Part shown: one piece after another, positions 1 to 64,000 of the stretch
Position numbering within the stretch: the first letter of the stretch is position 1
How the letters are laid out: every line of letters starts with the position of its first letter
DNA from: Octopus sinensis
Lineage: Eukaryota
DNA: 64,000 nt
Direction of reading: 5' to 3'
NCBI RefSeq assembly: GCF_006345805.1
Contig: NW_021832611.1
Location: 310,001 to 374,000, forward strand
Program-made: the position numbers and the translations under genes
The notes under the pieces: model-generated
Told to the model about the DNA's origin: nothing
The model's database searches: none
What the model saw: only the letters and a program-made list of their open reading frames with translations

Positions 1-215
1 GAAACCATTGTAAACGAAATAATGTCGTACTTCCTAAGTACCGAGTGGTTTAAGGCAGACCACGCATAAGCCTGTGATTATTCATAAAAATACCTAAAAA
101 TGCTAGAATGTTACTAGAAAATCCGGGCGACTTAGACGACTTCTAAAAAATCGCAGTTTCAAGAAAAGTGTGGAGGTTTCTTAGAAAAAAGTCATCTGGA
201 AAGGCGTGTATAAGC
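1..215 (+). mobile_element. 3' remnant of RTE-like non-LTR retrotransposon ORF
   Basis: Translates KNARMLLENPGDLDDF*KIAVSRKVWRF, similar to KNAGLLLDADNLDSLRKITISRKSWR at about 7450; in-frame stop. Confidence 0.5.
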
Positions 216-349
216 CTCGATATTTAAACTTTTTTAATAAATTAATAACTAATTCAAATTGAATTATTTCAATTTTGTTTATAAAAGAAAGAAATTAATT
301 ATAAATTGTTTTTACAAACGTTTTTGTGTTGTTTAGTCTAACAAATTTT

Positions 350-1745
350 ATGGTTTCTCTGAGAAGAGCTTTTAATTTGTCTTTTTCTAAACACAATGAA
401 ATAATGAAATATCAAAAGTAACACCAATAAAATATACCTCAAGTTTGAGTTATAGAACCGGCATAATGTTGCTTAACATGGGAGGATGTGAGACGTTAGA
501 AGGAATTAGCGACTATCTGACCAATATATTTACTGATCCAGATATTATTCAACTTCCATTCAGCAGGCAGTCTTTAATATTTATACCGTCTAATAGCGTA
601 ACTGGAAGACTAATTGCGATCAGAAGAGCTCCCAAAGTGGCTGAATACTATAAGGCAATTGGCGGAGGCAGTCCTATAAGAAAAATAAGCGAAGAACAAG
701 CAAAAATGATCACAAAATACTTAAATAAAAATTATCCGTCACTCGGTATAAGTTTTTATTAATTTACTTAGGGCCATTTAAATCCTATGTTGGGTTTAGG
801 TACTCACCCCCGATGATTGATGAAGCGTACGAGGCTATGGAAAAGGATGGGATTAAGCGAGCAGTGGCCCTTTCCCTATACCCACAGTACAGCTGTACCA
901 CTACGGGGAGTTCCTTGAATTATTTGGCTCAAATCGCTTTAAAGAAAAGATCATCAATAATGTGGAGTATAATTGATAGATGGCCTACTCAAGATTTTTT
1001 TATAAATGTACTTTAAACATTTTGTTAATTTACAGTTTTTGGTCGACAAATTGAGAGATTTGATAATGGATTTTGAAAGTTATGATGATAAACCACCCGT
1101 GATTTTATTCACTGCTCATTCTATACCTTTTAAAGTGAATTATTTTTTATCAATGATAAGGTTTTTGATAAAGGTGATCACTATGTAAGGGAAGTCTTTG
1201 CAACGAGTTATCAAGTCATGAAAAAACTAAATTTAGACTTGCCGTATTGTGTTTCCTGGCAATCACGGGTAGTTTTTGATTATGTTTTAACTTTTAGGTT
1301 GGTCCTATACAGTGGATGGTACCCAGTGTTGATAAAACGCTTACTGGTTTGGCTAAGAATGGCTATCAGAATATCATTTTAGCCCCAATTGTGTTTACTG
1401 CCGATTGCAGCGAGACTTTGTATGAATTGGACATTCTTTATAGAAATTTAGCCACAAAAGTTGTTTTGGATAATTTTAATAATTTTAAGATCGGGATAAA
1501 AAGATTAGTCAGGCTTCCAGTGCCTAATCTTGATCCTGACTTTCTTTATGTTTTTTCACTTATATTAGTTTTAGGGATTAGCCAGGCTGACTGGAGAACA
1601 CATTATCCAACGAGGAGAAGTATCGAATCAATGGAAAATGAGATGTCCTGAGTGTAGAAGCAGTCGTTGTATAAAAGCACGAACTTTTTTCTGTAATAAT
1701 TATATCAAGCATCAAGAGTATTTAACTCAAAATATTCTAAAATAA
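350..1745 (+). CDS. FECH: Ferrochelatase, mitochondrial type, 8 micro-introns (25-30 nt)
   Basis: Spliced product MVSLRRAFNLSFSK (presequence-like)...TGIMLLNMGG...IGGGSPI...YPQYSCTTTGSSLN...WSIIDRWPT...FTAHSIP...WQSRVGP...ETLYELDI...RCPECRSSRC (C-x2-C-x4-C 2Fe-2S ligands). First intron 418-443; all introns GT-AG. Confidence 0.95.
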
Positions 1746-2139
1746 AAACATGTTTTATTAAAATCAACCTTCTTTAGGCTCACATTTTGTGTAAAATCTA
1801 ATTGTTTAAATATCCTTAATCTATTAAGAATTAATTAAGCCTATTTATCAATAAACTGGCATTTGAATGTGTCCTAATTGTGATTTCAATTATTTTTAAT
1901 AAAAATTATATAAATTTAGTGTCTTATTAAAGACAGTTTTTATAATTTTTCTTTTAATAAATCAACAGTGCTTTCCGATTCGTTTTGAGTTCGCACCCGC
2001 AAAAATTTTTAAAACCAACTTGCACCTCTATTTTTAAATCTAAAAGAGAATATTATTTAAAAAATTAGTTAGATTTCTTTAGATTTTTCTTGCCTTTTTA
2101 AATTAGTCTTAATTAATTCTTAGAAATGCGGCTTTTTGT

Positions 2140-2755
2140 TTGCTAATGCAATTCTGGTATCTTTTTCAAGGCTAAGAGAGTTTCTGTTCTTATTTTTTTA
2201 TATATAGTAGAGATGAGAATCCATATTCACATAGCTAAGTTGTTGTAAATAGTATCAGAACTTCCAGTGCTTTCTTTGCAAATTTCGTAAACCATACTTG
2301 CAAACAGCACCAAAAAACATTATATATTTTTATCAAAAGTTAGGTCGGAATCAATATCAACTGGATCCATTGTTGGAAAATTGGCAAAATTATTGTCTTG
2401 AACATGGCGAGTCCACAACCATAGTATCGGCTTCTTCAATTTTTCAAATTCATATGCTAATTGGAATACTGCTAAAAGTAGAGGTTTGTCAATGAGGGTA
2501 AATCCATGCTTCAGAACCGTTTCTTTAATATCGTATCGGACCCTTTTAGCTTTCAAACATTTGAAATCATTTCCTAAACTTTTATTCTTCCTTGCATAGA
2601 CATAAAATGTTTGTTTAGCTCTGATGGTTTCAAATTAGCATTCAAAAAAAATTGCATCACAAAGTATGCATCGGGGTTCCATCATTTCATTATTATCTTC
2701 GTAAAACCATAATTAACATAGTCTTCTTTCCACTTTCAAATTTTAACACACGTAG
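2140..2755 (-). mobile_element. Degenerate hAT (Buster/ZBED5-like) transposase 5' fragment
   Basis: KEDYVNYGF..EPRCILCDAIFLNANLKPSELNKHF..KPLLLA..FQLAYEFEKLKKP resembles the BED finger and N-terminus of Buster-type transposases; frameshifted. Confidence 0.65.
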
Positions 2756-3356
2756 GCATAAATAACAAGAGTTTTTAATAATATATTTAAGAAATATATT
2801 AAATTTTTAAAATCATTCTTGGCACCCCTAATCGGGAAACACAGTTCTTGAGCTATAAAGCGGGAGTGTCTGAATGTTAAGTATATTACAAAAATAGGTC
2901 AGCCTTTAGAGAACACAGACAAAAAAAATTTGATACAGATAATTGGATTATTTTCAATTGAGATGAGAAAGTTTTTGTCCAAAAAAAATTTCTGAAATAA
3001 TATAAACACAACTTGAACCCTTAGTATCACACAAATGACTTTTAGTTACTTAGATGTCATTTTCGAATCGCAAAAACTATTTTTTCAAAAATAAATTTTC
3101 TTGTAAAATCTGCTTATTTACAGTTTATAATATTTTATCAAAAGTAGAAAAACGTCTAAAATAAAAAACTCCTGAAACTAAATTGGAAAGTAAAGAATCA
3201 ATCTGATTGGTTAATTTCGTGTTTTTATATTGTAGTTCTAATTTTTCTTATTTTTTAATACTGCTGTAATATAGAGATATGGAAAAATTATAATTTGAAT
3301 TTTGGTAAACACTATTATTTGAAAAACTTTAATAAAACCAAATTATAAAATCTAAA

Positions 3357-6204
3357 TTAAACATGTTCCTGATTATTCCAAAGTGTATAGTATCGTCCAC
3401 ATCTTAAAAGTAATTCTTTATGTCTATAGATAGTAACACATTTTAAAATGCTTACGTTCCACGCTCGACGATATTGCCCTTATCGAGCACAATAATTTCG
3501 TCTGCGTGCTCGATGGTTGTCAGTCTGTGTGCTATTATTAGTTGAGTTGAATTTTTATAAAATTTCTTTAGATTTGAAAATATTTTCTTTTCAGTAATAT
3601 TGTCCAATGACGAAGATGCCTTAAATTATAAAAAAAGGCCAACTTCGTCGAAAATTATTATTTTCCCTTTCTTAAGAAGAGATCGAGCAATTGTCATTCT
3701 TTGCTTCTCACCACCGCTTATTTTCAGTCCTCGTTCGCCCACAACTGTTTCATATCCTATCGAAATAGTTCATTTGATTTTAGATTAACTTTGAACTAAA
3801 TTTTCAATAAAGTTGTGAATTTCTGCTAATTGGCATGCATATTTTATTTCATTATCGGAACTACTTGGATCGCCATATCGGACATTGTATCTATTTTATA
3901 AAAATTAACCTAATAAATTTTAGACTGAATTGTGTCATTAAATAATGATGATTCTTGACTCACGGTGTTAATACATCTCCTAAGACTACTCAACGTAACC
4001 TAATAATTTAATAGAATCCGATAACCTGGGAAATGTCTTTTCCGTCAATCAATATTTTCCCCGAATCATGTTTAAAGAAACGTAAGAGTAAACGGACAAT
4101 TGTTGATTTACCAGATCCAGTTTCTCCAACCTAAAAGATCGGTAATCATAAAACAATACCAATGCCACAACTCGATTTGGAGATAACGTTAAATTGATTC
4201 GATATAGAGATCCAGATTGCCTAAAGTTCATGATTTTCAAATAAAAATATGTAACAAATAATAAAGTCTAACTGATTTTCATGTGAGTATGAGACGTCTT
4301 TAAATTCCACCACTCCTTGATTGACAATCAAATCACAAAAAGATTCTGATGTTTCTTCGGGTTCAAGTTTCATCAGATCAACAACTTTTTCCATATCCAC
4401 TATTGCTTGAATAATCATCCTTACAAATATAAAATTCAACATATTTTAAAACCTGTATATAGTTCCTAAAAAATTCAATGGTGCTTGAATTTGTTGAAAC
4501 AATGTGATTAAAAGTACAAAATCTCCCACAGTATATTTGGATTTAATTGTCGAGATTTTATATGCGATAACTAATAAACTGGCGACTGTTCCCAATATAA
4601 AAATTCCTGCCTGTGTGATATTCAATATAGCCAGACTAATCAAAACTTTCCATTCCCATTTCTAGAAATAAAAGTATGTAAATTATCCTGGTATAAAAAA
4701 ATAACTTTTTCATATTGCTCAGCTTCGTAGTCCTCATTAGACATACTTTTTACCTACAATTATTTTATTAATTAAAAACAGTTTCAAAATTCATAAGAAC
4801 GTCAACGGCTTTGCCATTCTGATCATTTGACTTGTTGTTCATTTCTCGTCGATATTTGATGCGGATTTTAGAGATTGCAACAGTGGCCACTTTTAGTAAT
4901 CAAATACACAAACCAATGTATATTGCGACTGTTAACAAAATTATGATCCCAAACACCCATTCAAACGTGATAGAGAGGTAGATGATAGCGATAATAGTAT
5001 CGGCGATTGTGGGGACAATGCTGAAAAAGAGGTAACTGAAATTTTTTATTTAAATAATTTTACTCCAAGACGGTATTCATACTTTCCTTTCCTCTGTCAA
5101 TAATTCTCAAAATCTCGCCAGTTTTTTTCTTCAAATGCCACTCGAATGGTAGACTAAATAATAATTACTTTATTACCTTAATAGATGTCGGTATAGTTTG
5201 ACCATCAATTTTTTGGACATATTTTGCTGTACAGGAATCCATAAAAAAGATTTTAGACAAGAAAGGAATCCAATTCGTCCAGAAATAAATATCATCAGCC
5301 CATATAGTATAATTTCTTTCCACGGAAATCCATTAAATCTGTCTATGGTCGAATTTGATAATATATTCACTAGAAACTTTATTTTTAGTAATTTACCAAT
5401 TTTTTTGGTATAAATTGGAACTAGTATATTAATCCCGCGACCAGCCATTAAAATTGAGAAAGATAAAATAATGTTAAATTTAAGCATATATTTCTTTTTT
5501 GGCCACATGTAATCCCATATCAATTTTATATGCCAAAACGGGTCTTTGGTTCTACTCTCTCTAACAAGTGGAACTTGATCTTCCTGACACGGATTAACAA
5601 TTTTTTCATTTTTATTTTCGACATAAAAGTAATAATTATGATGCATTGTATAAGTAATTCACCCAATCTATAAAATAATTTTAATTATTTGTATTACCTT
5701 AGATAAAATAAACTTGGTTGTTCTATCATCAGTGCAAAGCTGCATGTTAGTGGAATGCTGGAAAGTAGCATTAGCTGAAGATTATCACTGAAATATCTAT
5801 AATTTGATAGAGTAATAAAAAATGATAAGGGATATCAATTGTATTATAAACCTATTAGTTCTTGTCATGATTAGAATTATGCTTATTGATACAATATACA
5901 GTATAGACTTAATTAGTTGAGACAGCGTGATTCTTTGAAAATACAAAAATGATATGGTTATCTCCGAAATTACAAAAATAATCCAAATAGAATAAACTAT
6001 GTAAATTCTTATTTTCTTGAATCTAAAAATAAAAAGAAAATGGCATGACCTAAAGAATAATTCTTCCTCTTTGTTGTATTTTTTATAATAAATTGAGAAT
6101 ATTGTTATTGACAACAAGTATAAAGATGGCCCTACAATATTGCAGAGCATCGAATAAATATTTTGAATGTCGTTCACAAATTTCATTTCTAATCGGGAAA
6201 TCAT
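3357..6204 (-). CDS. ABCB6: ABCB6/HMT-1-type ABC half transporter with N-terminal TMD0, about 17 introns
   Basis: [34 protein letters not shown], Walker [10 protein letters not shown], signature [45 protein letters not shown]; stop at 3357-3359. One probable homopolymer frameshift near 5615. Confidence 0.9.
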
Positions 6205-6759
6205 TCCAAATCACCGATAACAGAATATAAAATGTATTATTTTTTTGATTTAAATTTTATTTAGAATTTATCATCTAATAAATTAAAAACACTTTTAGTT
6301 AAATTAAATTTTTGTTAATTATTAAATTAAGTTTTTAATAATAATGATAAGTGATAATATAATATTTTTTCGTGTATATTTTTAATTTATCAAGTATTTT
6401 AATGGTCTTTATCTTTAAATCAACATGTTCCTACAATATATGCAGCCAGCTGACATTATAAATTATCTTCAAATAGAAAATAAAAATTAAGGTTATTCCC
6501 AATTATGATAATTCGATTCTCAATTTAGAAATCAATGAAAATACTTTTAAAAAATATGTTAAAGTTATTCCAGAAATTTGTTCAATATTTCACATTGGTG
6601 GCAAGTTACGAATTGGCAGGCTGTTACGTTCTTGACCTTGAAAATGTTTTTAAATATACTACATTTGATTTTATATTCCAATTTTTATCGTGATTTTATC
6701 CTATTAGATTAGTTTTTTATTTAGAAATGTTATGATTATAAAGATTGTATTTTTTATTC

Positions 6760-7297
6760 GGCAAACCGTAATATCCAGCGGCTGGGTTATATAACGCATT
6801 TATCCGACCAGTCCTCATGTACAACCCAGGCACTTGGGGAACGTCTAAGAAAGACATGGAACAACTTGATCCTTTTCACAGAGACCAACTAAGAAAACTC
6901 TTCGGTTATTCTTGGCAAAAGAAAATTTCGAACAGAAAATTATACAGGCTGACTGGATGTGTACCAATAAGTCTGGATGTTATTGAAGCTCGTTGGCGCC
7001 TTTTTGGTCATATTTTACGGATGAATGAAGAAACACCTTGCAATGCAACCATGGAAGAATTTTTCTGCAATAATAAATATCCGTCTTATAGAGGACGTCA
7101 AAGAGGATATCTTCCCAAGACACTTGCGAAGATATGCTTTCACCGGGGTCGATTGAAGGACGCTGACGATCTAGACAAAATCAGAAGACGACCAAGGGAA
7201 CAAAATGAATAAAAAAGACTAATGACGAAAATAGTTAAGAACATGGCACAAGAGAAACCATAAACACTGTTTATTGGTAACGCGAACGTGCATTAAC
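6760..7297 (+). mobile_element. 5'-truncated RTE-like LINE (post-RT domain) with (TAAC)n tail
   Basis: YNAFIRPVLMYNPGTW...RWRLFGHILRM...YRGRQR; ends cattaactaactaa. Confidence 0.8.
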
Positions 7298-7299
7298 TA

Positions 7300-7575
7300 A
7301 CTAAGATTCGATAAGAACTCTCCGGCCACATACTACGAATGGATCCCTTGTTCCAGCTAATAACATTATAGAAACATACTTTTAATGCTCTGAGCCTATT
7401 CATGGCAAGCCACGGACGACAATACTACTGATCATAAACAGTGTTCTAAAGAATGCTGGATTGCTCCTAGATGCAGACAATCTAGACAGCCTTCGAAAAA
7501 TCACAATCTCAAGAAAGTCGTGGAGGTGTCGAACAGACAAAATTGTCCAGGTTATGGCACAAGCTTCGAGAGGAT
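7300..7575 (+). mobile_element. Second RTE-like 3' fragment
   Basis: GHILRMDP...HGKPRTT...KNAGLLL...KSWR, frameshifted. Confidence 0.6.
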
Positions 7576-7599
7576 TATGAATTTTTTATTGTCGCGGAT

Positions 7600-8040
7600 C
7601 TGCTAATAATAATTAGCTTGAAAGATTATTTTGTTCCAATGGCTTTTTACAAGGATTTTGTAAAGACTGCTAAAACTTAAGATTTTGTTTCGCCTAAATG
7701 AACCATGCAAATTTCTTCAATCAGACAATAAGTTTGAATTGAAAATCAACAATAATCAACACAACTATGCGCTGATTTCAACATCAAACAAATCCACGGA
7801 AGGGAAATAATCCTCATGCTCAAGGAATTGTCGGAAGATTTAATCAAAAGATAACCAGAAAGTTGTCAAAAATGATTACAACAGTAAAAAAGTGGGTTGA
7901 TAAATTAAAAAATACTCTGTACAGTTGTAACATATCAGTTCATTGATCTTCCGACGAAAATTCTTTTGAAGGATATCGAGGAATAAAGAAAATAAATTCA
8001 TTAATCCATGGTTATACACATATCACATTATGTCTTAGAT
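7600..8040 (+). mobile_element. Degenerate retroviral-type integrase core (Ginger/Gypsy-like), interrupted by hAT
   Basis: PCKFLQSDN...FNIKQIHGR..NPHAQGIVGRFNQKITRKLSKM..KWVDKLKNTLYSCNISVH matches the rve pattern QSDNG..HGRP.HPQSQG.VERFN. Confidence 0.6.
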
Positions 8041-11000
8041 CAGGGTTTCTCAATTTTTAACGTCGGGGCCAAATCGATAATTAACCATTGTCTTCGGGGC
8101 CGCAGAATAAAAATTAAATTAAAACTTTCATTAACTTTTAACTAATTTTTTTTTAGATTCATTTTTATTCAGAAACCGAGATAGTTAGTCTTAATTAATA
8201 AAGGGAAATGACTAAAACAAAAATTGTTAACTAAAACGAAAAATTGTTAGCTATTTTTAACTAATTGTTAACTAATTTGTCATAACACGGAATATAGGAG
8301 GCACATGTAGATCGCAAAAGCTGGCATAAGTGATTATCAGTCAATTTATTTCGATATTTATTTTTATGTGAATATTTTACTGAAAATGACTCACATAAAT
8401 AAGTGGATCCGAACATTGAAGCATATTTATAAGCATTTATGAGTATATTCGGATATTTTCTTTGGGAAGTGAACTATAAAAAATTCCATTAAATTTTCAA
8501 TCTTTTGCACTGAGGTAAATTGCACATCTGATTGAAGGTCTATCAATTCTAATTGGAGTGATGGCGGAGCATTCTTAGGATCTATATTGAATGGTGCTGC
8601 AAAAAATTTTCATTGATGGCAAAATTTCATCAAAATTCTTAAAATAAACTAAATTTTAATAAACCTTAGAACGTTTTTCAAATTCAACAATAAGGTGACT
8701 GATAATGGTAGTATATTTTTCAAATGAACCGTTAGTTTTATTTTCACTCAAACAAGTAAAATGAATTGTATCTTTGAGCATTATTTGATCCCTCCAAGTT
8801 TTAATTTTGATATAAAAGAAGCAATAGATCCATAGAGTGATGGCAAAAATTTATATTTCCCCTGTAATTCACAATTTAACGACGATAAATGAGAGGTTAG
8901 ATTACCCCCAAAAGCTAAATCGCAATCCACTCTTTACTGCTCAACAAATCATGGTACAGTACGACCCCGGTTTGGGGCAGCATTTTTATCATAGTGCCCC
9001 AAAAAGCGGGGGTGCCCCAAAATGCGAGGGTAAAGATTTTTTTGCTTTTATTTTCTCCTCAATAGATTTTATTGCATTTTAGACTATAAATTAAAATTAT
9101 TTAATATTAATAAAAATTCTAACATAGTCCTTTCTTAATAAAATTAAAAATTTTAATAAATCCAACAAAAAATACTATTAAAAGTAATCAGTAATTTCTC
9201 ACCGAATTGGTTTTTTTTCAGTTCTCCTGATAGGTTTTTTCTAAATTCGTAGTAGATTTTCAAAAATTGTGGACATGTACTGAAAATATTATCTTCTAGA
9301 GAATTCACGATGTTTATGATTTCTTTAATTGATGATTTTTTAGATTCATATCCATCATAAGTAATTTTGTCCTCAATAATATCTGTCGAATCCATTGAAA
9401 TAACATCTGAAATCACGTCATCTATTAATTCTTCGTCCAACTGTACATTATCCGAAATTTTTGATCTGTTTTCATTTATTTTCTGCCAGCAATTAATTAT
9501 CGTTGTCTCTGACATCATTTTCCATGCCTCCCCGACAACTGTAATGACTTGTCTAAGATTGACATTATTCAAATTCAAATCAGAAAGCTGTTCTTTTTCG
9601 AATATAAGAGTAAAATCAATCAGTTTATTGAAATAGAGGGACTTGAAGGATTTTATTATTCCCATATCTAGGGGTTGAATTAAAGCGGTCGTATTTTTGG
9701 GAAGAAAAAGTAAATAAACATTGGAAATTTTTTAAACACCTAGGAGATTTGAATTTTCCAATTAATAGAGGTTTTAACTTTTCACCAAGTGCATTACAAC
9801 AAAGGAGAAGGGTAACTTTCTCTTTGCTCATTTTAATTCCATTGCATTTGTCATTAAATTGAACAAAAGATTTCGACGGCGTTCGCTTTATGTAAAGCTG
9901 TTTCATCACAGTTAAAATATTTTCACTTCCTACAGTTTCCAAACAGTTGTCATAATCAGCAAAAAAATTGGAAACCGTAGAAAGGTCAGATGAATTCTTT
10001 TCTCCACTTATAGTTTTAAATAGCAACTCGTGTCTTTTCTTGAACCGGTCTAGCCATCCATTTGATGCCTTAAATGATTCATAATTTATCTTTTTAGATA
10101 ATTTTTTTGCAATCAGTTTTAAGATAGTTCCAGAAATTGGAAGAAATTCATCTCTCAGACGTAGAAAAGTTTCAAAAACTAATCTATCTAATTCATTATT
10201 TGGATCATGTGATTCCTTGATTCTATCGGATTCAGTTAATCCCGCGTCAAAATAATAAACAAAATTTTGTTTAATGCGAGAAATAGTACCTGTAATTAAT
10301 AATTAGTTAAAAAAGATACCTTTGCTCGTTTTATACTTTTTAGCAAGATCTCTTTCTGAAAATTGACCATGTTTTATATCTTTAGCGATTTTAATTTTGT
10401 TTCATAATTAATCTTTGAATTCTTTTTACGAACCATACTAAAGTCAAAATAAACACGTGAAATAATAGTATTAATTAATAATTAATAAATAAACTAACAT
10501 TTTGTAATTAAATAAATTAAATAAGTGCCCCAAACCGGGGTCATCAAAAATAAATAATAGAATGAAAAATTTACTGTTTTCAAAAACTCTGCCCCTAAAA
10601 GCGGGGGTGCCCCAAAACCCGAGGGTGCCCCACCCATGGGGTCTGCCCCAAACCGGGGTCGTACTGTATTTGTGGTCTTTAACAAATTCTCTTATTTGAG
10701 GAGTAGTTCATAAAATCTAACTTCTATTCAAGCAAATATACCTTTTGAGGCACGCGGCACGACTCAACCATCGAACAGTGGTATGGTAAAGCACATCATT
10801 ATGCACTGTGTCAATTTCCACTAACATTTTTTTAAATCTCCTGTGATTGAGAGATTTACCGCGTATCCAATTCACAATTGACAACACCGTACTTATTACA
10901 TTTTGCATTTTAAGTGACTTTGCGATTATATTCTCCTGATGAATGATACAATGTTGCCAAAATATAGGATCAAGATTTTTTTCAAGTCTCCATTCTGAAT

Positions 11001-11966
11001 AAAGTCCATGAAACCCTTATTACGACCAATCATATTCGCCCCCCCATCAGTACATATGGAAATTATTTTGGAAGGATCAATGTCAAATTCTTTAATACTT
11101 TCAAGAATTCGTAAGTACATCCATTCCTTTTGTAGTGCCTTTTAATGAACGAAGAGAAAAAAATTCTTCAGAAATTTTAAAATCCGAAGTGACACCTCTA
11201 ATGCATACGACCATTTGTTCGGTATCAGAGATATCTTTACTCGTGTCGACAGCAAAAGAATGATATAAAAAATCTTTCGATGTTCTATAAAAATTATTTT
11301 TAATAGTAAAGAACTTGATTAGCTGACGGGCAAGGTCCTCAAAAATACATTCTATTCTTCTTGTAATAGTATCATTACTTAATGGTAATCGTTTTGCAAT
11401 ATTTTGTATTTTGACGGACAACATTCATCACAAAAAATGGAAATAGCAGTTTTAATAATTTTTCTCCGTCAGAATAAGGTTTCATATTTACAGCAAGAAG
11501 GTGGCTAATTTATAAGACGTTAATAACTGATGCTTATTTTCCACTGGTTTAAATATTGAGGACTGATTTTTAAATGACGTCTTTAATATATTGAGTTTTT
11601 TTTTTCCTTGACTCTCCGAGATAAAATTGTATATTTCGGAGTGCTTCTTATAATGACGTTCAATAGTATAATTTTTCAATGAATTAATGACACAGTTGCA
11701 TATCAAACAAACAGCTTTACCATTCAGTTCAACGAAAAAAAACTTTTCTTCCCATTCAATTGAAATTCTCTATTTTCTTGAGATAATGTTCGATCTTTCT
11801 TGATGGCATGAAAAAATACTCAACCTGAATAATAATTACAAACACGTGTAGTTAAAATATTATCTTTAATATATAATTTACAATTAATTTTATATCCAAA
11901 ATTTATTTTAAAGTTTGGAGTCGGGGCCGCAAAAAAGATTCTCGGGGCCGCACTTGAGAACCCCTG
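8041..11966 (-). mobile_element. hAT (Buster/SPIN/GTF2IRD2-like) transposon, full span, defective transposase
   Basis: TIRs CAGGGTTTCTCAA / CAGGGGTTCTCAA; perfect 8-bp TSD TCTTAGAT (8033-8040, 11967-11974) with the central TA typical of Buster targets. Motifs CLIC..IERHY, LPLSNDTITRRI, AVDTSKDISDTEQ, CTDGGANM, HTTVRWLSR; stops and frameshifts. Confidence 0.93.
8957..10666 (-). mobile_element. Tigger/pogo DNA transposon nested in the hAT
   Basis: Perfect 24-bp TIR CAGTACGACCCCGGTTTGGGGCAG; TA TSD (8955-56, 10667-68); CENP-B-type HTH (FKASNGWLDRFKKRH); frameshifted FNCDETAL; FLPKNTTALIQPLDMGII; internal deletion; 30-nt intron at 10290-10319. Confidence 0.93.
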
Positions 11967-12150
11967 TCTTAGATAATTTAAGTGATGAGTGTGTGACTTC
12001 GGAACAAATGGAGAATTTGGTTAATTATTCGACTTCAAAATCTATTGAAAATTCACGTAATTTAATTTAAAATTTATATTTAGATAATAACCAGTCAGAA
12101 AATTTGTTTCAAGTGCAAAGAGAATAAATTTTAAATAAAATCCAGAGTAT

Positions 12151-13020
12151 TTGAGACAAACAAAAGCACCCCCCCAAGGAGACGCTCTATTCCCGGTCTT
12201 ATTCTGGAGGCGACCCTACGAGATGCCAGGAATAATATCCCCAGTCATTTTCGCAGATATCATAGATCTCACGGCAACAGACCACCAATTAGAAGGTATT
12301 ATGGACAAATTGGCCAACACATTTGAAAAATCATTCCTAAAAATTAACACCGAGAAAACAGAATACACCATAGTGAGACGATGTGAACAACGACACGAGG
12401 AAAAATGGAGGCATACAAAGAAACTTGGCATGCTCTTAGGAGATAAAGAAGACATGATACGAAGAAAATCATTAGCAACTTTCGCGCTTAAAAGATTAAA
12501 CAACGTATGGTTGAAAGGTAAACAAATTTCTGCGTCTTTGAAAATCAAACTATACAATATGTTCGTAAAACCAGTCTTATTGTACAACTTCTCTTGGGCA
12601 CTCACAGTGCACGAAATGGAAAATATGAATTCCTTCCATAGAATGCAGCTGAAATACATCCTAAGAATCTTTTCGCCTAACTCCAATTACAATGTACATC
12701 CTTTGGACGAAGAAATAAGAAGTAATAGATTGGCCTTATTCGATAACATTTTAAGAATGGACAGGAAAACTCCCGCAAATCTCGCAATGGAGCACCACTA
12801 CGCTCCTCATCCGGTAACGACCACGAATTACTCTAGCAACCCTTCTGCATCAAGACCTAACTCTGATTGGAAAAAGGTTGAAATCAGCAGACGATCTCAA
12901 GTACCTGAGGGAACTATCGAGGAACTATGGAAATATGGAGGGACTTGGAAGCGATTAACAAAACGCATCCAGGAGAGGGTGGCACAAGCGAGATAACTTT
13001 ACTAACGTTACTTTGCGGTG
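12151..13020 (+). mobile_element. RTE-like LINE fragment (RT C-terminal half)
   Basis: QGDALFPVLF, FADIIDL, LKINTEKTE, KIKLYNMFVKPVLLYN, LALFDNILRMD. Confidence 0.8.
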
Positions 13021-13150
13021 TGCTTATTATTAATAATTAAAAATTCATGTAGCTCGATTTAAAATCTCTATAATTCCTGGCTAGATAATTTTTTTGAATA
13101 CTAATCGATTTAATTTAGAAATCAACCCAATTGATGAAAATTCAAGTTAA

Positions 13151-13860
13151 TCTTAATAATAAAATGGTATGGTGTGTGTCTGTCTGTCTGTCTGTGTGTC
13201 TGTCTGTCTGTGCACACCCACATTCAAATTGTTACAAACCAGATCAAATTGTCAAAACCTTCCCTTTTGTAGTTATTCGATAATGAGGCACAATAAAAGG
13301 TTGATATCCTCTAAGAACCTTCCTGTCAAAAAATTTTAATAAGAAAGAATATCCTCGATGATGAGGTCCCCCAAAACCTTCAAGTCAATTTTCTGCGTTT
13401 TTGTTAAAATGAACAACAAGAAAGTCCTCGACTCACATGATGTGGTCCCCCAAAACCTTCAAGCCAAAAAATTAAAAAAAATTATTTTCTGCGTTTTTGT
13501 TAAAATGAACAACAAGAAAGTCCTCGACTCACATGATGTGGTCCCCCAAAACCTTCAAGCCAAAAAATTAAAAAAAATTATTTTCTGCGTTTTTGTTAAA
13601 ATGAACAACAAGAAAGTCCTCGACTCACATGATGTGGTCCCCCAAAACCTTCAAGCCAAAAAAATTAAAAAAAATTATTTTCTGCGTTTTTGTTAAAATG
13701 AACAACAAGAAAGTCCTCGACTCACATGATGTGGTCCCCCAAAACCTTCAAGCCAAAAAATTAAAAAAAATTATTTTCTGCGTTTTTGTTAAAATGAACA
13801 ACAAGAAGTCCTCGACTCACATGATGTGGTCCCCCAAAACCTTCAAGCTAAAAATTATAA
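13151..13860 (+). mobile_element. Non-autonomous Helitron, 5' part only
   Basis: Starts A|TCTTAATAATAAAATGGTATGGTGTGTGTCTGTCTG, shared with the full copy at 32272-33331; (GTCT)n microsatellite at about 13173-13211; no 3' CTAG end seen. Confidence 0.75.
13388..13850 (+). repeat. Tandem array of about five 96-97-bp units
   Basis: TTCTGCG anchors at 13391, 13487, 13583, 13680, 13776; units nearly identical. Confidence 0.95.
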
Positions 13861-14189
13861 ATTTATGAAATCCCATTAATGAACTACGTTGAATTTTTAA
13901 TTCTTTAAAATTTTTTATGACCAAATTTGTCGTGTGAAACCATAGATTTGATTTAATCTTAAATTATTATTTTATAACAACATTGCTATTATCTACCATA
14001 ATCCTCTTTTGATTGACTAGACTGAACATCGATAAACAATTGAATTCAATAAAGCTTGTAATTAGTTGTATATTCAACTTTTTTAAACTGTATAAATCAT
14101 TTAACGGTATTATTGAATCTTATTCAATAATTTTATTATATACAAATAAATGTTGTTTTTTTATAGTAAAGCTAATAAAGATCAATTAT

Positions 14190-14600
14190 TGAGGAAAAAA
14201 GCGTTTTGGAATTAACAAAATCGGCCAGCAAGCCGAATGGAACCGCTGTCCCCACGCACAACGGCCAACAGGATCCATTGAATTAGTAAAGTAAAGAACA
14301 GAGGTGCCAATGTTTCTTGAGATAAATAACTGTGTTTGTTCCAAAGATACACAAAGTCTGAACACAATTGGCCAAAACAAAAGACGTCTAACAAGCGCTG
14401 ATATTTCTTAAATTTCATAAATTCAGTCCCATTAGCACGAGACCCAGATAGAGAGGTAAATTCTTTGATGGCCATCTTTGAGAAAGTATTAACACACGTG
14501 ACATTCCAAACTAATGGTTTAGCAGTGTTGAATGCGAACAAGACTCCCCAACGTTTAACTGAATGGGCTGGAATTCGTCATAAATGTTGTAATGGCTAAC
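14190..14600 (-). mobile_element. CRE-like (RLE-type) non-LTR retrotransposon 3' fragment
   Basis: KPLVWNVTCVNTFS..SGSRANGTEFMKFKKY..ETLAP..LAVVRGDSGSI aligns with the RLE domain in the 60146 ORF. Confidence 0.7.
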
Positions 14601-14750
14601 AGCTTTGAAAATAAAAAAACAAGTTTTATAGAAATTTATCCAGACACAAAAATTTTAATTAAACAATCCTGATTATATAATTTGATCGATTAAACGAACC
14701 ACGTTTACGGCCTTGTTTATTAATAATTTAACGCTTATAAATCTAAAATT

Positions 14751-15977
14751 ATGGATTTGGTTGAAATATTCAATGACGTCTTTAAAACACCTAAAGACGA
14801 TGACATGATTGACAGACTAAACCACACATACACCAGATTAATCCTCATTTTATTTGCAGTCATTGTTTGTACCGAGCAATATGCTGGCAGTCCTATTAAT
14901 TGTTGGACACCACCTCAGTTTAAAGGCATTTTTTTAATTAATGATATAGATAATTATGCTAAATATACACAAAAAATATGCTGGATTCAAAACACGTATA
15001 GAATTCCTATGAATAAGACAATTCCCGAAACAAATAATTATCAAGGGAAACTTCAATTGAGATATTATCAGTGGGCACCATTCATTTTTTTAACGCTATC
15101 GTTATTTTATTTTCTGCCATGTCTATTTTGGAGAGCTAATAACAAAAAATACGGACTCAATCTTAAAACGATTGTCGACATTGGTAACAAATATCACGAA
15201 GCTGATGATAACAAAAAAAAAGATGAACAAATAAAAATCATCACTAAACATTTTAATCGATATCTTGAAAATAAAAAATATACCAAAGGCAATCTATTTT
15301 GTTTTCCTTCAAAATTACAATCTTTGACAGCAGTCTACATAACAAGTAAAGTTTTATATCTTCTTAACGCCGTGGCACAATTGTTTTTAACCGACTTACT
15401 TCTCTGTAATGGGGAAATTAAATTTTATGGACTGTTTCTACTGCGAAATGCAGTGTTTGGAATCCAAACTCAATCGGAATTATTTCCACGTGTCGCTTAT
15501 TGTGATTTTTATGTACGTGAAATGGGACAAGAGATTAATGGACATAGATACACTGTGCAATGCGTTTTATCGATTAATCTTTATTTAGAAGCCATTTTTG
15601 CATTTTATTGGTTTTGGCTGTGTTTATTAATTTTTCTTAACTTGAAGAATACTATTATGTGGTGTTGGCATATTTTATCTACTTGGAATACGAAAGCATA
15701 TATTCATAAATATATCCGACCAGAATTACGAAGTAACTTAGATTTGTTGATTGAAAATCCAAAATACATGGTTACTCACTTTATTGACAACTATTTGGAT
15801 GCCGACGGAATTTTTGTAATGAGACTAATCAGTCAAAATATCAGTCACGTGGTAGCTACTGATCTTATCAGTGCGTTGTATGAAAATTACAAAATTATAG
15901 AAGTTGGGAAAAGAATTAATAATGTAGAAAGTATTTCTGACAGGGAGTTAAGTAATTTGGATTTTTTGTCTAATTAA
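14751..15977 (+). CDS. inx: Innexin (gap-junction protein) with one 24-nt GC-AG intron (14926-14949)
   Basis: DDDMIDRLNHTYT, GSPINCW, RYYQWAPF, LFPRVAYCDF, QCVLSINLYLEAIF, YLDADGIFVMRLI. Removing the intron restores C-x17-C spacing. Confidence 0.95.
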   Translation: MDLVEIFNDVFKTPKDDDMIDRLNHTYTRLILILFAVIVCTEQYAGSPINCWTPPQFKGIFLINDIDNYAKYTQKICWIQNTYRIPMNKTIPETNNYQGKLQLRYYQWAPFIFLTLSLFYFLPCLFWRANNKKYGLNLKTIVDIGNKYHEADDNKKKDEQIKIITKHFNRYLENKKYTKGNLFCFPSKLQSLTAVYITSKVLYLLNAVAQLFLTDLLLCNGEIKFYGLFLLRNAVFGIQTQSELFPRVAYCDFYVREMGQEINGHRYTVQCVLSINLYLEAIFAFYWFWLCLLIFLNLKNTIMWCWHILSTWNTKAYIHKYIRPELRSNLDLLIENPKYMVTHFIDNYLDADGIFVMRLISQNISHVVATDLISALYENYKIIEVGKRINNVESISDRELSNLDFLSN

Positions 15978-16156
15978 ATTTTTTGGTGTAAACATTGTCA
16001 TTTTTGTTATATTTTTGGGTATTATTATGTTAGCTCATAATTTATTAAATTTAACTGATGTGCAGTTAAAAACCACAAGTATTATTGGTGACCTTTGACT
16101 TAATCACACTTATTTATTAAAACGATTTTTAATAAGCCTACTTGTTGGTATAATAA

Positions 16157-16850
16157 AGTGGTTTTCAAACTTTTTTGCTTTCCGTAACACTTGCCATCTA
16201 AATAATTTTTCGCGTACCCCTTATCGATTTTTAAAAAATTAGGGAAAAAATTATTTAATTAATAAAATGGATGTGTTGTTTATCGATCACTAATCTATCG
16301 ATTTCTAGATCCTTTAACGAAAGATATATCCGAATATCATGAAAAACATTCAGCCTCGCACGATGAACTGATTTTAAACTAAACAACGATGAAAATCCTT
16401 TTCGCATAGATATGTAGTCGGAAACAAAAGCAAAAAATCGATTTTTGATATCATTTTACACCTAAATTCAATTAATGGTGCAAATTCAAATAAGATTTTT
16501 GACTCGTAAGAATTTATTAATTCAATAAATTCTTGAATATTTAAAGGTAAATCATAAAATTTTACGGAAAAAGGATTGACAAAAAGCTTAAGATCTACTT
16601 CATTAATTTCAAGTATATATTTTTCAATTTCATTTTTCAATCCAAGTGAATGGGAAGTTATATAATTTTTTAAATTTTCTATTTCATTTAATTTTAAATG
16701 GAAAATGTTAGCATTCAACTTATCAAATATAGTAAACTTAGAATTTGTTGTATTATCTATCCATAGTTGGAGCTTCATACGAAAAGACCTACAACATTAC
16801 ATTCAAAAATCCCTTACATTCAAATGTGATTTTTTTGGCTTTTGCGATCC
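16157..16850 (-). mobile_element. hAT (ZBED5/FAM200-like) 3' fragment
   Basis: KLQLW...FVNPF...LLLFPTTYLCEKDF dimerisation motif; terminal-like AGTGGTTTTCAAAC at about 16157. Confidence 0.75.
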
Positions 16851-17065
16851 GATATGAAATCATGTAATAGAGTTTTGCAAAATATGGGATGTTGTTAGAA
16901 ATAATTCTGGTCTTAAAGATTTTTTGGAATCTAAATTGTTATTTCTTAAAGATCTATTTTTCCGTTTGATTTTTAGAATTAATTAATTGATTTTATATTT
17001 TTATAAATTTGATTAAATTTTTTTAATAAATCTAAATTATTTTTGAATAAAATACTAAATTTTAA

Positions 17066-18132
17066 ATGCTGTCATTTACTGAAGGCACTACATTTTATTA
17101 ATCTATTATGCTTTAGAAAAACTTTGGTATAAAGAATTAAGTATAAATTGTCTCACCAATTCTCAGCTATATGAAAACGATTTTCCAATATATGTTTCAC
17201 CTACAGGGGTTGCGGTTTTCAAGAATTCTATTGAGATTTCAGAATGTCTTTTACTAAAAATATTTCCAGATGATAATTTTACAGAATGTTACCGATGCGG
17301 CGAGTCATTTGAAATTTCAACACATTACAATACAAACTTTGATACTGACCAATGTAAATATCATCCTAAGAAATATCTTCCTTTATGTCGTCGATTTCCT
17401 TGTTGTGAGGGTGTGTTGTTAAACGCTAAAGAGTGTTGCTCTGCAAATGTATTTCTTGTACTTAAGTTTAGAAACATCTTCACAAAAGAAATTTGAAATG
17501 CAACAAGAATTATCTTAAGACTCGTGATTGTTCTGGTGGTTTTTGTCATCATGGAATTTATTCCTTGGATTGCGAAATGGCTTTTTTTGTTTAATTTACC
17601 TCAAGGTTTACACAACTATTGGAATTGAGTTAGCAAGACTTAGTGTTGTTGATCACACTGATAAAATTGTCTATGACTCTTTCGTAAAACCAAAAAATGC
17701 AGTCATTGATTATAATACAACGTATTGATGTTTTAAATTAATTACAACAGATTTAGCGGAATAACTGAAGCTCATATTTTAAACACCACAACTACTTTTG
17801 AAGATGCACAAAATCATTTACTTGATATAACATGTTCCAATTCCATACTGATAGGTCACAGTCTTGAAAATGATCTTAAAATTTTAAAAGTATTATTTCG
17901 TTTCATTTTTTTGATTGCTCATTATTTAATACTCGATACTTCGGTGTTGTATCCACATCGACGTGGACCCCCATTGAAACGCGCCCTAAAAACTTTGGGT
18001 GCTGAATTTTTAAATAAAATTATTCAAAATAGTATAATTTTAGTCTTATTTTAAGATACAACTGGACATGACAGTACCGAGGATGCACGTACTTGCATGG
18101 ATTTGATTAAATTTAAATTTAATCTTAGTTAA
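17066..18132 (+). CDS. REXO1: REXO1-like DEDDh RNA exonuclease, 7 introns
   Basis: CLTNSQLYENDFP, CYRCG, CKYHP, GIYSLDCEM|VYTT, VKPKNAVIDYNT|RFSGIT, LIGHSLENDL, LDTSVLYPH, GHDSTEDARTCM. Confidence 0.9.
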
Positions 18133-18882
18133 CAGCATTGGTTGTTTTTTGGATTTTCCATTTCTAAAGTTATTTTGATATATCTAAAATTTAAATAAGC
18201 AGTTTATGTAAATAAGGTCAATCAATGAAATCTTTACTTTAATATCTGAATTTATGATAATTTTTAAGTAAAATTTGAATTTTTTTGAATTTTTAGTAAT
18301 AACTTGAAAATTTTTCATGAATTTAATTTTTTGGCTCAAGTCATTTTCATACAAAAATTGGTTTTGACAACATAGAAATATCACAGGTTCGAACAATTTG
18401 AGAAAAACCGCAAATATAGCCTTCTCGCATTGTATCATTTATGTTAATGATAAGCTTTTGATATGCCTTATTTTATATCAAGTGTGACAGTCCATCGATG
18501 GCGGAGACCAGTACTCCCATCAATCATCACTTGGGTTTTTTTCTTCACTTTACCTAATCAAATAGGAGCTTTTATTTCTAAATGCACAAACTGATAAGCA
18601 TTGGTTGAAAATCGAAAAGACTCTTGTTTGTTTTAGTAATTTTTGTCGTCATAAAATTTATTCATTGGATTTAAAAATGACTTTTTTGTTTGATGGAATT
18701 GATTTAGCCGACTTACTGTTGTTGATCGTACGGATAAAATTGTTTATAATTTTTTGTAAAACCAATAAAGTTCAAAAGGTTAAAATAGTTGAATTAAATT
18801 AAAATCAATTTTTTTATTTTTTGTCTTGAATTATTTTAGATACATTTTATAGCCAAAATTAAATTTTAAATTAACAACAGAT

Positions 18883-21114
<2,232 letters not shown>

Positions 21115-21158
21115 GATGCCCACTAGTCTTTGATTAGTGGGCTTTATGTCATCCGTTG

Positions 21159-21216
21159 ATGTTCTGGGTAGTGACGATTTGAGTGTAAATTAATCGCTCT
21201 TATCTGACATGGACAT
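21159..21216 (+). promoter_or_regulatory. SECIS element (GUGA-core variant)
   Basis: Lower helix ATGTTC/GGACAT; core GTGA(21171)...TGA(21205); upper stem GATTTGAGTG/CGCTCTTATC; apical AAA; lies 45 nt after the TGR stop. Confidence 0.85.
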
Positions 21217-21271
21217 TAATGGGTGACTTTGTTAATTATTAATTTTATTATTGGGACAATTATTTTAAATT

Positions 21272-21669
21272 TATTAAAAGACAGTTAGAAAAGGGAGAAG
21301 GATTGTTTAAGACTACGCAGGTTAGGGCGTCCTCCCAGCCTCACGGATTGCGAAGCAGTTGTGGGGGATTACGGCTATGGAGAGGCGTAGAAGAAGACAA
21401 AAGGACTCTCTCGGGTCGTCCCTCCTTTTGGGGATTCTTCTCCCCAAACCACGTAGGAAACAAAGCGACTTGCGGCCGAAGACCCCAGAGGTCTCAACGG
21501 CGATGGGCGTTAAAACGAAGCTGTAGAGGTGACCGTATTTCAGGATTTTGAGATCTTCAGCGCGATTGGAAGCAAAGCCTGGGTCGACGGCAGACCTGGC
21601 TAGGTTCCCTTTGGAGAATGTGTCACAGCAAGTGGAATCCCATATGAGGGATAGTTAAGCCGTCAGGGC
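21272..21669 (-). mobile_element. 5'-truncated CRE-like RLE retrotransposon with 13-bp TSD
   Basis: PDGLT..WDSTCCDTFS..AEDLKILKY..PIAVETSGVFG..LSIAV; direct repeat ATTATTTTAAATT at 21259-71 and 21670-82. Confidence 0.8.
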
Positions 21670-22084
21670 ATTATTTTAAATTATCTATGTCGATTAAAAA
21701 CAGAGTAAAAAGCAAGAAAAATCAAACTGATGATTTCTGTTTTACATTTATAATTTGTAACTTTTTATGTTTTCACAGATTTTTCATAAGCTGAAAACAA
21801 AATATTGATAAGTTTGAACAACAAAGAATTTCTGTTAAAGATTGTCTTATGTATAAAAAGGTGTAATGGAAGGTTTAGATGCCGTCAAATTGCAAAATCT
21901 TTGAAAAACTTCTGATGCGAAAGCGTTCTTTCTTTGACGATATTTCGTCTAAACAAGAGGAATCTTTATTAATCTTAATTTTTGAAAGCATTTCTTTTGA
22001 TAATCCAATAAAAACCATTGTAAAGTGTAATTTAATAATATAAAATTCATTTAGTTCAAACAAAAGTGATAAAAGATTAATCAA

Positions 22085-23207
22085 TGGGGGTCCCTCAGGG
22101 CTCCTGCCTACTAATTCGGAAACACTACTCTCGTACGCTGACGACATAGTGATTGCTTCAAGAAAAAATTCCATCGGCGCTGCAACAAACTCACTCCAAA
22201 CTCATCTAGACTCTCTGACCAAATGGCTAGGATCTAACCATATGACTCCTTCTGCGTCCAAATCGTCCATCACTGTTTTTACATCTGATAAAAGACAATT
22301 CAACCTAAACCCTGTCCTCTATGTGGCCGGTGAAATAATTCCTGTTATAAAAAACCCGAAAATCCTTGGAGTCGTATTCGATCAATGCCTATCTTTTACG
22401 CAACACGTGGAGCTCATTTCCACCAAAGCCAAACGCAAACTGAATGCACTACGTGCCTTATCTGGACAAACTTACGGCCAAGCCAAAGAATGCCTCACTT
22501 TGGTTTACAAACAATTTGTCAGAACATCAATGAACTATGCTAGTCCAGCATGGTCATGGAACTTGTCTTATTCAAACCTCCAAAAACTCCAAAGAATCCA
22601 AAACTCAGGCCTACGCACAATAACTGGTTGCCTTGCATCCACTCCCATCGATCATCTTTATTGGGAATCTTGTATCCTTCCGGTCGAAGACCATTTGACG
22701 ATGAGAGGACTCCAATTCCTACAGGAAATACAAGACTTTTCTCATCCAAGTCACAAAATCTCTATTCCAGAAAACAAAAGACACATCATTCCTACCCTGG
22801 CCGATCAATGTAGATGTCTTTCAAAAATACTCTCAACCAACAATGGGAAAACTGCGAATAAACTAATCCATGACTACATCTTTTCTCGTGCTATCAGGAT
22901 GCTTAAAAACAACAAACTTCTCAACTCTCCCCCCCCCCGCCGGTCCACTCCTCAGAGCAATCACTCGGCAGATATCTCCGTGTCCAGCTTGCTCAGATTC
23001 GCTCGGGACACCATCCACTCATTTTCGAAACATACCGTTCCTTCACCCCTGAAGACCTCTTCCCCTGTCCTAACTCGCCTCACTTGTCTCCGCCTATTGG
23101 GATTCGGGATCTCTGGGAGCGCCCGATCTTCGCGTCTCGCTACCTGATTGCAGCCGGCTTCCTACGTGTTAGTGAAGCCGGGGTAACATAACTAACTAAC
23201 TAACTAA
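22085..23207 (+). mobile_element. 5'-truncated APE-type LINE (RT C-terminal half) with (TAAC)n tail
   Basis: GVPQGS (deletion) LLSYADDIVI, NPKILGVVFD, YKQFVRTSMNYASPAW, CPAC..H; ends taactaactaactaactaa. Confidence 0.85.
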
Positions 23208-23215
23208 AGGGATGA

Positions 23216-23308
23216 CGTGAGTCTAGCTGGCTTTTTCAGCGCATTTCGCTCGCGATATTGCGCGGAAACTGCCTTTCTATTCGCTCGTCCTCTCAATCAA
23301 AGAATTAA
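23216..23308 (+). mobile_element. CRE-like RLE extreme 3' fragment
   Basis: RESSWLFQRISLAILRGNCLSIRSS*. Confidence 0.7.
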
Positions 23309-23614
23309 CGTGGATAAATGAATTATTATTTTATGGAAATTTTTGACACAATTTTGTTTATCAAAGGGAGGGCCAGCAGCCTGGCGGATAGCCAAACTGT
23401 TCTCCCTGTAATTTAATTATCATTAATTCTTATTTTTAATCAAATTAATTTCTAAATTATGATTTAATGAAAATTAAATCAAAAAAATTATTGCTTATTA
23501 AAATTAACAACTCGGGCTCCGGCGTGGTTCCGCCTCTCACCGGTAATTCATCTATTTGAATTATAAAATAAAATTTAAATGTAAAATTAATTAAATTTGT
23601 TATTAAAATTTCTT

Positions 23615-24446
23615 ATGAAGTAGGCTTATGTTGCTATATTAATTAAGGACTTTTGATGTATTTTATTCCTCAATATACGGATTGAAATCCAGTCATCTAT
23701 TAATACCCCAAGTGGATCTCCGAACTACTTTGAAACTAGTCTTAAATCTTTAAGCCATATTTAGATATTTGAAGAAGTCTATTTTAATAAAGTAAATTGT
23801 GATTATAAACTAATCTTTTTTGCTACCAGTAGGAGAAAACAAGTTATGGGAGTTATTTAATAATAGTATTTTATACAAACACTCAGGGCTTGGTCACGTC
23901 TTATTAAAGTCGACTTAAATCACTATTTTAGAACGAAAAAGAAAATTATATATTTAAAATATTTGTCATTGACTCAACTGGCAACTTCGAGAATTTTTTA
24001 GATATCCTCCCCTGTGAAATTACTAAAAAACAATTATCCAAAGTTCTTCGCAAGTTAACTAACATCACAATAAAGTAATTTCAACACTTATCTGAAATAA
24101 GTGTTTCCTTTTCTACAAAAGGGAAATTCACCTGCTCTGATATTCCCAATTCTTTGAATTTAAATAATTGCATCGGTTTGGTTAAAGGAATGTGCACAGA
24201 ATTTTCTGCCTTTAACATCCAGTTCATAACGGCAATGAACGCTCTTATGGGGAGATTGGATAAGTTAAAAGGTTTCGTTTCATTCGTTTATAATTCTAGA
24301 GAGACAAGTAAATTTTCTCTCATATTGTGACTTAAAGACAGAAAAGTACAAGTTTCTACGTTCTTGTTATATTTAGATTTTTAGAAGAGAGAATAGTCAA
24401 ATATATTGACGAAAGTGATTGCTATGGGTTACATTGTAGAATTTGA
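23615..24446 (+). CDS. Hypothetical 216-aa protein, 8 exons
   Basis: Seven GT-AG introns (28,26,24,23,27,28,25 nt) join an uninterrupted 651-nt ORF (MKTFDVFYSS...YIFKIFVIDSTGNF...DCYGLHCRI*); family not recognised. Confidence 0.75.
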
Positions 24447-24668
24447 TTTGCTTAATAATAAAATCGACCAAATTGATCTCAAGTTGGATACCAATTTAAG
24501 TTCGATAATAAATACTGATATTTAGCACGTCACGCCGAGGAGTCAAATCAGGACAGTGTCACGTCCTCTGACTTTATTGAGATTACTGATGAAGAAAATA
24601 ACTAATAAATCAATATAAACTATAATCAAAACTAATTATTTATCAATTGAACTAATTAATGCGTCCTC

Positions 24669-25366
24669 TCACTCGATTCTCCTCCTCTTTGAGCTAAAGC
24701 CAATCTCTTCGATGGGCACACTCATCCATCTCACAGGGTTGGTCTCTTTTGTGGTCGTTCTCAAGTTCGACTCAATGGCCTCACTTGGCAGAGTTTCTTT
24801 GGTTGTTCCATTTGTAAAACGAGTCGTTTGGCATTCTTCTGGCGGGATCATTACAAACTTGTGTTCTATACGCATACTCTTTAATGTTTTCCTGATAACC
24901 ACCGACTGAATGTAAGCTCGTGTAAGTCCTTCCAAACAAATAGTATCGCAGTGATGTTTATAGTATTTACTCACAACACCATCCCATGTTAGTACCAATG
25001 GTACTATGGTTACCTTGGCTTTGTGGATTAATCCCAGTTCACTGGCAAGCAGGTCGTATTTGTGAAGCTTTTCCACTTCGACTTGCTTCAATTTTTTTGA
25101 GAGGTGATTCCAATCTCTATAAGCGTGATTGTGTTGCTCATTTTGTCGGGTACAAAGATATCCGGCTTGTTATTCTCGACCTTCATATCCGTATTAATTG
25201 TCGTGTCAACACGAATCTCCACAGAGTTATTTGCAACCACTGATTGAACAGAGTGGGTTTTCAATTTCTTAGATTTCTCGATTCCATACTCCCTGCATAG
25301 ATGTAGATGTACACATTTCACTACTTCGTTGTGTCGTCGTAAGTAGTCACTATTCAGTAATATCTA
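24669..25366 (-). mobile_element. R4/Dong-like RLE non-LTR retrotransposon 3' fragment
   Basis: YLRRHNEVVKCVHL..NNKPDIFV..ITLIEIGIT..EKLHKYDLLASEL..LVLTWDGVV. Confidence 0.8.
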
Positions 25367-25917
25367 GTGAATCACATAAATTTATATCCGATTCTAATAG
25401 ATTTTTAAACTAATCCTGAACTATCCTTTGAAAAATTGGAAGTTATAACAAAGTTATAATGTTAACTATCTGCAATTTGCAAATAATATCATTATAAAAA
25501 TGACGTTGAAATCGACTTTCCCAATTGTTTTGATTTGAATACTTTTTAAAATATCCTTCGAGACAATTTTAAATTTTTAACTATTTCTTAATTATTTTGT
25601 TATAGTATGGCAGGCTTCTCAAAATGTAATATACTTTTTATTGTACAATCTAGACTTTGGAAGACACGAAAAATTATTTATTCAAAGAATTTTTGACAAC
25701 AAAAAATACCTATCATCACACAAAATATCAATTTTTTAAAAAGGAACAGAACTTTACATTCACCATTTAAATCTTCGTCTTAATTTCTAGAGGGAATTAC
25801 TTTGCGATTCTGGTAAAAAAGATTCTCTATTATTTGATTGATTTATACCACAGGTAAAAAATTCCTATGTAACCAAGATAAAATATTTTCTGTGAAAATA
25901 AAACTGTCAAAAATTTG

Positions 25918-27544
25918 TTATATTGGTGTTAATTTAAGCGGACTAGAATCGTAATTTGCACCAAAAATGAATATAATTTGTTTTAAGAAATCCAGGCTGA
26001 TCAAATTACTAGATTTTTTGTTGTTAAAAAAATTTTCATCTGAACTTACTGATTTTTTATTCTGGGATTTTTCAATCATTGATTTTAAAATAATTTTTTT
26101 ATATTTTGTAGAATTTATAAATCTTTCAAACGAATCAGTTTCCATTAATTTGAAAATATCTTTGCTAGCTTGATCAAAAATAAATCTAAAATCATTTACT
26201 TTAAAACATATTTAGATAATTTTTTATAAGAATAATTCGCATTTATAAAAAAATATTATTATGTTACCGATGTGGTTTTTTCATTGAAGATTTAATTAAA
26301 TTTCTAATTGTTGAACTGATATTTATTTCATATTTAGAATTTTCTTCAATGAATGCTCTTTAATAAATTATTTTATATTTTTACTTATATATTTTTTCTG
26401 CGGTAGATTCAAGCTGTGATTCGCTGATGAACTGGAAGAGATGACAGCTATACCAGAAGATCAAGTTTTCTTGACTTTTTTCAAAGTGTAGAAACTCAAG
26501 AAAATTGATAATATAACTGTTCATGAATAACGCTGTCTTTAAATATTTTCCCATATGCAAAATTCGTTCTGTTAATGTCTCGGCCGTATCCGCACAATCC
26601 ACCATAAAATCGTTGTACTTCCAAGTGTCTATATAATTCACCAAATCATTATTCCCGCGTGGAAATCCACTTTTGATTTGCTTTCGTATGCATTCAATCT
26701 AATTAATATTACTGATTTACTTCCGTACTTTTTGTACGGCTCTTTCGTCTATTTCTACAGTTGACAAAGATTCATATGCTTGCAGAGGATTATCATCCCA
26801 AATCTATTTTTCTTTAGTCAATTTTTAACATATTTAGAATTAATAGACCATGCTTTTTTATCTTGAATTTTTGCTACTTTTTGCTCACTTTTAGTTTTAT
26901 ATTTTTTTCTAAAAATAGTTGTAATTTTTACTTGTGATTTATTTTAACTTCATTAACAATACATTTCCAATTTGATTCGAATTCTCGGTGTAATAAAATA
27001 TAATCACTCTTTAATAAATATATTATAATACATTTTCTCTGTCGTTCATTGAAACGCTGTGATACATGATTTTGTCCAACAAATAAATCACTGAAATGAA
27101 GAAATAATCATAAAATACTATAATCTTTTTTTGTATATCTTCGGTTATTACTGGGCCAATATGATTTTCTCTTAAAATGATTCAATTATTATTCACTTGA
27201 AATATGTAAATTTCGAGGTCATCTCTGAATTTGTCCGTTTTATTATAATTGACAGGGCAAATATATCCGTATTTGTAAAGGCTATTAGCAATGTTTTCAC
27301 ATTCAAATTTTGTTTCAGGTGCAAGAATAGCGTTTAGCCATTCTATTAGGTCACATCCTGTTAGAGTTTTGATACATAATTTCACCTCGAAACGTGAATG
27401 GAATTTTTAGGAACCTCATTGTTCTGGTTTTAGCTTTCAAAATGCTTCCCGGTTCCATTGCTTGAGTCACTAATTCGTCATACTATGATTGAACTTTGCT
27501 TTAATTACTTTAAGGAAGTTAAGAGGATCGTTAAATATGGACAT
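25918..27544 (-). CDS. RGS7: R7-family regulator of G-protein signalling (DEP-DHEX-degenerate GGL-RGS)
   Basis: IPFTFR|GCDLIEWL, YGYICPV, YIFQ|RKSYWPS, DLVNYIDTWKYNDF, FLEFLHFEKSQENLIFW, IFKLMETDSFERFI; one 3' exon junction unresolved. Confidence 0.85.
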
Positions 27545-27949
27545 GTTGACGTGAATTCTTATTTTGAATTATTATTACGACTGTTTAAAAATTTATATTA
27601 TTTTTTTAGGATTTATGTATTTAAACCAAGAAATTAAAAGTTAAATTAATTAAATTTTTCAATTTACTGATCCTCCATGTAGAGGGACATCAACTTTAGT
27701 TATCCTCTTGCTATTATTTTTCCTTTCTTTGGAGTCTTTGGAGTATTCGTTTTCTGTCACCTCATTTGTGTTATCATGTCTTCTCTTCTTATAATTAACT
27801 CCACTTTGATAAGTGTTCCGCACTGCATAATTTTTGTTGAGAATCAATGTTTTAGTCATTACGTCTTCAAAACCATGTTTATATTCTACGAACATATTTT
27901 CTAACGTCTTTGATGGAATCGTTTGAATGTATGCCAGAACATTGTCTTT

Positions 27950-28130
27950 ACTGATGAAAACGATTATCTATGATAAAAATCCTGTAGCACAAATAGATTA
28001 AGCAAAAAAGGGAATCACAATATTGGATGCTATTCAATGTTCGAAATTGGCATGAGAAGAGATTACAGACACTTAAATACAACATGGCTTTGAAAATATT
28101 GCTATTCAGATTCAAAGCAAATATTGTGAA
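27950..28130 (+). mobile_element. Highly degraded Tigger/pogo C-terminal remnant
   Basis: ITILDAIQCSKLA*EEIT..IQHGF resembles the pogo motif I.DAI...AW..V...TI.N.F. Confidence 0.35.
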
Positions 28131-29073
28131 TTCGATGATATAGAAAATATAAAAGTTGGAACGACTGTGATTTATGAGTCTCAACGTCAAATTAATTTAT
28201 AGACAAGACAACAATGCCAATGTTAGGCAGTATCCACTGTTCGATGGACATGATGTAAATAAATATATTGTTGTCGTGCAAACAAATGATCTCTATGTTA
28301 TCAAAAAAGGACAAGAGCAACCAAAAACAAAATAACAATATTCAAACATATACGCTAACTGCATAAATTGAGCATGGTTGGCTTTTTCATACAAATTAGT
28401 AAAAAGATTAACGAATTTTACATAAAAAATCATATTTTTAACAATAATTAAACATTTTGTTGTGTAAATTTTTAATTTCAGTAAAATTAAAGAATATAAT
28501 TATTCGGGGTGTATTTTAATCTGACTATGACATGTAATAAAAAAATTTCTAACAAAAATTATAAAATTTATAAAAATCCAAAGTCAAAAAATTGATTTAA
28601 AATAAATCATGTAAATCAGTAAATTTCAAAAAATATAGTCAATAATGGAAATTTGCTGAAGAATTACTACTTCTAACTCAAATCCAATAAGAAAATAATG
28701 TAGTAAAATGAAAAACAACACAAAACAGTAAACTAATCATAACGTGTGAAAGCGTGCAAATTATTAGATTTTCTTTTAAAAATTAAAAAAATTATATACT
28801 TATTAATAATATTTTGATCAAAACAATTTATTAATATAATTAAAATATCAAATATTAGCTTAAGGAATGATTGCAAATAAAACCTTTTGATATAAATCTC
28901 GTGAAGATCAATTTTTCTTTCATAATACAAAGATCTTCAAGTTTGTAAAATACCACCGGAACAAAAGAGGAAAACTTTGGACAAAATGCACATTCTTTAG
29001 TGAAATTCTCAAAATTGATTTTTTGCCAAGTGGATTCTTGTCGATTGTAGAATTTGTTGCAGTAGATCTAAAG

Positions 29074-29339
29074 CAGGGGTGGCAAACCTTTTTCACTGGC
29101 GAGCTACTTTTCATATTGCGATTTTTTGGCGATCGCTTATATATTTTAATAACAAAATTTTTATTTTATAATTAAAAGTTAATAGGATTTTGGCATTGTA
29201 ATTATCTTGCGACTATTTCGAATCCTGGGTCATATGATCTTAGTGCTATTCTCATGCAATCCGCAAGATGGTTATTCGTTAAATGGGCTCTGTATTGAAA
29301 TTTATATATCGAAGGCGATCGACTGGTTGGCCACCCCTG
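29074..29339 (-). mobile_element. 266-bp internally deleted hAT derivative (MITE-like)
   Basis: TIRs CAGGGGTGGCAAACC / CAGGGGTGGCCAACC; degenerate 8-bp TSD ATCTAAAG/ACCTAAGG; retains the transposase tail YRAHLTNNHLADCMRIAL. Confidence 0.8.
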
Positions 29340-29503
29340 ACCTAAGGAATTTAATGAACAGCTATTTAATGCTTTTTCAGAAAAAAATCGATCGAATTGC
29401 TCAAAGGAAACTGTTTGGGAATCAATCATAGCCGATTCTCTAATACTGTTGATTTTTATTGAAAAATAATAACCTTTGTTAGAAAATAAGAGTTATGTAT
29501 TAA

Positions 29504-30884
29504 TTAACTAAGGTTAATTTTAGAATCAGGAGACTGCCAAACGGGTATCCCGGCTATGATGGTCACCAGGGGAGTCAATTCCTGAGACAGTATTACCAAG
29601 TCCGCATCAGAACCAAACTCTAAAGTTCCCTTGCGGTTTTGTATTCCCAAAACTTCTGCTGGATGTAACGTTGCTGTTTCAATTGCTTCTGCGGCAGTTA
29701 ATTTTACAGAGTTGACAAGCATTTTAATCGACTTTGGAAGTGTGGTTACACTGATATCATTTTAAAACGATAAACCTTCCTGCCAGCGTGTTTGTCCCAT
29801 GAACCGTCACTGACTCTCCTTCCAAATCAACGGTGACAGTTCCGAGCTGATGTGTTCCTTCAGCCAGTCCCATGGCGCTCATTGCATCCGTGACAGTGAT
29901 AAATCCTTTGAATAAATAAATTTGTATTACCGTTAGGATTGCAGGAATGAGCCATTTTTATTGAAGCAGGATGTACGTGGATTCCGTCCGCGATAATCCC
30001 ATAATATATCCTTTTAGAAAAGAGTGTGTTTCCGAGTAATCCAAAAATGCTTGGATTTCGATGATGAAACTAAAATACAGAATTCATTCAACTGGGTTCA
30101 TCGCATTGAATAAATGAGTAATCAATGACCCTCCATTGGCAACAAAATGAAGAGCTTCCTTCAATGATGCACTTGAATGTCCTTAGAGTTCACCACAGAA
30201 AATGGGAACCAATCGAAACCACGACATTCTTTTGAGTAAAGAATTCAAGCGTTTCGTCGGGACAAAGTTCGGCAGCCACAGTCACTATTGCCACGTTGGA
30301 GAGATCTTCTCCGTACGTCTTAATCACGGTCTCGAGATCAGCTTTTTCGATCACCAAATCTTTACGATGAGCGCCTGCCTTATTTTTGGCGATGAAAGGG
30401 CCTTCCAAATGAATTCCTGAATTGAAGAATAATTTTAACCTAAAATTCCGGCTCCGTGGCTTCCACCATTTCTCTTAACAATTCGCGGAATCACCTTGGC
30501 TATATATTGACCTGCAAACGTATTTGTAGGTCTCTAATGAAGATGTCACTATTGTTGGACAAAAAGAGGTGACTCCATGACTCAATAGAAATTTGGAGAC
30601 CTGGTCAAGTTTGCCGTAGTAATCCGGGTGTGGAAAAGAGAAATCAATTCCAATAGCGCCTTGAATCATAACTAACAATTACCATTTATTTGGATATCAA
30701 TAAACCCTGGGCAAATGATTGAAGACAAGCAGTCGATTTCTACATCGGCAGACTTTTTATGTTTTAAAAATAAAATTTTTGGATTAATGATAATTCCATT
30801 TTGTGTATATAAATCTCCTTTTTGAATTTGTTTGTCGTGATAAATTAAACAGTTTTTATATCGAACGACTTTGTTATCATTCAT
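29504..30884 (-). CDS. AMDHD2: N-acetylglucosamine-6-phosphate deacetylase, 7 introns (23-28 nt)
   Basis: PGFIDIQING, HGVTSFCPT, GIHLEGPF, THLFNAM, YGIIADGIHVHP, VTDAM, TLAGS, ATLHPA, GSDADLV. Confidence 0.95.
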
Positions 30885-31984
30885 TTTAAATTGTATCTAC
30901 TCTGTATAGTTCTTAATATCTTTAATCCAATTTTTATAATTAAAATGCTAAAATTTAAATAAACTATAGTTATCATTAATTAGTGATTTTTCTCCTTTTA
31001 GAACAACTACTCCGCTAACTGGTAGATCCCGATACCTCTATTGTAGTAAGAAAGAAGACTTTTCGACAAATCAACTGGCATTCTCAGTCTCTCTCTTTTC
31101 GCGATAAGACGATTTTTATAATTTTGAGTTATAATTTTTGTATTTAATTAAACAAAAAACTAGAGTTTGATAGAACGACTAAAAATCGTTAACGATAAAT
31201 TATGAACAACTAAAAATACATTTCATAGTAATACATAAAATATATTTTGAATAAAACGGCGACATGGTTGTGCATCTCGCTTCAAGGGTTGGATTCGGAA
31301 ATTAATTCTAATTGATGGGAATCTTATAAAACTGAAATGTCCGAATTCCATTTTATGAGAGACATTTTATTCCGAATAAAACTGACACCAGTTACTTTAA
31401 GAAAAGTCGTCTTCGGTCAAGTAGAGGTGCCAATTTTAAAATATTTCGTAATAGAACGAGGAGTCAAAATAGACAGCGGAAATATAATTTCTGATAAATT
31501 TCTCTCCGAAACTGCTTTGAAAAAATCCGGTTTTTATTTGTATTTATGTTCCAGATGAATTTAGACCGAACTAAGCATTGAGGATGTTATAAAAATAATT
31601 TAAACCAACAAAAGGGTCCGCCAGAGTATAATTCGAGCCAAATTCATTTTCGAAATAAAAAGAAAAAAGGCCTCTCGTAGAAAGAATACGAAAAATATAT
31701 TTATTGGATCAGGTAGGCTCAATTATCCATAAGTCATGTGTAATTAAATTTTGAGAAGATACATCGCTCGCAAAAAAATTGATCAAAAGTCAAAATAAAA
31801 TGAAGAATAAAGATCTTTTTTAGAATAGTAATATCAATAACACTACAATTTCAGGTTAAAAGTGAACTCAAGGTAAAATTCTTACATTCTCAATTGCCTT
31901 TTAAAAAAGTATTCAAACTAAGTTTTATATAAAACGGGAAGGAGGTCGTGAAGAAATCTCAATGCTATTCTTTTTTTATTTTAG

Positions 31985-32190
31985 GAGCTACAGAACATTT
32001 TAGGCGAGGAAAAATTACAAGTGATATGGGGAAGATGTCACTGTATAATGAAATTGAAACATACTTTTTTTAGAATAACATTCTTTTTGTAAACATAATT
32101 TTATGTGCTATTGACGGCGCTGCTTCTACGATTGGCAAATAAAGAGGATGTTTGGCATATTTAAAATGTCGCGTACCATTTATTTTCACA
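31985..32190 (+). mobile_element. hAT transposase remnant
   Basis: NIILCAIDGAASTIGK*RGCLAYLK matches the DGAxxM.G motif. Confidence 0.5.
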
Positions 32191-32271
32191 ATTACACCGG
32201 CAACATTTAATTGCCAATAATTTTGGAGGTCGTCTTTTTAATTCTCTTTCTGTGAGAATTTTATTAAAATA

Positions 32272-33331
32272 CTAGCTCGGCAGCTTGCTTCGCTCACCGC
32301 GACCTAGCTCCTACGGAGGGTCTGTTTCATCAAACAACTATAACTAAAATAAGTCAAAATTTGTGGGATATAAACATACTCACCTCTATACTTCCATGTT
32401 AATATCGTCGCTTCTATTACGTTAGTCACCAAATTTTTGATAATTAACCTCTTTCCGTTGCATAATTTAGGTGGCACAAGATTTTTTAATTTTTTGCGTT
32501 TTCATTTTTAGATTTTGTGGTATCTTGTTTCCTGTTTAGTTTTTATTTTGTTATTGCTGAGCGAGGGGAGTTTTTGATACACAAACAGAATAATCAAACA
32601 TTCCAATAAAACACACCAATCAACACATCAATTAAAAGGATAGCTACAATCGACAGAGAAGCACCAGCCAAAAAAGAGACACGCAAAGAAGAACCGGACA
32701 ACATAATGTGAAGTTAAGCATAAACAGTTTAAATTAATTACCTTAAGCTGAGCTTTCTTGTCTTCAGCTTCGTTTTTCCTCCTTCGGTTATCTATTGATA
32801 AAATTATTTTTGAATAGTTAAAAGGATTAGGAAAAGAGACATAGCAAAAATAAATTCTATCTTAACGAAAAACTTAAATAAATAGTTAATATTTTTACGA
32901 AAATTCTTCTAATTGCGCTGTCAATTGGTGGTCAATTGTGTTAATGATTGTGCTATTGTGGTTATAACTTTTAAGATTTTTTTAAATCTGTTAATTGTAC
33001 ACTCTGTCGAGTTTGGTGGGAAGGTTTAAAGGACCTCATTATCTGAGTCGAGGACATGGGTGTTGTTCGTGTTGTTCATTTTAACTAAAATCTAGAAAAT
33101 ATATTTTTTTAATTTTTTAGGTAGGAAGGTTTAAGGGACCTCGTCGTTGAAGATATTCTTGATATGTTAGTTTTTTGAATGGAAGATTTTTGGAGAACCT
33201 CAACATTTTTGGAAAAAAGGATTTTGACAATTATAATCGAATAAGATTTTGACAATTTATTTGTACTTTGCCATTTTAAAGTTGGTGACCGCAGACAGAC
33301 AGACACACACCATACCATTTTATTATTAAGA
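32272..33331 (-). mobile_element. Complete non-autonomous Helitron with Pif1-helicase remnant
   Basis: A|TC...CTAG|T ends; GC-rich subterminal segment before CTAG; (GTCT)n; NLVPPKLCNGKRLIIKNLVTNVIEATIL..GEYVYIPQI (Helitron Pif1) at about 32340-32483. Confidence 0.9.
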
Positions 33332-34059
33332 TGATAAAATGGACATCGATTTGTTTACTTGACTGAGATGCTTTTTGCAGGTCTTTGGCGTAGAGATCCA
33401 TGAGCATATTTGTCTAGTCTGTGAACGTAGCAGCCCGATAGTTTTCATTTTTTTCAGAATCCTAGTGACTTGGTATCGGTTTTCTGTTAGGATGTAATTT
33501 GGGTGTTTAGTTTTTTTAAATATTTAGTCGCAAAACTCTGTATCGAAGTACAGGATGAATTTGTTGAGATAAAAGAGTTATTTTTAAATTTAGCGTAACT
33601 AGATTTTATTTCACAAATTAATTTAATTACTTTCGGTAAAAAGTTATATGAGTCTCAAAGAAGTAGGGAATTTTTATTTTTATTTGTGAATATTTTATTT
33701 GCAAAAATAATAGATTCTAGACTTTCCTCTGGGGACAAAACTGACCATTTAATGAAAATCTGGATTCTACTGAATTCATAGTCGTTGGGATTTTACAACA
33801 AGACAATGTCCAACTTGGTTTAACAATTATGAAGATCAATAATGATACGCCCTACGAGATCAATGTTAATAGACTAGCCATCTTTGGAAAACTAATAAAA
33901 CCAAATGAAAATTAAAGTAACAATTTATTTTATGAAGATTTCAATACAAGATTTCCTTGTATCTCTAATATCTATTTAGAGGGAGAAAAATCAACATTAT
34001 TCATTGCAATGAGGCAACTGTGTCATATAAAGCAAAATTTGAACTTTATTGTATTAATT

Positions 34060-34240
34060 TTGAACGTAGCAGAGGATAAGAGAAGCTCCGGACGCCTCCC
34101 TCGACATAGTCAAGCGAACTCCAGAAACAAGCAGAAGGAGAAACGATCATCGAGAACGGACATGGCTTTTTCACGCATATCAATAGCCATCTTGCGTTTT
34201 TGGGAATTGCCATTCCATCTTATTCTCTGCTGCTAATTAA
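34060..34240 (+). mobile_element. CRE-like RLE 3' fragment
   Basis: NDHRERTWLF..RISIAILR.GNCHSILFSAAN*, frameshifted. Confidence 0.65.
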
Positions 34241-34527
34241 TTACTCGTTTTCTCTGCTTAATATTTAACAATTTACATGATTCTTTCTTTTTAAACATTA
34301 TGCATTTTTGTTTAGTTAAAAAATGTTAAACGTAACAAGTTATCATAATTACCAAATTTATTAAAAATACAAAATATTCTTGAGGACGAAGATTTACAAG
34401 TTTATATACAGTGAACAAAAATAAAAACTGAACATGCTTTTTCTTATAATTTTACAATGGGACAATATTATAAATATGTCTCAAATTTATTCAGTTTTTT
34501 TAAGAAACATATATTTATGCACTTTTT

Positions 34528-35130
34528 ATGAAATCGAAAATTCAAAACCAAAAAAACCTGAACAAATTTAATTTACTTAAATATATCAAAGAAAAAGTTT
34601 TATTTTTTAAATTCGTTATGCACCCAAAATATTTTTGGGAAAGAGTTATTTTCAGCGATGAAAATAAATTTAACATGTACAATAGTTATGGAAAAAATTT
34701 TGAATTGAGAAATTGCAAGGAAAAATTTTTAACAAATAATGTGACAAAAACAGTAAATTTTGGTAAAGGAACTATTATGGTATGGTGTTCCATAAGCATA
34801 AATGGATTCAGTAATTTGGTTTGGATAAAAGAGAAAATTGATTGAGCTTTGTATGTTAACATACTAACGAATAATCTTATCTCATTTCTGAACAAAATAG
34901 AACCTAAAGATTCTATTTACCAACAAGACAATGATCCGAAACATATTTTGTAAATAGCAAAGCGCTGTTTCAAGTAAATAATATCGAATTGCCCATGGCC
35001 TGCACAAAGCCCAGATTTAAACTTCGTGGAGAAGGTTTGGGCTATTATTAAAGAAAAAATCAAATAAAGAAAATTTTTGTAAAAGGAACATATATTTGCA
35101 GAAACATCATCCATTTGGAATGAACTTTAA
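34528..35130 (+). mobile_element. Tc1-family transposase remnant
   Basis: RVIFSDENKFN, TVNFGKGTIMVW, YQQDNDPKH, SPDLNFVEKVW. Confidence 0.8.
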
Positions 35131-35549
35131 ACAAAATCAAATTCCCTAATCTGCAGACGAAAAGTTAATTTTGTGTTTTTTGATAAAAAAGAATGAAAAG
35201 CGTGGTAAATGATATTATAAAGTACAAGTCATTTTTATTATGGAGTACATGATTGTTTTTAAGTTTCAGGAACGATTAATGGAATAGCTTTAAATACAGA
35301 ATTTAGATTATCGAGAAGTGTGATTATGTTTGTACTTTAATGTTTATTCTACTTTATGTAAAAACTACACGGATTTATTGTTATGAACAAATCACAAGAT
35401 CTTTGAAAGAGTAATTTTCTACCTGTAAATAATTTCTGTCATTTATTTTAAATTATACATAATTTATTATTTATCAATAAGAAAGTTAAGAATTTTTTTA
35501 AATAATAAAAATTATAATTGTAAAATAAATTATTTAAACACGTTCTAGA

Positions 35550-36400
35550 ATGAGCGATGTTGTTAAGTATTTTGTAACATATGCTTATTTTATAGAAATG
35601 AAAAGGAAAAGCCAATTCCAGAAACTATATTAAAAAACGTAAAGCTTATGAAAAAAATCGCAAACAAGAAAAATTTCTAAAAGCAGAGAGAAGACTAGTT
35701 TCTTATTAAAAAATAATAAATAAATTAGAAATTAAAAGAAAATAACAAAGCAACTCTAAGAAGGGCCAAAAATTTCTTTGTGAGTTACAAATCAATGGAA
35801 GATAGTAAAAGAGCTTTTTTCCGAAACGCTAAAAAAGAATCTAAAACCTTAGTAAAGGATGAGAAAGGTCTTGTTTTTGTAGCTCGAATAAAAAAGTATT
35901 ATATTTATGATTATATAAAGTTTTAAAAAATGCCCCTTAAAAACGAAAAAAATATTACAGTTACTGCGTTTGGAGAATGTCAACGATGGAATGTTTTTAA
36001 GTCTCAATCGACCAACAATGCTCATACTTAAATTTGCTCAGTCTCACATTGTGTGGGGGAGTCCTTCCCTGACGACTGTCCGTAATCTTCTATATAAACG
36101 TGGTGCTGCAATGGTTGACGACAGAATTGTTCCTTAACTTCGAATGCAATGATTGAGGAGTCTTTGGGTTCATTCGAATTTTAATGTTTAGGTAAGTTTG
36201 ATATATTGTGCATGGAGGATCTCGTTCACGAGATTTACTCGGTTGGACCTAATTTTAAAGCAGTAATTACTTTTTTGGCTCCATTTGGACTGATTTTACC
36301 GCGTGATAATCTCCTTAGAAATCCAGACCATTTTCGGAAGAGTTTTCCATTTGGTGATCAGGGAGAAGCCATCAACGAATTAGTTGAGAATATGATTTAA
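35550..36400 (+). CDS. RPL7L1: uL30-family protein, RPL7L1/Rlp7-like; two -1 homopolymer frameshifts in this sequence
   Basis: PETILKKRKAY, LVFVARI, IVWGSPS, LLYKRG, IEESLG|KFDILCMEDLVHEI, FLAPF, GDQGEAINEL; 4 GT-AG introns. Confidence 0.8.
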
Positions 36401-37042
36401 TTTTATTCATTACTTTTTATTATTAAACTTCATTTTTTTAATTTAATCAAATGGGAAGGAAATAATGAAAACGCTTACGAATAAATTACTATTTCACACA
36501 TTTTCACACGTCGTTTTTTTGTGACTTGTATCTAGTAAAGAAGGTGTTCAGAATTTTTTTGTTTTTGTTGGCTTCTATAAATTTTGTAAGAATTGTATGA
36601 TATAAAGATACAATATATTTTGTGATGATTTCAATCCAGTTTCTTAAGTGCAAGTAAAATAAGTTCCCAGGTATTGGATCCGTTTAAGTAAGAAATAAAA
36701 TATATACTGAATATTTTAAAGTTTCGAAAAAGTCCCACTTGATTAATAGTTAATTTTATCATCTGTATTTTTTAACATTTTAATGTTGGGAATAAACTAT
36801 ATATTGTAAAATCTGTCGCCACAATTTTTGCAAAAATTAATTTTATTCTAAGAAGTCTCGACAAATATTTTTTGCTTACCACATTTTAATTTTTTGATTA
36901 AACAATTTATTCAATAAACTCATTTTTATCACATTAGACGTAACATAAGCAAGTGCATAAGATTCTCTGTTAGTAAAAAGCGTCGTATTATTGGCTAAAT
37001 CTATCGAAACTAAAGTCTAACGACGATAAGATCGATAATTAC

Positions 37043-38823
37043 TAGGGCAATTTAAGTTAAAAAAGTTAAAAATATGAAAATGTGTATTTTGGCTTAAAAG
37101 TAAAAATAAAGTATTTTTTAAATGAAATAGTTACTTATTAAAGAAAAAAATAAAGTTAAAAAAGTTAAAAAAAATTTTTTTATAAAGTTAAAAATTTTAA
37201 CTTTATTTAAAATAGCGCGTGGGTGTTTAGTATGCCAAGAACTGCAAAAACAATGTATTTTAAGGCAAAAAAAATTGTTATTGAATATCCGCTGGAGTTT
37301 TTATTACGAGAGAATGGCGAGTTGCAATGTCAACTTTGCTTATGCACAGTCAGGTGTGAGAAAAAGCATTTTGTGAATTCTCACCGAGAATCGAAGAAGC
37401 ACTCAAATTTATTAAGTTTTTACAAATTAATATAATTTTTAGAGAATAATTTCTATCAGCCTTGTTTGGACGAGTTACCCAATGATGACTGGTCAATGCA
37501 AGTCACTAAAGCATTTATTCAATGCGATATACCCTTGCATAAATTGACTATGCCTCCTCTAAAGAATTTATTCAAGAATACTTCTTTGCCTCTTCCTTCC
37601 CAATACAAAGCAAGAATGTGCGTTAAACAATTGAAAACTGAATATATTGTATTATTTCAAGAAAAGTTTAGGTTTATGAATATATAATTTTTTAGAAATC
37701 AACTTGTATTCGCCATAAGTGACGAGGTCACTATTCGTAGTCAAAAATTTGTTGCAGTTTTAATGGGGATACTAAAAATCCCGATAAAACTTATTTGATT
37801 TCTTTCGTAAAAATTGATAAAACTTCTACCAAAGAAACAATTATTCAAATTGTTGACGATACGATTAAATGCGTTTTAATTGAAAGACAAAATTTCCTTC
37901 TCCTAATAACAGATTCCGCTAAATATATGCTAGCAGGTTTTAATTTAACATATAATTATAGCTGGAAAAGTTCTTAAGCTTTTATATCCAAGGTTATTTT
38001 ACGTAACTTGTGTTGCTCATCTGATGCATAATTGTTCAATGAAAATCAGGACTATTTATCCTGAAATTGATTCTCTTATTGCATCAATTCAAGCGGCAAT
38101 AACAAAAAATAACAAGAGAAAACGACTATTTAATGAAATTGGAATTCCACCTCATGTAGTTTTAACTAGATGGGGTACTTGGCTAACTGCTGCATTTTAT
38201 TATGCAAAAAATTTAATACATGTGATAAACATTTTCAAAACAATTCCTGATGATGGAATCATTGTTCAGGCTGCAAAAAATAGCCTAAGAGATGAATCTC
38301 TAGTAAAAAGCTTAAGTTCTATTGTTAGAAATTATTTGACAATTCCAGGTAAAACTAGTTTAATAATAGCAGAATTATTGTGCAAATTTGAAAGTTCTCA
38401 CTCCTCAATAGAGTTAGCTTACAATGAGCTAAAGAATTTAAAATTTGACGACGAATCAGATATAATTGAAAAATATTTGAATGAACGATTACAAAAAAAT
38501 GATTTATGTCAAATTATAAGAATGACAAATTCATCAATTTCTCCTGAAGAATATTGTATGCTTTTAAAGTGTCAGCCTTCATCCTCTTCCATAGAACGAT
38601 GCTTCTCTCAAATTAAAAACTTTATGAGGGATAACAGAAATTTTAATATTGAAAATATAGAGAATTATGTTATATGTTTGTATAATAAATGATTCTTAAG
38701 TTAAAATTTGTTAGGTTAAAAATTTTTGTTTTATAGGTTAAAATTTGGTTATTTTTAGGTTAAAAAGTTAAAATTTTTAGGTTAAAAAATCGAAGTTTTT
38801 AGGTTAAAAAAAAAATTGCCCTA
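37043..38823 (+). mobile_element. Full-length hAT (CGGBP1/DUF659-like) with intron-containing transposase (CDS 37232-38692)
   Basis: TIR TAGGGCAATTT/AAATTGCCCTA; perfect TSD ATAATTAC (37035-42, 38824-31); CQLC..H..H finger, ISDEVT, LITDSAKYM, TCVAHLMH, TRWGTW, SSSIERCFS. Confidence 0.93.
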
Positions 38824-39301
38824 ATAATTACCATAAAACGAAAAGATTCTCTCATGAATAAAAATTAAAAATTCTTTAAAAAATAAATGAAACAAATTCT
38901 TTGACAGAGCTACGTACTTCACTTCTTTTACTTTTTAGGAATATATTTTCCTCCGAGATTATTAATGCAATTGGAAGTGAATTTTTTCGACTCCTGAGAA
39001 GATGTATCAGTTAGGAAATCACCCATACTCTTGCTTTCTTCTGAGCTTTCTCGTTGAAAGTTAGGTACGTCGCGGACTCACCAAAAAGATGATTCCAGAG
39101 AAAAAACGTTTTTTTTCAGATGGCACCTAATCTTTCCCTATCATTGTTATCGAGTTCGACTGGTTTCAAAATTGATGGGAATTTTTCTTATCTTTTTATT
39201 ACTCAAATGAGAATAGATCGATTTAAGATTACTATTATTAATTTGTCATGGATACGATATTTATAACGATATAAACATAACTACACGTACTAATATTAGT
39301 C

Positions 39302-42300
39302 ATGGAGTTTGATTTGCACAGAAAAGATTATAACGTTGACGGTGATATTCGTGAGTTACAAAAACAAATAAATAAAAGAAATCAGGTTAGTGATTTAATC
39401 TAACACATTACAGAATGCTGAAAACAAATCAGCCTTATTTCGAGAAATCGAAAAGCTAGACATAACCTGTATTCGTAAAAGCTTCACGGTGGCCGAGCTA
39501 ACTTCAGACGAGTTTATTGATATTTACAAAACCTTGATTGAACATTTCCAAAATCAAGATATACAGAACTCGTTAAATTTAATTAAAAAAGCAATAACTA
39601 TTTTTATATAGTTTAGTTTATGAAAGATAATCCCGGTGTACAACTTGAAGTGATAAAATCTAACAAAAAAGAAAATATTTTACATATGGCACTAAAATAT
39701 GAATTGAGAGAAGTCGCAAAATATCTTATAGAAATTGGAAGCAACAAACTCCTCAAGGGAAAATTTAAATTTCTAGTTAGTATAGAAATAATAAATTTAA
39801 GTTAGATAATATTGAGTCTAAGCGAAATGCATTTCATCAACTTGCAATTTCCGGTGACGTCGAGCTCGCACAAGCATTAATAAATAGACTTTCTAGTTGC
39901 GACGTAAAAAAAATATTGGAAATGGAAATGCTCATGGAATCAGAAGGTCAGCGACCGAGGAGTCTAAAACCAATACATTTGGCTTGTTATTTCGGAAATT
40001 TAAATTTCTTGAAATTTCTCGTGAATTTGAAAGTGAACATAAACAGCGTAAACAGCAAAAACGACACCCCTATTCTATTTGCAACTAGAAACAATCACAT
40101 AGACGTTGTTCAGTATACATCTGATAACTATTTTAGATTTCTTTTGCGAAATAAAGCATCAGTTGATATTGAGAATGACAAGGGGTCAACGCCACTATAC
40201 TGGGCAGTGAGATATCAATATGAGGATCTAGTAAAGTTGCTTGTTTGCGATGGAAAAGCCATGGTGTCAACTAGAAGAAAGTTAGGCTTGGAGACTCCAA
40301 TAACGATGGCCACGTCTTTGGGAAATTTGGAAATCCTTAAAACTCTTATAGAGAATGGAGCTGATGTAAACACAAAAATAAAATATGGAATGAAACCCAT
40401 TCATGTCGCTGCCTATTTTGGGCATTTAGAGTTGACGGATTACCTAGTGAATTACAATATTTCATTGGAAGATGACGATGATTTTGGTAATACGCCTCTC
40501 CTTATCTCCGTTCAGCAAAGAAAACTTGATGTTTTTGCACATTTGCTCACTTTGGGAGCAAACGGCTCACATCGTAATAAAAGAGGAAAAGATGCGTGGA
40601 CATATGCAATGGAATTGGAAAATGACAAATACCTGTTGGTGTTGTTAAAGTTTTATGGACACTGGATTGAAGAAAACAAAATTGCTCGATCCAGTGGAAC
40701 TTTTTCAGGTTCGACGTACCCTCTTCATCTTGCTGCTTCTAAAGGAGCAACAAAATATCTTCGAATGCTGTTTGAATCTAAATTGAAATTTAACGAAAAA
40801 GATTCTCTCGGAAATACTTTTATTCATACGGCTGCTTTCGCGAATCAGGCATATTTTATCTCGACTCGTTATTTAAGCTTTAGGACAAAATATTGACCGA
40901 GTTTATCAATTCTCAAAATATCGATTTAAAAAATGTTGACGGAAATACTCCTCTTCATCTAGCATTTATTTCTGGGTCGAATGAAGCAGCATCTATTCTT
41001 CTAAAAAAGTCAACTTTATCAATTAAAAATAAAAACGGCGAAACAGCTCTTCATTGTGCATTCAAATCAAAGAAAACAAGCAAAGAATTGCTCGAAACCC
41101 TTGTCGACCAATCAGTAAAAATGAGTTCGTATTTGGTCATTGAAGAGCCTGATAGTAGTGGTAATACTATTTTACATTTGATTTCCCAAAGTGGAAGGAT
41201 AGAACTTTTTAATTTTTTCAACTTACTAAAAATAAATCGTCAGAATAAAGAAGGAAATTCAGAATGCACGTAGCACTGATGAATGGAAATTTGATCCTAT
41301 TTGACAAAATATTAACGACTTCAACACACAACTTGATCTTAATCTTCAAAACAAAATGGGAAAATCTTTACTTCATATTGCCGTGGAAAAGAATTATAGC
41401 TTGGAACTCGTGAAACTGATACTAAACGGTGCCAATTTGGCAGTTCAAGATTTAATTGGAAATAATGTCATTCACGAACTAATTTTAATGGCATCTAATG
41501 GAAAATGTGCAGAAAGTGTTCATTTATTTAGAGAAATTGTATCTCATGCAGTAGAATGGTGGTGTCTGTACAAATGTGTGTCCATTCCCGACCAAATATT
41601 ACCTATTTATAGAATCTACAAAAAGCATTCTCTTTCATTCCTAATGTATGAAACATTTAACGTACAAAATATGAATCCGGTAATATATGCAGCTTCCCTG
41701 GGTTCTGAAACTATGCTTAGAGAGTTTCTAAACTTGGAAGGTGTAAACAAATTCACTTGTACCGATTATATAGTCTATGATATAACTAATATTTCTCCTA
41801 ATACAAAAAGAATACATGGAAATATGAAAACAAAAAACAAAGTGGATACAAAGTCTTTGTTATATTATGTTACAAAACTTGACGATTTATCTGTGGCGAC
41901 AAGAATTCTCAATATTCAGCCTATATATAAAGTTGCCAAAAACTACTGGAATCCATATCAAAAGATATATATTTTTTTGCTATTGATACATCTAACGCAT
42001 ATGAGTTTATACAGTTATTACGCGATCAATAACCTTCCTAAAGGCTCAAACAATTATTCTTCAAATTTGCTATTTTGCTTATTTTTAATTTGGCCTGTTC
42101 TTATTTCAATTTACAATATACTGAGGTTGATGACTTCAGTAATTTCCCGTTCCAAAGGAGCCAAAGAAAATTTATTTAAAAAAAGATATTCAAGTATTGT
42201 TACTTCAATGGCAATCGGAATACTTAGCTTTTTTGTTTCATCTTATTGTACGTCAATTTTATGGTCTTCTACTGCTTTTATTTGGTTCGGCTTATTTATC

Positions 42301-43082
42301 AATAGAAATGAATACCAAGTCCATTTTTTGGCGTTGACTTTAATTTTAGGATGGCTCGATACCTTGCATTTCACGCGTGGATTCCAATCTATTCATCATT
42401 TTTCTTTGATGTTAAAAAGCATGATTATTTACGATATATCCAAATTTATAATAGTCTTTATAACCGTCCTTATTGGATTCTCTTTCACAATTCGGACACT
42501 TACTAGAGAATCAACGGTCATCTCAACAACGACTGAAAATTCTTTTGATTCTATTTTTCAAACATTTTTGTGGATGGTGGGCATGGGGGATTTCTTTTCA
42601 TTAACAGATCTTGACGGACTCAGCAATAATAAAGGACTTTGGGTTAAAATTTCTTACATATCGTTTATTATTTTTGCTGGGGTGATCCTCTTAAACATGT
42701 TGATAGCAATGATGAATGAATCATACACTGCTTTTAGCCGAGGACTAGGATGGAAAGTAACCAATTTATTTTGTTCTTTAGGTAAGAGCCATAAATTTGC
42801 AATTGAATTGGAAAGTGTAACAATTTTGTCTGGAATTCTGAACTTAATTAAAACAAATAACAAACAAATCACGCGCTAAATGAAGATGGAAATTACTATT
42901 TGTATGTCAGACCATCTTCATTAAATAAATGGCATCAGCTTGGAACAACTAACTCTTTGGAAGAAAATGTGAAAATTCTTGCAAATGGCCTTAAGCAACT
43001 AAATAGCAAATTTACATATGTCGAGAATGAACTCCAACGAATTTCTAAAAAAATATTTCAAACTGATTTAAATTCTAACTAA
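39302..43082 (+). CDS. TRPV-type cation channel with about 16-18 ankyrin repeats; several indels at 41260-41350 and 42790-42875
   Basis: LGWLDTLHFTRGFQ, MIIYDISKF, pore WMVGMGDF, ILLNMLIAMMNESY, TRP-box-like WKVRAI; repeated TPLH/TALH ankyrin motifs. Confidence 0.85.
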
Positions 43083-43339
43083 AGATTTATTAAATAATTT
43101 TATTAATTAAGTGGAGTCTTTTATTATAATTTCGTTGAGACGTCAGGAATACAAAAAACTTTCTACTCAAAGCCTGCTCCGCCACATCAAGTTACTTTTG
43201 AAGAGGGACATTCTTGTAAATTTCGACAGATTGAAGAATCATCCTTTACTACTTGTCCAAATCAAAAATTCAACAATAATTAAGAACTCGTTAAAAAATT
43301 AATTAGTTTTATTTATGAGAAATGTGACTCTTTATTTCT

Positions 43340-45030
43340 TTTGAGAGTTGAAAGAAAGAATAAGTGCTTTTGAAAAATCACTTCTTTATACACCTCAAAT
43401 CAAAAAAGAACGTGCTTGGTTACGCCAATACAATTTTTCGATCAAAATATCAAAAATTTTGGACAGCTTATAGGAAAATAACTGGAACTCAAACGAAGGC
43501 TGAAGTAATTTGCTTGCGACTTCCGGGAGGATCCCTGTCCAGTCAAAAAAGACTACCAAACTTTTCCGCAATCTACTCGCAACTATCCTGAGCCTCTTTC
43601 AGCAAACTATGCAAGCATATTGAGACTTCGCCCGATTACTGATTCTGAGAAGGAAAGCAATAAGGACAGTCAAAAATGCGGCCACAGAGTATGAGGAGTA
43701 TTCCAATGGCCTGTTTTAAGCACCTACCAATTTTTTTGGTGTCTTTGCCCACAAACCTTTTCAATTCCTTCCTGAAAAGAGAATACGTTACAAAATCATA
43801 TAAAAAAACTGAATTTCAAATGATTCAAAAGAAAAAATTAACAAGAGGGATGGTAGAGAGTCAAACAGCCGTCATAGTATTCGAAATAGATGGAGGGAGT
43901 ACGCAGAATAATTTTATACATTTGAATACAAAACATAGACACCTCATCGTGGAACGTTCTCGATTTTTCTAAACCCCAAAAAATAATCAAGACAGTGATT
44001 TTATATGGGCAGTAAATGAATTACCTTGCAAAAAGGCTCCTGGGTCGGACAATATTTTAAGACCATTCCTTTATCTGTAATTACAATCTTATGCAAGAAA
44101 ATCTGGAAAACTTGCATTTAGCATTCGGAATGGAAGAAACCAATATTTGTTTTGTTGCCTAAAAAGGGTGAAAGCAAAGTATGTTCAAATTACCGAGCAA
44201 TTGCTCTCATACCTCACGTTAGCAAAACACTAATTTCAGAAAGAATTCTATCCATTAATCAAGCTGGTTTAGATGTGTTAGTGGTACGGGAGACCAAATC
44301 TCCAACCTCCGGTGTATTATGGAAAAATTGCGTGAATCTCATAAGTGTTTTTACATGTGTTTCATTGACTATTGGAAGGTTTTGGATTGCATACTTTAAG
44401 ATAAACTATGGTCTGTGCTGGAAGAATTTTGAGTTCCTCGTCATCTCATATGGATAATTAAATCTCTATACAGACAAAAAGAGGCTTGTATTGACTCCTT
44501 ATGGAGATAAAGATTGTTTCATTATCAAGAAGGGTGTCAGAAAAGGCTGTATTTTATCTCTCCTTCTGGTTAATATTTACATCGAGAAAATTATAAGGGA
44601 GTTAAATTGCGGAAATAACATCGGAATCAAAATTGGTAGCTTAAACATAAATAACATCGTTAAGTGGAAACAGGGGATGACTTGAAGCAGTTAATAGTAA
44701 GAGTAGAGGAGAAAAGTTCCACATCTGGTCTTTTTCTAAATATGAAAAATCAAAATAATGGCAACCTGACTATCTGGAAAAATGAGAGTTATTGTCAATA
44801 ACAAAGAAATAGAATGTGTTGAAAGCAATATCTTTCTGGGTAGTCTGATAAGTAGAGATGGTGGTTGTGTCTCGGAAATCAATAGACAGATGGCTATTCT
44901 CAGTACGATGATAAAACTAAATTGAATTTGGAGTAGGAAGGATGTCTGTCTCAAGACAAAGCTAAGATTTGTCAACGTAATTGTATTTCTATTCTTCCTT
45001 TATAATTGTGAATCGTGGAAATTGTCAAAA
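43340..45030 (+). mobile_element. Degraded RTE/BovB-like LINE (RT)
   Basis: KAPGSDNI, LPKKGESKVCSNYRAIAL, KGVRKGCILS, IGIKIGSLNINNI; many stops. Confidence 0.75.
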
Positions 45031-45167
45031 GCAGACAGCAGTAGAGTAAATTTATTAGAATTATGATGCTAGGGTAAACTTTGGAGCATGGTATATTAAA
45101 AAACATCTTGCGCTTACTAGAAAGACAAAACAAGGAAGATCAAAATTAAGTTGGATATGAAAAGTCG

Positions 45168-45443
45168 TTAAAATAGCCGGACATCATTTTTGGTGATTGT
45201 AGAACTGGTTAAGGACATGGATTCGTGGATGGATCTGATCAAAGAATTGGTAAGCTCAAAAAACCGGTGACAGTATAATCCAGTTTTATCTAAACTAAAG
45301 ATTTGGTCGGGTTTGTATTTGATGGAAATTTCGTTAAATTCTGCAAGAAAGGATTCAACGTTGACAGATTTATTTTTTGGATTTTTCATGTAATTTACGT
45401 GTTCTGAATCCATGTCTCTTTTTGAATTTATCCAAAAATCCAT
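45168..45443 (-). mobile_element. Tigger/pogo transposase fragment
   Basis: KYKPDQIFSLDKTGLY matches the pogo motif Y.P.QIFN.DETGL. Confidence 0.6.
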
Positions 45444-46144
45444 TATAATTTTTAAATTACTGAGTTGTATCTCTAACCTTTTATCTCTAACCTTGTCAAC
45501 AAGATGGAGTGATTTTTGAGAATATATCCTTTTTGATATAATGAGTATTCGTACTCACAATTCTAGAATTATTAACTTGGTTTACAAAACTGGTTATGCA
45601 TTCTTCTCCAAAAGGCATGTTTTCTGTCCGTTAGTTAAATGAAATCTAGAATGAGCCATTAAGCATACGCGATGTGTGCAGGCTTAAATTTAAATAAAAT
45701 ATACACTGTTAGTGAAGGCATGTATCTAAAATTACAAAATAAAAAGACAAAGAAATGAGAGATAAAATTTGAAAAAATGCATCGACGTGAATATAGTAAA
45801 GCCTTCTGTATAAGACCAGAGACCTAAAAGTCGATATAAATCACATTTACATCACAGAAAATAATTTGTGTCAGCCAAAAGAGTCATACAATATTTGGTT
45901 CAGAGTATCCGATTTACAAAACTAAAATGAGAATTATATATACAATCTCTCGAGAGAAAGTAAATTAGTAAATATGGACGGTCAAAGAATAGCAATTGTG
46001 GCCAATTTGTGAAGGTCAAGTGTATATTGATTGGTCTGATTTAACCTAGACTATAAAAAGCGAGGTATCTGTAAAAAAAAAATTTGAATATTTTTGAGCT
46101 GAAATATAATTATTTAATCAATAAAATAATGGTATATCTTAATT

Positions 46145-46660
46145 GATCTGGGTGTCACCCAGCTCATGGAAACATAGAGACTGTCGAAAAAGACCGGGAG
46201 GACATAATGCGCAAAAAAACTCTGGCCTCCGCTGCTCTAAAAACTGTAATGAAGGACTGGCTACAATATTGTCTTATGCATACCTCACTACGCTCTAGAA
46301 TTTACAATTCCTTTGTAAAACCCGTCTACATTTCCGATACCGAACTAAGGAATCTTGGCTCCTTTCACAGAAAACGGCTTAGTATCTTAAATGGGGTACA
46401 CTGGCCTTAGAAAATCAACAACTCATGTCTCTACAGACTGAGCAACTCAGCGCCAAGGTTAGGGTTAGTCAACAACTCTTTCCTCTACAAGATCAGCAAT
46501 TTGCATGGAGAAAACCCTAAACAACTGCGATGACCTGGACGAAATCGGCCCAAAACCGCGGAAGGTGGTAAACGATGGTTAAAAAGGGCGTATCGTGTGT
46601 GGCAAGTATGGGAATATGATTTATTCTGTTCCCGTTCCTACGGGAAGTGCTAAAATAATA
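46145..46660 (+). mobile_element. 5'-truncated RTE-like insertion with 11-bp TSD
   Basis: RSRIYNSFVKPV..FHRKRL..VHWP; ATATCTTAATT at 46134-44 and 46661-71. Confidence 0.8.
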
Positions 46661-47415
46661 ATATCTTAATTTTTATATGGAATAAGATTTATCAGTTTTT
46701 TCCGTCCTGAAAACAATTTATAATTATGATGATAGATAAATCGTAGATAAGATGTGGAATACGCTAATCTGCATGTTTGTCTTTTTCTCGCTCACAAGTT
46801 GCATTAAATAATCCCTTAAATATATAGACCAAGATGTACCCTGCACACTCCGACTCAATGGTTAAAATTAGTTTTTTTATATAGAAATAGAAGACATTGC
46901 TAATATTCTTCCATTATGTTAGTAACAGTATTTATAAATTATTTGTAGCTGAATGTGACTTCAACTTCATTCCTTACCGAGGTTACCGTGAGACATAAAT
47001 TTTATTTAGTCGGATATAGTCATTTCAAAAATTTTGATATGTTAAATCAATAAATGTTGCTTTAAGATCTCTGTACTTTAAGACGTAAAGTTTGACATTT
47101 TTACAATGAAAAAGTGAATAGTCACTTTATCATTAATTGATCAGAAATCGAAAAGATAATGGCTTGATTTACTAGCGAGAAGTAACGTGGCAACTGCTAC
47201 GAATGTCGAGCAAAGTATTTTGAGAATCTTAAAAAGTATTACGTTATTTGCATCCCAGATATGAAAAAATTATAGAACGAGGGGCTATTATAGAGATGGA
47301 ATAGAAAAAGAATGGTGGGAATAAAAAACGTAGAATGGAATCTTAAAAAATGAAAATTAAAAGTTTTTGAGTAACTGTGGTTAGATAAAAATCGACTTGA
47401 TAAACTTTGAACAGA

Positions 47416-47833
47416 ATCTCGTAATAAACTGGAGAGGGAATGACCCTGAATCTGAATCAATTTTACTAAATTTTCACATGGACGTTGTTCCAGTGTACAA
47501 AGTATTAAATATGTAAATTTAAAGAATATTTCAATTTTTATATGTCTAGAATAATTGAAGTTTCAATTATGTCTAGATTGTTAAGGTCAATAAGAAGAAC
47601 TGATGGCGATCCTGTTTCCCCTCACTATTGCTTGGGACACGTTCTGGAGGAGCCATCTCGTCTCCAGAGGATTGTGTGTTCTCACGGTCTTGAGACGTCT
47701 AAGTGTAAATTTAAATATTTTAAGAAGAAATTGACGTTTGATCCATTTAGTGCAGAAATGGACAATGACGGGAACATCTATGCACGTAAAAGTCAGGTTT
47801 AAATATATTACAAATGTGGCTAGGATATGAAAT
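47416..47833 (+). pseudogene. ACY1: Partial DNA-level duplicate of ACY1 (exons plus introns)
   Basis: Near-identical to about 49602-49828 including intron sequences; substitutions (NSHMD to NFHMD, RGSQ to RKSQ); interrupted by a retroelement. Confidence 0.85.
47524..47703 (-). mobile_element. 180-bp CRE-like RLE 3' end with 12-bp TSD
   Basis: HNPLETRWLLQNVSQAIVRGNRIAISSSY*; TGTAAATTTAAA at 47512-23 and 47704-15. Confidence 0.8.
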
Positions 47834-48020
47834 GGACCTGATAAACTTTGAGCAATTTTAGGCTTATAGCACAAATTTGGCTAAAATTCATTAAAAATGA
47901 CTTTAAATGAAAAATTACTAAGCATATTCTAAATATATTCTAGGCTGACAATTAATTAGTTAGAAGATTGATACGTTAGTTAAGTATCCAAGACCTAGCT
48001 GATTACGTCAGGCATGATAT

Positions 48021-48349
48021 TTTTTTTTTATTTTTAAAAACCACAGACGGGTAAGCCAGTTAATTATTATAATCCCCGTGATCGCCGATCCAAGCGAGGG
48101 AGATCCTACTGAAAGGTTCGATCCTGCCCGCATGATCGGCCTGAGACGACGATGTCCCAGGGTCTGAGTTCTAGAAGTCCTTTTTTCTGTAGGCATTAAG
48201 TGCCTCCTGAGCGTTTCCATATCCGATTGGAATTTCCAACTGGCATGGTGGACCCCATAACGCCACGCTAAGACCGGAAGGAAGATGAGAGATCCCCATT
48301 TTCAACTGTGTCGTGCCAGAAGTACTCGTTGCCTCGAGGGCAGGGGAAC
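48021..48349 (-). mobile_element. 329-bp GC-rich polyadenylated retroposon (LINE 3' end or SINE)
   Basis: 10-bp TSD GGCATGATAT (48011-20, 48350-59); A-rich tail on the minus strand; several hairpins. Confidence 0.7.
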
Positions 48350-49425
48350 GGCATGATATCGCTTATTAATAAATATAATTTTCATCTATATTGTAATTAA
48401 TAAATTTAGATCGTCATAAATTAGAATGGATTTTATATTTTGTATTCGATAAAAGCTATTTATGTATTTCGATAGATTACACTTGAATTTCAAAAGTCTA
48501 GTTAATGATCCAGCAAAAATAAACTAATAAATTGCCAATAAGTATAAATGACACGTTTTATTAAATTTTGCTGCGATTTGACACGTTTTATTTACTGACA
48601 AAATTTTATAAAAATGAAACTAATCTAAAAAATTTTTTGAAAAAAATGAGTTTTATCAGTTATGACGAAAGCTATTACTGATCAGTTCAGAAAAAAATAT
48701 AATCTACAGTAAATAAATAGTTAACCCTCGGCACTTAAGGACTTAATAGAAGCAAATTGGTTGTACAATATCACCGCGAATAAACCCCAACATTCGTACC
48801 ATTATCAGCCCTCTATTGTCTGTACTCAGATGTTCTGACACTACTAATGGTACAAAAGTTAAAATATATTATTTTTCACCCATATAATGTGCTAAAAATC
48901 AAACTACTGAAATGGTAGCTGAAAATCAAAACTCTTATTTACGTCATTTTAATACAAGAAAATTTTTGCTAGAGAATTTAGTTAATTATAGTTTTAATCG
49001 TATATAGTAGTCCCTTATAAATCTTTTTGTTAGCTTTTTTGGTTGCTTCTCTCATAGGCAATCTTGTAGAGAAGTACACATAATACCTATTAACTCGGGT
49101 CTAATCAATTAACTAAGTTTCAGGTAATCTGTCTTTTCAATAAACCCACTGTTATCTCTATATGATTTATTGGAACGTGCTACAGGATTTTTAATGGCTA
49201 CCGGCCTTCTACAAGTTAGCAAGACTAAAGTTAACAGACCAAAACAAAACACCAATGTGGAATATCATTGATAAACTAATAAAAAAAATCCCAACTGACT
49301 AAAATGATGAAGCACCTTAAAACCTGCTGGAGTTTTTTTAATTTTTGACAAATAAATTGACTTATATTTAATTGTTTAAGTCATAATATAAATTAATAAT
49401 TTGTTATAAATAACTAATTAATTAA

Positions 49426-50989
49426 ATGGTCGATGCATTCCGTGAATATCTGCGGTTTCCAACAGTTCAGCCAGATCCTGATTATGGTGACATTTTATTA
49501 ATTAGAAAGCACTTTCAGGTCCTGCAGTAAAATTTCTTTCTGATTTAGCCCTTGGAATAGGGCTCCAGCCTACTGTTTTAGAACTTCATCCAACAAAACT
49601 GATTCTCGTAATAAAGTGGGAAGGAAATGACCCTGAAGCAGAATCAATTTTACTGAATTCTCACATGGACGTTGTTCCAGTGTACAAAGTATTAATGTGT
49701 AAATTTAAATATTTCTAGGAGAAATGGACGTTTGATCCATTTAGTGCAGAAATGGACAATGACGGGAACATCTATGCACGTGGAAGTCAGGTTTAAATAT
49801 GTTAAAAATGTGGCTAGGATATGAAATGTGTCACAATTCAGTATTTTTCATTTTACTGATGTCAGATATTTAGAAGCTATCAGAAATCTCATTAAAGAAG
49901 GATATGTTCCTCGTCGAACTATATACGTCAGTGTAGTACCGGGTTTATAATTTTTATTTAATTTTCATCAGATGAGGAAATTGGTGGACTGACTGGAATG
50001 GCAATGTTTGTGAAGAGTGAGTATTTTAAGTCTCTTAACATTGGCTTTGCCCTTGATGAAGGTGTTTTTTATTATTTCAAATTTTAGGAATCGCATCACC
50101 AAATGCGACGTTTTCGGTTTTTTATGGCGAAAGGACTGTAATGCGTTTGATTTTTTGGCCTCAATGATTTATAGCATTCAAATTGACGTGCCAGGGAAAT
50201 CCAGGTCATGGGTCACTCTTTTTGGAGAACACTGCAGGAGAGAAGATGGTATTAAATTTTAATTTCTAAAGTACAGGCAAACTGTCTTGCTGCAGTGCAA
50301 TCTTTTCGCAATAATGAAAGACGAAAACTTGAAGAGTTAATATGAAACTGTCAATTTTAGAGACCCCGCCTTGACACTGGGGGACGTAACAACTATTAAT
50401 TTAACCGTTCTTGAAGGCGGCGTACAGACAAACGTTGTCCCTGCTACTCTTTCTGCCAGTTTTTTTCTGATTTAAGCTATTTAAAAGCATTTGATTTACG
50501 AATAGCTGCAACCACGAACTTTATTGAAATCTGTGATCAGGTTTTTCCTGAAGCTGAAAAGAATGGAATTTTTATCAATAAAATATATGTTTTATTTGAA
50601 TTTTGGTGATATCTGACAGGACAGTGAACAAATTCAACCTTCGTCGCTTGATTCGCCGTTTTGTAAATTGTTCTTTTCTGCTTTTGATGAACTGTGAGTT
50701 TTAATCCATAATTGACTTAAATTACATCTTAATTTTAAATGATTTATAATAATTTTTAGTGAACTAGAAACACGGGCTATGATTTTCCCGGCAGGAACCG
50801 ATGGAAGATATCTTCGCGGAGTACATGATTAAATCTAATAATAAACAGGCTGGACTTCCAGTCCTCGGCTTTTCCCCGATGAATAACACCCCTGTGCTTC
50901 TTCATGACCATGATGAGTATCTAAACGTTGATACATTTTTGCGAGGAATTGATATCTATCAAATCATTCTCCAAAAAATATCAACTTAA
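49426..50989 (+). CDS. ACY1: Aminoacylase-1 (M20A peptidase family), about 13 introns
   Basis: FREYLRFPTVQP, ILLNSHMDVVP, IYARGSQDMK, VPDEEIGG, FALDEG, GNPGHGS, NVVP, FPAGTDGRYLR, GFSPMNNTPVLLHDHDEYL. Confidence 0.95.
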
Positions 50990-51262
50990 TCTAATTTAAT
51001 TTGTCATTTTTCTATTATCTCGATTTTTCTAACGATAATTTAAAAACTATTCACAAATGATAAAAAGAATTTGATCATTATCATTTTCGTATTTAATGTA
51101 TTTTTTATTTAAAAAATGCACAGATATTTAGGTTCATTTAAAAAACGCGTTTATAAGTCAGCACATGTAGTTTTTATGCAAAAAATCGGTATTTAATCTA
51201 CTTTATTTTTAACAAAATGTAGATTAACAAATTGCCACTTGAATCATTAAAAATTCGTAGAA

Positions 51263-52030
51263 CAGCGGTTCTCAATCGTTTTCCCGTAGAATCTCAGAAT
51301 TGTCATGTGATATCCTGGAGCAATTAATTAAACGAATCAATAAGAGTAAATGCAGGATAAGCATCCAATTGGACGAGTCAACTGACATTTTTAACGTCTG
51401 TCAGCTTGTGTCCTTTGTTCGCTTTGTTGATGATGTGAATATCATTGATGACCTTTTATTTTGTTTGGAGATGGATGGACACACTCGTGGAGAGGACATT
51501 TCTAATATTTTTGACAATTTTATGAAGACGAATAAAATCAAATGTGATAAAGTTGAATCTATAGGTGCACTGATGATGCACCTGGGATGATTGGTCATCA
51601 ATCTGGACTTGTTACTTGTATAAAGGATTTGGTTTCTGATATTGTTACAAGAAATTGTGCATTGCATAAATATGCACTTTGTTTAAAAACTATGTGTTCG
51701 TCGTTATGAGCTCACTAAACACTATTGTAAAAGTGATAAACTATATTCGATCTCGTGCACTGAATCATCGAATTTTTCAAACTCTTTGTTGGGAACTGAT
51801 CATTCCATACTACTTTATCATTCTAAAATCAGATGGCTTTCAAAGGGAAAAATTCTTCCGAAAATTTGTGAACTTTCTCCTACAATATCTTTGTTTTTAC
51901 GTGATAATATGCAGCATGATTGGGCCGGTCAATTCGATGATTTTACTTTTAAATCGAAAATGTATTATCTTGAAGATTTTTAAACATTTTAAATGAGTTT
52001 AATTTGTCAATGTAGGGTGACATTATGTTT
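51263..52030 (+). mobile_element. Internally deleted hAT (ZBED5/SCAND3-like) fragment
   Basis: Left end CAGCGGTTCTCAA; IQLDESTD, VRFV, TRGED, RALNHRIF, LLYHSKIRWLSKG; right end not found. Confidence 0.8.
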
Positions 52031-52119
52031 ATAATGCGTTTAACTCTCTCAACAGAGAGAAAAAATGTGACACTCCATTGACAAATTAAACTTTTTTGAC
52101 CTGATTCAAATTAACGGAT

Positions 52120-53550
52120 AACTTCAAATAGTATGACCACTCCAAATAGTATGACCCTAAAAAATATCTTCATTTTATTTAAGCAAATATTTTTATTTTC
52201 GTATATTCTAACTAATAATTTCTCTTATTACAATGCTACAATTTTGAATTCTATTATAGGGTTTCCCGAGCTTTAGCGTCGAAAGGAAAAGCATTAGTGT
52301 TGACCATCCAAGCATTAGCGTTGATGCCTCAAACATTGGTGTTGATGAATCAGAATTAGTGTTTTTTATCAAAAATTAGTGTTCACGCTTTAAGCATTGA
52401 TGTTAAAGGTAAAAAAAATTAGCCTTTAAAACGCATATAAGGAAGCATTGACGTTTTTAGAGAATTCAAAACAACATTTTATTAATTAATCAAGGTTCTA
52501 TTCATTATTTGTTACTTTCTGCTCAGCAAGGGAAACATATCTGAGCATTTTTCGATATAAAAGGTCACAGCGTTCAACTATTATTTAATCCATCTTTTCA
52601 CAAATCCATTTTCAACTCCGATTCGGTCGTGAGATTTTCAGATGTCATTAGATGCTTCCATACAGAGAATACAATCTCTATGGGATTCATGAAAGGACAG
52701 TATGGTGGTAAATATTCAATATTAAATATCATAAATGATGGATATTGAATATCATGATTTTAATGCAAGTATTTCTAATCAAGTTTGATCAAAAATTCTT
52801 TAAAAGTTTTCCCATTTAAAGAAAAATTGAAAATTACATGGAAAATGATTCCATAGTTATTCATTGCCGCAAAACAGATATGTTTCTGCTTTTTCGACGT
52901 ATTGCTTGTGTAAATAATTCAATTAGGAAGAATAATTTTCACCACGAGATTTGCTGTCAAAATCTCCGGATTTTCTCCATTGAAAAAGTATTCGGGTTAT
53001 GGAGGATTGTGGTATATTTAGATAGTCACTTATTTCTTTGTTAGATTTTCCATTAATTAAATGTTCAGCAATCAGTTTTTTGGTTAAAAGAGATATAGTA
53101 TTTCTTTTTTGGTCCATATAATAGCTCTGACTCTAACACGGAATTCACCAAGAAACGTTAATGCTTGCTTCAAAAGAAGAAGCGGTTTAAAATTTAATGT
53201 CAAGTGCTTTTACATTAATGCTTGACGCGTGAACACTAATGCTTGATGCATTGACACTAATGTTTGCGATTTCTAAGTTCAAGATTTTAAAACTTCATAA
53301 TTTAGCAGGTTTTTTAAACTTGACTAAGATTGGCACATTTCTAAGATTATTTATATGGGAACATGTCTCGTTATGCTAGTTGTGTTAAGAGAAAAAATTG
53401 ATTTTATTAATCGTTTATTTTTTGATATGATTTTACGATTGAATAATTTTACGACTAAATACTGTAGCCATCCAAACAGTATGACTATTTTCAAGAAATT
53501 TTTGGTCATACTATTTAATAATATGACTCGTACTATTTGGAGTATTCAGT
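52120..53550 (-). mobile_element. IS630/Tc1-like element with long imperfect inverted termini
   Basis: HTH (NGKSNKEISDYLNIPQSSITRI) and EYLPPYCPFMNPIEIVFSVWK; AGCATTAGTGTT-like and CCAAATAGTATGAC-like repeats on the left are inverted on the right; exact ends unresolved. Confidence 0.7.
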
Positions 53551-53879
53551 TATATAATCGTTTTTTAAAACGTGTTTCATAATATTTTTAAATTTGATTA
53601 AATAATAAATTTATTTATTTTTAACGTGTTAAATTCTCGTTGTGTGCTATCTATTGTGTTATTCTTAATTATTTTATTTGTATGGCAGATGATGATTCTT
53701 AAGTCAGTCATGATTCTGATATAAGGATGACTCTTATTTACTGATGCCGGATAACATGTTCTATTAGAATAAATTTTGTATAACTGAGTTTTATGTCCCG
53801 CTGGATATTATACCAGTAGTTATTTTTTAAATAAATGGACATCGCAATACCTCGATATGGTGCCAAAATTTCCGTCATT

Positions 53880-54270
53880 TTTACCATCTAAGACTTTGTC
53901 TGTTAATGAATGTAAAGTTAACGTTTTTGCACGTTTCATTTGTTGGACTAATTAAGGACACCACTTTAATGTTGGAGTTAAAAATAATTATGTTCATAAA
54001 GTAGCAAACTAAGTTGGCTGTCTTCCAATGTAAGACTCCCATTAATCAGAGTAAAAGTCTCAGAGTTGAAAATTTTTCGGATTTGTTTGTATTATTTGTT
54101 AGATTAATGATCTCTTAATTTCCCACTAATGGCTGATGGTACAGGACAAGTCAGCAGACAATCCACATTGTCGGTTATCGTGGATGCAGAAATCCAGTCC
54201 CCAAAACACATTTCTAAGACAATTATTTTCGAATCCTTACAAGTAACTCACTGAGGGACATTTCACTATT
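53880..54270 (-). mobile_element. Possible degraded Pif1/Helitron helicase remnant
   Basis: SELLVRIR and VVSLISPTNETCKNVN resemble Pif1 motifs; many stops. Confidence 0.25.
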
Positions 54271-55004
54271 GATAATAAATTCTTGTATTAAAATAGTGAT
54301 CAAAATAGCGTGTACATACATTTCTTATTGAGTAAAATTTATTAGATATAATTTAAAGTAAGTTTATCTTGATTGTTAAGTTTATCGAACCAATGTTTTA
54401 TTGGAATTTGCGATTTTACTGAGTACTGTTTCTTAGATATAGTCGCCTCAAATTTCTCCTATATCAGAATTATGTTTACAAAAGAATCGTGATGGATTTT
54501 GATCTATTTTACTAGTCAATTAATTAATTAGAAAAAGCATGATTTTAAATCCGTTAGAAGAAATTATGTCTTGAAAAATTCCACTTAATTGTAAAGGGGC
54601 GCGATCTGGACTCAGTCTGTAACAATTTTTTACGACCTGCCTGTGCGGGAATTTTGTTGATGAAAAAAGACAAATACAAACTCTCCTGCAGAACAAGTTT
54701 CTTCAAGTTTCGTAGAGACTTAAAGATTTCGAAATCGTGTCACACTGTTTAGAGTCGCGAAATTTTCTCACTCAGTTACAGTCTATCAGCCTATATTATA
54801 AAGGAATAAAAACAGAGTGGAATAACTATTTTTGCAATACCAAAAAAGTATACACAAAGGATTTTTCTGACTATTTTAAAACGATAGTGCTTTAAAAAAT
54901 CTCATTTACTGAAAAGCCACTAATTATACAAAACTCTTAAAATTGAACAAATATTTGTCAAATAACAATTTATCCAAAGAAAAAAATCAATAAACTGAGA
55001 TTAA

Positions 55005-55412
55005 TTATCCAAAAATATCCATAATGTCCGAGTCGCCTAAAGATTAATATAACAATGGCGTCAAACTGTCGCTGGAAACTGGAGGTGGCGCCTTCTTTGC
55101 AGTCTCAGTAGGGGCAGCGGGTGCTTCTGTTTCTGCTACGGGAGCAGCACCAGTAGCAGAGGCAGGCGCAGCGGAAGTAGATACGCCAGCACATGATAGC
55201 ATATTTGAGCCTGATTCGTTTAGAAATAATTTCATCCCACCTTTATTAATAAGGTTTTCGAACGAATCAGCTTTCATTAGAGACATAAAATGATTAAGGG
55301 TTTCTAGATCTACATCACCACCGGCAGCGTTAATAATGGCAGAGATTTCATCAGATGATGGTTCATTATTTCCTCCAATTTGAGCTAGAGCGTATGATGC
55401 CAAATACTTCAT
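55005..55412 (-). CDS. RPLP2: 60S acidic ribosomal protein P2, two 30-nt introns
   Basis: MKYLASYALAQIGGN, Ala/Pro-rich hinge, spliced end SSDSDSDIMDIFG*; second intron 55037-55066. Confidence 0.9.
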
Positions 55413-55699
55413 ATCACAAAGGTTAATACTAAAGCACGTTATTGTTTTTATATTAATTAATTTAATTCATTCTAAAAATAATAATTTATTATAACAAAAA
55501 AAGGAAATTACAAATACAGAAGTTATACCATTGAAAATATTCGTTTATCGGATGGTTACAGGACAGCTGCTATTTCTTTTGTTTTTTATTTTTTGCCGTT
55601 TATTCTATTAAGATGAATTTGACTTGAAAAAAATTTCCACGAAAAAACATTCAGAAAATTCGGCGAGCATCAAACGAGACACTCTCCTGAATCCTCTTA

Positions 55700-56720
55700 A
55701 GAACAGTTGACTGCATATAAGCCTGTAGAGACTTATCTACACCAAGCTGTCTTAAGTACCGCTTGTGGTATTTTGTGACCAGTCTATTTCATGTCATTCC
55801 AGCCATACTTATTGCAGAGCAGAAGATGGATGGACCTCATCACCTCGTTATGTCTCCATATGTAATCATTGTAAAGCATACTCCCGCACTTCGTGGCTAA
55901 ATGGTCAACGGTCATCGCCTTACTTTTACAGTGGTTACACTGTTTCTGTTGACCATTAAAAAAGTTTTCTTCCTGCAAATATGGAAACAACCCTTCTGAT
56001 CGGGGAGAGTTATTCCTATATTTCAGCTACGTTGATGACCACAGGTTGTCCAAGCTGCTAAAGAGAGTTTTGTGAAGGACTTTTAAGTTCATCTTTTTAA
56101 TTAGGGATTCCCTCTGAAGTTTGATCAACTATTTCACATTAACTTGGGTAACACTCAGACCATACATTGCAACATATAGTCTTTTATGGTCCCTAGGTGT
56201 GCACTACGCGCTTTTTCAGCAGCTAGGATGGCAACCTTCTGTTGGATACACTCGACCCACTCCACAGGATGTCACGCATCTTAGTAAGAATTTGCTCATT
56301 TAAGTGTACGATGTTACTCAGTCCACGTCCTAGCTGCAGTATAATCTCTCCTTATTGCTCACATTGCCGCCCTACTACGCACACCCTTCACTACACACTT
56401 TCTCGTTTCGGGTGTGATTAATGAGGCTAGGCTCTCAACCACGCCAAGATAATTATACCCTTGGTGCTCCTTCAAGACTTTGACTAGGTCACTACACACA
56501 TAGGTGTTAGTCGCCGATTTGTTGTAGTTGAGCTCCAGACCTACGACCTTCATGAAAGCTTCCAAGGCTTTACCCATCGAGTGGAAGATCTCCGATGACC
56601 GAGCGAATAGTTTAATTTCATCTATTAACATAAGATGGTTAGTGCTGAAACACCTTCCATCATGTTCGATTGACATTTGTTCGAATTGGGCAACTTTACT
56701 CAGCGGTTCTTTCAATTCGA
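55700..56720 (-). mobile_element. R4/Dong-like non-LTR retrotransposon fragment (RT to zinc knuckle)
   Basis: NHLMLIDEIKLF, GLELNYNKSA, YNYLGV, CNHC..TVDHLATKC, YIWRHNEV. Confidence 0.8.
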
Positions 56721-57239
56721 TGCTTAAATCATTATTAAATTAAATCACGGAAAATTTTTTGCTGGCTAAATAAGTAATTCAAAGAAAATTTTTTCAAATA
56801 ATTTTTTTTTGTCTTTTTAACCTGTAAATTTCATTATTCATACTGTGGAAGAAATTTTGTTTTATTAAAACTAACTGTGTCATGTGTTTATTTATTAGAC
56901 CAAAGGATCAGCGATCTACTGGTCTACAATAATACAGAAATTCAATAGAAAAAAAGCTTAAAACAATTTTCTAGAGCCACGCATGGATGATTCTTCAAAC
57001 TAGTTTATTATCCTCTCCTGTTTGATGCCAGGTTCCGCGAACTGTTGGATCCTTAAAAAATTTAGTGTTCTTTTCATGGATTTCAGGTCATCGTTTAAGA
57101 CTTCCTAAGAATAATACATGGGTAACCTCAGAACTCCTGTCCAATGGTTTTGAAAAATTCTTGATAGTAATATTTGGACGAGTGTCCTCTTTATTCTTAA
57201 AATCTGATTTGAAAATTTTCTGCGCATCTCTATAATTAG

Positions 57240-59080
57240 AAAACTCAAAAGTCTTGAAGAGATTTAGGGCTACAGGTGATACCGCCCAGCAAAACCTAGG
57301 GGGGAAAAGGCGCCCTCCATACGTGGAAATGCCACCGCACTCCCCCCCTGGCGAGCGTGCTCCCCAGGACACCATTAGTCCTGAGGTGCAGTTGTGTGTG
57401 CGCCTACTAAAATTATGTAAGGCGACGAAGTGCAGTGTAGCAGATATGCTACATTGCAACATGGCTGAGGCCAAGAAGATCCTTGGCGAGGAACCGATAT
57501 GATGCTCAACATTATATCGGTGAACGCGCGCTCCTTATCCGGTAAAGGAGACACCGTTCAGAGGATGTTGGCCACCACGAGTGCGGACATTCTGGTGGTC
57601 AACGAAACGAAGGTAAAGGGGGGTCCGTACGTAGTTGATGGCTACAACTGTTGTCACATACCCTGGAAACAGGGGTCAATATGTGGCACGGGAACTAGCC
57701 TCTTCTACAAGCCGTACCTCGCCTTGCAAAGTTCAGGTTTATGTTCTTGTAGCCTATGCGAATTCCTTCAAGTAAGGAGTATAGGTAACCTTACATTTTA
57801 CCTAGGGGCGATGTATTCGAAGAACTTTACGGCGTGTTTGGCACGTACGGGAGTTCTTTGGAAAGCATCCGAAGGCGATGGTTGTTGGAGACCTGACCTG
57901 AATGCCAAGCACATAGAGCTTGGTTTCATGGTGTCTGTCTCATTCTCCGACTTGGACTGCTTGTTGATTACAAAAAGTGGAGGGGATGCCAAGGAAACGA
58001 CGAAGACAGTATTAGAAGACAATCTAGTTGTAAATTATGACATTGACCTGCTTCTATTGAAGAAAGGGTTCTGAGGATGACAAAAGTAATTAAGCGCGTC
58101 AGTGGCAGTAGTCAGAGGTGGGTGGTCAGGAATCGCAAAATTGACTCCACAATAATCACCCATTGAAATAATGGTATTTATTTTACAACATTGTTTATTA
58201 TATTTGTAATAAATTCAAATAAAATTGCTAAAATACTAAAAGCACCACTTCTTTTATTATTATTTTTGCATTGACGGGAGATCATAAGATATTTAAGTTT
58301 TTATTGTGCCGCGGTTAGTCTTCTTTTGCATATGCGTTTCCATGCCCCTCTTTTATCTGATAATGTTCGTAGTGCATCGAGATTCTTCCCACCTTGCAAT
58401 TTTTTGCTTAATCCTGCTAGATCTTCGTATAATGCGGTAGGTAGGGTGGCTCCGGACCTTCCACAGAATGCCCTTTCGGGTCGGACAAAAGATAATTTTT
58501 TAATTGTTTGTATTTCGTATACCTTTCCTACTTGTTCCTAATCATTCTCAAGAAACCATAATTCAAGGGCCTTCGCATATTCACTACCTTCATATAGTGT
58601 CGGAACATGATTTTTTCTTTCTTCTTCAACTTTGCCTTGCTGTTTTAGTTTTCTCGAAAAGTTATGTAGAAGACCTCGGGCTGGAAATCCGGACTTCAAG
58701 TGAGCCAAACCACATCGATTTGCGAGGCGGACGAGACTGGCTAGGGCTTGCTCTGGTCAGTCCTGGAATGCTAAATTGGGTTAGTAAAACAATTTTATTG
58801 CCCGATATTGGAAGCGACCATCTGCCTCTATTGCACGAACTCCGCGAGCCAGTCCCTCAAAGGGTTCCGGGATACTTCGACCTCCGGTCGGGTTCTTGGG
58901 CCAACCTGGAGAGGTTCATGGCCAGCAGGTTGCCCTCACTTCTGGTGGGGAATACCTGTGCCAATATACGTGAGTTGGAGGCGTTAGATAATGGAATCAA
59001 TGCTGCCCTGACTGATTATATGCGAGATAATTTCAAACAAAACTCAGTGCAGGGTAAGTCACATTCCACGCTCCCATAGA
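57240..59080 (+). mobile_element. APE-type LINE: ORF1 end plus ORF2 endonuclease, split by a roughly 740-bp insertion
   Basis: ISVNARSL, ILVVNETK, DLNAKH, then PNHIDL, PDIGSDHLPL; ORF1 stop and ORF2 start overlap as ATGA at 57499-57502. Confidence 0.8.
58310..58490 (-). mobile_element. RTE-like 3' fragment inside the LINE
   Basis: TLPTALYEDL..KLQGGKNLDALRTLSDKRGAWKRI, similar to the other RTE ends in the window. Confidence 0.55.
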
Positions 59081-59169
59081 AGAGCTTTTTAAGAAATTTT
59101 GTATAAATAGGAATTAAGATTATTTAAGACTCTTTTATCACACAGAGTTTATTTTTATTTTTTATATTC

Positions 59170-59395
59170 TTCAGGTTCTCTGGTTGATCAAAGGCAGTGC
59201 TTTACAAAGATTTGTAAATCTTTTACAACTATTTTGGATTTTTTTGAATCCCAAAATGAAGAGGAATTTTCAAGATCGATTTCAGAAAATAAGAAATATA
59301 TCTATCATTTAAAATGATTTTTTGCTAAATTGAATGAAATTTCCTTGAAATTGCAGGGAAGTGGTGTAACTATGTTTGACGTCAGAATTGAAATA
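59170..59395 (+). mobile_element. hAT transposase remnant
   Basis: WLIKGSALQRF..FAKLNEISLKLQG. Confidence 0.55.
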
Positions 59396-59597
59396 CCTGT
59401 AAACTCTCTCAAATTAGCCAACTCTCGAATCCGCCATTTTAAATGAAAATACAAATTTCCTAAGGAAATTCTCAAATCCGCCACAAAAAAATTTTCTGTG
59501 TTAATAAAAAAATAATTAAAAAATCAATAAAAAACCCTCTCGAATTTGCGACATTTCGATCAGGAACGAAAAATGGCGGATCCGAAAGAGTTTACTG
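59396..59597. mobile_element. TA-flanked MITE (pogo/Tigger-like ends)
   Basis: Left TA-CCTGTAAACTCT, right AGAGTTTACTG-TA; internal repeated AATCCGCCA motifs. Confidence 0.5.
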
Positions 59598-60145
59598 TAA
59601 TTAAATTCTGTGAAAGTTAAAAAATTATAGACATAGCTTTTAATCAGGGAAATCCAATTTTCAATATCCAGTAGATAAAGCATTTAATCAATTTGATCTA
59701 AAAATTTTTGTTGACTAATCTAATTAAAACAAATGGAAAAGCAATAACAATCAGATTTGGAATGAAAATCTAAAAAAGACATAACCGAGACAATGCTAAG
59801 GGAATTAGCAACTCTAAAACTTGGAGAAAGACTTATGATTGTCTCTCTTTTCAAGGTCTCTGAAGACATTAGAAAAAGAAACTTTTTATCTACGGCAACC
59901 ATGCAAAAACTTTTAAAATAATGAACAAAGGCAACCCGGTATCCATGGGGGTCTCATGGGTTCTTTTCTATTTTTCTAGGAAATTAAAATGTCTTAAAAA
60001 CCATTTAGAAAAATGATTTTTAAATGATAAAGTTTAATGCCAAGAAAATATAGATTGCAATATTTTAAATTTTTTTCTTAAATTTATTTATAATAATCAT
60101 ATAACTTTTTTAGATAATAATTTAGAAAATAGCTAGACAATGCAG

Positions 60146-60566
60146 TTATTTTGAACTGCCGGCGCATAAGATGGCCTGGCAGTTTCCTTGGACGATCGCC
60201 AACGAGACTCTTTGGAAAAGATGACGAGTCTCGTTGGGATCCTTGTTTCGTCTGGCAATCTTCGACCCCAGCCGACGAAGGAAAGAAAGCGATTCTGGGC
60301 CGATGACCCCGGATGTCTCCACGGCTACTGGCGCAAAAATGTGGTTTCTGGCCAGGTACGAGTATTTTCTTGTTTTTGTGACCTCCGCATGTCTTGCCGC
60401 TGAGCCGGGCTCAGCAACTGAAGAGATCAGGTTATGCGGGGAGAATGTGTCGGAACATGTCGCGTCCCAGATTAGGCATTTCCCGTGATCGAAGGGAAAT
60501 GTTGTCATGCCATCTGGGCGCTTTCCATCTCCGCGATCCAACCCGACTGGTTCCAGCACATTAGGG
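60146..60566 (-). mobile_element. CRE-like RLE 3' fragment, intact domain
   Basis: [47 protein letters not shown]. Confidence 0.88.
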
Positions 60567-60952
60567 ACTAATTTATAATTAAAAGATAATAAAATAAATA
60601 TTTTAAATTGATGGACTAATTTATAATTAAAAGATAATAAACTAAAAATTGTCGAAACGATTTTTATAATTATTAATACGAAAACATCAAAAAGAAAAAG
60701 AAGTTTAAAAATATAGATTCTATAGAACCAACTATATTAATGCATTGATATGTTAATGATACAAATCCTTTATTAATACGGTTAAATAAAGACGTCCTCT
60801 TTCGCAAAATAGACTGGTTTCTACGCAGTACGTATAAATCTTTCGCCTTTTACTAAAGATTTCCGTGTGTAGGAACTTTTTGTTTCTCATTTTTTTGTGC
60901 CTCTCTTGAGGTTTTAAATCTTTGTCTTTTTCCCTTACCATGCTGACTTATT

Positions 60953-61145
60953 CACTGATTTTTAATTGCTGATAAAAAGTAGTCAGGACGTTTTTTATCT
61001 CCTCGGTCAAGCCCGACCGGTTCAAGTACGGCTGGGTATCCTGCAGACTCCAGGGCTTGCTTGAAAATTTCGTTGATCGCCTTGTGTCTGGAAATCGTCT
61101 TGCACTTCTTCGACAAGAGAGAGCATGGTGTCCATAACAATCTTT
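60953..61145 (-). mobile_element. Internally deleted CRE-like insertion with 10-bp TSD
   Basis: [23 protein letters not shown] fused to the terminal FLSAIKNQ*; CTGACTTATT at 60943-52 and 61146-55. Confidence 0.75.
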
Positions 61146-61237
61146 CTGACTTATTTAAATTCTTTGATTCCTATTTAAAGCTGTTTATGCTCAAAAATTT
61201 TATATACATTCTGCGTTTGACTTATCCGCTTTGTACA

Positions 61238-61345
61238 TTATTGTGTTTCTGAGGCATGAGCAACTCCTGGCTCTGAATCCGCTGTTGCTGTCTGAGTAGG
61301 AAAAAAAGAAGAAAAATATTTATTTAAAAAAGCTGTTAGTAGAGG
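61238..61345 (-). mobile_element. Small CRE-like RLE fragment
   Basis: QTATADSEPGVAHASETQ..TK resembles the ..EPGSAA..AE..K segment. Confidence 0.45.
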
Positions 61346-61349
61346 GTAG

Positions 61350-63475
61350 ATTAAGACCTTCGGCATTCCTACCTTTTCAGTCCCGCACACACGCTCATCT
61401 TTCAGACACAAGCTAAGACTTCGATCTTTTGCTAAGAAACTCAGCACTTCGATCTTTTGCTAAGAAACTCAATTTCGGCTAATACTAATGTCAATTTTGA
61501 TGATGCCGGGTGGCAACAAGCGATCCTGCCAGTCCGTCACGGCGGACTAGGTCTGCAAGCTCCTTCTGTTTTGGCTCTCCCTTTCTACCTTTCTTCGTCA
61601 TACCGCTGTAGTCCGCTTGTCCTTAGGATTCTTTCTCCCCATTCCGAATCCGTTCTGGACCAAGAGCTTTCTCATGGTATCGAAGTTTGGTCTTCCCGTG
61701 GCTTCGACATTCCTTGCTATCCCTGCTATACAAAGGCGTGGACGGAACAATGTTTCTTCAGTTATACAATTTGCTATTATCCTCCTGTGATCAACACCGG
61801 CGCGCTTGTCTTTTGGCCGCATCCTCCGAATGGAGTGGCGCTTGGCTCAACGCATACCCTTCCGGAAATACGGGAACCCTGCTGGACCCAAAAAGTGTGC
61901 AGATTGGCATTTCTCTTAGACTTGGTCTGGACATCTGCTTTCCACACCTTGCCGCTGTGGTTCTGTCGTAGATCGGAAAGGTCTCCATCCACTTTCCTGT
62001 CGCAAAAGCCCTGGCCGGATTCCCAGCATTCTGAATTAAATTCCGTAGTAAAACATGCACTTGAAGCAGCCGGATTTCCCTGTCAGCTGGAGCCTCCTGG
62101 CCTTCTAAGGGAGGATGGTAAGAGACCTGACGGGGTCTCACTCTTTCCCTACAAGAACGGGAAAGCAATCGTCGGGATGCGACATGCTCTGATACTTTCG
62201 CATCATCATGTCTTTCCTTGTCGGCGGTCGAGGCTGGCTCAGCAGCCAAGAGGGCGGAGACGAAGAAGGCATCTAAGTACGCCTCCTCCCTGATGGACCG
62301 TTTCATCTTCGAACCGGTGTCAGTGGAAACTTCCGGTGTACTTGGCCCGTCTACTCTCCGTTTCCTCTCGAAGATCGGAAGGTCATTGGGAAGGGCAAGG
62401 AACGACCCCCGTGAACTGATGTGGCTTTTTGAGCGCATCTCTCTCGCAGTTCTAAGGGGGAACTGTTCCTCGATCCTCCTCTCGGCTGCGGTTCCGCCTC
62501 TTAATTAGTGATTTCTTTACCTTATAAACTGTCATATGATAAAAAAAAAAAAAAAAGCTAAGACTTATCGCCTTACCTGCTACCCAGACATTATCTTTTC
62601 TAGGACCTCAGGGAGGCTTTTGAGGGACAATTCCTCTCGCTATCCTAACCAATGGACTATATAGCAGGATGGCTCGTCTTCTGACTTTCTTGAGCGCGTC
62701 AACGTACTTCTCATAGTAGTGCCAGGCATTTACGCCACTTCCACTGTCAAAAGAAATCTTAATTGGGTTTCGAAAAATGCTGAGGTTGTTTCTAGATGCG
62801 CTACGTTCGATTCGGGTAACACCATGGCGCTAAACACGCGTAGCCAGGCACCTCTCCGCAGGTTGAAAGCATGCAACGCGCCTATTTGCTGCATTGCACG
62901 CATTTTTGTAAGTGCAATGTGATCATCAAACTTAACGGACGGCTTGAAGAGCACGCCCAAATAAGTCATCCGATCAAATGCAGCAATTGCTGACCCGTTC
63001 AGCAATAACCTAGGGACGTAATTAGTGTAACCCCTCGTCCTTTTACAGACTTTGAGGACACTGCACTTGTCCGCACGCACCTTAAGACCCCTACTCCCAC
63101 ACCAGTTTACAAGTCCATTCACAGCAACCTGACCCTACTGCTACATTAGAGGGACCCCGGGAAGGACTTTTGTGACTTTAGAAAAACACGTGGCGAGGGA
63201 GTTCCGGAGGCCGTCGTGCCAACACCGAGTCGAAGGCCTTTTCAATGTCAAGACTAACTAATATACCGCACTTTTTCTTCTGGACGGCGCACTTCATTTC
63301 GGAGGACACCTTCCACAAGCAGTCACCGCACGAACGACCCTGCCTGAAGCCAGATTGGAACTCGGGGAGGGCATCCGTCACCGTCAGCTCCTCCAGGAGC
63401 CTTCAATCGCTCACACTTGATCTAAAACGGGTTACACGCGTCGTCGGACTGAGCCTCAGGTTCACGACTGCCTGA
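61350..63475 (-). mobile_element. APE-type LINE RT region, split near its 3' end by the CRE-like insertion
   Basis: LPEFQSGFRQGRSC, SLDIEKAFDSV, NWCGSRGLKV..KC, TYLGVLF; sequence continues across the TSD (KAISLS|LCLKDE). Confidence 0.8.
61422..62556 (+). mobile_element. 5'-truncated CRE-like retrotransposon with A16 tail and TSD
   Basis: LPVRHGGLG, SGAWLNAYP, SLRLG, LEPPGL..GKRPDG, VETSGVLG, ERISLAVLRGN; poly(A) 62541-56; AAGCTAAGACTT at 61410-21 and 62555-66. Confidence 0.9.
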
Positions 63476-64000
63476 ATCAATCAACATTCTTATTTTGACC
63501 TTCTAATATTTAACTTTTTTTAAAAAAAATAGATGTTTTATTTTTTTAACATTTTAGTAACAATATTGAATCAAAGATATAATTAAAGTGCCAAATAGAA
63601 AAGGTTAAGATGGGATAAGTGGCCGAGAGAGTAGTCAAAAGCTTAAGGGTCAGCTCAACGACGCCGCACTCCGTATTGAATACCAGTTTTAACGATGCAT
63701 GACGACCGACTAAAAAAATTTAAAATTTGGTTGTTAAATTGGGAGTTTTCATTTGGAAAGAAAAACTAGAAACTATTATTATTAGTTATGGACAATCTTC
63801 CATTACATAAAATTACTGTGCAGTTAAAAAGCAATGAAATTTTGTTTTTACCCCAAAACTCTACTTTTAAATTACAGCATTTAGATCAAGCTGTAATCTA
63901 AAATCCAAACTTTTGAAAGAGAAGTTGTCAAATATTTTGGATAAATAGAATCGCGATTCAAGACCTTTATGCTTATAAAAGTTTGCCTTTAAAGTGCGTA

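What the first reader, a model, noticed from the sequence alone, without database searches (positions are those of the whole stretch)
4662..4687. GA-AG micro-intron required in ABCB6
Minus strand: ...TTA TAC CAG | GATAATTTACATACTTTTATTTCTAG | AAA TGG GAA TGG AAA. Splicing this 26-nt segment gives [15 protein letters not shown], colinear with human ABCB6 IIKYQGLEWKSSASL (recalled). Unspliced, the frame hits a stop. No GT lies inside, and the next upstream GT would delete six conserved residues. GA donors are rare in animals (reported in Oikopleura and some copepods).
Basis: partly seen in the sequence, partly recalled or inferred. Interest (0 to 1): 0.7.

Follow-up and report, generated by a model that had tools for sequence, protein, structure and literature searches.

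The report
Probable GA-AG micro-intron, dicyemid ABCB6 gene
A 26-base stretch that must be cut out of an ABCB6-like transporter gene begins with GA instead of the usual GT; it is probably a rare but known kind of odd intron in a tiny-intron parasite (a dicyemid whose DNA sits in an octopus genome assembly), though a sequencing error cannot be ruled out.

Summary
On the minus strand, window 4687-4662 reads GATAATTTACATACTTTTATTTCTAG. It lies between two exons of an otherwise intact ABCB6-type half-transporter gene. Removing exactly these 26 nt gives a protein that aligns without a gap to human ABCB6 across the junction (E 1e-147 overall). Left in, the frame stops at TGA after 17 codons. The only in-frame GT-AG alternative is a 44-nt intron that deletes six residues (VIFLYQ) and scores worse.

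The window is Octopus sinensis contig VCDQ01013128.1:310001-374000. Its genes have a median intron of 28 nt, so it is almost certainly dicyemid parasite DNA.

Of 60 homology-supported introns in the window, 57 are GT-AG. There is one GC-AG intron, with a second implied by reading frame alone. One is a possible GT-TG intron, and one is this GA-AG. The GA site has the best U1-type flanking context in the window (CAG|GAUAAU).

The assembly also has at least one clear 1-nt frameshift, in RPL7, so a base error at the donor remains possible. No transcript or second assembly could be found.

My estimates are about 0.6 for a genuine spliced GA-AG intron, 0.15 for an assembly error and 0.2 for an unspliced or alternatively spliced allele. 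The kind is already known in Oikopleura, Eurytemora and human FGFR genes, so interest is modest.

The parts
4662..4687 (-). 26-nt candidate intron GATAATTTACATACTTTTATTTCTAG, with a GA donor (G=4687, A=4686), an AG acceptor (4663-4662) and phase 0.
   Evidence: The sequence was read. The guided spliced alignment to human ABCB6 selects it. Its length of 26 nt and 81% A+T are typical of the 53 GT-AG introns measured (median 28 nt, mean A+T 77%).
4688..4753 (-). Upstream exon encoding [22 protein letters not shown], ending in CAG.
   Evidence: It aligns to human ABCB6 [22 protein letters not shown]. It is bounded upstream by the GT-AG intron 4779-4754.
4453..4661 (-). Downstream exon encoding [17 protein letters not shown]...LGTIYR.
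   Evidence: It aligns to human ABCB6 GLEWKSSASLVLLNQTQ...FGTYYR. It is bounded downstream by the GT-AG intron 4452-4420.
4662..4705 (-). Rival 44-nt GT-AG intron, with its donor GT at 4705-4704 and the same acceptor. It would delete VIFLYQ.
   Evidence: It is chosen by a codon-usage-only gene finder and by the guided aligner when non-GT/GC donors are forbidden. It gives a lower alignment score and 7.6 fewer Pfam bits.
3357..6204 (-). The whole ABCB6/HMT-1-type half-transporter gene. The core from 5529 to 3366 is homology-verified. The N-terminal TMD0 part (6204-5530) is provisional.
   Evidence: The spliced core aligns over residues 6-587 to human ABCB6 (8yr3, 7d7n; E 1e-147). Walker [10 protein letters not shown], the signature ISGGEKQR, Walker B IIIFDE and the H-loop AHRL are intact. 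The other 13 core introns are all GT-AG: 5396-5370, 5176-5154, 5063-5036, 4913-4890, 4779-4754, 4452-4420, 4272-4221, 4159-4131, 4025-4000, 3925-3891, 3789-3757, 3643-3620 and 3455-3424. There is no frameshift. The N-terminal introns 6049-6023, 5851-5797, 5697-5668 and 5588-5561 were set by reading frame only (and reading).

Best explanation
The segment is a genuine U2-type spliceosomal intron of a dicyemid ABCB6 orthologue whose 5' end is GA instead of GT.

**Shown**
- The 26 nt must be absent from the mRNA for the protein to stay in frame and colinear with ABCB6.
- The segment has the length, base composition and AG acceptor of the local introns.
- The gene is otherwise intact.

**Inferred**
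- The spliceosome cleaves between G(-1) and G(+1) despite A at +2.
- The site would be tolerated because the rest of it is the best U1 match in the window. CAG|GAUAAU pairs at 6 of 9 positions. With the A at +2 bulged out, CAG|G(A)UAAUU would pair at 8 of 9.
- In this lineage, introns of about 26 nt are probably recognised as whole units, with very little splice-site information beyond the terminal dinucleotides.
- The most likely history is a GT to GA change, or a 1-nt indel, in an ancestral canonical intron that remained spliceable.
For: **The junction**
- The alignment to human ABCB6 is gap-free across the junction.
- The guided aligner picks GA-AG over every GT option and over a frameshift.
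- The Pfam ABC_membrane score is 7.6 bits higher with the six residues that the GT alternative would delete.

**The gene**
- It is intact. There are 13 canonical introns, no frameshift or in-frame stop over 589 codons, and all ATPase motifs are present.

**The intron**
- Length 26 nt and 81% A+T lie in the middle of the local distribution.
- That distribution matches published dicyemid values of 26.2+/-1.9 nt (PMC2222250) and a 27-bp median (PMC6543705).

**The context**
- CAG precedes only 4 of 53 GT donors tallied.
- The GA site scores 6/9 against CAG|GTRAGT even without the T. That equals the maximum seen among the 57 GT donors of the fuller set.
- This is the pattern expected of a compensated non-canonical donor. 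An upstream AG is also conserved at GA donors in Eurytemora and Oikopleura (PMC7072748).

**Other non-canonical sites nearby**
- GC-AG at 17580-17605 and GT..TG at 17890-17913 in the exonuclease gene.
- GC-AG at 40849-40883 in the TRP gene.
- Three or four hits on splice dinucleotides are far more than the indel rate predicts. That rate is about 2 per 7.7 kb of checked coding sequence, which gives about 0.06 expected hits on 248 critical bases.
- There is no in-frame stop in about 2,570 checked codons, which argues against a high substitution-error rate.
Against: - There is no transcript, read-level or second-assembly evidence.
- A search of 5.8 billion protein clusters with the junction peptide found nothing. 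Exact-product look-ups for neighbouring ORFs found nothing either.
- The assembly is long-read based, according to my recollection of its publication. It has at least one certain 1-nt deletion in RPL7 (36129-36135) and probably three more. A lost T in G[T]ATAAT would produce exactly this sequence.
- Position +3 is T, not the A that is conserved at GA donors in Eurytemora and Oikopleura.
- In a genome whose 5' splice-site logo is reduced to GTa (PMC13644364), the T carries much of the signal.
- ABCB6 loss is tolerated in humans (my own knowledge), so a recent null allele is not excluded.
Confidence: 0.6

Rival explanations
1. Assembly or base-calling error. The real genome has a canonical donor (CAG|GTATAAT, CAG|GTAATT or CAG|GTTAAT), and one base was lost, added or miscalled in the consensus of a low-coverage contaminant contig.
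For: - RPL7 in the same window needs a 1-nt correction at 36129-36135 to stay homologous to real RPL7 proteins on both sides. It probably needs another in the A6 run at 35633-35638.
- The TRP gene needs two frame changes within 41262-41312, where no AG acceptor exists.
- All of these look like single-base deletions.
Against: - The observed errors sit in A/T homopolymers, and the donor T is not in one.
- At about 2.6e-4 indels per base, the chance of hitting the +2 base of any of about 60 donors is about 1.5% or less.
- Restoring a T by substitution or by removing the A would give a 7/9 or 8/9 U1 match, stronger than any of the 57 canonical donors. That is unlikely for a randomly hit intron.
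- ABCB6 itself shows no frameshift in 589 codons.
Confidence: 0.15
2. GA is real in the DNA but is not used as a donor. Either the cell uses the upstream GT and makes a protein lacking VIFLYQ (44-nt intron 4705-4662), or this haplotype is a recent null or hypomorphic allele whose transcript keeps the 26 nt and terminates.
For: - The 44-nt GT-AG intron is in frame and within the local size range of 19-82 nt.
- Any GT-only gene predictor picks it.
- D. japonicum heterozygosity is 1.24% (PMC6736024), so damaging alleles can be captured in an assembly.
- ABCB6 is dispensable in humans (my own knowledge).
Against: - The six residues lie in a segment with no length variation against human ABCB6.
- Their loss costs 7.6 Pfam bits and about 36 alignment units before penalties.
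- The rest of the gene shows no decay.
- The unusually good flanking context of the GA site has no explanation under this reading.
Confidence: 0.2
3. The segment is not a spliceosomal intron at all. Candidates are a U12-type intron, a ciliate-style eliminated DNA segment, or translational recoding across the segment.
For: The tiny size and the TA-rich ends first suggested a ciliate genome with 26-30 bp eliminated sequences (my first reading).
Against: - Verified genes in the window use the standard code, with no in-frame TAA or TAG.
- The genes are metazoan: innexin, an RGS7-like gene and a thioredoxin glutathione reductase (TGR).
- The 5' end GATAATTT does not match the U12 /RTATCCTT box (reading).
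- A 26-nt bypass has no precedent here, and the neighbouring introns are ordinary.
Confidence: 0.02

Closest known systems
GA-AG introns of Eurytemora affinis and Oikopleura dioica (PMC7072748)
   Same: These are U2-type introns with GA at the 5' end and AG at the 3' end, and AG is conserved just upstream of the donor. Here the upstream bases are CAG.
   Different: In those species GA-AG is abundant (3.2% of supported junctions in one of them) and A follows GA at +3. Here there is one case among about 60 introns, +3 is T, and the intron is only 26 nt. No RNA evidence is available here.
GA 5' splice site of human FGFR genes (cited in PMC7072748 as ref. 75; details from my own knowledge)
   Same: A single conserved-gene intron is spliced efficiently from a GA donor in an otherwise GT-AG genome.
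   Different: The FGFR site is reported to depend on a canonical GT six nucleotides upstream. Here the nearest upstream GT is 18 nt away and would itself be a competing donor.
GC-AG introns (the common minor class of U2-type introns)
   Same: There is a mismatch to U1 at +2, compensated by a strong match at the other positions. The window itself has one or two of them (17580-17605, 40849-40883).
   Different: At +2 the base is C rather than A. GC-AG is around 1% of introns in most eukaryotes, whereas GA-AG is usually more than ten times rarer (my own knowledge).
Dicyemid micro-introns (Dicyema acuticephalum 26.2+/-1.9 nt, PMC2222250; Dicyema sp. median 27 bp, PMC6543705; D. japonicum 5' splice-site logo reduced to GTa, PMC13644364)
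   Same: The intron length distribution in the window (median 28, interquartile range 25-30) and the weak splice-site context match. The candidate is a standard-sized member.
   Different: The dicyemid papers I read do not mention non-canonical termini. The papers that hold both 'Dicyema' and 'intron' did not show a report of GA-AG in this group.

Membership tests
U2-type spliceosomal intron with GA-AG termini | It interrupts a coding sequence, and its exact removal restores frame and colinearity with orthologues. | tested here: met
   The alignment to human ABCB6 is gap-free, and the frame stops if the segment is retained.
U2-type spliceosomal intron with GA-AG termini | The 3' terminal dinucleotide is AG, and size and composition are typical of the genome's introns. 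| tested here: met
   The segment ends in TAG. It is 26 nt and 81% A+T, against a median of 28 nt and a mean of 77% for the 53 GT-AG introns measured.
U2-type spliceosomal intron with GA-AG termini | The 5' terminal dinucleotide is GA in the true genomic DNA. | tested here: inconclusive
   GA is present in the assembly. Reads are not available, and the assembly has indel errors nearby.
U2-type spliceosomal intron with GA-AG termini | The junction is observed in transcripts. | not testable with these tools
   No matching protein or transcript exists in the searchable collections.
U2-type spliceosomal intron with GA-AG termini | The flanking context seen at validated GA donors is present: AG upstream and A at +3 (PMC7072748). 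| tested here: inconclusive
   The upstream CAG is present. Position +3 is T, not A. T is, however, the commonest +3 base of local GT introns (25/53).
U12-type (minor) intron | A 5' /RTATCCTT box and a TCCTTAAC branch site. | tested here: not met
   The 5' end is GATAATTT and no TCCTTAAC is present.
ABCB6 / HMT-1 type ABC half-transporter | An ABC_membrane domain followed by an ABC ATPase with Walker A, signature, Walker B and H-loop. The best matches should be ABCB6 rather than ABCB7/Atm1. | tested here: met
   PF00664 scores 134 bits. PDB hits are ABCB6 at 496 bits, plant ATM3 at 410 and ABCB7 at 390. The motifs were read.
ABCB6 / HMT-1 type ABC half-transporter | An extra N-terminal membrane domain (TMD0). 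| tested here: inconclusive
   Hydrophobic ORFs lie upstream at 6204-5560 and can be joined by four GT-AG introns. They were not verified by homology.
Dicyemid genome (rather than octopus) | Introns of about 26-28 nt with a narrow distribution, metazoan gene content and fast-evolving proteins. | tested here: met
   The median intron is 28 nt. An innexin and a thioredoxin glutathione reductase (TGR) are present. RPL7 is only 41-46% identical to any known RPL7. The record is an O. sinensis contig, and that octopus is a dicyemid host.
Dicyemid genome (rather than octopus) | A direct sequence match to a named Dicyema species. | not testable with these tools
   No Dicyema genome or transcriptome is reachable. 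Myxozoans also have such introns (PMC13644364), but they are fish and annelid parasites.

The most novel reading that the evidence does not exclude
Dicyemids, having shrunk their introns to about 26 nt and their splice-site motifs to almost nothing, may have relaxed the terminal-dinucleotide rule. In this single 64-kb window, 3-4 of about 61 homology-placed introns are non-canonical: GA-AG, one or two GC-AG, and a GT..TG. That is several-fold above ordinary animals. If RNA data confirm it, dicyemids would be a third, independent animal lineage with frequent non-canonical U2 splicing, after Oikopleura/Fritillaria and Eurytemora. It would also be the first such lineage linked to extreme intron miniaturisation.
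Probability: 0.25. Interest if true: 0.55.

Novelty: new member of a known kind. Interest (0 to 1): 0.3.

Why it matters
**If real.** This would be, as far as I could find, the first GA-AG intron noted in a dicyemid. It would hint that splice-site choice in 26-nt introns relies on whole-intron recognition and exon-side U1 pairing more than on the GT dinucleotide.

**For annotation.** GT/GC-only gene predictors will silently delete six residues of this transporter, or truncate it. My own codon-usage-only gene finder did the former.

**For curation.** The 428-kb contig VCDQ01013128.1 in the Octopus sinensis reference assembly appears to be parasite DNA. Its base-level errors should be kept in mind by anyone mining it.

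Tried and rejected
**Searches that gave no independent evidence**
- The search for homologous proteins timed out three times on ABCB6 queries.
- A 53-aa junction peptide then found no candidate at all.
- An RPL7 query found only distant homologues of 46% identity or less. No dicyemid transcripts or proteins are reachable.
- Exact-product look-ups of ORFs 5173-5646, 4446-4643 and 41356-42879 found nothing. Only the single-exon innexin was on record, which identified the source contig.

**Methods that did not work well**
- A codon-usage-only gene finder was too weak. It mis-set several junctions and chose the 44-nt GT intron. I replaced it with a protein-guided spliced aligner (onward).
- PDB similarity was too low to place the TRP-channel introns and most RGS introns by homology.
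- The guided aligner produced artefactual introns in the weakly conserved glutaredoxin part of the thioredoxin glutathione reductase gene (TGR). I left those out of the tally.
- The guide sequences for ACY1, REXO, the FECH C-terminus and full-length TGR were recalled from memory and served only as alignment guides. REXO and RPL7 were re-checked against tool-supplied sequences.

**Hypotheses considered and dropped**
- A ciliate genome with an alternative genetic code or eliminated DNA segments: rejected because the code is standard and the genes are metazoan.
- A U12-type intron: rejected because the motifs are absent.
- A-to-I editing of the donor: rejected because it would give G-I, not G-U.

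Full report
**What is at the site**

On the minus strand the window reads ...GAA AAA GTT ATT TTT TTA TAC CAG | GATAATTTACATACTTTTATTTCTAG | AAA TGG GAA TGG AAA GTT... The 26-nt segment occupies 4687-4662. It contains no GT. Read through, the frame gives [17 protein letters not shown] and stops at TGA.

**The gene**

I assembled the surrounding minus-strand gene by hand. I then re-derived it with a protein-guided spliced aligner I wrote for the purpose. Its penalties were -8 for GT-AG, -14 for GC-AG, -20 for any other donor and -22 for a frameshift.

Against the human ABCB6 sequence printed by the PDB search, the aligner returns 14 introns between 5529 and 3366. Thirteen are GT-AG, 23-52 nt long. 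The fourteenth is the GA-AG segment. Allowing non-AG acceptors changes nothing.

The spliced product matches human ABCB6 chains over residues 6-587 with E = 1e-147. It outscores plant ATM3 and ABCB7. Walker A, Q-loop, signature, Walker B and H-loop are all intact, and there is no frameshift or in-frame stop.

Across the junction the alignment is gap-free. ...[11 protein letters not shown]|[10 protein letters not shown]... lies on ...eryreaiikyq|glewkssasl..., between human Q484 and G485.

**The alternative**

The only in-frame GT-AG solution uses the GT at 4705 and removes 44 nt, deleting VIFLYQ. It is what a GT-only predictor produces. It loses 24 score units even after the heavier penalty on GA (258 vs 234). 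It also loses 7.6 bits against the general Pfam ABC_membrane profile (134 vs 126.4). GA..AG, GG..TA and AG..CT boundary placements all give the same mRNA, and only the first keeps an AG acceptor.

**Where the window comes from**

An exact-product look-up of the single-exon innexin ORF (14751-15977) places the window at VCDQ01013128.1:310001-374000 of assembly GCA_006345805.1. That assembly is Octopus sinensis.

The genes are not octopus-like:
- The 53 GT-AG introns placed first have a median length of 28 nt, an interquartile range of 25-30 and 77% A+T. Four more GT-AG introns were added later.
- The window is about 31% G+C.
- RPL7 is at most 46% identical to any RPL7 in 5.8 billion clusters.
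- The thioredoxin glutathione reductase gene (TGR) is closest to schistosome enzymes.

Such introns are known in animals only from dicyemids and myxobolid myxozoans (PMC13644364). Reported dicyemid values are 26.2+/-1.9 nt (PMC2222250) and a 27-bp median (PMC6543705). Dicyemids live in octopus kidneys. I therefore read the contig as dicyemid DNA carried into the octopus assembly. No named Dicyema sequence was reachable to confirm this.

**How unusual GA is locally**

I placed introns by homology in eight genes:
- ABCB6, 14 introns.
- Ferrochelatase, 7.
- TGR, 11.
- N-acetylglucosamine-6-phosphate deacetylase, 6, one of them uncertain.
- Aminoacylase-1, 13.
- A REXO-type exonuclease, 3-4.
- RPL7, 3.
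- An RGS domain, 2.

The tally is 57 GT-AG, one GC-AG (17580-17605), one GA-AG, and one 24-nt in-frame T-rich segment GT...TG (17890-17913). That last segment falls exactly in an 8-residue gap of the SDN1 alignment. A further GC-AG (40849-40883) is required by reading frame in the TRP channel gene.

**Context of the GA donor**

CAG precedes only 4 of 53 GT donors. Against CAG|GTRAGT, the 57 canonical donors match 2-6 of 9 positions. The GA site matches 6 without its T. It would match 7 or 8 if a T were restored by substitution or by removing the A. It therefore has the best U1-type surroundings in the window. This is how compensated non-canonical donors usually look. It agrees with the conserved upstream AG at GA donors in Eurytemora and Oikopleura (PMC7072748). 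The A at +3 seen there is a T here, but T is the commonest local +3 base.

**The error question**

The assembly is not clean. RPL7 changes frame at 36129-36135, with clear homology to real RPL7 proteins on both sides. It probably does so again in an A6 run at 35633-35638. The TRP gene needs two frame changes within 41262-41312, where no acceptor exists. These look like single-base homopolymer deletions.

A lost T in G[T]ATAAT would create the GA, but three points argue against that:
- The donor T is not in a homopolymer.
- Two indels per about 7.7 kb of checked coding sequence predict about 0.06 hits on the roughly 248 splice-dinucleotide bases. Three or four non-canonical sites are seen.
- There is no in-frame stop in about 2,570 checked codons, which argues against a substitution-error rate high enough to explain them.

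Errors alone therefore do not account for the set. For any single site they remain possible.

**Verdict**

In the assembled sequence a GA-AG intron is required, and the internal evidence favours a real, spliced, compensated GA donor (about 0.6). An assembly error is at about 0.15. A GA allele that is unspliced or replaced by the 44-nt intron is at about 0.2.

No transcript or read evidence could be obtained. GA-AG introns are already known, so a single further case is a new member of a known kind.

The more interesting and unproven possibility is that dicyemids as a group tolerate non-canonical intron ends at an elevated rate.

Noticed in passing
whole window (record VCDQ01013128.1:310001-374000): The window is filed under the Octopus sinensis reference assembly GCA_006345805.1. 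Its introns of about 28 nt, about 31% G+C and very divergent metazoan proteins indicate dicyemid parasite DNA. The 428-kb contig looks like a contaminant or co-assembled symbiont.
   Followed up: partly
window 36129-36135 and 35633-35638 (+): The RPL7 gene (about 35540-36397) changes reading frame inside an exon at attgttCCTTAAct, with homology to real RPL7 on both sides. It probably does so again in an A6 run. These are most likely single-base deletions in the assembly. Otherwise this is a very young pseudogene.
   Followed up: yes
window 17580-17605 (+): The REXO-type exonuclease gene has a 26-nt GC-AG intron right after the DCEM catalytic motif. The only GT alternative is a 17-nt intron that would insert three residues.
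   Followed up: yes
window 17890-17913 (+): A 24-nt T-rich in-frame segment, GTATTATTTCGTTTCATTTTTTTG, lies in the same exonuclease gene. It corresponds to an 8-residue gap in alignments to SDN1 and a 6-residue gap to ISG20, and no AG is available. It is either a GT-TG intron, an exonised intron, or an A lost before the final G.
   Followed up: partly
window 40849-40883 and 41262-41312 (+): In the ankyrin/TRP channel gene (about 39400-43080), two long ORFs can be joined in frame only by a 35-nt GC-AG intron (CAG|GCATAT...TTTAG). Further on, two frame changes are needed within 50 nt to keep the ankyrin repeat pattern. These are probably AA/AAA homopolymer deletions.
   Followed up: partly
window about 21097-21111 (+): The thioredoxin glutathione reductase gene (TGR; glutaredoxin plus TrxR, closest to schistosome TGR) ends ...GGA TGC TGA AGT TAA. 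That is Gly-Cys-[TGA]-Ser-stop, and the TGA is probably selenocysteine. No SECIS match reached the Rfam threshold.
   Followed up: no
window 60809-60914 (+): A U5 spliceosomal snRNA gene (Rfam RF00020, 79.6 bits) lies in the GC-richer, retrotransposon-filled end of the window. No tRNA genes were found anywhere in the 64 kb.
   Followed up: no
window 13388-13861 (+): A tandem repeat of a 96-nt unit, 4.9 copies at 98% identity. It shows up as a repeated open reading frame (KKIIFCVFVKMNNKKVLDSHDVVPQNLQAKKL...).
   Followed up: no
window 9156-12993, 22044-23144, 37100-38700, 56000-64000: There are many transposon-derived ORFs: pogo/Tigger-like and hAT-like transposases and several reverse-transcriptase/LINE fragments. 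The last 8 kb is 41-45% G+C. This fits the 49% repeat content reported for D. japonicum.
   Followed up: no
window 400-1706 (+) and 3357-6204 (-): Ferrochelatase and the porphyrin-related transporter ABCB6 lie side by side, tail to tail. This may be coincidental, but both act in haem metabolism.
   Followed up: no
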